This document shows, one piece after another, positions 1 to 64,000 of a DNA stretch of 64,000 nt. Position 1 is the stretch's first letter; each line of letters opens with the position of its first letter. The stretch lies in contig NW_003314418.1 in assembly GCF_000143415.4 (NCBI RefSeq), positions 1 through 64,000 on the forward strand, given 5' to 3'. Below the pieces are notes generated by a model that saw nothing but the letters and a program-made list of their open reading frames with translations, was not told where the DNA came from and ran no database searches. Source of the DNA: Selaginella moellendorffii (Eukaryota > Plantae > Lycopodiophyta). The translations under genes and the position numbers were made by a program.

Positions 1-3000
1 TGATGGTGTCGAATTTGTTGAAATCTTATATGCAGTTCGATATGCTTACCAAGCATTGTAGATGTGATCATCCCAATCTTTCTGATTTATTTTCACAATT
101 TTCATGAGGATGTTTTTGAGTGTCTTGTTTGTTGACTCTGCTTGACCGTTGCCTTGAGGATAGTATGGTGTTGAAACCTTGTGCTAGATAGTGAATTCTT
201 GAGTCAAAATCTTCATGGTTAAATTGATGAAGTGTGTTCCTTGATCAGTGACGAGTTCTCAAGGTAAGCCATATCTTGTGATGATGTTTTCGTAAATGAA
301 CTTTATTGTGTTCTTTGTTGTAGCAGTTTTTATTAGTTGAGCTTCAGCCCATTTTGTGATATAGTGTATTGCAATTAGAATGTACTAGTTTTTCTTGGAG
401 CTTGTTATAAGTGGACCAACAAAGTCAAGTCCCCATCATTGAAAAGGTTCAAGTGGAGTTTTTGGATGAAATTCTTGAGTTTATTTCTTTGGTACATACT
501 TGGTTCATTGGTAGATGTTGCATTTTTTATAGAACTTGGCTTAGTTATCCCAAAGTGTTGGCCACCAAAGTTTTACTTGTAAAATTTTTCGAGCTGTGAT
601 TTCTTCAGCAAAATGTCTTCCTATTTGTCCATAGTAGGCTTTTTCAAGTAGATCTTGTGTTTCTTTTGGGTTTGCACATCTTTGTAAAATGTTGTCTCTT
701 CCTTGTTTGTATAGTTTTCTTCCCATGACTTAATATGGTTTTGTCCTCAAGACAAATTGCTTGCACTTGTCGAATGTTGAATATCAACTTGGTATTATTG
801 CTGTTGTAAGGTAGTAGTAGATGTTGTCCATCTAGGTTGGTGATGTGTGGATTCAAAGGATATTAGAGTTAGGAAAGTTGTCCATGTTGTGTTTCAATTG
901 TTCATCGGTTGTAATGTGGCTTAGGTGTTCATGTTCTCTTCTAGTCTTGTAGATGATCTCAAAGTTGTATTCTTGAAGTAGTAAGAACCATCGTGCAATT
1001 CCACCGGTGAGGATTGTTTTGTTGAGAAAGTGGAGGAAGTTACCAAGTAAGTAGTATCGAAACTTCTGAAGTGCATAGATCATTGCTAGAGCTTCTTTTT
1101 CAGTTGTAGTGTAGTTCATTTCGGCTGAGTTGAGTCTTCGACTTGCATAGTAGATTGGTCGGTCTTTATGATCTTCTTGTTGTTGCAAAAGGATCGCTCT
1201 GAGGGCATAGTTGGAGGCGTTGACTTGGATATTGAAGTCTTTGTTCCAATTTGGTTGAGCAAGTGTTGGAGCTTGGGTGAGGGAATTTTTGAGATTGATG
1301 AAGGCATTTTGACAATCTTGAGTCCAGTTGTAAGCTTGATTCTTCTTGAGGAGTTCGGCGATAGGTTTTGCAATTCTTTGATGAATCTTCAATGGTATCC
1401 CATCTTACCAAGGAATGATCAAACGTTTGAAATGTCGAATGGATGTTGTATGTTGGTGATTGTGAGGGTTTTGTCCTTGTCGATGAGGATTCCTTCTTTG
1501 GAAACTACATATTCAAGTAGAATTCCTGATTTGATGAAGAAAATGCACTTGTCAAGGTTCAATGTGATATTGTGTTCATGGCATTTGATGAAGCATTTCT
1601 CTAAGCATTGGAGATGATCTTCTTTGTTGCTGAAGACACTGAAGTCATTCATAAATACTCGCATAAATTCGGTGAGGTATTTTCGATAAGTGTCAATGAT
1701 GATCCATTGAAACATGAATGGTGCATTGGAGAGACTGAAAGGCATGCGAAGGTAGGCGTATGCTCTCTATAGATTGATGAAAGCCGTCTTATGTTGATCT
1801 TTTGGCGCAATGTGTACTTAATTGTGTTTACTGAAGCTGTTAAGAAAGGAGTACATCCTGCAACTGCATCAAGAATTTCATCAAAGAATGGAATTGAAAA
1901 GGTGTCCTTTTGAGTTGTATTGTTGAGCTTCTTATATTTGACACAAATCCTAAACTTGTTGTTCTTCTTGGGTAGTGGTGGTAGCCATTTTGGATTTTGA
2001 ATTGGGAAGATGAATCCAACATTTTTGAGTTTGTCAAGCTCTGCCTTGACTTTGGTTTGTATGTTTGGATTCATTCGGTAGGCTGATTGCTTTGTTGGTA
2101 CCACTTGTGATTGAAGTTCAATCCGATGTGTGTAGAGTTCAAGTGGAATTCCTTGTAAGTCAGTCTAGAATCAAGTGAAAACATCTTGATAAGTGTCAAG
2201 TAGTTGGGTTGCTTTTGCTTTAAAATTTTCATCAAGCTCTTGGGCAATGTGAAGTTTTTTTGGTTCTTTAGGTGTTCCAAGGTTAATTTTTTGAGCTGGT
2301 TCTTCAAGGTTGAGTATTGGTGTAAGTCATGATCCTTCTTGTCTTAGACCTGGTTGTTCTTAGAGTGGAATTTGTTGATGCGTCAGTTTAAACTATTCAA
2401 GTTTGATGCTTGAATGTTCTCATTGTTTTCTCACGTATGCTAGTATTATCTTTTCTTTCAAATCTTGGTGTTGGAAATCTTCATTTTGAAGTTGAGGATC
2501 TTGATTGCTTGTTTTCTTCAGGATGATTCAGTTGAGATTGACTTAGATTAGCATTTTTAATTCAGGGTGTGCCTTGAGAATTTGAGCTTCTTCATAGCTG
2601 TCGAGTCCTTCATTCTAGTCATATTGTTTGATTGTGGTTAGTTAAAATTTCTTTGCGATCTTCTTTACAATACTGGTAGATAGTTGTGGAGCATCTTTAT
2701 GTCCTCCAAGGGTGATGGTATTGTTCCTCCAGTATGTGATAATGTCTATGGACTTGAGCCAAGTTCATTTGAGGAGTACTTTGTAGTAGCTTTGGTCTTT
2801 CGCCATCTTGAGTACGATGAAAGTTACATTAAATTCTTGATCTTTAATCTTGATAGGAATGTTGTGCATAATTCCTATGGTTGTACACTCCGATTGTCAG
2901 CCATCTTGACATTGAAGGGTGTAGAGTAGATTGGTCCAAGTCCCATTGCTTTGCAAATTGAATACTCGATAATGTTAACATTTGTTCTACCATTGATGAT

Positions 3001-5916
3001 TACTTATATAACTTTGTTCTTTCCTATCGTGATTAAGATGCATAGTACATCTTCACCATAGTCGCTAGATTGGATGTTTGCCTTATGGCATGAGTTGTTG
3101 GTTTTTTTCTTGACTTGAGCTGAAGTTTTTTTGTGAAGAAGCTTGCAATATCTTGAGAAATTGTTTTCTCAAGTACAAAGCTACTTGTGAAAGTTTTAGA
3201 AGGGTGAGTGTGATACCTTGTTGAAGAATGTTGGTGATGGGTTTTGGTTGTTCCTCTTTTCTTGACAGAGTTTTAGTCACAATTTCCTGATCATCTTCAA
3301 CTTCAAGTTGTTGTTATTGAAGGGTTTGCTGAATGTGTTGACTAGCTCTTTGCTTTGTTGCTATTCGTGCCTTGAGATTTTTGCACTTTATCTTGGAGTT
3401 CTTGTTCTTTGATTTTTCCTCAAGGTCATCTTCAGGAGTGTAGTGTTTTTTCTGACTTTGAGTTAGAGCTCTTACCTCAGGTTCATCTTCAAAGTGTTCA
3501 TCTTCGATTTAGTCGATGTTGATATTTCTTGTTGTTGGAGGAGGTCTTCAATGTTGCTAATCTTGCTGAGGAGGTGGATTTGATTTTGTTGTTGTTGGTA
3601 TTAGGGTCAGATTTCTTGAGTTTGAGGTGCTATTGATAGTTGTTGCGAGGAAATACTCTAAATGGTGGATTATATTGTTGATTTTGCTATTGATAGTTTA
3701 GTTATTGCAAAGGTGGTCTCCATCGTTGATTGTTGTGGTACTGTTGTTGATAGTTGTTTTGCCAAAGTGATGGTCTCCATTGTTGGTTGTCTCGATAAGG
3801 TTGCTGATAAGCCTGTTTATATGGTTGCTGATATTAATTGTTTTGGTTGTCATTATTGTATTGTCGATGGTATCTAGGGTTAGGATTATATGTACCTTGA
3901 TTTTGGTAGTTCAACTACCACTGTTATGGTTCTTGTCTGGGTTGATTGTAATGTCTTCTACTTGGTGTAGGAGTTCAAGATATGTTCTCGACTTATGTGA
4001 CTTCTCAAGGAAATGTTGTGTAGTTGTAGAATCATGTGGTGTAAACTAACACAATCTTATGTATTGGTATTTATGTTGCTACACTATACTCAACTCAGTA
4101 AAGTTGATTAGTCTTCAACAAGGTCATTGCTGGCCAACTTTGGGATCGAATAGGAGTGCATACTATAGCTACTCTTTTTACGAGTCTTTGTTGTGTTAAA
4201 TTATTATAAAGTAATCGTGGCCTACCTCTAATTGTGTTGTATAAAGTTGTGTGCGTCCTCACTATAAGCGTCTGCGTTCTCCAGTTGATAGTGATGTTCA
4301 AAAAGTCAGAGTTGAGTAGTGGTTGTATTCTAAATGTTGTTGTCCCCAAGATTGTTGTTGATACAGGTTTCTAGATTCTTGATTCTTGTATTTTTTATCT
4401 TCGATCGCTGTGCATGCTTTGATTAACTATTATTTTTATTCCCCATTGTCCCCAAGGGACCTCCACTTGTTAAATCCTTAGTATTTGATTTCTATTTGCT
4501 TTGTTGCTTCTTAATAGCTCATCTGATAAATGTATATTTTCGTTTTCAATAATGTGAAGAAGAAATGCAAGTGCTTATTATTATGTTAGATGGTATACTA
4601 TTACCAAAAAGAGTTTAGGATAGTTTCCATCAAACTAGACTACCTATTTCCAACTTATTTGAAACATCAATAAAAGAAAAGATTGAGATTCCAATATTCC
4701 CACCCTAAAGTTATGTTGTGTAGAGCATCTTGAGGGTCTACAACGATAACTAGTCCCTCAGCCACAACTACATGTATAGCATCCACTATCTTCACAAGAT
4801 CTTTATACCATATACTACAAGCATTTATATCTATAGAAGAACAACTAGAATTAAGGATATTCTTGCCTTTAGAAATATTTTTACTCTCTATCTTATGTGG
4901 ATAACATCTTTATCATTATTCCTCTATGTACCAATTGTATTTCTCTAAGAGATTTTTGTAGGAAATATCTCTATTGGAGACATCAGTTAATTTTGCTTCT
5001 ATATAGAAAACTCACTAAAAATCAACTCACCTATAAGGTGGGAGTAATTCTAGTTCAACACCCTTAATAATGCAAGCAAAACACATCTAACTCNNNNNNN
5101 NNNNNNNNNNNNNNNNNNNNNNNNNNNNNNNNNNNNNNNNNNNNNNNNNNNNNNNNNNNNNNNNNNNNNNNNNNNNNNNNNNNNNNNNNNNNNGATGAAA
5201 GAATATGAGCTCACAATAAACCAAAGTCAAATTAAGAGAGACACAAATTGGTAAGTGCAAGTTTGTAAAATGCCCAGAGAAATGGGGGTTACTTAACTTT
5301 GAACAAGCATGGTCTCACACTCATTCTTCAAAAATGTAAGGATTTCTAACACTCTCCCTCTCATGACCTCTTGTTTTTTTAAGCTAGCGTGTGGGCTCAT
5401 GCCTAGCCAAACTCAAATTTGAGTTTCTCCAAAGAAGCTTGAGATTTCTTGGCGTGCACTTGTACACCTATAGACCAGTTTTGGATGACTCTCTCTTGTA
5501 AATCTTTGTTCTTTTGTTTTGAGATTTCTAGGCATGTGCTCTCATGCCTATAAACAAGTATGGGATGACTCTCTTGTAAATACACTACACTATCATATAG
5601 TCTCACACCAAGCAATACTAAAATACGAATGTATATTCTTTATAATAATGGAAACCATATGTTTTGAGGAAAGAAAAACTTACCATAGCTATAAACAAAC
5701 CGAAAAAGTGTGGGAGAGATATGTGCTTAGGATGTGCTAGAGAGGAAGGAAAAATGCCTCCTAAGATGTGATCCATGAACCAGTAGTGGCGAACCCTAGA
5801 GAACCCAAATAATAAAACCTAAGAAAAAACCATAAAGCTAAGAGGGGGAAAATTTGAAATGCAAGCTTGACAAAGAATTTGAAATGCAAGGGTAGTGTTA
5901 TGATACTAATAGCTTG
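1..5916 (-). mobile_element. Degenerate Ty3/gypsy (non-chromovirus-like) LTR retrotransposon, copy B1; runs off the left edge of the window
   Basis: Minus-strand fragments: RT (RICVKYKKLN, MPFSLSNAP, VFMNDFSVF; 1419-2104), RNase H (VNASNYALRAIL, YYASRRLNSAEMNYTTTEKE; 853-1392), integrase (1-726) and protease region (~2750-3060). Many stops and frameshifts. Reverse complement of 31533-38902. Confidence 0.85.
5094..5193. other. Assembly gap (100 N)
   Basis: Run of exactly 100 n. Confidence 1.
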
Positions 5917-6055
5917 GAGCTAAACTCTTATAAACATCTCTAAACATGCTCATTTAATTAACCACCAATGAACGGCCAAGATATCTTTACCAGCACTCCC
6001 CCACTAATTTTCTTTCGAAAATAAAAAAAACTAAAAGCAAAGAAGATATTATCAA

Positions 6056-6162
6056 ACACTATTTTTTCAATGTTTGTTTTTTTTTCTTATTTTCTACTAT
6101 GAATTAACTTACAACTCAATCACACAATATTTGGAGCTGGAAGAATTGAATCCAACTTAATT
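6056..6162 (+). repeat. ~107-bp direct repeat of host sequence, repeated at 10787-10892
   Basis: acactattttttcaat...caatcacacaatatttggagctggaagaattgaatccaacttaatt is present on both sides of the gypsy element. Confidence 0.9.
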
Positions 6163-8075
6163 GAATCCACATATCATTCTTGGGATGATGCTCAACATTT
6201 GCATGAGTTTCCCATGTGTCTCCAAGGGATGGCGTTGCAGTGGTACAATGGTTTGAGCACAGCCACTTGTGAGGATTGGAGTGTTCTCCCAAACATCTTC
6301 AAACACGCCTTCAGACATGCCGATGACTATGATAATGCCTTCCAACAATTGCATTGTCTTTGCCAAGGGCCATCTGAGTTGGTGATGCAATTTGGTGTTC
6401 GTTTTTTAAGCCTTTTGCTTCATGCAGAGGCAAATATATCAAAGCAGATCAAGCTAGAAATGTTGTGGCCAGCACTTCGTCAAAATCTTGTCGGACTTGT
6501 GCATGCATTTGTTCTTGCCACCTTTGATAATGCTCTTCGCTTGGCACAACGCTATGAGATGTCACCTCTTCCACTTCTCGTTGCACGTCCTTCAACTCCA
6601 CTTCCTATGGGTGATAGTCCTATTCCAATAGAGGTTGATGCTGTTGCTACTCGAGTCCAAGGACAAAGGCGAGGACGTGGTCGTGGCCGTGATGTTCGCT
6701 GCTAAGCGTGTGATGAAGTTGGTCATACTTACCGGCGTTGTTGGCATTTTCTGGATTGGTAACCTCCATTTCCTAGGTGGAGACTTTGGCGTCAACAACG
6801 TCCCATTGGTGCTACTGCAGTGGACGGTTTGGACACCGAGATGCATTCGGGAAACGAAGAGTCACACAAGTAACGAAGGGACCTTGTGCGAATAAGTCAG
6901 TAACCCCTCCATCTTTCTTTTGGGAGTATCATCAAGGGGTTCACTCGGCACCAGTTCATCCAGTGTTTACTTTCCAATCTTGTTTTTATAATAAAAGATC
7001 TTCTATTATTCTCTCCGTGTTGGTTGATACAGGTTCAAGTTTATCTTCTATTGCTTGACCTGTTGTCACATGTTGTCATCTACACTTGCATCATGCGGCA
7101 GAATCAGTTTTCATTCTTTATGGCAACAGCTGTACACATGCATGTGCACGGGATGAGGTAGATTTGGTTGTGTGTATGGGCGATCTTGAGCTTGAGTTGC
7201 AGTCATTGTAGGTGGTGTTGAGTCAAACTTTTAACTTCATTCTTGGTATGGATTGGTTGCAGTGCAATCATGTCAAGTGTGACTTTGAGGCTTCTCCCCC
7301 TTGTCTCATACTTCCTTATGTTTCATCCATTCCTTTTACTTCTGTACCTCTTCGTCCCTTTATTTTTACCTCTACTTCCATTACTTTTGTTCCCCCACTA
7401 TTTCCTCCTATGTTTCCATTTTGTTCTACTCTTCCCTTTTCCGATCCCTCTGACAATCTTTGTGTTGTAGTGGTTGACTGGCTCATGAAAGAGTATTTTG
7501 ATCTCTTTGAATTTAACCTATCGTCTGGGGCCAAGATTGCCACACGTCATCTGATTCCAACCGGGGATGCTCAGCCAATCAAAGTTTTGGTTTGTCGTCG
7601 GTCACCCAAAAAGATCAAAATTTTACGTGCAAACGTCAAAGAGATGTTGGAGAAGGGTGTTATTTGGAAGTCGCAGAGTCTTTGGGCATGTGAACCTCAT
7701 CTTGTGATAAAGCCTAATGGGAGTATTCATTTTTGCATTGACTATCTTTCGTTAAATGAAGTGACGATCCCAGATATATACCCTCTTCCTCACACAGCTA
7801 ATTTTTTGGATCATCTGGGGTGAAGTCATTGGTTCACCAAGTTAAATCTTATTTCTGGGTACTGGCAAATATTGATGGCCGAAGAAGATATTCCTAAGAC
7901 TGCTTTTCGTACACCATTTGGTTTGTACGAGTTCTTGGTGATGCTGTTTGGTTTAAACAATGCTCCAGCAACTTTCTAATGGATAATGGACGAAGTTCTT
8001 TGCGATATGCCAGAGGTGATTGCTGACTTCATTGATGATGTTTTGATTCACTCGGAGGGGATGTGGGAGGAGCAC

Positions 8076-8287
8076 ATTTATGATGTTTGTAAAGTGTTGG
8101 ATCGGCTACGTGACATTGGTTTAAAGCTAAAGTGGTCAAAGTGTGTGTTTGGGTCCAAGGACACAACTTATCTTGGGTACATATTTATGATGTTTGTAAA
8201 GTGTTGGATCGGCTACGTGACGTTGGTTTAAAGCTGAAGCGGTCAAAGTGCGTGTTTGGGTCCAAGGACACAACTTATCTTGGGTAC
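8076..8287 (+). repeat. 107-bp tandem duplication inside RT
   Basis: atttatgatgtttgtaaagtgttggatcggctacg...tcttgggtac starts at 8076 and again at 8183. Confidence 0.95.
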
Positions 8288-8409
8288 CGTATTTCACGTG
8301 AAGGTTTGCAAGTTGATCCTGACAAACTTGTGGCTGTTCTAAAGTTCCTTACTCCGAAGTGTGTGAATGCTCTGTAGCGCTTCTTGGGCAAAGTGCAATA
8401 TCTCGGTCG

Positions 8410-8568
8410 TGTAAGCTCCTGAGTTTAGACTTCCCAGGAAGTCACCCAGCCCAATACTATTCAAACCCAAGGGCACTTAACCCCAAGTATCCCAAGACCC
8501 TTAACCGATTGGAAAAGGGGGTGCATTCTTTAGATCGTCTCTTGAGTCGTTCCCTTTGGTTGCTTACA
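8410..8568 (-). mobile_element. Cassandra TRIM solo LTR (159 bp) with 5S-like A/C boxes
   Basis: TGTAAGC...GCTTACA termini and 5-bp TSD GGTCG (8405-8409, 8569-8573). Reverse complement of the LTRs at 54198-54392, with a 36-bp internal deletion. Confidence 0.92.
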
Positions 8569-10628
8569 GGTCGTTTGTGGATTATCTTTCTGATCGCACT
8601 ACACTGTTGCGAGCATTGCTAAAGTCATCAACATCATCTTTCAACTGGTCTCTGGATTGTGAGCGGGCATTCATGGATCTCAAAGAGTTATTGACGACTC
8701 CAATTTTGGCATATCAGGACTACACTCGACCTTTTATTTTGCGAATGGATGCTTCTGACATTAGTTTTGGAAGTGTGTTGATGCGAAAGAGCTCGAGTGT
8801 GCTTGGTCAGCACCATCCCATTGCGTATATAAGTTGTACATTACAACCAGTGGAGATGAACTACTCCACTATAGAGAAGGAGTGTTTAGTAGAAGTCTGG
8901 GGTTTCAAGAAACTTCATGCATATCTACATAGTTCTCTAACATTACTTGAAGATGACCATGCTGCTATTACTTCATTATTGAAGCGGAAGAACCTAGTTG
9001 GTCGTACTACTTGATGTGCTTTGAAGCTTTAGATATATGATTTTGATGTTGTTCATCACCAAGGGAGTTCTATGGCTGATGTTGATGCCCTTTTTTGAGC
9101 TTTTCTTCTTTCTCCACTCTCTTCTCACATTTCTAACAAGCCTGTTGTTCCAACATCTGTGGATTTTCTAGATGAGGATTATGTGCTGTCAATGGTTGTT
9201 GTATTTGATGTTTAGTGTCCACAAGGCGCAGAGCAAGATCTACCTTCTCTTGATAAGGTTCTCAAGGCTCAAAAGATTGAGCCGTGGATTCGAAGGCTTT
9301 GAGATGAGTTTGAGAATCTTGCATCACTTGCTGATGACTTGCTTTTCCAGCATTTACATTCTCAATATCACCTTAAAAATGGCCTTCTTTATTTTGTAGG
9401 AACTAATCTTGATGATCATTTACAACTGGTGGTGCCTTCTGTCTTTATTCCACGGTTTCTCCATGCCTACCATGATTCTCCTATTTTAGATGGGCATATG
9501 GGACATCGTTGTGTAACTGAGAAGCTGCGCAGGTCTTTCTATTGGTCAAAGATGCGATGTGATATTATCCAGTATGTGTGTAGTTGCGTTTGGTGCCAAG
9601 CTCATAATACTCCCCCTCATGCTGCAGAAGGACTGTTAGAGTTAATTTCAGTTTCCCGTCCGTTTGAGTTGGTGGCGTTTGATCTTATAGGACCTTTTCC
9701 ACTGTTGGCATTGAGTATGTTATTATTGCTTCTGACTACTTGACTCGTTGGGTGGAAGTTAGTGCTCTTGCTAGCGCCTCTGCAACTATTGTTGAATACT
9801 TCCTCCTCAATCGAGTGGTGTTCCAACATTCTTGTGTAGAGTGGATTCTTTCGGATAATGGTCCCGCATTTATGGCTGACACATTTTATGTTTTGACGTT
9901 CAGTTGCGGATGCACCACACTTTTATGAGTGCTTATCATCCACAATCAGACGGTCTAGTGGAACAGCTCGTTCGGACGTTCAAAGGGATGATCGTGAAGT
10001 ATGTGAACTTTCAGCATTCGGATTGGGATGGTTATTTGCCGTCTCTTTGGTATGCATATGTCACAGGGGTGCAGAGTTCTGTTGATGCTTCACCATATAA
10101 ACTCCTATATGATCATGATCCAGTATTACCAACGGAGCTGGGTCTACTTTCGCAATTGCCACGAGCTACCGATGCTAGGTCTTGGGACCAATATTTGACG
10201 AGCATCCTTCCACTTGTTCGAGCAGAGTCTACCAAACACTTAGGCCGTGTACAAGTCAGACAATAACGGTGCTACAACTCCCATCATCGTCCACCTGTGA
10301 AGTACAAAGTGGATGACTTGGTGTTGGTCCTTTTTCCCCACCTTACGGTATGTGGTTTATCTAAGAAGCTCCTTGCTCAGTGGAAAGGACCATATCAGAT
10401 GTTGTGGCAAGTGGGACCACAAGTTTATGAGGTTCAACATAATGTTCAGCAGGCCGATCCTTCAGAGATTGTGCATGTGTAGCGGTTGAAACGCTTCATA
10501 CAAAGGGATCAGAAACAGATAATACCACCTACAGATCCGCCAATGCCTTCTCCTGATGTTCCTCCAGATCTTAGCCCATCTATAAGAGAACCCTAATGGT
10601 ATTCCGTTATTCTGAGAGGAGGGAATGA

Positions 10629-10786
10629 TGTGAAGGCCAAGTTTACAACTACGAAATATTAGTATAGTGAGATTTTGGTAGCTGTCAGATTGGTTTTAAT
10701 CCGGACCTCTTGTATATAAACTAGGGTTTTTGGGCTAATTGATATGCACATTTTCTGTATTCCTTTCTATATTCCAAGCACTCACA
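10629..10786 (+). repeat. 3' LTR (158 bp) of the 6163-10786 element
   Basis: Starts TGTGA directly after the PPT and ends TCACA (inverted termini); contains tatataaa. Confidence 0.75.
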
Positions 10787-11684
10787 ACACTATTTTTTCA
10801 ATATTTGTTTTTTTTCTTATTTTCTACTATTAAGTAATTTAAACTCAATCACACAATATTTGGAGCTGGAAGAATTGAATCCAACTTAATTTCAGCAAAC
10901 TGATGAGGATGGACAATTTTTATTTTCATTTCTTTTGCACTTCTTACATTTCTTAATTTGTTTCTACTCTTCTTATACACACTTCTTCGGTGTATTTGGC
11001 CCATTAGTACACTATGTACTAAGCTTATGATACACTTGTTGCTAATTCTCAACAATTTGTGCATCTGCTGGTTGAAACACACACACACACACACACTGTG
11101 TAGGGCTAGCTCCATCCACAAGAGAGCCTTGAGGTTGGGCACTAGAGGCTGGAAGAAGTCGTCACAGGAGAGAGCAAGCAGGTCACCACTCACAACAAGC
11201 TCAAAAAATCTGGAAGGAAGACGTTGCCAAGGAACTAGTGAGTACGTCGCAAGAAACAAATGCCATTGTCACCAGCTTCCACACGTCTTCAACGTCCTCT
11301 AGGAGCACAAACCCAAAGTTGGTCATGCTGCAAGCCGCCATCACCTTGCTCCTGGAACATGAGGCGGTACTTGCTATCAGCAAAGAGTTTGGGTACCGGC
11401 AAGTCTTCATACTAAGGCTTATTATCTGATCTGTTTTGGGGCACCTGTTGGCAGGTTTAGTCAGCATTCCCGGATTCTGCTACCAAAAAGAAATTTAAAT
11501 TTAAGACAACGTGTCATCCTCCTTTTGCATAGTTTTAACTTTTAAATGTTAATTTTTTCTCCGTGAAGTTCAGGTTGGTGGCGGTACTTTGACGAGGCAT
11601 GCTCACTCAGTGGCCCATGTTTCTGCTTGACTCACGGAGGGTTTAAAACCAGGGATAACTGCAAGAAAGAGCACTGACATGTTT

Positions 11685-14070
11685 TCAAAAGTAGTTGTCA
11701 CAGGAACATCTGCCATCCTGGAACACATGAACCCGACTGGCATCTTTGCAGATGATTAGCCTTTTTTCCAGCTTAGAGATGAGAGCAGTGGCCACATTGG
11801 CAATCTTCACAAACTCGGAGATTTCTCACAATTCTGATGGTCTCCTTCTGGTGCGACTTCACCAGAGCACACCCCAGCACAAGCTTCTCACTGTGGCCGC
11901 ACAGGTGATACAGGAAAAGTGCATTCTTTTTCTGTCGGGGATAGGAGTCACTCACAGAGCAACGAGATTGCGGCCAAGCTCAAGCAATTGTTGCTGAGAA
12001 TGAAAGAGAAGGGGTACATGAGCGATGTGATCAACGTTCTAAAAGACATACCCGAGGAAGGGAAAGAGAGCTAACATCCGTCCACCAGCTTCTCCCGGGC
12101 TCCTGAAGCTGCCTTCACCTCTCATTCTCTCCACAACAGCGGCCCTTTCACTGAGCATCCCCAGGTTTCCAAATATATTGGCCATCAATGCGTAGGGCGT
12201 GCCGCTCTTGGGATCCATCTCCACAAGACACTCAAACGCGAGTTTGCCAATCGTGTAATTCTTCCACTTCCAGCAGGCTCCGAGCAGGGACGTCCAAACC
12301 ACTGCATCCGGTTCAAAAGGCATGGCTCTGAGAACTCTCACAGCTTCATCGAGGAGGTTAGCTCGCCCGAGCATATCGATCAGGCACACATAATGCTCCA
12401 GACGTGGCTTGACTCCATACTGCTTGGGCATTTCATCCAGAAGCTGCCTTCCTAGACCACCATGGCTGCAAGTGTTCAACACCGAGACAAAACTCACATC
12501 GTCAGCTTTACAGGCCTCCTCCTGAGTCATGGAATAGAAACGCTCCAAGGTCTCGATCGATCGGCCCTGGAAAGTGTAAGCCTGTATGAGAGAGTTCCAG
12601 AGACCCGTGTTGTCCCGAGCTTGGCACTCGTCAAACGCTTCCTGAGCAGAATCAACATCGCTGCATTTGCCGTAGAAGCTCACCAGGCTGGAGCCCAGAA
12701 CTGGATTGTTTTTCAGCAGTTCTTTATGCTTCACCAGCTGGTGAATCTCCCTCCCGAGCTTGATCGCCATCACACTCCCGCAAGCAACAAGGACACAGGT
12801 GGAGGTGCAAGCATGAGCTTGAATGGTGTTATCAGCTCTCAGGGCAGAGTAGTACTCCAGAGCAAGTTCAGCTCGCCCGTTCGTGTTGCAGCCCTGGATG
12901 ATCGCAGTGTAGGAGACAACACTCCGAGTTCCCATGGAGTGGAAAATCTTGCGAGCCTCCTCAAGCTCGCCACACTTGCAGTACATGTCTACCAGGCAAG
13001 TCCCCATGTACAGACCTAGATGTTTCTTCTCCTTGCTCAGTACTGAATGGACTTCCATCCCGATGCGTAGAGCTCTCTCCCTCTTCTCGCTGGATTCGGT
13101 AGCAAGTGTGGAGCAGGCGCTGATCACCGCGACATGTGTCCGATCGTCAGGTTCAATAGTGTTATCAGCTCTCAGGGCAGAGTAGTACTCCAGAGCAAGT
13201 TCAGCTTGCCCGTTCGAGCCACAGCCCTGGCTGATCGCATTGTAGGACACAACACTCCGAGTTCCCATGGAGTGGAAAATCCTGCGAGCCTCCTCAAGCT
13301 CGCCACACTTGCAGTACATGTCGACCAGGCAAGTCGCCACGAACAGATCTACCTGTTTCTTCTCCTTGCTCAGCATTGAATGGATCTCCATCCGATGCAT
13401 AGAGCTCTCTCCCTCTTCTCGCTGGATTCGGTAGCAAGTCTGGAGCAGGCGCTGATCACCGCGACATGTGTCCAATCGTTGGGTTGAATGGTGGTACAAG
13501 CTCTCAGGGCAGAGTAGTACTCCAGAGCGAGTTCAGCTTGCCCGTTCGAGCCGCAGCCCTGGATGATCGCGTTGTAGGACACAACACTCCGGGTTCCCAT
13601 GGAGTCGAAAATCTTGCGAGCCTCCTCAAGCTCGCCACACTTGCAGTACATATCGATCAATCCCGTCAACAAGTAGATGTTGCTTTTGTGCTCATCACTC
13701 TTGAGCACAGCTTCATGGGCTTGTTTTCCCAAAGAAAGGGATCTGCTCTCAGGTGAGTCTCTCACGCGGCCTCCCTAAACTCACCGGTTCATCACCAGCT
13801 ACAGGTGGGGTATGTGGAGATTTGTAGCGGGCCGTGGTGGCCTTACCTACAGCTGGGTCAGCGAGCGACTCGAGTTTTGCAGAGACCCAGGTTGGTGTTT
13901 TCCTGTTGGCGATCCCTCTCTCCGGTAGAAACATGTTTGAAATCCGGGTAGGACTCTGAGAAGAACTTGTTTTTCTTCTTGAACCACCAGAAAGTGGGAT
14001 CCCTGAAAAACGTTTTCCACTGCATGAGATTGTTGCACACACACCACACAAACCCTAGCGCCGCACGCAT
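11685..14070 (-). pseudogene. PDF-motif/PLS-PPR/E-E+-DYW pseudogene (short 3-unit paralog of 44515-48263)
   Basis: Same sequence as the 1225-aa ORF but with frameshifts (PDF region, ~13390), only 3 S-P starts and a 158-bp inversion (11911-12068). Keeps the original C-terminal tail ...RVHVFQDGRCSCDNYF*. Confidence 0.9.
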
Positions 14071-15160
14071 ACCCTAGAAATCCCTATTTGTTATTGCATG
14101 CACTTAACTGTAGTAGTAAAAAGCTCGTGTTTTCTGTTTTTTCTTTTTCTAATTCTTTTCCTTTTTAAACTTTACAATGTCACAGCTTAACTGCAGCAGC
14201 TTAGATGTTTATTGTTTCTTTGATATATATAGAAAGTGAGCCAGCAGCAATCAGTTGCTCAAGAGCTGAAGAATCAGTACATGCATAATTTTCAGACAAT
14301 CTTCTAACTGGCTGAACATCAGGTTTTTATGATTATTATTATTATTACTAACAACACGCACGAACTTCCTAGAAATTCCGATTTGTTATTCTCTGCATTC
14401 ATTTTTTATATAATCTGTTGCTGCATGCACTTAACTGTAGGTAGTCTTCAGTTCTTCAATATAATCTGCTAACTAAAAGATATCGATACACTCAATATAC
14501 AAAAATAAACCACACTCTACACAAATTAAATAAAAAATGCTCTTCATGGGGCGACGCAGCCAGAAGCCTCAGGGCACCAGTTTCATGCAGAACACTTTCG
14601 CAAATGACTCTCGCCCGGGGCCCATGCACAGGAGTCCTCGGGCGGTGGTAAAACTTCACAAGGCCTCACGTACTTATATTCACCCTGGGCTTCTGGCTGC
14701 TCCACAACATACCTTACCACACCAAACTCTTCGCACATGAAGCCACGCATGGAGGAAAAAACCGCGTGAGGCCTCACGTGCTTCCATTCAGTCCTTATAT
14801 GTGTTCTTGGCCTCGCTCAGTTCATCTCCTTTGTTGTCCACCTGCGCTTCTTTACTTCATGTTTTTTCTTGCATGCTTCGATTGACATCTTCAGATTTTC
14901 AAGCGAACGATTGTGGCATACCGTGGCTACGTTTTTCGGCAGAGCTTGGAGGTGCTGAAAGCGGCATTAAGTTCGTGGAGGATTGATCTTGATTTGGATT
15001 GTATGGATCTCTATAAATTTTGAAACTTGAGTTTATTTTTCTTCTTTTTCTTCTGTGTTGCCAAAATAACTGGTGTCAAACTTGCTTTTGCAGACTATCT
15101 CTAGTACTTCTGGATGCAATCAAGGCCTGCTGCTCATTGCTTCAAAGGAGGAGATGATAA

Positions 15161-15490
15161 TTGATCCCCAAAGAGCGAGCTCGATGGTTTTGTTGTTTCC
15201 ATCAAGTTATCATTCCGCTGCGATCTGAAACACCACATCGTCCACTGTACTTTCACAGGTTTCGAGACAGGTACCCAGGAAAGGTGTATTCCATTGTTGT
15301 TCCTCAGGACCTGGACTTGTTTTGCCGCCTCAAGTGTGAGCTGATCAAGATGAGGGAGATGCTTGCGATGGTGGAGGCGTGGGATCGAGCAAAGTTGCAG
15401 ATGCAGTATGAGGATGATTTCTTCTACAACTATGATGAGTGGGACAGCTTTGTGGAACTTTCCACATTGAGATCGTCGGTTGTAGCATAA
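15161..15490 (+). pseudogene. Unidentified degenerate coding fragment (duplicated at ~43060-43460, minus strand)
   Basis: Protein-like ORF (RARWFCCFHQVIIPLRSE...DDFFYNYDEW), interrupted in the second copy. No family recognised. Confidence 0.25.
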
Positions 15491-16329
15491 GTTATCTCCT
15501 GGAGAAATGGTCCTGGCTCAAGGAGCAGTTTGCACGCATCCGCACGTCAAGATTGTTGGAGAGCTCAACTGGAAGATGGAAAAAGGCCAAGGTGACTCAT
15601 GGGGTTTCAAAACCTGCACTCGGCTTGGTAAGGTTTGGTGAGTTAAATAAGTACGATGAGTTTGAAGAGACAATCGCAAAAAAAAGGGGGGGGGGGGGAG
15701 ACATCTAGACGTGAAGCGTGCTAGCTCTCCTGAATGGCTTCAAAGAGGTGAGGTGTCTTAAAGAGGAGATGATAGAGCTGAGCATGGAGCTGAACTTGGC
15801 TTGTGCTCCTTGTAAGAGCTAACTAGCTAGCAAAAACAGAGGAGACGGTGAAGAGGATGCCTCTTGAACTCCAAGAGAACAACAGACCTTTTTTCTTAAG
15901 GGGGGGAGAAGCTGCTAGCAGCTCAGAAGTAGGAGCGGTGGAGCAAGAGGTTAGGGCTGATGTCATCCCTGTGCACCAAGACTGCTGGGTGGTTCGGGGC
16001 TTGGTTAAAGTAGGCAACCGGGTGGAGGCAGGGGGTTGGGAGCAATCCGAGGCTTGAGGTATGACTTGTCTTTTCTACCTGGTGGAACTCCATCCGAGCA
16101 TTCCTACTTCCCTCTTTTAAGCTGCTACATCACGTTTTTACTCTTAGCTCGTCACATTTATACTCTAATTTCACAATAACTCGCATTTTCACTCTAATTA
16201 ATTCTTTTTTTTCCCTTCCTCTAACTTACAATAAATACACATTAAAAATTGTTAATTTATTATTATTAAAAAGTTAGTGTATTCCAATTTTGGAATATAT
16301 GGTAGAATCCTTACATCAATCCGTTCACA

Positions 16330-17930
16330 CACAATATCGAGCTAACCGCTTCACATGGATCTTCTCTTGACGTTGTGCATTGAGTGTCACCACATAGATT
16401 TGTGGACCAACTTGTTGGACGATGTGATAAGGACCTACGCAGCAAAACCTTGGATCCGCAACACCCGATAACTCACCAACACTTGATCACCAACAACATA
16501 TGTAGAAACTTTAGAAACTCCAGCGGGTGCAAAGTCCGGGCAAAAGTAGAGTGGAATTCAGTTATTCGGAATGTGCCACACCCAGGAATTCAATCCAAAG
16601 CTCTTCTCTTCAAAGTTCTTGTGTCAGGTTTATATCCACGAAACCAGAGCTGGCACCTCCTCTTCAGAGCTCAGCTGTAGAAGATCTTGCTTAGACAGGG
16701 TGGTAACTAGAAACAAGGAATCGATTGGCACTGCTCCTCTCAACACAAAGAAGGTCCAGGATGGAATAGCAAAAGAGATGTTGAAGATATGGAAGTCACA
16801 TTCCTACCCAGGTTAAGTCAGAAAGAACCAGACCATCTGACAGAGGCATTAGCTGATCGCTTGTTCTTCAACGTAGCGCATAAGAACAGTAATCAACAGT
16901 ATATAGGTGACTGTTCAGCTCCAGGCTTGGGTAGAGGTCTTTGGCGTGGAATAGGAATGTGGGAGCTTCGATCAAAGACTTATTGGATCTACAAAGAGCT
17001 AGCAAGCCATCACGTACAGCAAAGTTCTTGTTGGGATCTTGGTTTTCTTCCTCAGGGTATGATACAATGAAAAAGGTAAAGTCAGGTATTTGTTTAACGT
17101 TCGCTTGGAGCAAATCCTGCTCATCGGATGGCCTCATGACAACCCATTACAACCCAGGATGAAAACTCCACATCAAAGCTTAAGGCAGCATCACTTGTGA
17201 TCGCCTTCATCTTGCTTTACAAACTGAAGTTATGAGGTTCATGATTGGATAATGCTTGATGGTGCTGAGACTCAAATCATCTTTGTTATGGAAACAACCC
17301 CATCACCTCAAGGTGTTGTTTTTTATCCCCATAACAGTGGTGCACTGTTTCCATGTATAGTTCCCAAGGAGGTCCCAGTTCCCAGGATGGCCTTTGGTAA
17401 AAGGATCAGGACGATACATCAGAGAGGGAAATACACTGAACTGGATCCTAAGGTTCAACTGGGAGAATGCTCTGCAATACACTAGTTTGAGGAGTACCTA
17501 TATCTGATCTTATATAGGATCCGGCTCAGTTATCCTGGGAAGGTAATGAGTTCAGTGTGTCTTTTTATATGTACAGGTCTAAGCATGGGAGAGAGCTTTT
17601 GATGGATAAAATTGACACCAAGCTTATGCAGAAGTTGAAGAATCGGAAGTACATTGTAAACATGTGGAAGACACTGGTGGAAGCTAAGTAAGCTGGCTTC
17701 TTGTGCAGGACAGCATCCCTGTTGGTGATTGGCTCACAGTTCACAAAACTCTGTGTATTCTATGCAATGAAAACCCCGTGGAGATGCTTGAACACCTCTT
17801 CACACGCAAATTTGCAGTTGGTATTTGGCTCTTTGATCAGAGACCTAGGTCCAGAATCAGCTGGTTCATCACGAAATATGGTGACATTTTCCCCTCTGCT
17901 CCAACTATGATGAACAGTAGGTGAGGAGAG
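16330..17930 (+). mobile_element. Degenerate non-LTR (LINE) ORF2 relic with zf-RVT-like motif
   Basis: KVSWLLVQDSIPVGDWL...CILCNENPVEMLEHLF...AVGIW (~17680-17830) fits the C-terminal RT-associated zinc finger of plant LINEs. Boundaries approximate. Confidence 0.6.
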
Positions 17931-17974
17931 AGAAGCTAGCAAAGCATCCCACTAACAAAACTGCTAACTGTCTC

Positions 17975-19262
17975 ACGTGACACAACACCTCCAGCCATCA
18001 ACAGGGTCAGAAAAGAAAGAAAGGATAGGAGCAAGTGACTACTTCTCCTCTTCCTCTGGAATGTCATCCAAGTCATACTCAAAATTAGGAAACATCTTCC
18101 TCACATCATCCTCAGCTTCCCATGTAGCATCATATGGAGAATAACCATTCCACTGAACAAGTAACTCTGTCCAAGTCTTACGACGTGTGCACGCTAGCCG
18201 TTGCTATAACACACAAGTAGGGCCAACCTTCAAACATCTATCTCTGGAATCTTGATTGCAGACTGGTCCAAGATATTACCAGAATGCAAACACGCCTTCA
18301 ACTTCCCTACATAGAAGACGGGATGAATCTTCACACCACTAGGCAAGTCTAGTTGATAGGAAAGGTCTCCAACTTGTTTGAGAATAATCCAAGGCCCATA
18401 GTACTGTGGCGACAACTTAGAACTACCTCCACCTTGAAGAGCTCAGTGAGCTTCAGACAACCGAAGGAAAACCTTGTCTCCAAGCTGAAACTGCTTGTGC
18501 TGACAATGCTCATCAGCCAACTCCTTTGCCTAGTGCACCTTAAGAGAAGCCAAGTTCATACCAACAGGGGACCGAGGTTGAAAGCCATACATTGCCATAA
18601 ACAGAGCCATCTCAATAGCCAAATGGAAGGCACAGTTATGGGCAAACTCTAACAAAGGCAGGTACTTCTCCCAAATACCTTATCTCTTCAGATGACCAAC
18701 AAATGATCTCAGCATGTCTTCCAGCATCTAATTAACTCGTTTTTTTTGTCCATACTGTGGATGCTCATGCTCAGCTTTGTCTCAAGCTTCTAGAACACTG
18801 TCTACCAAAACTCCAAAGTGAATGTGGGATCCTGATCACTTACAACATCCTTAGGCAGCCCATAGAGAAATACAGCTGAGCAAGGTCAAAAGCCTTAGCA
18901 TTTGTCTTCACAAGGAAGAAGTGAGCCAACATCATCACACAATCCACAACAACTCAAATAGCATTATTGCCTTGAAGTGCCTACTATGAAACTCATAGAA
19001 AATGCTATCCCACTTCTGCTAAGGTTAACTATGGTAGAGACCTTCATGCTTTTGACAATCCATTGTGACTGCCTGGCCAGTTTAGCAACTGTGCACATAT
19101 TTATCAACACTTGACTTCATTCCAAGCCAAAATAAATGTGTCTCTACCAGAACACATATCCTTAGATGTCTTACATTTGGTGCAACGGACACTCTTACAG
19201 AATCCACTGTAAAAGAACATCATCTTTAGGAACCATAGCCCAATTCCTCTTGACTAGGAAAC
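17975..19262 (-). mobile_element. Chromovirus (Ty3/gypsy) integrase-chromodomain fragment
   Basis: LSPQYYGPW...SYQLDLPSGVKIHPVFYV (GPY/F region) followed by chromodomain-like ELLVQWNGYSPYDATWEAEDD (~18090-18170). Confidence 0.8.
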
Positions 19263-22066
19263 TGTTAGGTGCCAACTTTGACCACATAGTCAACATTGGT
19301 AAAAGGGAGGCTCAAGGGTATATTAAGGCATGTTAGGGTAAGGGACTTAATCTATTTTATAGTTCATAGTAGAGTTAGTGGAGCTTTTGAGGTAGCTCGG
19401 GGGTGGTTAGGTGGTGAGGAACCTCAAGAGGTGGCGTAGCATAGTTTAAGGTGACTAGATCTCTATCCTTTTGCGCCAGATTATAACATTGGTATCAGAG
19501 GGAGGTTGGTAGCGATGGCTGTCCAAACTGAACATTGGAATCCTATTGTCGATGGTGGTGCTAATGATGGTGCCGACGGAGCTGTGGAGATTTGGAACAT
19601 TTAGGATATGGTTTATGAGCTGCAATCCCTTAATTAAAATTAGCAAAAGATGCAAGATGAGATGCATGACATGATGGATATTATGTATGGGCAAGCTTGG
19701 ACACTACAAGGCTGATTGTCCATAGCTAAAGAATAAGCAGCAAAGCAAAAAGAATGGCCAATTTTTTATTGATGGTAAGTTAGATACTAAAAATTTGCAC
19801 ACTTTGTAGTATGAGGATGACGGGGATGACCATTCCGGTTGGAGGAAGAGGCTTTCAATTGTTGCTTGTCAACTCAACTGTGTGTGGAACAAGATGGAGT
19901 TCAAGGATACTTGTGAATCAACTTTAATGCTGGAGGGCATGTTCAGTGGTGGTCCAATACGAATTTTACTAGAGAGTGGGAGCAATGACAACTTTGTTTC
20001 AGCAACGTTTGTTGCAGAGTATGGCCTGGTCACACACAAAGTTCCTCTATACACAGTGGAAGGTGCAGTTACCTCTACTCAACATTTCGATGCTTGTGTA
20101 GAGGAGCTAGAAGTGTTGGTTGGCAAAACCACACTTCTAAAAACTTTTTATCTCGTGGATATCCATCATGTGGATCTCATTCTTGGGATGCCATGGTTGG
20201 TGAAGGTGGATCCGGAGATAAAGTGTAGTATTAAGAATGTCTCGTTGGAGTATAGCAACGTTAAATATGTGTGGTTTGGAGAGGGAGTTCAACCTCCAAT
20301 TGTTATGCTCTCCGCTATATCTTTGAAGGGGGCTTGTTGTAATGGAAAGGCACTTTTGAGTTACTTGCTGTTTGTTTATAACTTAGGAGACCAAGGCATG
20401 TGTGGGGGAGAAGTAGTAGTACAGGATGTACTCGACAAGTTTGCTGATGTTTTTCCACTTGAACTTCTTCATGGGTTGCCTCCATTACGAGATGTGGAGC
20501 ATGAGATTATGTTGGAGCCGGGGATATGGCCAATTTACCAGCATCTATTTCAGTTAAGTTATGTGGAGGAGCAAGAAGTTCAATAATAAGTCAAAAAGTT
20601 ACTTGAGTTTGGATTTATTCAGCCAAGTAAGTCTCTATTTGGTGCTCCAGTCTTGCTTGTGAAGAAGAAGGATGGTTCAATACGGATGTGTATTGACTAC
20701 TGTGTCTTGAACAAGAAGACGGTGAAGGATAAAATGCTAATGCCGCATGTGGATGATATCTTAGACAAGCTTGGTGAAGCAAAAGTGTGTACCAAGATTA
20801 ATATGAGGAGTGGATATCATGAGATTGCAATGGATGATGCATCTATCTCCAAGACGGCATTTAACACAAACTTCAAGCATTTTGAGTTTATAGTTATGCC
20901 GTTTAGTTTAACGAATGCACCAGCCATATTTACTCGGTTGATGACGGAGGTATTTGGGCGTTATTTTCATGAGTTTATGGAGATTTTCTTGGATGATATT
21001 CTTGTTTTCAGCAAGAATATGGAGGAGCATAAGGTGCATTTGCGCAAGGTTTTTTCGTTACTTCGTGATATCAAACTTTATGTGAAGAAGAGCAAATGTG
21101 AGTTTGCAAAGTCGGAGGTGGAATATCTAGGCCATATTGTGACATCTAAGGATGTCAAGATGGCTGTGGTGGAGAACTGGATTACACCAACTACAGTGGC
21201 TGAGTTATGTAGTTTCCTTAAAATAGCTAGTTACTACTGACGTTTCCAGCATAAGTTTGCGGAGGTGGCTATTCCTTTAACATGGTTGTTATGCAAGAAT
21301 GTGCTATTCGAGTGGAAGAAGCCACAAGAGGAGAGTTTTGTGGTGCTGAAACAATTATTGAGTGAGACTCCAGTGCTTCGCATTGCTGATGCATCAAAAC
21401 CTTACAAGGTGACATATGATGTGAGTGGTTATGCACTGGGAGGAGTTTTCATGCAAGAGGGACAACGTATTGCATATGAGAGTCAAACTTTGAATCTTGC
21501 AGAGCAATGTTATTCCACATATGAGCAAGAGTTACTCTCTATTGTTCATGCTTTGTGGACGTGGTGGCACTATCTTTATGGTGCAGTATTCATAGTGTTG
21601 ACAGATTGCAAACCACTTGTGTGTCTTTTCACACAAAAGGAGTTGAACACTAGACAACCTCGTTGGATAGTCAAACTCATGGAGTTTGGGGAGTTTAGTG
21701 ACGGGCCCAATGCCTCCTTAATGTATATGACTGTGGAAGATAGATTAGGAGCTTGAGCAAGGTTCCCTAGAAAGGGTGATCACTAGTACAACTTGTTTTT
21801 GGCAAAAGGACTTTGTTGGGGGGAAGAATTGTTAGGTGTTAACTTTGACCATATGATCAATGTCAGTCAAAGGCAGACTCAAAGGTATATTAAGGCATGT
21901 TAGGGTAAAGAATTTAACCTACCCTAGAGCTCACTGTGGAGCAGTGGTGCAAAAGAGCTTTTGAGGTAACTCAAGGGTGGTTGAGTGGTGAGGAACTTCA
22001 AAAGGAGGCCTAATCTAGTTTAGGAAGATTAGATTGTTGACTTTTTGTTTGTGCTGTGTCATAACA
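19263..22066 (+). mobile_element. Internally deleted Ty3/gypsy element (copy G1): 5' LTR 19263-19488, PBS 19490-19500, PR-RT-RH, PPT, 3' LTR 21830-22066
   Basis: TGTTA...TAACA LTRs; tRNA-iMet-type PBS tggtatcagag; protease LESGSNDNF; RT RMCIDY/FLDDIL; RNase H YDVSG; PPT ggggggaagaat. Most of gag and all of integrase are deleted. Flanks GAAAC vs CAATT do not form a TSD. Confidence 0.9.
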
Positions 22067-22436
22067 CAATTATTGTTCATGGTATGGATGGGGACATAAC
22101 ACTGGAACTTTTGCCAAATGTCAATAATATGCTAAAAAATATTCTTATGCTCTTTTGACATTTATGGATAATAGGAGTTCTATCACCAACAAATAACAAA
22201 AGTCCTCCTATTCTCTCTCCTCCACTCTCTTTCATAACATGCAATAAAGAATTAATGGAGGATGAGTAGTTTATGTTTGTTTTTGCTAGAGTCGTAAATA
22301 GTATAAATGTGATGATCTTGGTGGACTTTGGCTTAGCAATTTCCTATATTTAGTTTTTAATTATTTGAAGTTTCATTATAGCAAGTCTCTTGTACTTCTG
22401 TTTACTAATCATAAGTCATCAGCATAGATATTATGT

Positions 22437-23810
22437 ATGGAAACACTGGTTGTCTACGTGCGGTGTGGGCATTTGGAGGAATCGAGAAGGATTTTTGATG
22501 CATTGCCAGCCAAGAACATTGTGTCGTGGACGGCGCTCGCGAGTGCGTATGCCGAGAGTGGGCATCCGGGTGAGGCCAAGGCAGCGTTCAATCGAATGGC
22601 GGTGCGGGATGTAGTTTCCTCCACTGCGATGGTCAAGGCGCTGGGCGATTGCGGGCGGATTGGATCGAGCAAGGCGGTGTTTGATGCGATGCCCGAGAGG
22701 AACAGCAAGACGTGGGCGATGCTGCTGCGGGGATTTGCTCGCAGCGGAGAGATTGGGTGAGCGAGAGAGGTGCTGAATTGGATGCCCGAGACGAATGTGG
22801 TAGCGTGGACGATCCTCGTGGCGCAGCGCGGGCGAGTGGGCGATGCGACGGCCGCGTTTGATTCCATGCCCGAGAAGAACAGCATCACTCGCGTGGTGAT
22901 GCTCGTCATGTTTGCGGAGAATGGATTCGTGGAGGAGGCGGAGGATGTCTTCCAGGAGATTGTCCACCGAAACGCGATCCTCTGGGGGGCGATGCACTGC
23001 TGCTATGCCCAAAATGGGGATTTGATTCAAGCCAAGAGTTTGTTTAATAGGATGCCTCTGCACAGCATGCTTTCGTGGACGCATATGATCAAGTCATACG
23101 CGCAAAAAGGTGACGCTGATCAAGGAAAACAATTGTTTGAAGAAATGCCACTCAGAGATCTTGTTTCATGGAACTCGATAATCGCTCTTTATGCCCAGAG
23201 AGGTCGTTTCAAAGACGCTATACGAGCGTTTTCTTTGTGTTGCTGCTGGGATTCCTATTCATGGAACACAATTCTCGTGGTATACGCTTTAGATGCAAAT
23301 AATTGTGAGGCAAAGAAGACGTTTGATAGAATACCAACTTGGAATTTGGTCTCCTGGAACACGATGCTAGCAGCATATGCCCAGACCGGCCATGCGTATT
23401 CTGCGATCCAGCTCTTTTGGGCGATGTTTCTTCACGGCTTTGATCCCGACAAGGCAGCGTTTGCCCTCGTTTTGACGGCGTGTAGCCATCTGGGGCTCGT
23501 CAAGGAAGCAGTAAGCTACTTCACGGCAATGAGCTTTGACAATGGATTGGGCCCTTCGCAAGACCACTACACCTGCATTGTTGATGCTCTAGGACGGCTA
23601 TGGCAATTGGAAGAGGCCGAGGATGTCCTGGAGAATATGCCTTTGCCAGCTGATGGAGTTGCATGGGCAACGTTTCTTACCGCGTGTAAAAACCACGGGG
23701 AGACGAATCGAGGGATGCATGCTGCGGAATTTACGTGCCAGTCCAGCCTTGTGAGTGATGCATTGCCTTATGTGATGCTGGAGAACATCTTCAGAGCAGT
23801 TCAGACTTGA
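22437..23810 (+). pseudogene. S/SS-motif-rich PLS-E class PPR gene with premature stop (copy 1)
   Basis: Tandem 31-aa S-type motifs, then P2-L2-S2-E (LTACSHLGLV...HYTCIVDALGR). TGA at 22758-22760 where the 59-kb copy has CGA; 9-bp deletion (QGF). Confidence 0.9.
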
Positions 23811-25922
23811 TGTGTTGACCCAAACATCGATCATTGATATCCAGCCATTCCGTGAGCCACCCCATCCCCCATGGATGGAGAGCGGGACGCACAGAGGATT
23901 GAGCATAGGAGAGTCTTCATGAGGAGCATAGTCCTCTGCCTCTCACGTATGAGTCCGTGGTGTCCCATGCATCTGGAATGTTAAGTGCAGTGGGTTTGCC
24001 ATAGTCAGCAATGTAAGATCCAATGCTGGTGTTGTGAATTTCAGCGGCAGCACTGCGCTCCTCCTGCTCCACATCAGTGCCATGCTAGGCGTGGTAATCC
24101 AGATTCTCAAGACCATGCCGGTGAGAGTGAGCTGTGGAAGTCTCTCATGAGCTCTTGTTGAAAGTGGGAAGTAGTGGTGTGGAAAGCTTGCGTTTGAGGC
24201 GCGGGTGGAGATGGGCTCATTGCAGTAAGGTGATAGCTCGTTCCCATTGCCTTCCTTTTGTATCCTATCTCCCTGGTTGCCTCCTGACATGCTTCATATG
24301 TTCTCCTCTCTGTGTTCCATATGGTATCCTCTCCGCTTGCGAAGCATTGCACAGCATGTTGCTGGAGCTGGGCCTCAGCCCATTCGTTGATGGCTAGCAT
24401 TTACAAAGGCTTCATTGGATGTTGATACAGAGAATTAAGTTTAAAGACAATTGGCCCACTTTTATGATGGGCTTAATCTATGTTGACTGGATTGTTCTTT
24501 GCAAAGCATGTATGCAAGGCGATTTTACAAGGAAATTTATCAAATCTTCCGCAAAGTCAATGCCATAATCTGTCAAGAACCAAATCCTTGGAGAGCTTTA
24601 GGAATTAATATATGCATAATGAAGGATAGTTAAGTAATTTGATGATGAGAAGTTTGACATATGTTATCAAACATATTATCTAGCATAGCAATCAGGGATG
24701 CTCAACATCCCAAACAATTCTCCCCATTGGAAATAAGAAATATCACAAGTGCCATTTCCTACTCATCCATTCCCTTCGAAAACTTTCTTTCTATTCTGCA
24801 GGGTGGAGTTTTATATATAATGTTGTTGTATAGAGCACTATTGCTTCTTCAATGGCAACTAGCACTTGTTCAATGTTTCATGACCAATCTATTCTCTTCT
24901 CTTCCAATATCATGGAATATAAGTATATGAAATTTTTCAAAACTAACATATTGGAGTACAATCTTAATCATTCTTAAACTCTTAGGAATACTAGACTCAA
25001 CTAGAGTTATACTTCAGTTCCCAGTCTAGCATCATTCCAAATCCAGTATTGGTATTCAGATTAGAATATTGCTAGCCTTTTGAGACAAGTATAATAGTTG
25101 TTTTGAATCATTAGGATCATCCTTTAGTGATTTTAATCTACATTGAGTTATAATTTAAATAGATTGCTACTTTGTCCTCTATGACATGCTAGATGGAGAA
25201 AAAGTGTTTTATAAGCTTATATTTTTAATGCATCAAGTATTCTTTACAAATCAAATATTTATTTTAATAGCTTTTTTTCTGCAGGCTATTTGCAAAAGAA
25301 CACCCACAAGGTGTATTACCTGTTTAGTATTTGCACACATATATTCTTTATTTTTCCACAATACCTTATCTTTTATGGCTTCAGTTAAGTTATAGTCATT
25401 TACACCTTTGAGTATTTCTTCAATTTAAGCACTATATTTTTGGTTTGCTTAAGCAAACCAACATAGGATATACTTGGGTATTCTTGAATATTCTATAATT
25501 TAATTGTTGATATTTATTTAGAATAATTTTGTGTTTATAAATTAAAAACATTTTAATAATGGTCATCACGTTGACTACATGGCAAAAAGATGTTCTAATG
25601 TATTTTCAAAGCTTTTAAATCTGAGAAGTACTAGTTCAATGTTTGGACGTGTTTGCAGGTGTGATTTTGTGGTGACGAAGCAGGAGGTCCTCCAGACAAG
25701 CTAACTTCTCAAGTTTAACCAGCTGCCACCTCCATGCAAGGGTACTTTCCACGAGCTCGAAGGGTAGAGGGCTAGCTCTTGATTTTTTTGGTTGTTCTCT
25801 AGGCTCCAATCTGTTAGGAGTGATGCAAAGAGACTGTTATTGATCAGGCCAGGGATTTCCAACCCAAAGATATGTTTCTCATACCTGAAAAGAAATATAC
25901 ATATCCTCTTGTAGTTTCTCTT

Positions 25923-27610
25923 CTAAATAGAAGACAAGTGCCTGAGGTTGTACATATCGAAGTACAAACCAAAGAAGCAGATCAATGGATCTCCCCGCGA
26001 CGCATCAATCAGCAGTCGAACGAGCCGAGCAGCGCATTCTTGATCCTCTTCCAGTCGATCCACTTTCCTGTAACCAATGGTGCTACCGCTGCTCACCAGG
26101 TACCAGCCCAGCTCGCTGTCCCATGCCTCGACGTGATATTCCATGACCCTTTGTCCCATGTTTACTGGCTCTCGGATCTCCAGTACGTTGAACTTTGAGA
26201 CCTTGCCAAGATCAAGCTCGATCCAGCCGGTCGACTCCCCTTGCATTGGAGCCCAGAAAGTTTCCATTCGGCCCGAACGAAGAGCTGCGAACGCTGCTTG
26301 CTGTCACGGACAAGGGATTCGCTGCTAAGTTGACGCTGAAGATGGAATCTATGGCGGAGCTAAACCGCTCCAGCGTCTGGAAGTCGGATTCGTCGATCAG
26401 TCCCGACGAGTTTGGAGGGACGTTGAGCAGGAGCAAGCAGTTCCTGGCGGATGATTTGTAGAAAACGTCGAGCAGCTGCTCCAGGGATTTTGGAGCCTCG
26501 TTCCTGTGCCAAAACCAACCGGGCCTGATGGAGATATCGCACTCCGGAGGGAGCCAGTCGGTTCCAGCACTCTCTCCAGACATCAAGTACCTGTTGATGT
26601 TGCGAATTGGATCGAGTTTCACGAGAACAAAAGTTTCATGCAAGGATGGATTTTACGTACTGGCCATCGCTCCTGCCGATCGTGATGGAAGATCTGTTCG
26701 CCATCGCCCAGCATGGTTGTCCGGCCTCGCCATACTCATTCCCAACCCATCGGATGTCAGGGCCAGCGTCGGAAAAGATGTTGGCACCGGGTTGCAGCTG
26801 ATGAATCGTGTCAAACCAGAGCTCAAAATCGTAGCTCATGTTCACTGCAGTGGGTGATTTCGCACCATCCAGCCACACCTCGGAGATCGGCCCATATCTG
26901 CACGCAAAACAAAATGCCGCGTCAAGGCATCTGCTGCTAGAGATGAAAACTACAAAAGCCCACAAGCTCGCGAGCTCCTAATGCTAAAACCGTTTGATGG
27001 GCTGGAGCAAATGCAAACATATCACACAGTGATCATGCCACCAAGAAAAATGCGTGAAGAAGAAGTAAAGAATGTCTCACTCACCCAGTAAGAAGCTCTG
27101 GGAGCTGAGCCAAGTAGAACTCGTTGTAGAGAAGAGTGTCGCCATAGCAGCTCTCGTGCAAATCCCATGGCGAGAGATAAAAGCCCACGTCCAATCCACG
27201 CTCCCTGGCGGCGGCCACGAACTCGGCCACCACATCCCCTTCCCTCCTCGCCAAGAGCTGCTAGCCACGGAGAAATTGGTGTAGGCCGAGGGCCACAGGC
27301 AGAACCCGTCGTGGTGCTTGACCGTGAGGATCACGAGCTGCGCGCCCGCGGATTGGGCCGCGTCCATCCACTGCGACGCATTCAATCGCTCCGGGTTGAA
27401 GATGGAGGGCGATTCGTGGCCGGATCCACGCTCCGAGTCCGTGAATGTGTTGACGCCGAAGTGGAAGAACAGCGAGAGGCGGCGCGAGTGGAACTGGAGC
27501 TGGCGCCATGAGGGAATTGGGCGGAGAGGGAGCGGTGGGGGCGAATTTAGGGCGACAGCTTTCAAGAACACTAGTATCTCGAGGAGCAAGAAAGACAGAT
27601 GGAAATTCAT
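25923..27610 (-). pseudogene. FUC1: Alpha-L-fucosidase 1 (GH29), three exons, two frameshifts
   Basis: Signal peptide, FFHFGVNTF, LTVKHHDGFCLWPS, EVWLDGAK, GPDIRWVGNE, WLPPECDISIRPGWFW. Exons 27610-27085, 26897-26661 and 26590-25923 with GT-AG introns. 1-bp loss in the G-run at ~27237 and a 20-bp deletion at ~26268 relative to the 50-kb copy. Confidence 0.92.
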
Positions 27611-27886
27611 TGCTATAGAGAATGGAGGAGAGAGCCAATCTTATAAGCCCAGTGGAGTAGTGGAGTAGAGGAATTCTCACCAGAGAGTAAAATCTTTGCT
27701 TCTTCCAGGGTGTCCTTGTTCTTGCAAGGCAAGATGGATTATCTTCTTCTTCTTAGCCGTGATCTCCAAGCTAGATTGGAATGTTCTTTCTCCGTCCAGG
27801 ATTCTCAAGAGCTGTGGAGGTCGCGCCCGGATTCTCGCAAAGAATACCTCGCGAATCGCGAATGCGTGTGAGATCCAGCAAAGTTT

Positions 27887-28511
27887 ATGGCATTGCTCTT
27901 CCCCAATTTCGTGATTTTTACAGACACCTCAGAGGATTGCTTGCTCTCCTGGGGAGCACTGCTCAAGAACTGCCGGGATCTGTCACAGGGGACGCAAATC
28001 CACGCCCGCATTGCGCAGAGCGAGCACCGCCGCAACAAATACCTCGCGAATCTGCTCGTCCAGATGTATGGCAAATGCGGCAGCGTCGATGACGCCCGTG
28101 CAATCTTCGAATCCATAGAGAATCATAAGCTCTTCTCCTCCAACATCATGATCCGGGCCTACGCACAGGCGAAAGATCTAAATCGAGCGCGCAGAACGTT
28201 CGATGGGATGCTCCGGCGAGATGCCTCGACGTGGAACTCGATCGTCACGGCATATGCCGACAACGGGGATCTTGATAAACCGCAAGAGGTTTTCGAATTG
28301 GCTCCAGAGAAGAACGAGATCTCTTGGAATGTGATGATCACGGTTTGCATCCGCAGTGGAAAGATAGCTTCTGCCAAGGATTTGTTTGATCGGATGCCCG
28401 TGAAGACGATCGTTGCGCAGACTGCCCTCGTCACAGCATTTGCCAGGAAAGGCCATTTGGATGAAGCCGAGGCTTCGTTTGAGAACATAGAGGAGCGCGA
28501 TGTAGAGTCAT
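27887..28511 (+). pseudogene. N-terminal fragment of a PLS PPR gene, fused in frame to the SEC16 fragment
   Basis: LLKNCRDLSQGTQIHARI...LANLLVQMYGKCGSVDDAR... and S motifs end at ERDVESW, where SEC16 sequence begins. Confidence 0.85.
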
Positions 28512-31054
28512 GGGCTTTTGGCTCTCGCTGTCTACAGACAACTCCAACCGAACAGCAAATGCAGGCTGGGCAGTCTTTTTCTCTTGAGTTGATACAAACG
28601 AAGACTTTCTGGCGACAGGCAACTGCATTTGAGGTGAAAAGGCTACTGATTGCCGGAAAGCAGAAAGAGGCTTTACGGGCTGCTCAAGACGGGCAACTTT
28701 GGGGATGTGCTCTTCTTATGGCCCGGCAGCTGGGAGAGAAGGTACCTTGTCTTGGAGCTTTGATGTATAGACCGTTAGTGATGGTCTTGTGGTTTTTAAT
28801 AGTTCTACACCGACACTATAGCGGAGATGGCTCAACGTCAGTTTCAACCAGGGTTTCCCCTCCGAACTCTAACTCTTCTTTATGCTGGTCAACATGCCGG
28901 AGTGTTCGTAGGGAACACTAATTCGTCGAACGTAACAGCGCTTCAACCTCAACCGGTTCCAGCGTCCGCTGTAGATGGTGCAACACAGGTGAAATACTTT
29001 TATCAAGCTACTCTCTTGCTTTAAGGAGTGCATGTTGACTTGCAGGACGCAGTAGAAGGAATGCTTGAAGAATGGCAGGAAAACCTGGCTATAATGGCAG
29101 CTAACCGAACTAATGGGGACGAGAGAGTGATTATGCATCTTGGTGATTGTCTCTGGAGACATCGAGATGAGGTATATACATGGTCACACGTTGATGTTTC
29201 TCATAGTTTTAACTTGCAGATATGTGGAGCCCATATTTGCTATCTTGTTGCAAATGCTAGTTTTGAGCCTTTCTCCCCTTCTGCCAGACTTTGTCTTATA
29301 GGTGCCGACCATTGTAAGTATCCACGCACGTACGCTAGTCCAGAAGCTATCCAGGTAAGCCGTGTTTGTCCTCAATAACAATTGTTAACCTTTTCTTCAT
29401 CAGCGAATGGAAGTGTACGAATTTGCAAGAGTGACCGGCAATTCCCAGTTTATTTTACTTCCTTTTCAGCCATACAAGCTTATTTATGCGTCGATGCTTG
29501 CTGAAGCTGGAAAGATAAACGAAGCTTTAAGGTTGGTAGTGATTTTTAACTGTATCCTTAAGGTTTCTCTTCAAAGGTATTGCCAAGCGGTGTTGAAAAC
29601 ATTGAAAACAGTGGGCCATGCAGCTGATGTGTGCAAAGAAGCGGCTGTACCCTTGGAAGAGCGTCTTTGTATTCACTCTCAGGTTTGTAATCGGACACAC
29701 GGCTTTTATACTCACTTTCCTGTTATCCAGGGAGGCTCGACGTCAATTGTGCAACAGTTTTTTGGCAATATTGGTCTACACAAGATGACAGGCCCTTCTT
29801 CCCCGAAAGCTTCTGATATGCTGATATTAATAACTGTCCCGCAACAGCTTCTAGCAGAAGCAGTGTATCACTTGCCTTGTCGGCATCAATAGAACCCATA
29901 AGTGATAATACGAGAAGATCCAACATGCCAGCGAGAAGCATTTCTGAGCCTGAGTTTAGGCCTGCACAGGTAACTCGACTTGCTCTTGTGTACCTTCGAT
30001 TAAGACTTGTATTCTTTCATCAGATCGTTAGTCCAGCGAAAGGAATGCCAAACAGAGGCGTCTTTACTTCTTTCGTGCAAAGAGCGATGGGCTTCATAAA
30101 AACACCTTCGAAGGAGGTTTGTAGAAGCTTTGGAAAGAGCGCTAGCTGATTGATGGTCGGTATGTGATGCAGGCAAAGCTTGGCGACAGCAACAAGTTTA
30201 GATACGACGAGACACTGAAGCGCTGGCTTGAAGAACGAGCCAAGGCACAAGCGCCAGAGCTTCCGTTGGCTCCTCCTCCCACGGCAAACAAGCTCGTCTC
30301 ACGCGTGGAGGAGAACGGCGCTCTTATTTCCATGTCTCCGGAGAGACCACCGCCAACTTCGGAAAGGCCGCAACCGGTTGTGAGTGGAATCCCACCAATG
30401 CCTCCGAGCAGTAACCAGTACGCAGCTCGCGCACGTCAAAACGTTAGATCAAGGTACCGTTTTGGTCATTCGCAGCACTCCAATCTCACGAGGTTTTTGC
30501 AGATATGTCGATACATTCAACAAAGGTAGCGTAACACCATCCAAGACATCATCGGACTCTCCTCCACTGTTTGGCGTGGTGCCAAAGGCAAGCGCAAAGC
30601 CTTTGGCTCCAGCGAGATTTTTCGTGCCTGCGGCCGCTGCTGCCGCTGCTCCAGATATCAACAGCAACCATTCGGTGGATCCTTCCTCGGCACCGGCCTT
30701 TGTCCCCGACACGGCATTCTCAAACGGGAATGGACCGTTTGCACCAGCAGCATTCGCTCAGCCGGTTGTACAGGATATGAGAAACGATCCGGGGCCAACG
30801 CCTGATCATCTATCGAGCGGCTCTTCGCCAGCAATGTTCTATTCGAATCACTATCCAGCAGCACCGTCGACCGTCTCGTTGCCGCCACCTGCAGCTCTGG
30901 AAGTTACTCCGCCAGTGATGGTCGAGCAGCAGCAGCAAAACCAACACCAGGAAAGTTCGATTCATCGGCACCTCAACAGTCCGGCACAGTGGGATTCGAA
31001 GCTGCCAGTTTCTTCGGAGTGTTTGGAGACGACTTGCAAGAGGTGGAATTGTAA
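28512..31054 (+). pseudogene. SEC16: SEC16/MAG5-like COPII scaffold gene, 3' portion, multi-exon (copy 1)
   Basis: Spliced motifs EQQMQ|ATAFEVKRLLIAGKQKEAL...LWGCAL, GFPLRTL, WQENLAIMAANRT, LGDCLW, AHICYLVA, EVYEFA, PYKLIYA, AKLGDSNKFRYDETLKRW, RSRYVDTFN, terminal DDLQEVEL*. Introns of ~45-60 nt; 4-bp deletion at ~30971. Confidence 0.9.
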
Positions 31055-31532
31055 ATCACACTCCACAAGTAAGTAGTAGTGACTGTTGCTGGGTGGATTT
31101 TGGTAGAGCAGTGTAGCGAAGTAGTAGTCGTGGAAGGAGGAATTTTTTTTGGCTGGGGTGATTCTTTGGAGCCACGAGCGAAGCGAGGAAGCAAGATAAA
31201 TAAAATGGATCAAACAATATAATTCAGGAATTAAATTCTATAAAACAATAAAATTTAAAATGAAAACGGTAAAATATAACATAGAATATAAATAGAATAA
31301 AATAGAGTAATAAACTACAACATATGCAACATATACTCTTCAATAATAAATTTCAAGCCATGATTCTCATTATATAATCTTGTAAACAAAATTTTGATAA
31401 ATACTAAAAAATTCTAGTTATCTCATTTTTTGAAAAAACTTTTTATGGAGTTTCTTCTTGAACTATATGACAACATTAAATATCTGTACTACATTATTTA
31501 ACAATCCTGCCTAAATTCAAACAAAACTGATA

Positions 31533-34500
31533 CAAGCTATTAGTATCATAACACTACCCTTGCATTTCAAATTCTTTGTCAAGCTTGCATTTTAAATTTT
31601 CCCCCTCTTAGCCTTATGCTTTTTTCTTAGGTTTTATTATTTAGGTTCTCTAGGGTTCACCACTACTGGTTCATGGATCACATCTTAGGAGGCATTTTTC
31701 CTTCCTCTCTAGCACATCCTAAGCATATATCTCTCCCACACTGTTTTGGTTTGTTTATAGCCATGGTAAGTTTTTCTTTCCTCAAAACATATGGTTTCCA
31801 TTATTATAAAGAATATACATTCGTATTTTAGTATTGCTTGGTGTGCGACTATATGATAGTGTAGTGTATTTACAAGAGAGTCATCCCATACTTGTTTATA
31901 GGCATGAGAGCACATGCCTAGAAATCTCAAAACAAAAGAACAAAGATTTACAAGAGAGAGTCATCCAAAACTGGTCTATAGGTGTACAAGTGCACGCCAA
32001 GAAATCTCAAGTTTCTTTGGAGAAACTCAAATTTGAGTTTGGCTAGGCATGAGCCCACACGCTAGCTTAAAAAAACAAAAGACCATGAGATAGAGAGTGT
32101 TGGAAATCCTTACATTTTTGAAGAATGAGTGTGAGACCATGCTTGTTCAAAGTTAAGTAACCCCCATTTCTCTGGTCATTTTACAAACTTGCACTTACCA
32201 ATTTGTTTCTCTCTTAATTTGACTTTGGTTTATTGTGAGCTCATATTCTTTCATCAATACATTAAATTGGGTCTTTAGCATGCAAGTGCATGCTAGAAAT
32301 TCTTTGACTTTGTGTGTGCCTATTTTATGCATTTTTAATTATTTTCACTATATATTTTCATTTTTTCTTTTCTCATATTCACAAAAGGAGCTTTGTTTTT
32401 TAATTTCCTATTTTCTTGTCTTTTTTTTGTACTTTTTCCTTCTATTTGTGTTTTGATATTTGTACTTTTCTTTGTTTTCTCAAGTTGTTAAAGGAGATGT
32501 AATAGAGACTGTTTGGGATAATGGAGAATCAATTGCAAAGGGAAGAATAAAATCTTTAGATGCTACTTGCATTTATCACTATGTTTCTTTAAGAGTTAGA
32601 TGTGTTTTGCTTTGCATTATTAAGATGTTACCTTGAATTACTCCGGATGTTAGTGGGTTTTCTATATAAAAGCAGAATCAATTGATGTTTCTAATAGAGA
32701 TATTTCCTACCAAAATCTCTTAGGGAAATACAATTGGAACATAGAGGAATAATGATAAAGATGTTATTCCACAGAAGATAGAGAGTAAAAATATTTCCAA
32801 AGGCAAGAATATCCTTAATTCTGGTTATTCTTCTATAGATATAAATGCTTGTAGTATATGGTATAAAGATCTTGTGAAGATAGTGCATGCTATACATGTA
32901 GTTGTGGCTGAGGGACTAGTTAAGGTACGATTATATTGGAATCTCAATCTCTTCTTTTGTTGATGTTTCAAGTAAGTTGGAAATAGGTAGTTTAGTTCAA
33001 TGGAAATTATCCCAAACTCTTTTTGGTAATAGTATACCATCTACCATACTAATAAGCACTTGCATTTTTTCTTCACATTATTGAAAACGAAAATATACAT
33101 TTATCAGATGAGCTATTAAGAAGCAACCAAACAAATAGAAATCAAATACTAAGGATTTAACAAGTGGAGGTCCCTTGGGGATGATGGGGAATAAAAATAA
33201 CAATTAATCAAAGCATGGACAACGATTGAAGATAAAAAAATACAAAAATCAAGAATCTAGAAACCTGTATCAACAACAATCTTGGGGACAACAACATTTA
33301 GAATACAACCACTACTCAACTCTGACTTTTTGAACATCACTATCAACTGGAGAACGTAGACGCTTATAGTGAGGACGCACACAACTTTATACAACACAAT
33401 TAGAGGTAGGCCACGATTACTTTATAATAATTTAACACAACAAAGACTCGTAAAAAGAGTAGCCATAGTATGCACTCTTATGATCCCAAAGTTGGCGAGC
33501 AACAACCTTGTTGAAGACTAATCAACTTTACCGAGCTGAGTATAATGTAGCAACATAAATACCAATACATAAATTGTGTTAGTTTACACCACATGATTTT
33601 ACAACTACACAGCATTTCTTCGAGAAGAACTTAACAAACCAAAGACAATAACAACAAAACCATAAAAGCAAATTTAAGAAAATGATAACTCAAGAAAACT
33701 CTAACACAACATCGAATGTACAAACACAACCTTGATCCACTCAAGAAACAAGAGCAAGATCAGATACAAAAAATACGAGAAAAGAAGAAACAACTCCATC
33801 AAGAATTAGAAGTAGACAAACAATAGAAGACTCAAGCTTAAATCAAAATCCTTAAGACTATATTCAAGACTTTCAACAAAACGACCCAAGCTACACCAGT
33901 TGGCAAACCAAACAACATTAACACAACCAATGTCAAGGAAGACACAATCAACCAAAATTTAGACTTAGATCAAGATTGACCACCACTCGAAACTCTCGAT
34001 TACAAAGATTACAACACTGACAACTTTCAGTCTTATCCAGCTTCTCCAGAAACTGAACCATCACCAACAATAGAAAGATGGCACTCATAAACCCAACAAC
34101 ACCCTATGGCATCATGATTATATATTTAATCTTCACTAGTAGCAAAATTGAAGATGTAGAAAGACATTTCCAGCAATTCAACCAAATTATATAAGTCAAT
34201 CAGCAAGAAGACAACAAAGAACTTCTATTCCCTTTCACACTTAAAAGAAAAGCATTAGAATGGTATTATAATCTTGATGAAAAACTTAAGTTTCAGAAAA
34301 AAGTTAAATGATTCAAAGAGAAGTACCAACCCAGTGGCACAACAGTTGAATACCTAAAACATCTCAAGAGCATCAAACAAAGCAGTAAAGAAGATATCGA
34401 AGACTATACCCGAAGATTCAAATATCACGTAAAGTGCTACAAAGATATACTCATTAAACAAAGTAAGTATATTTGGTATGTACAGGGATTGAAATAGATA

Positions 34501-37500
34501 TACCAGCAAATGGTTGCTCTCCCAAGTACGGAAGAAGATCTAGATGTCAAGACCTCTATTGACAATATTTCCAAGAAAATCAAGAACCTCGAAAAATAGC
34601 TCTAAAAATTTTTAAGAGTAGAAACAACAAGAACAAATAACTCTTCTGATGATAAAGAAGAATACAAACTTGAAGTCATGAAGAAAGACAAAAATCAAGA
34701 ACTTACCAAAATACTCAAGAAAGTTACAATCAAAAACAAACTTAAAAAAAGAGTATGGTATACGAAATGTAAGAACAAAGGATATATCATAACAGAGTGT
34801 AAACTACTAAATCCTAAGTGTTAGATTTGTGAAAAAGAAGTATATATAGCAAAGATCTGTCAATACAAAAGATTAACTAAAGTCACATGAGTCGAGAATA
34901 TAACTTGAACTCCTACACCAAGTAGAAGACATTACAATCAACCCAGATAAGAACTATAGCAGTGGTGCTTTGTTGCCATTCATGCCTTGAGATTCTTACA
35001 TTTTGTCTTAGAGTTCTTGTTCTTTGACTTTTCCTCAAGGTCATCTTCAGAAGTGTAGTGTTTTTTTTTTACTTCAAGTTAGAGCTCTTACCTCAGGTTC
35101 ATCTTTAAAGTGTTCATCTTCAATTTAGTCGATGTTGACATTTTTTGTTGTTAGAGGAGGTCTTCGATGTTGCTGATCTTGCTAAGGAGGTCGATTACCT
35201 TGATTTTGTGGTTGTTGGTATTGGGGTCAAATTTCTTGAGTTTGAGGTTATTATTGATAGTTGTTGCGAGGAAATATTCTAGGTGGTGGATCATATTGTT
35301 GATTTTGCTGTTGATAGTTTAGTTATTGCAGAGGTGGTCTTCATTGTCACTTGTTGTGGTACTGTTGTTGATAGTTATTTTGCCAGGGTGGTGGTCTCCA
35401 TTGTTGGTTGTCTCGATAAGGCTGCTGATAAACCTGTTGGTATGGTCGTTGATACTGATTGTCTTGGTTGCCATTGTTGTATTGTCGATGGTATCTAAGG
35501 TTAAGATTATATGTTAAGATTAAAGAGCTAGTCAACACAATTTAACAAACCCTTCAACAACAATAACCTAAAGTTGAAGATGATCAGGAAATTGTGACTA
35601 AAACTCTGTCAAGAAAAGAGGAACAACCAAAGCCTATCACCAACATTCTTCAACGAAGTATCACACTCACCCTTTTAGAACTTTCACAGGTGGCTTCGTA
35701 CTTGAGAAAACAATTTCTCAAGATATGTCAAGCTTCTCCATAAAAAAACTTCAGCTCAAGTCAAGAAAAAAACTAACAACTCATCCCATAAGGCAAACAT
35801 CCAATCTAGCGACTATGATGAAGATGTACCATGCATCCCAATCACGATAGGAAAGAACAAAGTAATATAAGTAATCATAAACGGTAGAGCAAATGTCAAC
35901 ATTATTGAGTATTCAATCTGCAAAGCGATGGGACTTCGACCAATCCACTCTACACCCTTCAGTGTCAAGATGGCCGACAATCGGAGTGTACAACCATCAG
36001 GAATCGTGCACAACATTTCTATCAAGATTAAAGATCAAAAATTTAAGGTAACTTTCATCGTACTTAAAATGGCGAAAGACAAAAGCTGCTACAAAGTACT
36101 ACTCAAATGAACTTGGCTCAAGACAATAGACATTATCACATATTGGAGGAACAATACCATCACCCTTGGAGGACATAAAGATGCTCCACAACTATTTACC
36201 AGTATTGTAAAGAAGATTGCAAAGAAATTTTAACTAACCACAATCAAACAATATGACTAGAATGAAGGACTCGACAGCTATGAAGAAGCTCAAATTCTCA
36301 AGGCATACCCCAAATTAAAAATACTAATCTAAGTCGATCTCAACTGAATTATCCTGAAGAAAACAAGCAATCAAGATCCTCAACTTCAAAATAAAGATTT
36401 TCAATACCAAGATTTAAAAAAAACAAGACAACACCAGCACACATGAAAGAACAATGAGAACATTCAAGCATCAAACTTGAATAGTTTAAACCAACATATC
36501 AACAAATTCCACTCGAAGAACAACCAGGTCTATGACAAAAAGGATCACAACTTACACCAATACTCAACCTTGAAGAACCAACTCAAGAAACTAACCTTGG
36601 AACACCTGAAGAACCAAAAAAAATTCACATTGCCCAAGAGCTTGATGAAGATTTTAAAGCAAAAGCAACCCAACTACTTGGCACTTATCAAGATGTTTTC
36701 ACCTGGTCCTAGACCAACTTACAAGGAATTCCACCTGAACTACACATCAGATTGAACTTCAATCACAAATGGTACCAACAAAGCAATCAGCCTACCGAAT
36801 GAATCCAAACATACAAACCAAAGTCAAGGAAGAGCTTGACAAACTCGAAAATGTTAGATTCATCTTCCCAATTCAAAATCTAAAATGGTTATCACCACTA
36901 GTCATTGTCCCCAAGAAGAACAACAAACTTAGGATTTGTGTCAAATATAAGAAGCTCAATGATACAACTCAAAAGGACATCTTTTCAATTCCATTTTTTG
37001 ATGAAATTCTTGATGCAGTTGCAAGATATGAGATGTACTCCTTTCTCAACGGCTTCAGTAGACACAATCAAGTACACATTGTGCCTGAAGATCAACACAA
37101 GACAGCTTTCATCAATCCATGGGGAGCATATGCCTACCTTCGCATGCCTTTCAGTCTCTCCAATGCACCATTCATGTTTCAATAAATCATCATTGACACT
37201 TTTCAAGAACACCTCACCGAATTTATGTGAGTATTTATGGATGACTTCAGTGTCTTTAGCAATAAAGAAGATCATCTCCAATGCTTAAAGAAATGCTTCA
37301 TCAAATGCCATGAACACAAGATCATATTGAACCCTAACAAGTGTATTTTCTTTGTCAAATCAGGAATTCTACTCGAACATGTAGTTTCCAATGAAGGAAT
37401 CCTTATCGACAAGGACAAAACCCTCACAATCACCAACATACAACATCCATTCGATATTTCAAGCCTTTGATCATTCCTCGGTAAGATGGGATACCATTGA

Positions 37501-39040
37501 AGATTCATCAAAGACTACGCCAAGATTGCAAAACCTATCACTGAACTCCTCAAGAAAAATCAAGTTTACAACTAGACTCAAGATTGTTAAAATGCCTTCA
37601 TCAACCTCAAGAATTCCCTCACCCAAGCTCCAATATTTGCTCAACCAAATTGGAACAAAGACTTCAACATCCAAGTTAACACCTTCAACTATGCCCTCAG
37701 AGCGATCTTTTTGCAACAACAAGAAGATCATAGAGATTGACCAACCTACTACCTACTATGCAAGTCGAAGACTCAACTCAGTTGAAATGAACTACACTAC
37801 AACTGAAAAAAAAACTCTAGCAATGATCTACGCACTCCAGAAGTTTTGATACTACTTACTCGGTAACTTCCTCCACTTTCTCAACAAAACAATTCTCACT
37901 AGCAAAATTGCACAATGGTTCTTACTACTTCAAGAATACAACTTTTAGATCATCTACAAGCCTAGAAGAGAACATGAACACCTAAACCACATTACAATTG
38001 ATGAACAATCGAAACACAACATGGACAACTTTCCTGAATCCAATATCCTTTGAATCCACACATCACCAACCTAGATGGACAACATCTACTACTACCTTAC
38101 AATAGCAAGAATACCAAGTTGATATTCAACCTCCAACAAGCGCAAGCAATTTGTCTTGAGGACAAGACCATATTCAATCGTGGGAAGAAAACTGTACAAA
38201 CAAGGAAGAGACAACATTTTACAAAGATGTGCAAACCCAAAAGAAACACAAGATCTATTTTAAGAAGTCTATTGTGGACAAGTAGGAAAACATTTTGCTG
38301 AAGCAATCACAACTCGAAAAATTTTACAAGCAAGACTTTGGTGGCCAACACTTTGGCACAACTAAGCCAAGTTCTGTAAAAAATGTGACATTTATCAATG
38401 AACCAAGTATGCACTAAAGAAATAAACTCAAGAACTTCATCAAAAAACTCCACTTAAACCTTTTCAATAATGAAGACTTGACTTTGTTGGTCCACCTATG
38501 ACAAGCTCCAAGCAAAACTAATACATTCTAATTGCAATAGACTATATGACAAAATGGGCTAAAGCTCAACCAATAAAGACTGCTATAACAAAGAACATAA
38601 CAAAGTTCATTTATGAAAACATCATCACAAAATATGGCTTACCTTGAGAACTCGTCACTGATCAAGGAACACACTTCATCAATGAAACCATCAAGATTCT
38701 AACTCAAGAATTCACTATCTAGCACAAGGCTTTAACACCGTACTACCCTTAAGGTAACAGTCAAGTAGAGTCTACAAACAAGATACTCATAAACATCCTC
38801 ATGAAAATCGTGAGAATAAATCAGAAAGACTGGGACAATCACATCTATGATGCCCTATAGTCATATCGAACTGCATATAAAGTTTCAACAAATTCGACAC
38901 CATTCAAGCTCACCTACGGCCTTGAAGCTTTGACACCACTTGAGTACATCGTTCCATCATTACGAATGGCAAAACAATACAAAATCAACCAAGAAGAATT
39001 GATCAAAATAAGACTAACCATGCTAGAACAACTTATTGCT
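31533..39040 (+). mobile_element. Degenerate Ty3/gypsy retrotransposon, copy B2, with an internal inversion
   Basis: Gag-like region 34100-34900, protease ~35870, RT (36769-37470; VFMDDFSV), RNase H and integrase to ~39040. Segment 34966-35513 is inverted relative to copy B1. LTR limits not resolved. Confidence 0.85.
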
Positions 39041-39049
39041 AACTGAGAT

Positions 39050-40605
39050 CCTTTGACTATCTCATTTTGAAGCTTTGGAATGCTCAAGGAGTTTTTTCTA
39101 ACTCAGCAAAGATGTTGCTTCATATGCCAAGGCTAACTATTATCAAATAGTTCTTTTGATAGAGTTATGCAATCTCATGTGTGAGACACTACTTTGATGA
39201 TGTCCTATGACTAAGGAGGAACATGAGATGCATGTGAGGCAAAAGTTGCCACTATTGAGGGAGAACAAGCTGTATTCTAAACTGTCAAAGCGTGAGTTCT
39301 TCTTAGAGGAGATCGCCTATCTCAGACATGTGGTGCCATGAGATGGTGTGCAGGAAGATCCTCAAAAGACTCAAATAGTCATTGACAGTGGATTCTGTAA
39401 GAGTGTCCATTGCACCAAGTGCAGGACATCGAGGACATGTGTTCTGGTAGAGACACATTTATTTTGGCTTGGAATGAAGTCAAGTGTTGATAAGTATGTG
39501 CACAATTGCTAGACCGGCCAGGCAGTCACAATGGATTGTCAGAAGCATGAAGGTCTCTACCATAGTTAACCTCAGCGGAAGTAGGATAGCATTTTCTACG
39601 AGTTTCATAGTAGATGCTTCAAGGCAATGATGCTATCTGGGTTATTGTGGATTGTGTGATGATGTTGACTCACTTCTTCCTTGTGAAGACGAATGCTAAG
39701 GCTTTTGACCTTGCTCAGCTGTATTTCTCTATAGGCTGCCTAAGGATGTTGTAAGTGATCGAGATCCCACATTCACTTTGGTGTTTTGGCAAACGGTGTT
39801 CCAAAAGCTTGAGACAAAGCTGAGCATGAGCATCCACAGTCAGATGGACAAACAAAACGAGTTAATTAGGTGCTGGAAGACATGCTGAGATTGTTTGTTG
39901 GTCATCTGAAGAGGCAAGGTATTTGGGAGAAGTACCTGCCTTTGTTAGAGTTTGCTCATAACTGTGCCTTCCATTTGGCTATTGAGATGGCTCTGTTTAT
40001 GGCAATGTATGGCTTTCAACCTCGGTCCCCTGTTGGTATGAACTTGGCTTCTCTTAAGGTGCACCAGGCAAAAGAGTTGGCTGATGAGCATTGTCAGCAC
40101 AAGCAGTTTCAGGTTGGAGACAAGGTTTTCCTTCAGTTGTCTGAAGCTGAGACAACAAGGTAGTTCTAAGTTGTCGCCACAGTACTGTGGGCCTTGGATT
40201 TTTCTCAAACGAGTTGGAGACCTTGCCTATCAACTAGACTTGCCTAGTGGTGTGAAGATTCATCCCGTCTTCTATGTAGGGAGTTGAAGGCATGTTTGCA
40301 TTCTGGTAATATCTTGGACCAGTCTGCCATCAAGATTCCAGAAATAGATGTTTGAAGGTTGGCCCTACTTGTGTGTTATAGCAACGGCTAGCGCGCACAC
40401 ATCGTAAGACTTGGAGAGAGTTACTTGTTCAGTGGAATGGTTATTCTCCATATGATGCTACATGGGAAGCTGAGGATGATGTTGTTTCCTAATTTTGAGT
40501 ATGACTTGGATGACATTCCAGAGGAAGAGGAGAAGTAGTCGCTTGCTCCTATCCTTTCTTTCTTTTCTGACCCCGTTGATGGCTGGAGGTGTTGTGTCAC
40601 GTGAG
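39050..40605 (+). mobile_element. Chromovirus pol fragment (RT remnant, integrase, chromodomain); inverted partner of 17975-19210
   Basis: VLEDMLRLFV...WEKYLPLLEFAHN, LSPQYCGPW, IHPVFYV, ELLVQWNGYSPYDATWEAEDD. Confidence 0.8.
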
Positions 40606-40649
40606 ACAGTTAGTGGGTTTGTTAGCGGATGCTTTGCTAGCTTCTCTCT

Positions 40650-42220
40650 CCTCAGCTACTGTTCATCATAGTTGGAGCAGAGGGAAAAATGTCACCGTAT
40701 TTCGTGATGAACCAGCTGATTCTGGACCTAGGTCTCTAATCAAAGAGCCAAATACAACTGCAAATTTGCATCTGAAGGGGTGTTCAAGCATCTCCACGGG
40801 GTTTTCATTGCATAGAATACACAGAGTTTTGTGAACTGTGAGCCAATCACCAACAGGGATGCTGTCCTGCACAAGAAGCCAGCTTACCTTAGCTTCCACC
40901 AGTGTCTTCCACATGTTCACAATGTACTTCCGATTCTTCAACTTCCGCATAAGCCTGGTGTCAATTTTATCCATCAAAAGCTCTCTGCCATGCTTAAACC
41001 TGTACATAAAAAAAGACACACTGAACTCATTACCTTCCCAGGATAACTGAGCCGGATCCTATATAAGATCAGATTTAGGTACTCCCCAAACTAGTGTATT
41101 GCAGAGCATTCTCCCAGTTGAACCTTAGGATCCAGTTCAGTGTATTTCCCTCTCTGATGTATCGTCCTGATCCTTTTACTGAAGGCCATCCTGGGAACTG
41201 GGACCTCCTTGGGAACTATACATGGAAACAGTGCACCACTGTTATGGGGATAAGAAACAATACCTTGAGGTGATGGGGTTGTTTCCATAACAAAGATGAT
41301 TTGAGTCAAGCATTATCCAATCACGAACCTCGATAACTTCAGTTTGTAAAGCAAGATGAAGGCGATCACAAGCGATGCTGCCTTAAGCTTTGATGTGGAG
41401 TTTTCATCCTGGGTTGTAATGGGTTGTCATGAGGCCATGGGTTTGCTCCAAGCGGACGTTAAACAAATACCTGACTTTACCTTTTTCATTGTATCATACC
41501 TTTTCCACTGCTGAGGAAGAAAAACAAGATCCCAACAAGAACTTTGCTGCAAGTGATGGCTTGCTAGCTCTTTGTAGATCCAATAAGTCTTTGATCGAAG
41601 CTCCCACATTTCTATGCCACCTAGGCCAAAGACCTCTACCCAAGCCTGGAGCTGAACAGTCACCTATATACTGTTGATTACTGTTCTTATGCGCTACGTT
41701 GAAGAACAAGCGATCATCTAATGCCTCTGTCAGATGGTCTGGTTCTTTCTGACTTAACCTGGGTAGGAGTGTGACTTCCATATCTTCAACATCTCTTTTG
41801 CTATTCCATCCTGGACCTTCTTTGTGTTGAGAGGAGCAGTGCCAATCGATTCCTTGTTTCTAGTTACCACCCTGTCTAGGCAAGATCTTCAGTTTCGTGG
41901 ATATAAACCTGACACAAGAACTTTGAAGAGAAGAGCTTGGATTGAATTCCTGGGTGTGGCACATTCTGAATAACTGAATTCCACTCTACTTTTGCCCGGA
42001 CTTTGCACCCGCTGGAGTTTCTAAAGTTTCTACATATGTCGTTGGAGATCAAGTGTTGGTGAGTTATCGGGTGTTGCAGATCCAAGGTTTTTGCTGCGTA
42101 GGTCCTTATCACATCGTCCAACAAGTTGGTCCACAAATCTATGTGGTGACACTCAATGCACAACGTCAAGAGAAGATCCATGTGAAGCGGTTAGCTCTAT
42201 ATTGTGTGCAAACGGATTGA
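40650..42220 (-). mobile_element. LINE ORF2 relic, duplicate of 16330-17930
   Basis: ORF 40666-41019 carries CILCNENPVEMLEHPFRCKFA (zf-RVT-like). Confidence 0.6.
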
Positions 42221-44514
42221 TGTAAGGATTCTACCATATATTCTATGGTAAATATAGATAAACTCAACAAGATTGGAATACACTAGCTTTTTAATAATAA
42301 TAAATTAACAATTTTTAATGTGTATTTATGGAGCCCACAAGAGTAGGAGTGAGGAGTTATCATATTATGAATCCCACAAGATCAAGAGTGAGAGGTGTTT
42401 AATCACATTTTTTATATGCTCCATATGATCCTGACGTCTAGGGATATGAGGGGGGCCCAGGAAAGCTAGAGGAAGGGAAAAAAAGAATTAATTAGAGTGA
42501 AAATGCGAGTTATTGTGAAATTAGAGTATAAATGTGACGAGCTAAGAGTAGCAGCTTAAAAGAGGGAAGTAGGAATGCTCGGATGGAGTCCACCAGGTAG
42601 AAAAGACAAGTCATACCTCAAGCCTCGGATTGCTCCCAACCCCCTGCCTCCACCCGGTTGCCTACTTTAACCAAGCCCCGGACCACCCAGCAGTCTTGGC
42701 GCACAGGGATGACATCAGCCCTAACCTCTTGCTCACTTCTGAGCTTCTCCCCCCTTAAGAAAAAAGGTCTGTTGTTCTCTTGGAGTTCAAGAGGCATCCT
42801 CTTCACCGTCTCCTCTGTTTTTGCTAGCTAGTTAGCTCTTACAAGAAGGAGCACAAGCCAAGTTCAGCTCCATGCTCAGCTCTATCATCTCCTCTTTAAG
42901 ACACCTCACCTCTTTGAGGCCATTCAGAAGAGCTAGCACGCTTCACCTCTAGACGTCCCCCCCCCCCCTTTTTTGCAATTGTCTCTTCAAACTCATCATA
43001 CTTATTTAACTCACCAAACCTTACCAAGCCGAGTGCAGGTTTTGAAACCCCATGAGTCACCTTGGCCAACAATCTTGACGTGCGGATGCGTCCAAACTGC
43101 TGGACCATTTCTCCAGGAGATAACTTATGCTACAACACTCTCCGCTCGACGATCTCAATGTGGAAAGATCCACAAAGCTGTCCCACTCATCATAGTTGTA
43201 GAAGAAATCATCCTCATACTGCATCTGCAACCTTGCTCGAGCCCAAGCCTCCGCCATCACAAGCTTCTCCCTCATCTTGATCAGCTCACACTTGAGGCGG
43301 CAAAACAAGTCCAGGTCCTGAGGAACAACAATGGAATACACCTTTCCCGGGTACCTGTCTCGAAACCTGTGAAAGTACAGTGGACGATGTGGTGTTTCAG
43401 ATCGCAGCGGAATGATAACTTAATGAAAGCAACAAAACCATCGAGCTCGCTCTTTGGGGATCAATTATCATCTCCTCCTTTGAAGCAATGAGCAGCAGGC
43501 CTTGATCGCATCCAGAAGTACTAGTCAGAGATAGTCTGCAAAAGCAAGTTTGACACCAGTTATTTTGGCAACACAGAAGAAAAAGAAGAAAAATAAACTC
43601 AATTTTCAAAATTTATAGAGATCCATACAACCCAAATCAAGATCAATCTTCCACGAACTTAATGCCGCTTTCAGCACCTCCAAGCTCTGCCGAAAAACGT
43701 AGCCACGGTATGCCACAATCGTTCGCTTGAAAATCTGAAGATGTCAATCGAAGCATGCAAGAAAAAATGGACAACAAAGGAGATGAACTGAGCGAGGCCA
43801 AGAACACATATAAGGACTGAATGGAAGCACATGAGGCCTCACGCGGTTTTTTCCTCCATGTGTGGCTTCATGTGCGAAGAGTTTGGTGTGGTAATGTATG
43901 TTGCGGAGCAGCCAGAAGCCCAGGGTGAATATAAGTACGTGAGGCCTTCTGAGGTTTTACCACCGCCCGAGGACTCCTATGCATGGGCCCCAGGCGAGAG
44001 TCATTTGCGAAAGTGTTCTGCATGAAACTGGTGCCCTGAGGTTTCTGGCCGTGTCGCCCCATGAAGAGGATTTTTTATTTAATTTGTGTAGAGTGTGGTT
44101 TATTTTTGCATATTGAGTGTATCAATATCTTTTAGTTAGCAGATTATATTGAAGAACTGAAGACTACCTACAGTTAAGTGCATGCAGCAACAGATTATAT
44201 AAAAAATGAATGCAGAGAATAACAAATCGGGATTTCTAGGAAGTTCGTGCGTGTTGTTAGTAATAATAATAATAATCATAAAAACCTGATGTTCAGCTAG
44301 TTAGAAGATTGTCTGAAAATTATGCATGTACTGATTCTTCAGCTCTTGAGCAACTGATTGCTGCTGGCTCACTTTCTATATATATCAAAGAGACAATAAA
44401 CATCTAAGCTGCTGTAGTTAAGCTGTGACATTGTAAAGTTTAAAAAGGAAAAGAATTAGAAAAAGAAAAAACAGAAAACACAGTTAAGTACTAACAAATC
44501 GGGATTTCTAGGGT

Positions 44515-47500
44515 ATGCGTGCGGCGCTAGGGTTTGTGTGGTGTGTGTCATTTCTCAAAACTCTCATGGAGTGGAAAACGTTTTTCAGGGATCCCACTTT
44601 CTGGTGGGACAACAGGTTCAAGAAGAAAAACAAGTTCTTCTCAGAGTCCTACCCGGATTTCAAACATGTTTCTACCGGAGAGAGCCTGTGGATCGCCAAC
44701 AGGAAAACACCAACCTGGGTCTCTGCAAAACTCGAGTCGCTCGCTGACCCAGCTGTAGGTAAGGCCACCACGGCCCGCTACAAATCTCCACATACCCCAC
44801 CTGTAGCTGGTGATGAACCGGTGAGTTTAGGGAGGCTGATACACCGCGTGAGACACTCAGCTGAGAGCAGATCCCTTTCTTTGGGAAAACAAGCCCATGA
44901 AGCTGTGCTCAAGAGTGATGAGCACAAAAGCAACATCTACTTGTTGACGGGATTGATCGATATGTACTGCAAGTGTGGCGAGCTTGAGGAGGCTCGCAAG
45001 ATTTTCGACTCCATGGGAACCCGGAGTGTTGTGTCCTACAACGCGATCATCCAGGGCTGTGGCTCGAACGGGCAAGCTGAACTCGCTCTGGAGTACTACT
45101 CTGCCCTGAGAGTTGATAACACCATTCAACCCGACGATCGGACTCATGTCGCGGTGATCAGCGCCTGCTCCAGACTTGCTACCGAATCCAGCGAGAAGAG
45201 GGAGAGAGCTCTACGCATCGGGATGGAGATCCATTCAATGCTGAGCAAGGAGAAGAAACAGGTAGATCTGTTCGTGGCGACTTGCCTGGTAGACATGTAC
45301 TGCAAGTGTGGCGAGCTTGAGGAGGCTTGCAAGATTTTCCACTCCATGGGAACTCGGAGTGTTGTCTCCTACAATGCGATCATCCACGGCTGCGGCTCGA
45401 ACGGGCAAGCTGAACTTGCTCTGGAGTACTACTCTGCCCTGAGAGCTGATAACACCATTCAACCTGACGATCGGACTCATGTCGCGGTGATCAGCGCCTG
45501 CTCCACACTTGCTACCGAATCCAGCGAGAAGAGGAAGAGAGCTCTACGCATCGGGATGCAAGTCCATTCAGTACTGAGCAAGGAGAAGAAACATCTAGGT
45601 CTGTTCGTGGCGAATTGCCTGGTAGACATGTACTGCAAGTGTGGTGAGCTTGAGGAGGCTCGCAAGATTTTCCACTCCATGGGAACTCGGAGTGTTGTGT
45701 CCTACACCGCGATCATCCAGGGCTGCAACACGAACAGGCGAGCTGAACTTGCTCTGGAGTACTACTCTGCCCTGAGAGTTGATAACACCATTCAACCCGA
45801 CGATCGGACTCATGTCGCTGTGATCAGCGCCTGCTCCAGACTTGCTACCGAATCCAGCGAGAAGAGGGAGAGAGCTCTATGCATCGGGATGGAGATCCAT
45901 TCAATGCTGAGCAAGGAGAAGAAACAGGTAGATCTGTTCGTGGCGACTTGCCTGGTAGACATGTACTGCAAGTGTGGCGAGCTTGAGGAGGCTCGCAAGA
46001 TTTTCCACTCCATGGGAACTCGGAGTGTTGTCTCCTACAATGCGATCATCCACGGCTGCAACACGAACGGGCAAGCTGAACTTGCTCTGGAGTACTACTC
46101 TGCCCTGAGAGCTTGTACCACCATTCAACCCAACGATCGGACTCATGTCGCTGTGATCAGCGCCTGCTCCAGACTTGCTACCGAATCCAGCGAGAAGAGG
46201 GAGAGAGCTCTACGCATCGGGATGGAGATCCATTCAATGCTGAGCAAGGAGAAGAAACAGGTAGATCTGTTCGTGGCGAATTACCTGGTAGACATGTACT
46301 GCAAGTGTGGCGAGCTTGAGGAGGCTCGCAAGATTTTCCACTCCATGGGAACTCGGAGTGTTGTGTCCTACACCGCGATCATCCAGGGCTGCAACACGAA
46401 CGGGCGAGCTGAACTTGCTCTGGAGTACTACTCTGCCCTGAGAGTTGATAACACCATTCAACCCGACGATCGGACTCATGTCGCGGTGATCAGCGCCTGC
46501 TCCAGACTTGCTACCGAATCCAGCGAGAAGAGGGAGAGAGCTCTACGCATCGGGATGGAGATCCATTCAATGCTGAGCAAGGAGAAGAAACAGGTAGATC
46601 TGTTCGTGGTGACTTGCCTGGTAGACATGTACTGCAAGTGTGGCGAGCTTGAGGAGGCTCGCAAGATTTTCCACTCCATGGGAACTCGGAGTGTTGTGTC
46701 CTACACCGCGATCATCCAGGGCTGCAACACGAACGGGCGAGCTGAACTTGCTCTGGAGTACTACTCTGCCCTGAGAGTTGATAACACCATTCAACCCGAC
46801 GATCAGACTCATGTCGCGGTGATCAGCGCCTGCTCCACACTTGCTACCGAATCCAGTGAGAAGAGGGAGAGAGCTCTACGCATCGGGATGGAGATCCATT
46901 CAATGCTGAGCAAGGAGAAGAAACAGCTAGATCTGTTTGTGGCGAATTGCCTGGTAGACATGTACTGCAAATGTGGCGAGCTTGAGGAGGCTCGCAAGAT
47001 TTTCCACTCCATGGGAACTCGGAGTGTTGTCTCCTACAATGCGATCATCCAGGGCTGCAACACGAACGGGCGAGCTGAACTTGCTCTGGAGTACTACTCT
47101 GCCCTGAGAGCTGATAACACCATTCAAGCTGATGCTTGGACCTACACCTGCGTCCTTGTTGCTTGCGGGAGTGTGATGGCGATCAAGCTCGGGAGGGAGA
47201 TTCACCAGCTGGTGAAGCATAAAGGGCTGCTGAAAAACAATCCAGTTCTGGGCTCCAGCCTGGTGAGCTTCTACGGCAAATGCGGTGATGTTGATTCTGC
47301 TCAGGAAGCGTTTGACGAGTGCCGAGCTCGGGACGACACGGGTCTCTGGAACTCTCTCATACAGGCTTACACTCTCCAGGGCCGATCGATCGAGGCCTTG
47401 GAGCGTTTCTATTCCATGACTCAGGAGGAGGGCTGTAAAGCTGACGATGTGAGTTTTGTTTCGGTGTTGAACGCTTGCAGCCATGGTGGTCTGGTCGGGA

Positions 47501-48192
47501 AAGGAAGGCAGCTTCTGGATGAAATGCCCAAGCAGTATGGAGTCAAGCCACGTCTGGAGCATTATGTGTGCCTGATCGATATGCTCGGGCGAGCTAACCT
47601 CCTCGACGAAGCTGTGAGAGTTCTCAGAGCCATGCCTTTTGAACCGGATGCAGTGGTTTGGACGTCCCTGCTCGGAGCCTGCCGGAAGTGGAAGAATTAC
47701 ACGATCGGCAAACTCGCGTTTGAGCGTCTTGTGGAGATGGATCCCAAGAGCGGCACGCCCTACGCATTGATGGCCAATATATTTGGAAACCTGGGGATGC
47801 TCAGTGAAAGGGCCGCTGTTGTGGAGAGAATGAGAGGTGAAGGCAGCTTCAGGGAGCCCGGGAGAAGCTGGTGGACGGATGTTTGCTCAGGAAAAGTGCA
47901 TTCTTTTTCTGTCGAGGATAGGAGTCACTCACAGAGTGACGAGATTGCGGCCAAGCTCAAGCAATTGTTGCTGAGAATGAAAGAGGAGGGGTATGCGAGC
48001 GATGTGATCAACGTTCTAAAAGACATACCCGAGGAAGAGAAAGAGGATCACCTGTGCGGCCACAGTGAGAAGCTTGCGCTGGGGTGTGCTCTGGTGAACT
48101 CGCACCAGAAGGAGACCATCAGAATTGTGAAAAATCTCCGAGTTTGTGACGATTGCCATGCGGCCACTTCTCTAAGCTGGAAAAAAGGCTAA
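44515..48192 (+). CDS. 1225-aa intronless PLS-class PPR protein with N-terminal OSB-type PDF motif and E1-E2-DYW deaminase (C-terminal tail frameshifted; ancestral stop 48261-48263)
   Basis: PDF motif aa20-76 (WKTFFRDPTFWWDNR...YPDFKHVSTGESLWI...TPTWV); ~6.6 x 111-aa S-P-L triplets; P2-L2-S2-E1-E2; PG box EPGRSWW; HSEKLA (48061); CDDCH (48145-48159). A 7-bp deletion after 48168 truncates the tail. Confidence 0.92.
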   Translation: MRAALGFVWCVSFLKTLMEWKTFFRDPTFWWDNRFKKKNKFFSESYPDFKHVSTGESLWIANRKTPTWVSAKLESLADPAVGKATTARYKSPHTPPVAGDEPVSLGRLIHRVRHSAESRSLSLGKQAHEAVLKSDEHKSNIYLLTGLIDMYCKCGELEEARKIFDSMGTRSVVSYNAIIQGCGSNGQAELALEYYSALRVDNTIQPDDRTHVAVISACSRLATESSEKRERALRIGMEIHSMLSKEKKQVDLFVATCLVDMYCKCGELEEACKIFHSMGTRSVVSYNAIIHGCGSNGQAELALEYYSALRADNTIQPDDRTHVAVISACSTLATESSEKRKRALRIGMQVHSVLSKEKKHLGLFVANCLVDMYCKCGELEEARKIFHSMGTRSVVSYTAIIQGCNTNRRAELALEYYSALRVDNTIQPDDRTHVAVISACSRLATESSEKRERALCIGMEIHSMLSKEKKQVDLFVATCLVDMYCKCGELEEARKIFHSMGTRSVVSYNAIIHGCNTNGQAELALEYYSALRACTTIQPNDRTHVAVISACSRLATESSEKRERALRIGMEIHSMLSKEKKQVDLFVANYLVDMYCKCGELEEARKIFHSMGTRSVVSYTAIIQGCNTNGRAELALEYYSALRVDNTIQPDDRTHVAVISACSRLATESSEKRERALRIGMEIHSMLSKEKKQVDLFVVTCLVDMYCKCGELEEARKIFHSMGTRSVVSYTAIIQGCNTNGRAELALEYYSALRVDNTIQPDDQTHVAVISACSTLATESSEKRERALRIGMEIHSMLSKEKKQLDLFVANCLVDMYCKCGELEEARKIFHSMGTRSVVSYNAIIQGCNTNGRAELALEYYSALRADNTIQADAWTYTCVLVACGSVMAIKLGREIHQLVKHKGLLKNNPVLGSSLVSFYGKCGDVDSAQEAFDECRARDDTGLWNSLIQAYTLQGRSIEALERFYSMTQEEGCKADDVSFVSVLNACSHGGLVGKGRQLLDEMPKQYGVKPRLEHYVCLIDMLGRANLLDEAVRVLRAMPFEPDAVVWTSLLGACRKWKNYTIGKLAFERLVEMDPKSGTPYALMANIFGNLGMLSERAAVVERMRGEGSFREPGRSWWTDVCSGKVHSFSVEDRSHSQSDEIAAKLKQLLLRMKEEGYASDVINVLKDIPEEEKEDHLCGHSEKLALGCALVNSHQKETIRIVKNLRVCDDCHAATSLSWKKG
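44935..47130 (+). repeat. Tandem array of 333-bp near-identical units (PLS triplets)
   Basis: Unit starts at 44935, 45268, 45601, 45934, 46267, 46600 and 46933. Confidence 0.97.
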
Positions 48193-49579
48193 TCATCTGC
48201 AAAGATGCCAGTCGGGTTCATGTGTTCCAGGATGGCGGATGTTCCTGTGACAACTACTTTTGAAAACATGTCAGTGCTTTTTCTTGCAATTATCCCTGGT
48301 TTTAAACCCTCTGTGAGTCAAGCAGAAACATGGGCCGCTGAGTGAGCAAAGTACCACCGTCAACCTGAACTTCACGGAGAAAAAATTAACATTTAAAAGT
48401 TAAAACTATGCAAAAGGAGGATGACACGTTACTTAAATTTAAATTTCTTTTTGGTAGCAGAATCCAGGAATGCTGACTAAACCTGCCAACAGGTGCCCCA
48501 AAACGGAGTGCCTAGATTCAGATAATAAGCCTTAGTATGAAGACTTGCCGGTACCCAAACTCTTTGCTGATAGCAAGTACCGCCTCATGTTCCAGGAGCA
48601 AGGTGATGGTGGCTTGCGGCATGACCAACTTTGGGTTTTTGCTCCTAGAGCACGTTGAAGACGTGTGGAAGCTGGTGACGACGGCATTTGTTTCTTGCAA
48701 TGTACTCACCAGCTCCTCGGCGATGTCTTCCTTCCAGATTTTTTGAGCTTGTTGTGAGTGGTGACCTGCTTGCTCTCTCCTGTGACGACTTCTTCCAGCC
48801 TCTGGTGCCCAGGCTTTCTTGTGGATGGAGCTAGCCCTACACAGTGTGTGTGTGTATCAACCAGCAGATGCACAAATCGTTGAGAATTAGCAACAAGTGA
48901 CGTAGTGTACTAGTGTACATGTACATGTGTTTCAGCTAAATATAATGGGCCAAATACACCGAAGAAGTGTGTATAAGAAGAGTAGAAACAAATTAAGAAA
49001 TGTAAATTAAGAAGTGCAAAAGAAATGAAAATAAAGATTGTCCATCCTCATCAGTTTGCTGAAATTAAGTTGGATTCAATTCTTCCAGCTCCAAATATTG
49101 TGTGATTGTAGTTTTTTATTTTCGAAAGAAAATTAGTGGGGGAGTGCTGGTAAAGATATCTTTGCCGTTCATTGGTGGTTAATTAAATGAGCATGTTTAG
49201 AGATGTTTATCTGGACCAAGAGTTACCGGAAAATTAAAGTTCAAAATTTACGTTTTCCCTATTTGCACAATAACTTAAGCTAAAGTAATGTACTTACCCT
49301 TATTTTTTATGGGAAAATTATTAGTATTTTGGATTCGCACGAAAACAAAAGGGAGGATTCTTAAGTAATTTTCAAAAACCCCGACCAAATCTAAAGTGTT
49401 GGGGGGGTCATTTTATTTTAAGGGAAGTTGTTAAAAATTATTCCGGAAATATTCGAGAAGATTCTTAAGTTAGGGTTTGGCGTGCCTGCGAAGAAGTTCT
49501 GATCTCGCGGCACGGCCCGAGAATTAAAACATGGCAGCAGCCGCGGAGATTTATGAGGAGAGGAAGAAGCAGGTAATCC

Positions 49580-50647
49580 GATTTTAGGGTTGGAAGAGGA
49601 AACAGAGCTCTGGGAAATGGGGCCGATCGAGCTGGATCTGGGCCTGCTCGTGCTCTATCTTCACCAACAGGAGGAGGAAGAGGTGCCCATGGAGGGAGAG
49701 GTGGCCATGGAGTGGGAGGAGGGCGCGGGGTGGCCGGGGTTGGCCGCGGATCTCTGAATCTGGCCCCGGGAGGATTAGGCCATGGTTCTGAGGCGGCTCG
49801 AGGAGGGGGTGCCCCGGGAGGAGGAGGCCATGGTTCTACTCTAGGAGGAGGACGCCGCGGTTCTTCTCCGGGAGGAGGAGGCCATGGATCATCGCCAGGA
49901 GGAGGCCAAGCCTCGGTGGGAGGAGCCGAAGCCACAGCGGGAGGAGTCCAAGCCGCGCCCGGAGGAGCCCAAGCCACGTCCGGAGGAGTCGATCCAATTC
50001 GCAACATCAACAGGTACTTGACGTCTGGTGCTGGAACCGACTGGCTCCCTCCGGAGTGCGATATCTCCATCAGGCCCGGTTGGTTTTGGCACAGGAACGA
50101 GGCTCCAAAATCCCTGGAGCAGCTGCTCGACGTTTTCTACAAATCATCTGCCAGGAACTGCTTGCTCCTGCTCAACGTCCCTCCAAACTCGTCGGGACTG
50201 ATCGACAAATCCGACTTCCAGACGCTGGAGCGGTTTAGCTCCGCCATAGATTCCATCTTCAGCGTCAACTTAGCAGCGAATCCCTTGTCCGTGACAGCAA
50301 GCAGCGTTCGCAGCTCTTCGTTCGGGCCGAAGCAAATCCTTGACGAGTGTATGGAAACTTTCTGGGCTCCAATGCAAGGGGAGTCGACCGGCTGGATCGA
50401 GCTTGATCTTGGCAAGGTCTCAAAGTTCAACGCACTGGAGATCCGAGAGCCAGTAAACATGGGACAAAGGGTCATGGAATATCACGTCGAGGCATGGGAC
50501 AGCGAGCTGGGCTGGTACCTGGTGAGCAACGGTAGCACCATTGGTTACAGGAAAGTGGATCGACTGGAAGAGGATCAAGTATGCACTGCTCGGCTCGTTC
50601 GACTGCTGATTGATGCTTCTTTGGTTTGTACTTCGATGTGCGTATGA
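49580..50647 (+). pseudogene. Chimeric ORF: glycine-rich segment fused in frame to fucosidase exon 3
   Basis: GGGHGS-type repeats (49670-49988) join fucosidase intron-2 tail and exon 3 (gatccaattcgcaacatcaacag|GTAC...). Truncated at ~50638 by an inverted PPR fragment. No in-frame ATG upstream of the Gly-rich part. Confidence 0.7.
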
Positions 50648-51290
50648 CTTAATCATAATCGTCCACGAAAGTATGCTGTGCAGAGGCATCCTATCAAACA
50701 AACTCTTGGCTTGAATCAAATCCCCATTTTGGGCATAGCAGCAGTGCATCGCCCCCCAGAGGATCGCGTTTCAGTGTACAATCTCCTGGAAGACATCCTC
50801 CGCCTCCTCCACGAATCCATTCTCCGCAAACATGACGAGCATCACCGTGCGAGTGATGCTGTTCTTCTCAGGCATGGAATCAAATGCGGCCTTCGCATTG
50901 CCCACTCACCCGTGCTGCGCGAAACCCTGCACGAGGATCGTCCACGCTACCACATTCATCTCGGGCATCCGATCCAGCACCTCTCTCGCTCGCCCAATCT
51001 CTCTGTCGCGAGCAAATCCCCGCAGCAGTGTCGCCCACATCTTGCAGTTCCTCTCGGGCATCGCATCAAACACTGCCTTGCTTGATCCAATCTGCCCGCA
51101 ATCGCCCAGTGCCTTGACCATCGCAGTGGAGGAAACTACGTCCCGCACCGCCATTCGATCAAACGCTGCCTTGGCCTCGCCCGGATGCCCACTCTCGGCA
51201 TACGCAGTTGCGAGCGCCGTCCACGACGTGATGTTCTTGGCTGGCAATGCATCCAAGATCCTTCTCGATTCCTCCAAATGCCCACACTGC
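50639..51290 (-). pseudogene. S-type PPR gene fragment (copy 3, inverted, 5' half only)
   Basis: Reverse complement of ~22460-23100 (CGHLEESRRILDALPAKN...IKSYA). Confidence 0.88.
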
Positions 51291-52887
51291 AAACTTCAAA
51301 CAATTAAACACTGAATAGAGGAAATTGCTAGGCCAAAGTCCACCAAGATCATCACATTTATACTATTTACAACTGCAGCAAAAACAAACATAAACTATTC
51401 ATCCTCCATTAATTCTATATTGCATGTTATGAAAGAGAGTGGAGGAGAGAGAATAGGAGGACTTTTGTTATTTGTTGGTGATAGAGAAGAAGCACAAGAA
51501 ATAGAACTCCTATTATCCATAAATGTCAAAAGAGAATAAGAATATTTTTTAGCATATTATTGACGTTTGGTACAAGTTCCAGTGTTATGTCCCCATCCAT
51601 GACATTCCTCACATCATGAACAACAATTGTGTTATCACTCAGCACGAAAAGTCAATAATCTAGTCTTCCTAAACTAAATTACACCTCCTTTTGAAGTTCC
51701 TCACCACCTAACCACCCCCGCGCTACCTCAAAAGGTCTTTTGCACTACAATGAGCCCTAGAGTATGTTAAGTTCTTTACCCTAACATGGCCTGACGTTAA
51801 CCATGTGGTCAAAGCCAATTCTTCCCCCTAACAAAGTCCTTGTCGCAAGGATGAGTTGTACTAGTTTTCACCTTTTCTGGGGAACCCTACTCAAGCTTTT
51901 GATCCATCTTTTATAGCCGTATACATCAAGGAGGCATTGGGCCCGGCACTCTGAGATAATATACCTTTCAACTGGTTAACATAAAATATCGGATGAATTT
52001 TCACCCCAACTGGCAGCCGCACCCGATAAGCCGCCTTACTGATCCGCTCTAGCACTTCATATGGGCCAGCATACCGATGAGAAAGTTTATCATTCTTCCT
52101 ATTTTGCAAAGGCACTAAAGTGTTCCACTGCTCACTTGATGAAAAAATCACTCGCACAAAGATATGATTACCCACCTTATATTCCTGGAATGGGCGATAC
52201 TCATTAACAAACTTCTCCGCTCTATCCAAAGTTGCTTGCAAATTCCATTTGCACACCACCAGAATCTCATCAAGTTTCGTGGCCAAATTAGTCACCTTTG
52301 AATCAAGTTTTTCTTGAACATCCTTACTCAAATGCAATTCCAATTCCACAGCTGTTTGAGGATGCCTTCCAAACATGGCAAAGTAAGGACTTACCTTAAT
52401 TCCATTGTGTTGGCTATTATTGTAAGCAAATTGCACCAATGAAAGATATAAATCCCATTGTCCTTACCTTTGATTAATGCTATAGTATAGCATATCCTCC
52501 ACTACCTGATTCACATGCTTAGTTTGCCCATTTGTCTAAGGATGATCTCCACTCGAGAGTTTCAAAGTCATTTGCACAGCTTTTGCAAAGCTATTTCAAA
52601 ATCCACTAGTGAACTTTGAATATCAATTGATAACAATGTCCTTTGGCAAACCAAAATCAGGAAAAACCTTCTCCAAGTAGACCGCAACCAAGTCTAAGGC
52701 AGTGACACTCTTCCGAAAAGCTAACAACTGCACATATTTCGTCAAATGATCCACTATGACTGACATTTGCTTCTTTTCCCTCTGTGTTCGTGGCAAACAA
52801 GACACCAATAAATCTGAGGAATAGATAAAGGTTGCAAAAGTCCCCCTGGCTTCTCCCATATCACCTTTACTCGTTGATAGAGCTTAT

Positions 52888-54039
52888 TGTAAGCCACAAA
52901 TTTTTCCTTTCCAATTTGCCAGCTTACCCCGTTTATCCGTCCAACACCGCCTTGGCTTTTGCTAAGCTCCCTTGCCAAGGTTCTCGCCTATGGTACCAGC
53001 TCCTACTTGGTCTCAGCTACTCACTGCACGAGCAACGGAGTGTTAGCCATCCATCCACGGATTCCCAAATCACTCCCAATCCCCCTCCCTAGGTTAGACT
53101 GGACTAAAGGTTCGGCTACATTCCCCGCAAGCACAAGCAGCCAAGCACACCAAGCTTCCAGGTTCCTAACATCCCTTTGGTACCACAAGACTTGATCATG
53201 GGACCCTCTAAATCCCAAGTCTTGAGTGCAACACTTGCTTCGGGACGCCGGGGCGAAACACCGTGGCCTAGCGGCCCGGTATGGGTACCTCTCGCCCCCC
53301 ACTTCCATCCCGAAGGAAGGCCCAAGCCCCTAGGAAGGGCGAGGACCAATGAGCCGCATGGTACTCAAGTGGGGCACCACTCCACATGAGCCGGGAGCAC
53401 CGCAATCGGTTTCCCTTTCGGGAGTGGGAGCTGCTCTTGAGCACTTCCTTGGATGGCCCCTCCGGCACCAACCAAGTCCATGCTCACTCCCACCCAAGGC
53501 CCCTCGGTCCCAGTCCCAACCTCAAGTCAGTTTGGGAGCCCCACTGGAGAGTCCCTTCTAAACTGGTTCCTGGACCTCACTATCCCTACTATACTTTTGG
53601 AACCCCCTGCAGCCCCCCCCCCCCCTGGGAGACGCACGCTTTGGGCTTTCACCCCTTGACCCGTATTAGTATTTGGACTTAGTCTTTGGCTCGATCTCGG
53701 ACCCGATTTCGGATCCAACTTCGGATTCGGTTTCGGACTCGATCTTGGACTCGATCTCGGACCCGATCTCGGACCCGACCTCGGACTCGACCTCGGACTC
53801 GGTCTCGGACCCGATTTCGGATCTCGGACTCCGTCTCGAACTCGGTCTCGAACTCGGACTCGAACTCGGTCCCCGAGTCGGTCTTGGACTCGATTCCGGA
53901 CTCGATCTCGAACTCGGTCCTAGAGTCGGTCTTGGACTCGATCTTCGACTTTGTCCCATCTGATGAACTCTTTGTCATTTTTGGTCATGCTTTCGGGGTT
54001 CCTTTAGCCTACGACACCTCGGCGAGTTGGTTCCTTACA
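52888..54039. mobile_element. 1152-bp solo-LTR-like insertion
   Basis: TGTAAG...CTTACA inverted termini and 5-bp TSD CTTAT (52883-52887, 54040-54044). GC-rich; interrupts the integrase. Confidence 0.85.
53675..53950. repeat. Degenerate hexamer tandem array (TCGGAC/TCGATC/TCGAAC/TCGGTC)
   Basis: About 45 CpG-rich 6-mers; produces low-complexity ORFs in several frames. Confidence 0.95.
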
Positions 54040-54197
54040 CTTATATGACCTACAGTATTCAAGGATATCAACCTTCATACTCTTCCAATAGAAATTATGC
54101 TTAATCAACTCATATGTCTTCTTCCCCCCAAAATGATTAGCCTCTGGACGATCATGATAGTGGAATAAAACTTGAATAATTAATGCATCCACCTATG

Positions 54198-54794
54198 TGT
54201 AAGCAACCAAAGGGAACGACTCGAGAGACGATCCATTGGGGTTCAAATATAGAGGGAAAGGGCCCATGAACAAGAGTGCACCCCCTTTTCCAATCGGTTA
54301 AGGGTCTTGGGATATTTGGGGTTAAGCGTCCTTGGGTTTGAATAGTACTGGGCTGGGTGACCTCCCGGGAAGTCCAAACTCAGGAGCTTACATTTGGTAT
54401 CAGAGGGGGTCTCGGGTCCGACTCTGTTGGTTGGCTTAGGGGAATCGCACCACATGTTGATTGACATCTGGCTGGTCCAGTTTGCTCCCACTGGGCTCGA
54501 CCCGAGGGGTAGGGTGTCAAGAGAGCGAGGCTCTCGGGAGAGCTGCGGCTCTCAGCTTCCGTTCACGAGGGCGTGAACTTGCAGGGAAGCGTGGTGGATT
54601 GTAAGCAACCAAAGGGAACGACTCGAGAGACGATCCATTGGGGTTCAAATATAGAGGGAAAGGGCCCATGAACAAGAGTGCACCCCCTTTTCCAATCGGT
54701 TAAGGGTCTTGGGATATTTGGGGTTAAGCGTCCTTGGGTTTGAATAGTACTGGGCTGGGTGACCTCCCGGGAAGTCCAAACTCAGGAGCTTACA
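54198..54794 (+). mobile_element. Complete Cassandra TRIM: LTRs 54198-54392 and 54600-54794, PBS, 207-bp non-coding core, PPT
   Basis: Two 195-bp LTRs identical by eye; TGTAAGC...GCTTACA termini; TSD CTATG; PBS tggtatcagag 54395-54405; purine-rich tract before the 3' LTR; 5S rRNA internal-promoter sequence in each LTR. Confidence 0.95.
54320..54376 (+). promoter_or_regulatory. 5S rRNA-derived Pol III internal control region (A box-IE-C box) in the Cassandra LTR; repeated at 54722-54778
   Basis: ggttaagcgtccttgggtttgaatagtactgggctgggtgacctcccgggaagtcc matches the 3' half of plant 5S rRNA (GTTAAGCG...TAGTACT.GGATGGGTGACCTCCCGGGAAGTCC). Confidence 0.88.
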
Positions 54795-57240
54795 CTATGG
54801 CAAATACACATGGCCATTGTAGTAAAGAATCCCATTCACCAATGAGAAAGATGCTTCCATTTGGGCTTGCAATGAGACCACCTCAACATCTTGAGCCTAA
54901 GCATGCTCAACCAACTGCTCAAACTCGCTAACCACCTTACTCAAATGATGACAAAACTATGTTTGTAACGCCATCACATGGCAAACACAAGATAAAGCAT
55001 CTGCCACCACATTTGATTTTCCTGAACGATGCTCAATAAGAAACTCCCAAAATTCCATAAGTTTGACCATCCAACAAGCTTGCCTAGTGTTCAACTCCTT
55101 CTATGTGAAAAGATATACAAAGGGTTTGTGATTCGTCAACACTGTGAACACTGCATCATAAAGATAGTGCCGCCACGTCCATAAAGCATAAACAATGGAG
55201 AGTAACTCTTGCTCATATATGGAATAGCGTTGCTCTGCGGGTTTGATTCTCATATGCAATAGGCTGTCCCTCTTGCATGAAAACTCCTCTCGGTGTATAA
55301 CCACTCGCATCACATATAACTTCATAAGGTTTTGATAGATCAGCAATGTGAAGCACTGAAACCTCGCTCAACAACCGTTTCAATGCCACAAAACTATCCT
55401 CATGTGGTTTCTTCCACTCGAATGGCACGTTCTTATGCAACAATCGTGTCAAAGGAATAGCCACCTCTGCAAACGTATGCTGAAAATGCCAGTAGTAACT
55501 AGCCATACTAAGGGAATTGCATAACTTAGCCATTGAAGTTAGTGTAAGTTAGTTCTCCACCACAGCCACCTTCCTTGGACCTGTCTTGATACCCTTGGAT
55601 GTCATAATATGGCCTAAATATTCCACCTCTGACTTTGCAAACTCATATTTGCTCTTCTTCATATAAAGTTTGATGTTATGGAGTAACAAAAGAACTTTGT
55701 GCAAATGCACCTTATTCTCTTCCATATTTTTGTTGAAATGGACGTTGGTAAATTGGCTGTGTCCCTGGCTCCAACATAATCCCATACTCCACACCTCGTA
55801 ATGGAGGCAATCCATGAGAAAGTTTAGAGGGAAAAATATCAAAGAACTCTTCGAGTATAGTTTGCACTACTGCCTCTCCTCCACATGTGGCTTGGTCCCC
55901 CAAGTTATGAACAAACAATAAGTAACTCAAAAGTGTTTTTCATTTATGACAAGCCTGGTTCAAAGATGTAGTAGAGAGCATAACAACTAGAGGTTGAACT
56001 CCTCCAAACCACACATCTTTAATGCCACCATACTCCAACAAGACACGTTTAATACTCCACTTTATCTCTGGATTCACCTTCACCAAGTATGACATCCCAA
56101 GAATGAACTACACATGATGAAGATTTATGAGATAAAAAGTCTTCACAAATGTGGTTTTGCCAACCAACATTTCCAACCCTTATGTAGAAGTATTGAAACG
56201 CCAAGTAAAGGTAGTTGCACCTTTTACCATATATGGAAGAACTTCTCATGTTACCAGGCCATGCTCCTCAACAAACTTTGTGGAAATAAAGTTGTCATCA
56301 CTCCCACTGTCCAGTAAAATTCACATTGGACTACCATGGAACCAGCAAGCTGATGCATGAGTGTCCTCGACCTTCATCTTGTTCCACACATAGTTAAGTT
56401 GACGAGCAACAATCGAAAGCCTCTTCTTCCAATTGGAATGGTTGTCCTTGTTATCCTTGCGCTGCAAAGTTTGCAACTTCTTAATATTTAACTTACCGTT
56501 AGTAGAAGATTGGCCATTCTTGATGCCATGTTATTTGCTCTTCATTGTGGACAATCAGCCTTGTAGTGTCCTAGCTCGCAGCAATGTTAACAACTTTGTC
56601 TATAATTCTTCATAAAAGATTTCTGCTTCTTTGACCCCTATGTACCCGAAGTAGCCACCATAAACTTCAGCTTGTGTTTTATTCCCATCCTAGTGTCCAC
56701 AACAATCATCATGTCGATTCTCAACAGAAAGACTCCTCAAACGCTTGTGAGACTTATACTTATTATTGTCAATAAGCAACATCAAAGAGCTCCTCCAAAT
56801 TCTTTGTACGTTGAGAATGATGCAAGTGTTGCCACATGCTCTCACTATGAAGGGCATCAATGAAGTAGGACTTGTTCTGATCTGGATCCTTCATTAGAAC
56901 ACAATTAATTAAGTAAGTCAACTTCTCAATATAGTCCCAAGTTTCATTTTCCCTTGCTGAAAATGTCGAAGTTCGGTGTGAGCATTCTCCACGTCATAGT
57001 GAGGAGCAAAATGTAAATGGAAAGCAGCCTCAAACTCATCCATTGTAGATACTAATGGTTTCTTATCTGCAGCACAAGACTCCTCAAGCTAATTCCACAC
57101 GCAAAACCATTGAAATAGCCACTAAAGCCTCTACATTCGGAATTCCTTTAGTAGCCAAAAACTTCTTTACATTAGCTAGCCAAGCTAGACACTCATCCAC
57201 ACCACCATCACCGGAAAAGGTTGAAATCTTGAGTTGATCC

Positions 57241-58745
57241 AACCTTTTCTTCATCAGCGAATGGAAGTGTACGAATTTGCAAGAGTGACCGGCAATTCCC
57301 AGTTTATTTTACTTCCTTTTCAGCCATACAAGCTTATTTATGCGTTGATGCTTGCTGAAGCTGGAAAGATAAACAAAGCTTTAAGGTTGGAGTGATTTTT
57401 AACTGTATGCTTCGTTAACACAAGGTTTCTCTTCGAAGTATTGCCAAGCGGTGTTGAAAACATTGAAAACAGTGGGCCATGCAGCTGATGTGTGCAAAGA
57501 AGCGGCTGTAGCCTTGGAAGAGCGTCTTCATATCCACTCTCAGATGTGTAAGCGGACACTCGGCTTTTATACTCACTTTCCTGTTATCCAGGGAGGCTCG
57601 ATGTCAATTGTGCCCCCAAAAGCTTCCAATAATGCTGATATTAATAACCGTCCCACAACAGCTTTTAGTAGAAGCAGTTATCACTTGCCTCGTCAGCATC
57701 AATGGAACCCATAAGTGATAATACGAGAAGATCCAACATGCTAGCAAGAAGCATTTCTGAGACTGACTTTAGGCCTGCACAGGTAACTCGACTTGCTCTT
57801 GTGTACCTTCGATTAAGACCTGTATTCTTTCATCAGATCGTTAGTTCAGCGAAAGGAATGCCAAACAGAGGCGTCTTTACTTCTTTCGTGCAAAGAGTGA
57901 TGGGCTTCATAAAAACACCTTCGAAGGAGGTTTGTAGAAGCTTTGGAAAGAGCGCTAGCTGATTGATGGTCGGGTATGTGATGCAGGCAAAGCTTGTTGA
58001 CAGCAACAAGTTTAGATACGACGAGACACTGAAGCGCTGGGTTGGAGAAGGAGCCGAGGCACAAGCACCAGACCTTCCGTTGGCTCCTCCTCTGGAATCC
58101 CACCAATGCCTCCGAGCAGTAACCAGTACGCAGCTTGCGCACATCAAAACGTTAGATCAAGGTACCGTTTTGGTCATTCCCAGCACTCCAATCTCACGAG
58201 GTTTCTGTAGATATGTCGATACATTCAACAAAGGTAGCATAACACCATCCAAGACATCATCGGACTCTCCTCCACTGTTTGGCATGGTGCCAAAGGCAAG
58301 CGCAAAGCCTTTGGCTCCAGAGAGATTTTTAGTGCCTGCGGCCGCTGCTGCCGCTGCTCCAGATATCAACAGCAACCATTCGGTGGATCCTTCCTCGGCA
58401 CCAGCCTTTGTCTCCGACACAGCGTTCTCAAACGGGAATGGAGCATTCGCTCAGCCGGTTGTACAGGATATGAGAAACGATCCGAGGCCAACGCCTCTCT
58501 CGAGCAGCTCTTCGCCAGCAATGTTCTATTCGAATCACTATCCAGCAGCACCGTCGACCGTCTCGTTGCCGCCACCTCCAGCTCTGGAAGTCACTCTGCC
58601 AGTGATGGTCGAGCAGCAGCAGCAAAACCAACACCAGGAAAGTTCGATTCATCGGCACCACTATCAACAGTCCGGTACAGTGGGATTCGAAGCTGCCAGT
58701 TCCTCCGGAGTGTTTGGAGACGACTTGCAAGAGGTGGAATTGTAA
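57241..58745 (+). pseudogene. SEC16: SEC16/MAG5-like 3' fragment (copy 2)
   Basis: Direct repeat of 29387-31054 with different deletions; ends GVFGDDLQEVEL*. Confidence 0.88.
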
Positions 58746-58966
58746 ATCACACTCCACAAGTAAGTAGTGTTGCTGGGTGGATTTTGGTAGAGCAGTGTAG
58801 CGAAGTAGTAGTGGTGGAAGGAGGAATTTTGTTTTGGCTGGGGTGATTCTTTGGAGCCACAAGCGAAGCGAGGAAGCTCCTTAAAGTTGCTAGAGAAAGG
58901 AAACTCTTTACAGTCTAACAAATAAAAGCAAAGGCCTTGTGATGAATATACCTCGAATAATCTCCC

Positions 58967-60382
58967 ATGGCGCGCGTAGCTCACAAGGCATCGTCTTGGT
59001 GGGATGAAACGCTGGTTGTCTACGCGCGGTGTGGGCATTTGAAGGAATCGAGAAGGATCTTTGATGCATTGCCGGCCAAGAACATCGCGTCGTGGACGGC
59101 GCTCGCGACCGCGTATGCCGAGAGTGGGCATCCGGGGGAGGCCAAGGCAGCGTTCGATCGAATGGCGGTGTGGGACGTAGTTTCCTCCACTGCGATGGTC
59201 AAGGCGCTGGGCGATTGCGGGCGGATTGGATCGAGAAAGGCGGTGTTCGATGCGATGCCCGAGAGGAACTGCAAGACGTGGGCGACGCTGCTGCGGGGAT
59301 TTGCTCGCGGCGGAGAGATTGGGCGAGCGAGAGAAGTGCTGGATCGGATGCCCGACGAATGTGGTAGCGTGGACGATCCTCGTGCAGGGTTTCGCGCAGC
59401 GCGGGCGAGTGGGCGATGCGAAGGCCGCGTTTGATTCCATGCCCGAGAAGAACAGCATCACTCGCGCGGTGATGCTCGTCATGTTTGCGGAGAATGGATT
59501 CGTGGAGGAGGCGGAGGATGTCTTCCAGGAGATTGTCCACCGAAACGCGATCCTCTGGGGGGCGATGCACTGCTGCTATGCCCAAAATGGGGATTTGATT
59601 CAAGCCAAGAGTTTGTTTGATAGGATGCCTCAGCACAGCGTACTGTCGTGGACGATTATGATCAAGTCATACGCGCAAAAAGGTGATGTTGATCAAGGAA
59701 AACACTTGTTTGAAGAAATGCCACACAGAGATCTTGTTTCATGGAACGCGATAATCGCTGTTTATGCCCAGAGAGGTCGTTTCAAAGAGGCGATCCGGGC
59801 GTTTTCTTTGGTTTGCTGCTGGGATTCCTATTCATGGAACACAATTCTAGTGGTATATGCTCTAGATGCAAATATTCGTCAAGCTAAGAAATCGTTCGAT
59901 GAGATGCCAACTTGGAACTTGCTCTCCTGGAACACGATTCTTGCAGCATATGCCCAGACCTGGCATGCGTATTCTGCGTTCCAGCTCTTTTGGGCGATGT
60001 TTCTTCACGGCTTTGACCCGACAAGGCAGCGTTTGCCATCGTTTTGACGGCGTGTAGCCATCTGGGGCTCGTCAAGGAAGCAGTAAGCTACTTCACGGCA
60101 ATGAGCTTTGACAATGGATTGGATCCTTCGCAAGGCCACTACACCTGCATTGTTGATGCTCTCCGACGACTAGGGCGATTGAAAGAGGCCGAGGATGTCC
60201 TGGAGAATATGCCTTTGCCAGCAGATGGAGTTGCATGGGCAACGTTTCTTAGCGCGTGCAAAAACCACGGGGAGATGAATTGAGGGATGCATGCTGCGGA
60301 ATTTACGTGCCAGTCCAGCCTTGTGAGTGATGCATTGCCTTATGTGATGCTGGAGAACATCTTCAGAGCAGTTCAGACTTGA
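58967..60382 (+). pseudogene. S-type PLS-E PPR gene (copy 2) with frameshifts and a stop
   Basis: Direct repeat of 22440-23810. 2-bp deletion at ~59354, 1-bp deletion at ~60016, CGA>TGA at 60281. Confidence 0.9.
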
Positions 60383-60394
60383 TTCTTCACTGTT

Positions 60395-61990
60395 TTGATG
60401 TGTTGACCCAAAGATCGATCGTTGATATCCAGCCATTCCGTGAGCCGCCCCATCCCCCATGGATGGAGAGCGGGACGCACAGAGATTTGGCATAGGAGAG
60501 TCTTCAGAAATCTATCTGGAGTGTTAAGTGCAGTGGGTTTGCTATAGCCAGCAACACAAGATCCAATGCTGCTGTTGTGAATTTCAGCAGCAGCACTGCG
60601 CTCCTCCTGCTCCACATCAGTGCCATGCTAGGCGTAGCAATCCAGATTCTCAAGACCATGCCGGTGAGAATCTATCATGAGCTCCTGTTGAAAGTGGAAA
60701 GTAGTGGTGTGAAAAGCTTGCGTTTGAGGCGCGGGTGGGGATGGGCTCATTGATACCTCGTTCCCATTGCCTTCCTTGTATCCTATCTCCCTCATTGCCT
60801 GACATGCTTCATATGTTCTCCTCTCTGAGTTCCATATGTTATCCTCTCCGCTGGGCCTCAGCCCATTCTTGATATTTACGAAGGCTCCATTGGATGTTGG
60901 TACAGAGAATTAAATTTAAAGACAATTGGCCCACTTTTATGATGGGCTTAATCTATGTTGAATGGATTGCTCTTTGCAAAGCATGTATGCAAGGCGATTT
61001 TACAAGGAAATTTATCAAATCTTCCGCAAAGTCAATGCCATACCTGTCAAGAACCAAATCCTTGGAGAGCTTTAGGAATTAGTATAGGGATATATAGGGA
61101 TGCATAATGAAGGATAGTTAAGTAATTTGATGATGAGAAGTTTGACATGGCGCAAGCAGAGTGCGCCTCTCAAGGCATCCAAATCTATGTTCTAGCTCCC
61201 ATTTGGAAATAAGAAAGGTTACAAGTGCCATTTCCTACTCATCCATTCCCTTTGAAAACTTTCTTTCTATTCTGCAGGGTGGAGTTTTACATATAATGTT
61301 GTTGTCACAAATAATTATAAAGCAAGTATAAGGGAATATTGCTTCTTCAATGGCAACTAGCACTTTGTAAAATGTTTTATGACCAACTATTCCCTTCTCT
61401 TCCAATACCATGGAATATAAGTATATGAAAATTTTCAAAACTATCATGTTGGAGTACAATCTTAATCATTCTTAAACTCTTAGGAACACTAGACTCAACT
61501 CTTCAGTTCCCTTTAATCTTTCAGTCTAGCATCATTCCAAATCCAGTATTGGTATTCAGATTTAGAATATTGCACTAGCCTTTGGAGACAAGGATAATTA
61601 GTTGTTTTGAATCCTTAGGATCATCCTCTAGTGATTTCAATCTACATTGAGTTATAATGTAAATAGATTGCTACTTTGTCCTCTATGACATGCTAGATGG
61701 AGAAAAAGTGTTATATAAGATCATATTTTTTATGCATTCCCCAAGTATTCTTTACAATTCAAATATTTATTTTGATAGATTTTTTTTCTGCAGGCTATTT
61801 GCAAAAGAACACCAAACAGCTGATTGCATAAATAGACGATGATGGTCACATTAGCTTATGGTTTCCAGACATGCAAATGATTCTTTCACAAGGTGTATGA
61901 CCTATTTGCACATATATCATATTTTTATATTCTTTATTTTTCCACAATAAATATCTTTTATAGCTTCAGTTTTGAGTATTACTTCAGTTT
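60395..61990 (+). repeat. Direct duplicate of 23808-25420 (unassigned downstream block)
   Basis: Colinear identity with small indels. Confidence 0.88.
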
Positions 61991-63577
61991 TTGGTTTTCT
62001 TAATAGACACTGCACATGTGACTATCACAATCAAATTGTGATGGCCACATCAGCAATTTGAAGTAATGTTGCCTTAGTACATGTCACCATCACTGTCATT
62101 TTTTTAACAGTGGCATTGTGACAGTGAAATCAATTTGAATGTTTTTCAAAACTGGCCTAGCTAGTTGACCACCATGAAACCTGCAATAGAAGGTTAAAAT
62201 GTTGATGTGGTAGTTATTTCCTCCCGCCACTATTGCTGACATGTCAATTCATAGTTTTAGGGTCTTGAGCAGAATGGGAGAGCAACAGTTGAATGATTTA
62301 AAGATTATGTTCTCCACTCAATGTCATTAAAAGTTTATGTATGATGGTTCTCAATTCAGCAGGGGGAATTTTACTGCTCCCACTCCACCGAAGCCTTTGA
62401 AACCAACTAGAAATTGGGGGCATTGGTTTTTAAATGAATTGTTGGCTTTGAATGAAGCAAAGAAGCATGATTTCTTCTTATAGCAACGAGGTAACATTCA
62501 GAAGAGGCACAAGACTACAAGTGTTCATTGGTAGCAAGTTTCTAAGTAAGTTTTAGATTTTTTAGACTTCCAGTCATTCACTAAGTTTTCAGCTACTGTT
62601 TTACACATGGTGTCAACCATTTGCCTGGGCAATGCCAATCTCGTTGGGAGTATATCTACAAAGAGTTCAACAAAATCAAGTCATATGAATATCATGTTCC
62701 TACTGGTAAAAGCAATACTGAAACATGACAACAGAACAACATCATGAAGCTGATTTACCACCAAAGTTCAATGATCAACTCTATGCAATGATGGACGAGT
62801 GGCTTTAGGACTGTTAAATTGTAAATTCACAGAGACAAACTTAGGAATTAATGTCTTCACTACCTACATCCCAACAATCACTATTACTGGCACCAAGAGC
62901 TTCACAACAACAATCACTATTACCTCCATGTGGAGAATCAAAGCCTAAAGGTATTTTTTGTAGTTTTTGTTCATAATCACTTTTGGCAATGACATAAAAT
63001 AACAATAATCTTGAAAAGCATAATTCAGGCTAGCTGAGGAAAAAGTTCCGCACACACTTGCAAAACAGCTTGTAGGAGTGTTGTGTGACAACAATGTGAG
63101 CCTCATTGATACAATGGAAAATAGGTAGAAGGAAATTTGCTATCATAATCTGAAGAAGGAAGAATTCATGGAGCATACTTTAGTTGTGGATAGCCAGATG
63201 GTGAAGAATGTGGATCAAGTAACTCAAGCCTTGTTTGCAATTGTTGATTCTTTGGTAAGTCAATTCATTATCTTATTCATGAACTTCACTTTTGTAGTTT
63301 ATAATGTCACTGATTACTATCTCCAAAGCAACAAGAGAGATGATGAACTGATGAAGATGTGATGATTTACCTGATCAACAATTTTAGGCCCAGCATTCCC
63401 ATCTTGCATTGCCACTGCCAATATCCTTGGATCGATTCCATCAATTTAGATAAAACATTCTTGTTGGAAGGACACGAGCGTTCACGTAAAGCTGTTTGTA
63501 TCAGTTGTCTAGCAATAGAAACATGAATGGATCAGAGTTAGATTGAAAGGAAAGAAAGAACTTTGCAAGAGTAAGTA

Positions 63578-63833
63578 CCAAGAATGCCACACTGCGAAAT
63601 GACAATCTTTGTGTATGGTTGATTGAATCCCCTCTCAGCAACCACTGCTCAGGTATCACCTATAAGCTTGGCAATGCTATGGGGATTCAAGATAAGATTT
63701 TTCCCAAGGAACTAAGAGAAGAAAATACATACTGGAAGTAAAGATTGCTTGTGTTATCTTTGACCACCCTAGTACTTGCAATCTTTCGGACAACATCCAG
63801 GCCTTCTACCACTCGCCCTACCACCGAATTCAT
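63578..63833 (-). pseudogene. CYP28: 3' fragment of chloroplast cyclophilin CYP28-like gene (not in the ORF track)
   Basis: Manual translation across a 56-nt GT-AG intron (63732-63677): VVGRVVEGLDVVRKIASTRVVKDNTSNLYFH|IAKLIGDT*AVVAERGFNQPYTKIVISQCGIL, matching the recalled CYP28 C-terminus (VAKVIGDKRAVVAERGFNRPY). Stop at 63649-63651. Confidence 0.8.
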
Positions 63834-64000
63834 TGGGAATTTCAAAGAATTCGTTGGGAAACCAAGTAGGATCCCAACTTCTAGTGATAGAACAGCTTCA
63901 ATGGCCTCAAGCTACATTCCCTTGCGTCAACAGCCTCAAGCTGCATTTCCAAGCATCTTCTGCAGTGCCATTCCAAATCATTTTCTTCCCTCTTCCTCTT

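What the first reader, a model, noticed from the sequence alone, without database searches (positions are those of the whole stretch)
44515..48263. PDF (OSB ssDNA-binding) motif fused to a PLS-PPR array and DYW cytidine deaminase
Seen: one intronless ORF joins WKTFFRDPTFWWDNR...YPDFKHVSTGESLWI...PTWV (44572-44742) to PLS repeats, E1/E2 and a DYW domain with intact HSE and CxxC zinc ligands. The same fusion is present in the paralog at 11685-14070, so it predates the duplication. Established: this W-x-x-FF-x-x-P-x-x-WWDNR...PDFKH...LW pattern is the PDF motif of organellar single-stranded DNA-binding (OSB) proteins, and PLS-DYW proteins are C-to-U organellar RNA editors. I know of no characterised protein combining the two. 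Inference: the PDF motif could tether the editor to nucleoid ssDNA or R-loops for co-transcriptional editing, act as an extra RNA-binding module, or point a sequence-programmed deaminase at ssDNA (a natural base-editor-like design).
Basis: partly seen in the sequence, partly recalled or inferred. Interest (0 to 1): 0.9.

Follow-up and report, generated by a model that had tools for sequence, protein, structure and literature searches.

The report
Damaged PPR-DYW editor with PDF motif
This spikemoss (Selaginella moellendorffii) gene for an organelle RNA-editing-type enzyme really does begin with the small single-stranded-DNA-binding "PDF" module of plant OSB proteins, a combination I found in no paper, but this copy has lost the end of its deaminase through a 7-base deletion and its neighbouring twin is a wreck.

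Summary
ORF 44515-48192 (+, 1225 aa, no intron) joins a complete PDF motif (aa 18-77) to S-P-L PPR triplets, E1/E2/E+ and a DYW deaminase.

- **PDF homology:** it matches named OSB proteins at E about 1e-16 in a 1.8-billion-protein library, with 45-46% identity to both PDF motifs of poplar OSB1. All invariant PDF residues are kept.
- **Not an OSB:** there is no OB fold. It is a PLS-DYW editing-factor-type protein with an added N-terminal PDF.
- **Distribution:** the same architecture occurs in other Selaginella genes, in Diphasiastrum and in Adiantum. It also occurs in three ESM-Atlas PPR/DYW clusters of 57-127 members.
- **Literature:** no paper in the library describes it.
- **This copy is damaged:** a 7-bp deletion after 48168 shifts the frame and removes three of the four ligands of the structural zinc. 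Transcript-like contigs from four studies carry only the undeleted form.
- **Intact relatives:** near-identical ORFs exist elsewhere in the assembly (L001, 1029 aa; L003, 1009 aa).
- **Paralog:** the copy at 11685-14070 (-) is a multiply broken pseudogene.
- **Targeting:** the PDF sits at the extreme N-terminus, with no conserved transit peptide.
- **Function:** what the PDF does is untested.

The scan has already noted this architecture about 26 times on other DNA of this genome.

The parts
44515..48192 (+). Intronless ORF of 1225 aa (copy A): PDF, linker, PPR array, E1/E2/E+ and a truncated DYW domain
   Evidence: An in-frame TAG lies 6 nt upstream of the ATG (alignment).
44566..44745 (+). 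PDF motif (aa 18-77) with all invariant and near-invariant PDF residues
   Evidence: AF2 model of aa 16-82 has pLDDT 90.6.
44746..44850 (+). Pro/Ala/Thr-rich linker between the PDF and the first PPR repeat
   Evidence: Read from the translation. pLDDT drops at the end of the PDF model.
44962..47127 (+). Tandem array of 333-bp (111-aa S-P-L triplet) units, 6.5 copies at 95% identity. There are seven MYCKCG units here against five in the intact relatives.
47695..47979 (+). E1/E2 (Pfam E_motif) and E+ motifs
47989..48171 (+). N-terminal two thirds of the DYW deaminase domain: PG box, HSE (48061-48069) and CDDC (48145-48156)
48168..48169 (+). Site of a 7-bp deletion (GCTCTCA) between short CTCT direct repeats, which shifts the frame
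   Evidence: against copy B; against L001; contigs of 3 runs carry the 7 bp.
48171..48263 (+). Out-of-frame remnant of the DYW tail (S-K-L-E-K-R...H...C-S-C-D-N-Y-F, then stop). It holds three of the four ligands of the structural zinc.
   Evidence: Ligand positions are from PMC7611903.
11685..14070 (-). Copy B: a pseudogene of the same PDF-PPR-DYW gene, with the PDF split over two frames
40577..49114 (.). One arm of an inverted segmental duplication, about 94% identical to 10841-18000, that carries the two copies

Best explanation
The locus is a recently disabled member of a small, very young S. moellendorffii subfamily of PLS-class PPR-E-DYW proteins. These are the organellar C-to-U RNA-editing-factor type, and their N-terminus is a genuine OSB-type PDF module.

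In intact members (L001, L003) I infer the following. The PPR tract reads the RNA upstream of the target cytidine and the C-terminal DYW domain deaminates it. The PDF acts as a sequence-unspecific clamp on single-stranded nucleic acid at the 5' end of the bound stretch. That would raise affinity or tether the factor to transcribing nucleoids.

In this copy a slippage-type 7-bp deletion removes the last 32 residues of the DYW domain, including three of the four structural-zinc ligands. The encoded protein is therefore most likely catalytically dead, and the copy is not detectably expressed.

Shown here: the architecture, the homology, the lesion, the intact relatives and the wider distribution. 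Inferred: the editing function, the role of the PDF, and the loss of function.
For: - **PDF homology:** E 1.8e-16 and 5.3e-16 to proteins named OSB1 (Populus) and OSB3 (Anthurium), which carry an SSB-like OB fold. Identity is 45-46% over the whole motif. All four invariant and all ten near-invariant columns of 100 PDF motifs are kept. The fold is confident (pLDDT 90.6) and superposes on Atlas models of OSB-type SSB proteins (TM 0.86) and of three PPR/DYW clusters (TM 0.76-0.84, rmsd 1.5-1.9).
- **PPR-DYW identity:**
- **Lesion:**. The Zn2 ligands H924, H947, C954 and C956 are described in PMC7611903.
- **Intact relatives:** a 1029-aa ORF in L001 and a 1009-aa ORF in L003, both with a full DYW domain. 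Copy A differs from L001 at only 4 of 1053 nt in the unique C-terminal part.
- **Expression:** contigs of 4 runs from 4 studies cover about 44500-48400 without joints. All that cross 48168 carry the 7 bp. No indexed run holds the deletion-junction words.
- **Selection:** dN/dS is about 0.25 against L002, from 15 changes.
Against: - No biochemical or genetic data exist for any PDF-PPR protein.
- The 7-bp deletion rests on one assembly and could not be checked in DNA reads.
- The runs are only guessed to be RNA, and contigs drop rare variants.
- There is no conserved transit peptide. The 18-aa leader is absent from L003, and the PDF starts at residues 4-9 in P0092 and P0086. Organellar location is therefore not assured.
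- Nearly identical repeated S-P-L triplets are odd for a site-specific editing factor.
- L002 keeps a long ORF with half of its PDF out of frame, which hints that the PDF may be dispensable.
Confidence: 0.7

Rival explanations
1. The gene in this window is actually intact. The 7-bp gap would be an assembly or consensus error, or a rare allele, and copy A would be a working PDF-PPR-DYW gene like L001.
For: There is only one lesion in 3.7 kb. Copy A is 99.6% identical to intact L001 in the unique C-terminal part. No public run holds the junction words, and every contig crossing the site has the 7 bp.
Against: The deletion lies between CTCT direct repeats 7 bp apart, which is typical of real replication slippage. 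The contigs also differ from the window at other diagnostic sites, such as 44559, 44561 and 48237. They therefore come from a sister copy and say nothing about this one. The listed runs are probably RNA, so an unexpressed copy would be invisible.
Confidence: 0.15
2. The truncated protein still works as an E+-like specificity factor, with a C-terminally truncated DYW domain that recruits a deaminase in trans, as angiosperm E+ PPRs do with DYW1/DYW2.
For: The ORF is open for 1225 aa, with the PDF, PPR, E1/E2 and the catalytic HSE/CxxC retained. PMC7611903 mentions E+ proteins with truncated DYW domains acting with trans DYW proteins.
Against: The truncation is very recent (4 differences from the intact copy). 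The out-of-frame tail is still fully recognisable. No expression of the deleted form was seen. Trans-acting DYW partners are not known in lycophytes; that last point is from my own knowledge.
Confidence: 0.07
3. The PDF on these PPR proteins is a functionless relic of an exon-shuffling or retroposition accident, or is not translated, and contributes nothing to the protein's action.
For: L002 keeps a 1027-aa ORF although the first half of its PDF is out of frame. Copy B lost WDNR. PDF trees are unresolved.
Against: All 14 invariant or near-invariant PDF positions are kept in copy A, L001 and L003. The motif is retained at the N-terminus of diverged PPR proteins of Selaginella (54% identity), Diphasiastrum and Adiantum, and in Atlas PPR/DYW clusters of 57-127 members. 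A relic would not be conserved like this. Contigs run continuously from about 44495-44541 through the PDF into the PPR repeats.
Confidence: 0.08

Closest known systems
OSB proteins (Arabidopsis OSB1-4 and orthologues; Zaegel et al. 2006 as summarised in PMC6963530, PMC4166229 and PMC13393729)
   Same: Both carry the roughly 50-60-aa PDF motif with the same conserved residues (W..F..P..WWDNR..K..PDFKH..TGE.LW...P.WV). Identity to poplar OSB1 PDFs is 45-46%. In OSB1 the motif is reported to be sufficient for ssDNA binding.
   Different: This protein has no SSB-like OB fold and no transit-peptide-like N-terminus. Its PDF is N-terminal and single, whereas in OSBs it lies C-terminal to an OB fold. 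The rest of the protein is a PPR-E-DYW protein.
PLS-class PPR-DYW C-to-U RNA editing factors (for example Physcomitrium PPR56/PPR65; the Arabidopsis OTP86 DYW structure, PMC7611903)
   Same: S-P-L PPR triplets, E1/E2, PG box, HxE and CxxC zinc site. In intact relatives the tail has the His and Cys-x-Cys ligands of the structural zinc.
   Different: It has an extra N-terminal PDF module and no evident presequence. The PPR tract is made of near-identical tandem 111-aa units. The terminus reads NYF instead of DYW. This copy lacks the last 32 residues in frame.
Other accessory-domain fusions of editing factors (RRM-PPR, MORF-PPR and RanBP2-Znf-PPR fusions catalogued in PMC13386178)
   Same: A PPR protein has acquired an additional nucleic-acid-binding or partner module.
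   Different: That kingdom-wide survey mentions neither OSB nor PDF. The added module here is known as an ssDNA binder, not as an RNA-binding or editing-accessory domain.

Membership tests
OSB (organellar ssDNA-binding) proteins | One or more PDF motifs | tested here: met
OSB (organellar ssDNA-binding) proteins | Central SSB-like OB-fold domain | tested here: not met
   Pfam finds no SSB domain in the 1225-aa ORF. Named OSBs P0061 and P0066 do hit PF00436.
OSB (organellar ssDNA-binding) proteins | N-terminal organellar transit peptide | tested here: inconclusive
   Only 17 residues precede the PDF. They are absent from L003, and an in-frame stop lies 6 nt upstream. No targeting predictor was available.
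PLS-class PPR-DYW RNA editing factors | PLS-type PPR repeat tract | tested here: met
   PPR, PPR_1 and PPR_2, 16-17 stretches; S 31 aa / P about 35 aa / long L units.
PLS-class PPR-DYW RNA editing factors | E1/E2 motifs | tested here: met
   E_motif 36.4 bits (cut-off 27.3). E+ is weak at 20.6 bits (cut-off 24).
PLS-class PPR-DYW RNA editing factors | DYW deaminase catalytic signature HxE(x)nCxxC and PG box | tested here: met
   EPGRSWW, HSE at 48061-48069, CDDC at 48145-48156.
PLS-class PPR-DYW RNA editing factors | Complete C-terminal DYW motif with the structural-zinc ligands (His and Cys-x-Cys) | tested here: not met
   In this copy they are out of frame after 48168. The feature is met in relatives L001 and L003.
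PLS-class PPR-DYW RNA editing factors | Organellar location and C-to-U editing of a defined site | not testable with these tools
   No localisation or activity data. No conserved presequence.

The most novel reading that the evidence does not exclude
PDF-bearing PPR-DYW proteins of lycophytes and ferns are not ordinary RNA editors. Lacking a presequence and carrying an ssDNA-binding head, they would act on or at single-stranded DNA. Two versions are conceivable: obligatorily co-transcriptional editing on the displaced strand or R-loop of organellar nucleoids, or sequence-guided cytidine deamination of ssDNA, which would be a natural base-editor-like enzyme.
Probability: 0.08. Interest if true: 0.85.

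Novelty: new variant of a known kind. Interest (0 to 1): 0.5.

Why it matters
PPR-DYW proteins are the catalysts of plant organellar C-to-U editing and the chassis of programmable RNA editors. Selaginella has the most extreme editing known, yet it lacks the MORF-type helpers of seed plants.

A conserved and apparently undescribed N-terminal ssDNA-binding module on many of its editors suggests one of two things. It could be an alternative helper principle, in the form of a built-in clamp on single-stranded nucleic acid. Or it could be a physical link between transcription or the nucleoid and editing. Either idea is directly testable with recombinant protein.

The finding also widens the known range of the PDF motif beyond OSB proteins. 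This particular copy adds a picture of how fast the family turns over, through repeat-number change, segmental duplication and decay.

Tried and rejected
- **Word-indexed homology search:** the PDF region searched within the full-length ORF found nothing. With the 497-aa RefSeq model it found only close paralogs. The tool is too insensitive for a 60-aa motif, so no census of PDF-PPR genes was possible. Only the best 150 of 473 exhaustive hits could be inspected, and 5 of those representative clusters are PPR proteins.
- **Sequence-based family and structure searches:** Pfam has no model for the PDF. The PDB sequence search gave nothing meaningful.
- **Fold searches:** Foldseek against PDB gave no hit with E<=0.001. 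VIA-align gave a best Z of 2.7. BFVD gave nothing. No solved analogue of the PDF fold was found, which does not prove that the fold is new.
- **ESM-Atlas feature search:** blank.
- **Tree of 100 PDF motifs:** unresolved. PPR-linked PDFs cluster more than shuffled labels (5 changes against 7.8), but a single origin is neither shown nor excluded.
- **Founding OSB paper:** Zaegel et al. 2006 is not held, so I could not check whether it mentions PDF motifs outside OSBs.
- **Junction word search:** the first try was too short.
- **Upstream-exon idea:** the 32 unlike letters before 44541 in two runs match nothing in the window or the fetched loci, so a spliced upstream exon got no support.
- **Allele idea:** L001 as the simple allele of this window was rejected, because colinearity ends after about 10 kb.
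- **Not done:** no complex prediction was run, and no binding claim is made.
Full report
**Observation**

The window carries one uninterrupted ATG ORF at 44515-48192 on the + strand, 1225 aa long. Pfam finds about 17 PPR stretches, an E motif at aa 1061-1119, E+ at 1128-1155 and DYW_deaminase at 1159-1219. It finds nothing in the first 112 residues. HSE (48061-48069) and CDDC (48145-48156) are present.

The ORF stops at 48192, and the DYW tail (through the His, the C-S-C and a terminal N-Y-F) is read in another frame at 48171-48263. Pfam accordingly matches only positions 1-61 of the 93-position DYW model.

**Is the N-terminal motif a PDF motif?**

Yes. An exhaustive phmmer search of aa 1-112 against 1.84 billion representative proteins gave 473 hits at E<=1e-3 and 126 at E<=1e-10.

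- Two of the hits are named by their sources. One is 'protein OSB1, mitochondrial-like' of Populus (E 1.8e-16, two PDF stretches). The other is 'Protein OSB3, chloroplastic/mitochondrial' of Anthurium (E 5.3e-16, three stretches). Both carry the SSB-like OB fold upstream of their PDFs.
- BLASTP gives 45-46% identity over the whole 60-residue motif to each of the two poplar PDFs, and 39-43% to the three Anthurium PDFs.
- In an alignment of 100 PDF motifs, the four invariant columns (W, D, F, W) and the ten near-invariant columns are all kept by the window's sequence.
- With that alignment, AlphaFold2 gives a confident small alpha/beta domain (pLDDT 90.6, pTM 0.75).
- The model has no convincing counterpart among solved structures. 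Foldseek gave nothing at E<=0.001, the best VIA-align Z was 2.7, and there was no PDB sequence hit.
- In the ESM Atlas it superposes at TM 0.86 on an SSB/OSB-type cluster. It also superposes at TM 0.76-0.84 (rmsd 1.5-1.9 Å over about 61 residues) on three streptophyte PPR/DYW clusters of 127, 57 and 63 members.

**What the protein is**

It is not an OSB, because the OB fold is absent. It is a PLS-class PPR-E-DYW protein, the architecture of organellar C-to-U editing factors, with a PDF added at the extreme N-terminus.

The PPR tract is unusual. It is a 333-bp tandem array (6.5 copies at 95% identity, 44962-47127), that is, seven near-identical 111-aa S-P-L units.

**This copy and its relatives**

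The organism is Selaginella moellendorffii. The best hit is RefSeq XP_024536012.1 (97% identity over aa 1-112), on scaffold GL377592.1.

- **L001:** an intact, intronless 1029-aa ORF with a PDF, five units, E motifs and a complete DYW domain.
- **L003 (GL377722.1):** an intact 1009-aa ORF that starts directly at M-E-W-K. The upstream ATG is out of frame there.
- **L002:** a 1027-aa ORF in which the first half of the PDF is out of frame.
- **RefSeq models:** the models of 471-566 aa splice the repeats out. I saw no joint that would support such introns.

Copy A differs from L001 at only 4 of 1053 nt in the unique C-terminal part. It lacks 7 bp (GCTCTCA) after 48168, which are present in copy B and in L001. 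The deletion lies between CTCT direct repeats, as replication slippage would produce.

According to the OTP86 DYW structure, the structural zinc is held by H924, H947, C954 and C956 (PMC7611903). The frameshift removes the equivalents of the last three.

Copy B (11685-14070, - strand) lies in the other arm of an inverted segmental duplication (40577-49114 against 18000-10841, about 94% identity). It is dead. It has a 9-bp deletion of WDNR, 5-bp and 8-bp frameshifting deletions, a +1 insertion in the DYW domain, a 158-bp inversion and fewer repeat units.

Both local copies have since decayed independently.

**Expression**

Contigs from four runs in four studies lie on about 44495/44541 to 48400, with no joints and nothing upstream of about 44495. 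The runs are guessed to be RNA: their totals are small, adapters are present, and there is no upstream coverage. The PDF-coding part is therefore contiguous with the PPR repeats in these molecules.

However, the contigs carry the sister copy's diagnostic letters (44559 A>C, 44561 C>A, 48237 G>A). Every contig that crosses 48168 has the 7 bp. They match L001 at most of these sites but not all. No indexed run holds the words that span the deletion junction; every holder has 4 of 7 words.

An intact family member is thus apparently expressed. This copy was not detected. Its deletion could not be verified in DNA reads.

**Distribution and literature**

Among the 150 listed representatives, five clusters are PPR proteins:

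- the present family;
- another Selaginella PLS protein (P0092, 910 aa, PDF at residues 6-65, 54% identity);
- Diphasiastrum complanatum KAJ7568880 (PDF at 146-204);
- Adiantum capillus-veneris KAI5061374 (two N-terminal PDFs);
- a transcript contig from run SRR4210093 (three PDFs followed by PPR repeats).

In all of them the PDF is N-terminal to the PPR tract.

Full-text searches found no paper that combines 'PDF motif' with DYW or PPR. A 2026 survey of OSB evolution never mentions PPR. A 2026 kingdom-wide survey of editing-factor domain fusions never mentions OSB or PDF. The founding OSB paper was not available.

The scan's own notebook lists about 26 notes of the same architecture elsewhere in this genome. 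I treated these as leads. I independently confirmed the homology, the lycophyte and fern distribution, and the absence of literature.

**Mechanism**

What is shown: the architecture, the homology, conservation of the PDF residues, and weak purifying selection on the PPR-DYW part (dN/dS about 0.25 from 15 changes).

What is inferred: in intact members the PPR tract binds RNA 5' of the target cytidine and the DYW domain deaminates it. The PDF is reported for OSB1 to be sufficient for ssDNA binding, with a preference for ssDNA over dsDNA and RNA. Here it would add sequence-unspecific affinity for single-stranded nucleic acid at the 5' side of the site, or tether the factor to transcribing nucleoids.

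An open point concerns targeting. In the Selaginella and Adiantum proteins the PDF starts within the first 4-20 residues. The short leader is not conserved, and the first 40 residues contain 5-6 acidic residues (P0092, P0086, P0182). Named OSBs instead have Ser/Thr/Arg-rich, acid-poor presequence-like N-termini.

Nothing here tests the ssDNA-deaminase idea. I give it a low probability.

**Verdict**

It is old and widespread in lycophytes and ferns. This locus itself is a freshly broken copy next to a dead twin. I classify it as a new variant of a known kind, of moderate interest.

Noticed in passing
window 44962-47127; L001, L002, L003 arrays: The 111-aa S-P-L units form a mosaic that differs between paralogs in number (7 in copy A, 5 in each of L001-L003, about 3 in copy B) and in order. 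Position 5 of the P motif, a PPR code position, is N in 11 and T in 11 of 22 units. The pattern suggests unequal crossing-over or gene conversion that shuffles specificity residues.
   Followed up: partly
ESM Atlas fold search with the PDF model: After the plant OSB and PPR clusters, the next matches are phage (Uroviricota) hypothetical-protein clusters at TM 0.61-0.67 (rmsd 1.2-2.5 Å over 46-56 residues). One phage cluster carries Rad52/Rad22 (TM 0.50). This is a weak lead that the PDF fold may have phage ssDNA-protein relatives. BFVD gave nothing.
   Followed up: partly
P0036 (Coptis chinensis KAF9616283.1, 1526 aa): Three PDF motifs (residues 190-395) are followed by a kinesin motor domain (458-765). 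This is either a real fusion or a merged gene model.
   Followed up: no
P0002, P0003, P0004 (743-1160 aa): These proteins have 9-13 tandem PDF motifs, far more than the 1-5 reported for OSBs in PMC13393729. Their sources are not named.
   Followed up: no
L002:3001-6084 (GL377592.1:1221801-1224884): This paralog keeps a 1027-aa ORF and a full DYW domain, although the first half of its PDF is read out of frame through compensating indels. It may be a natural 'PDF-less' variant, or the start of decay.
   Followed up: partly
window 44541 (runs X4, X9): Contigs continue upstream of 44541 with 32 letters (ending in a TA-repeat) that match nothing in the window or in L001-L003. They may come from another paralog's 5' region or from a chimeric contig.
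   Followed up: partly
L001:10001-13090 and RefSeq XP_024536012.1 / XP_024536032.1 / XP_024522904.1 and relatives: The RefSeq models of this family (471-566 aa) remove the repeat array as introns, although the loci are continuous 1009-1029-aa ORFs. No spliced joint was seen in the contigs.
   Followed up: partly
window 11911-12068: A 158-bp segment of the E2/DYW region of copy B is inverted relative to copy A.
   Followed up: no
window 19882-20583 (+); 22770-23807 (+); 27887-28918 (+); 49712-50644 (+): Between and beside the two copies lie four other ORFs: a retroviral-type aspartyl protease fragment (a retrotransposon remnant), two further PPR ORFs (one with a Sec16-like piece), and an ORF with F5/8 type C and alpha-L-fucosidase fragments.
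   Followed up: no
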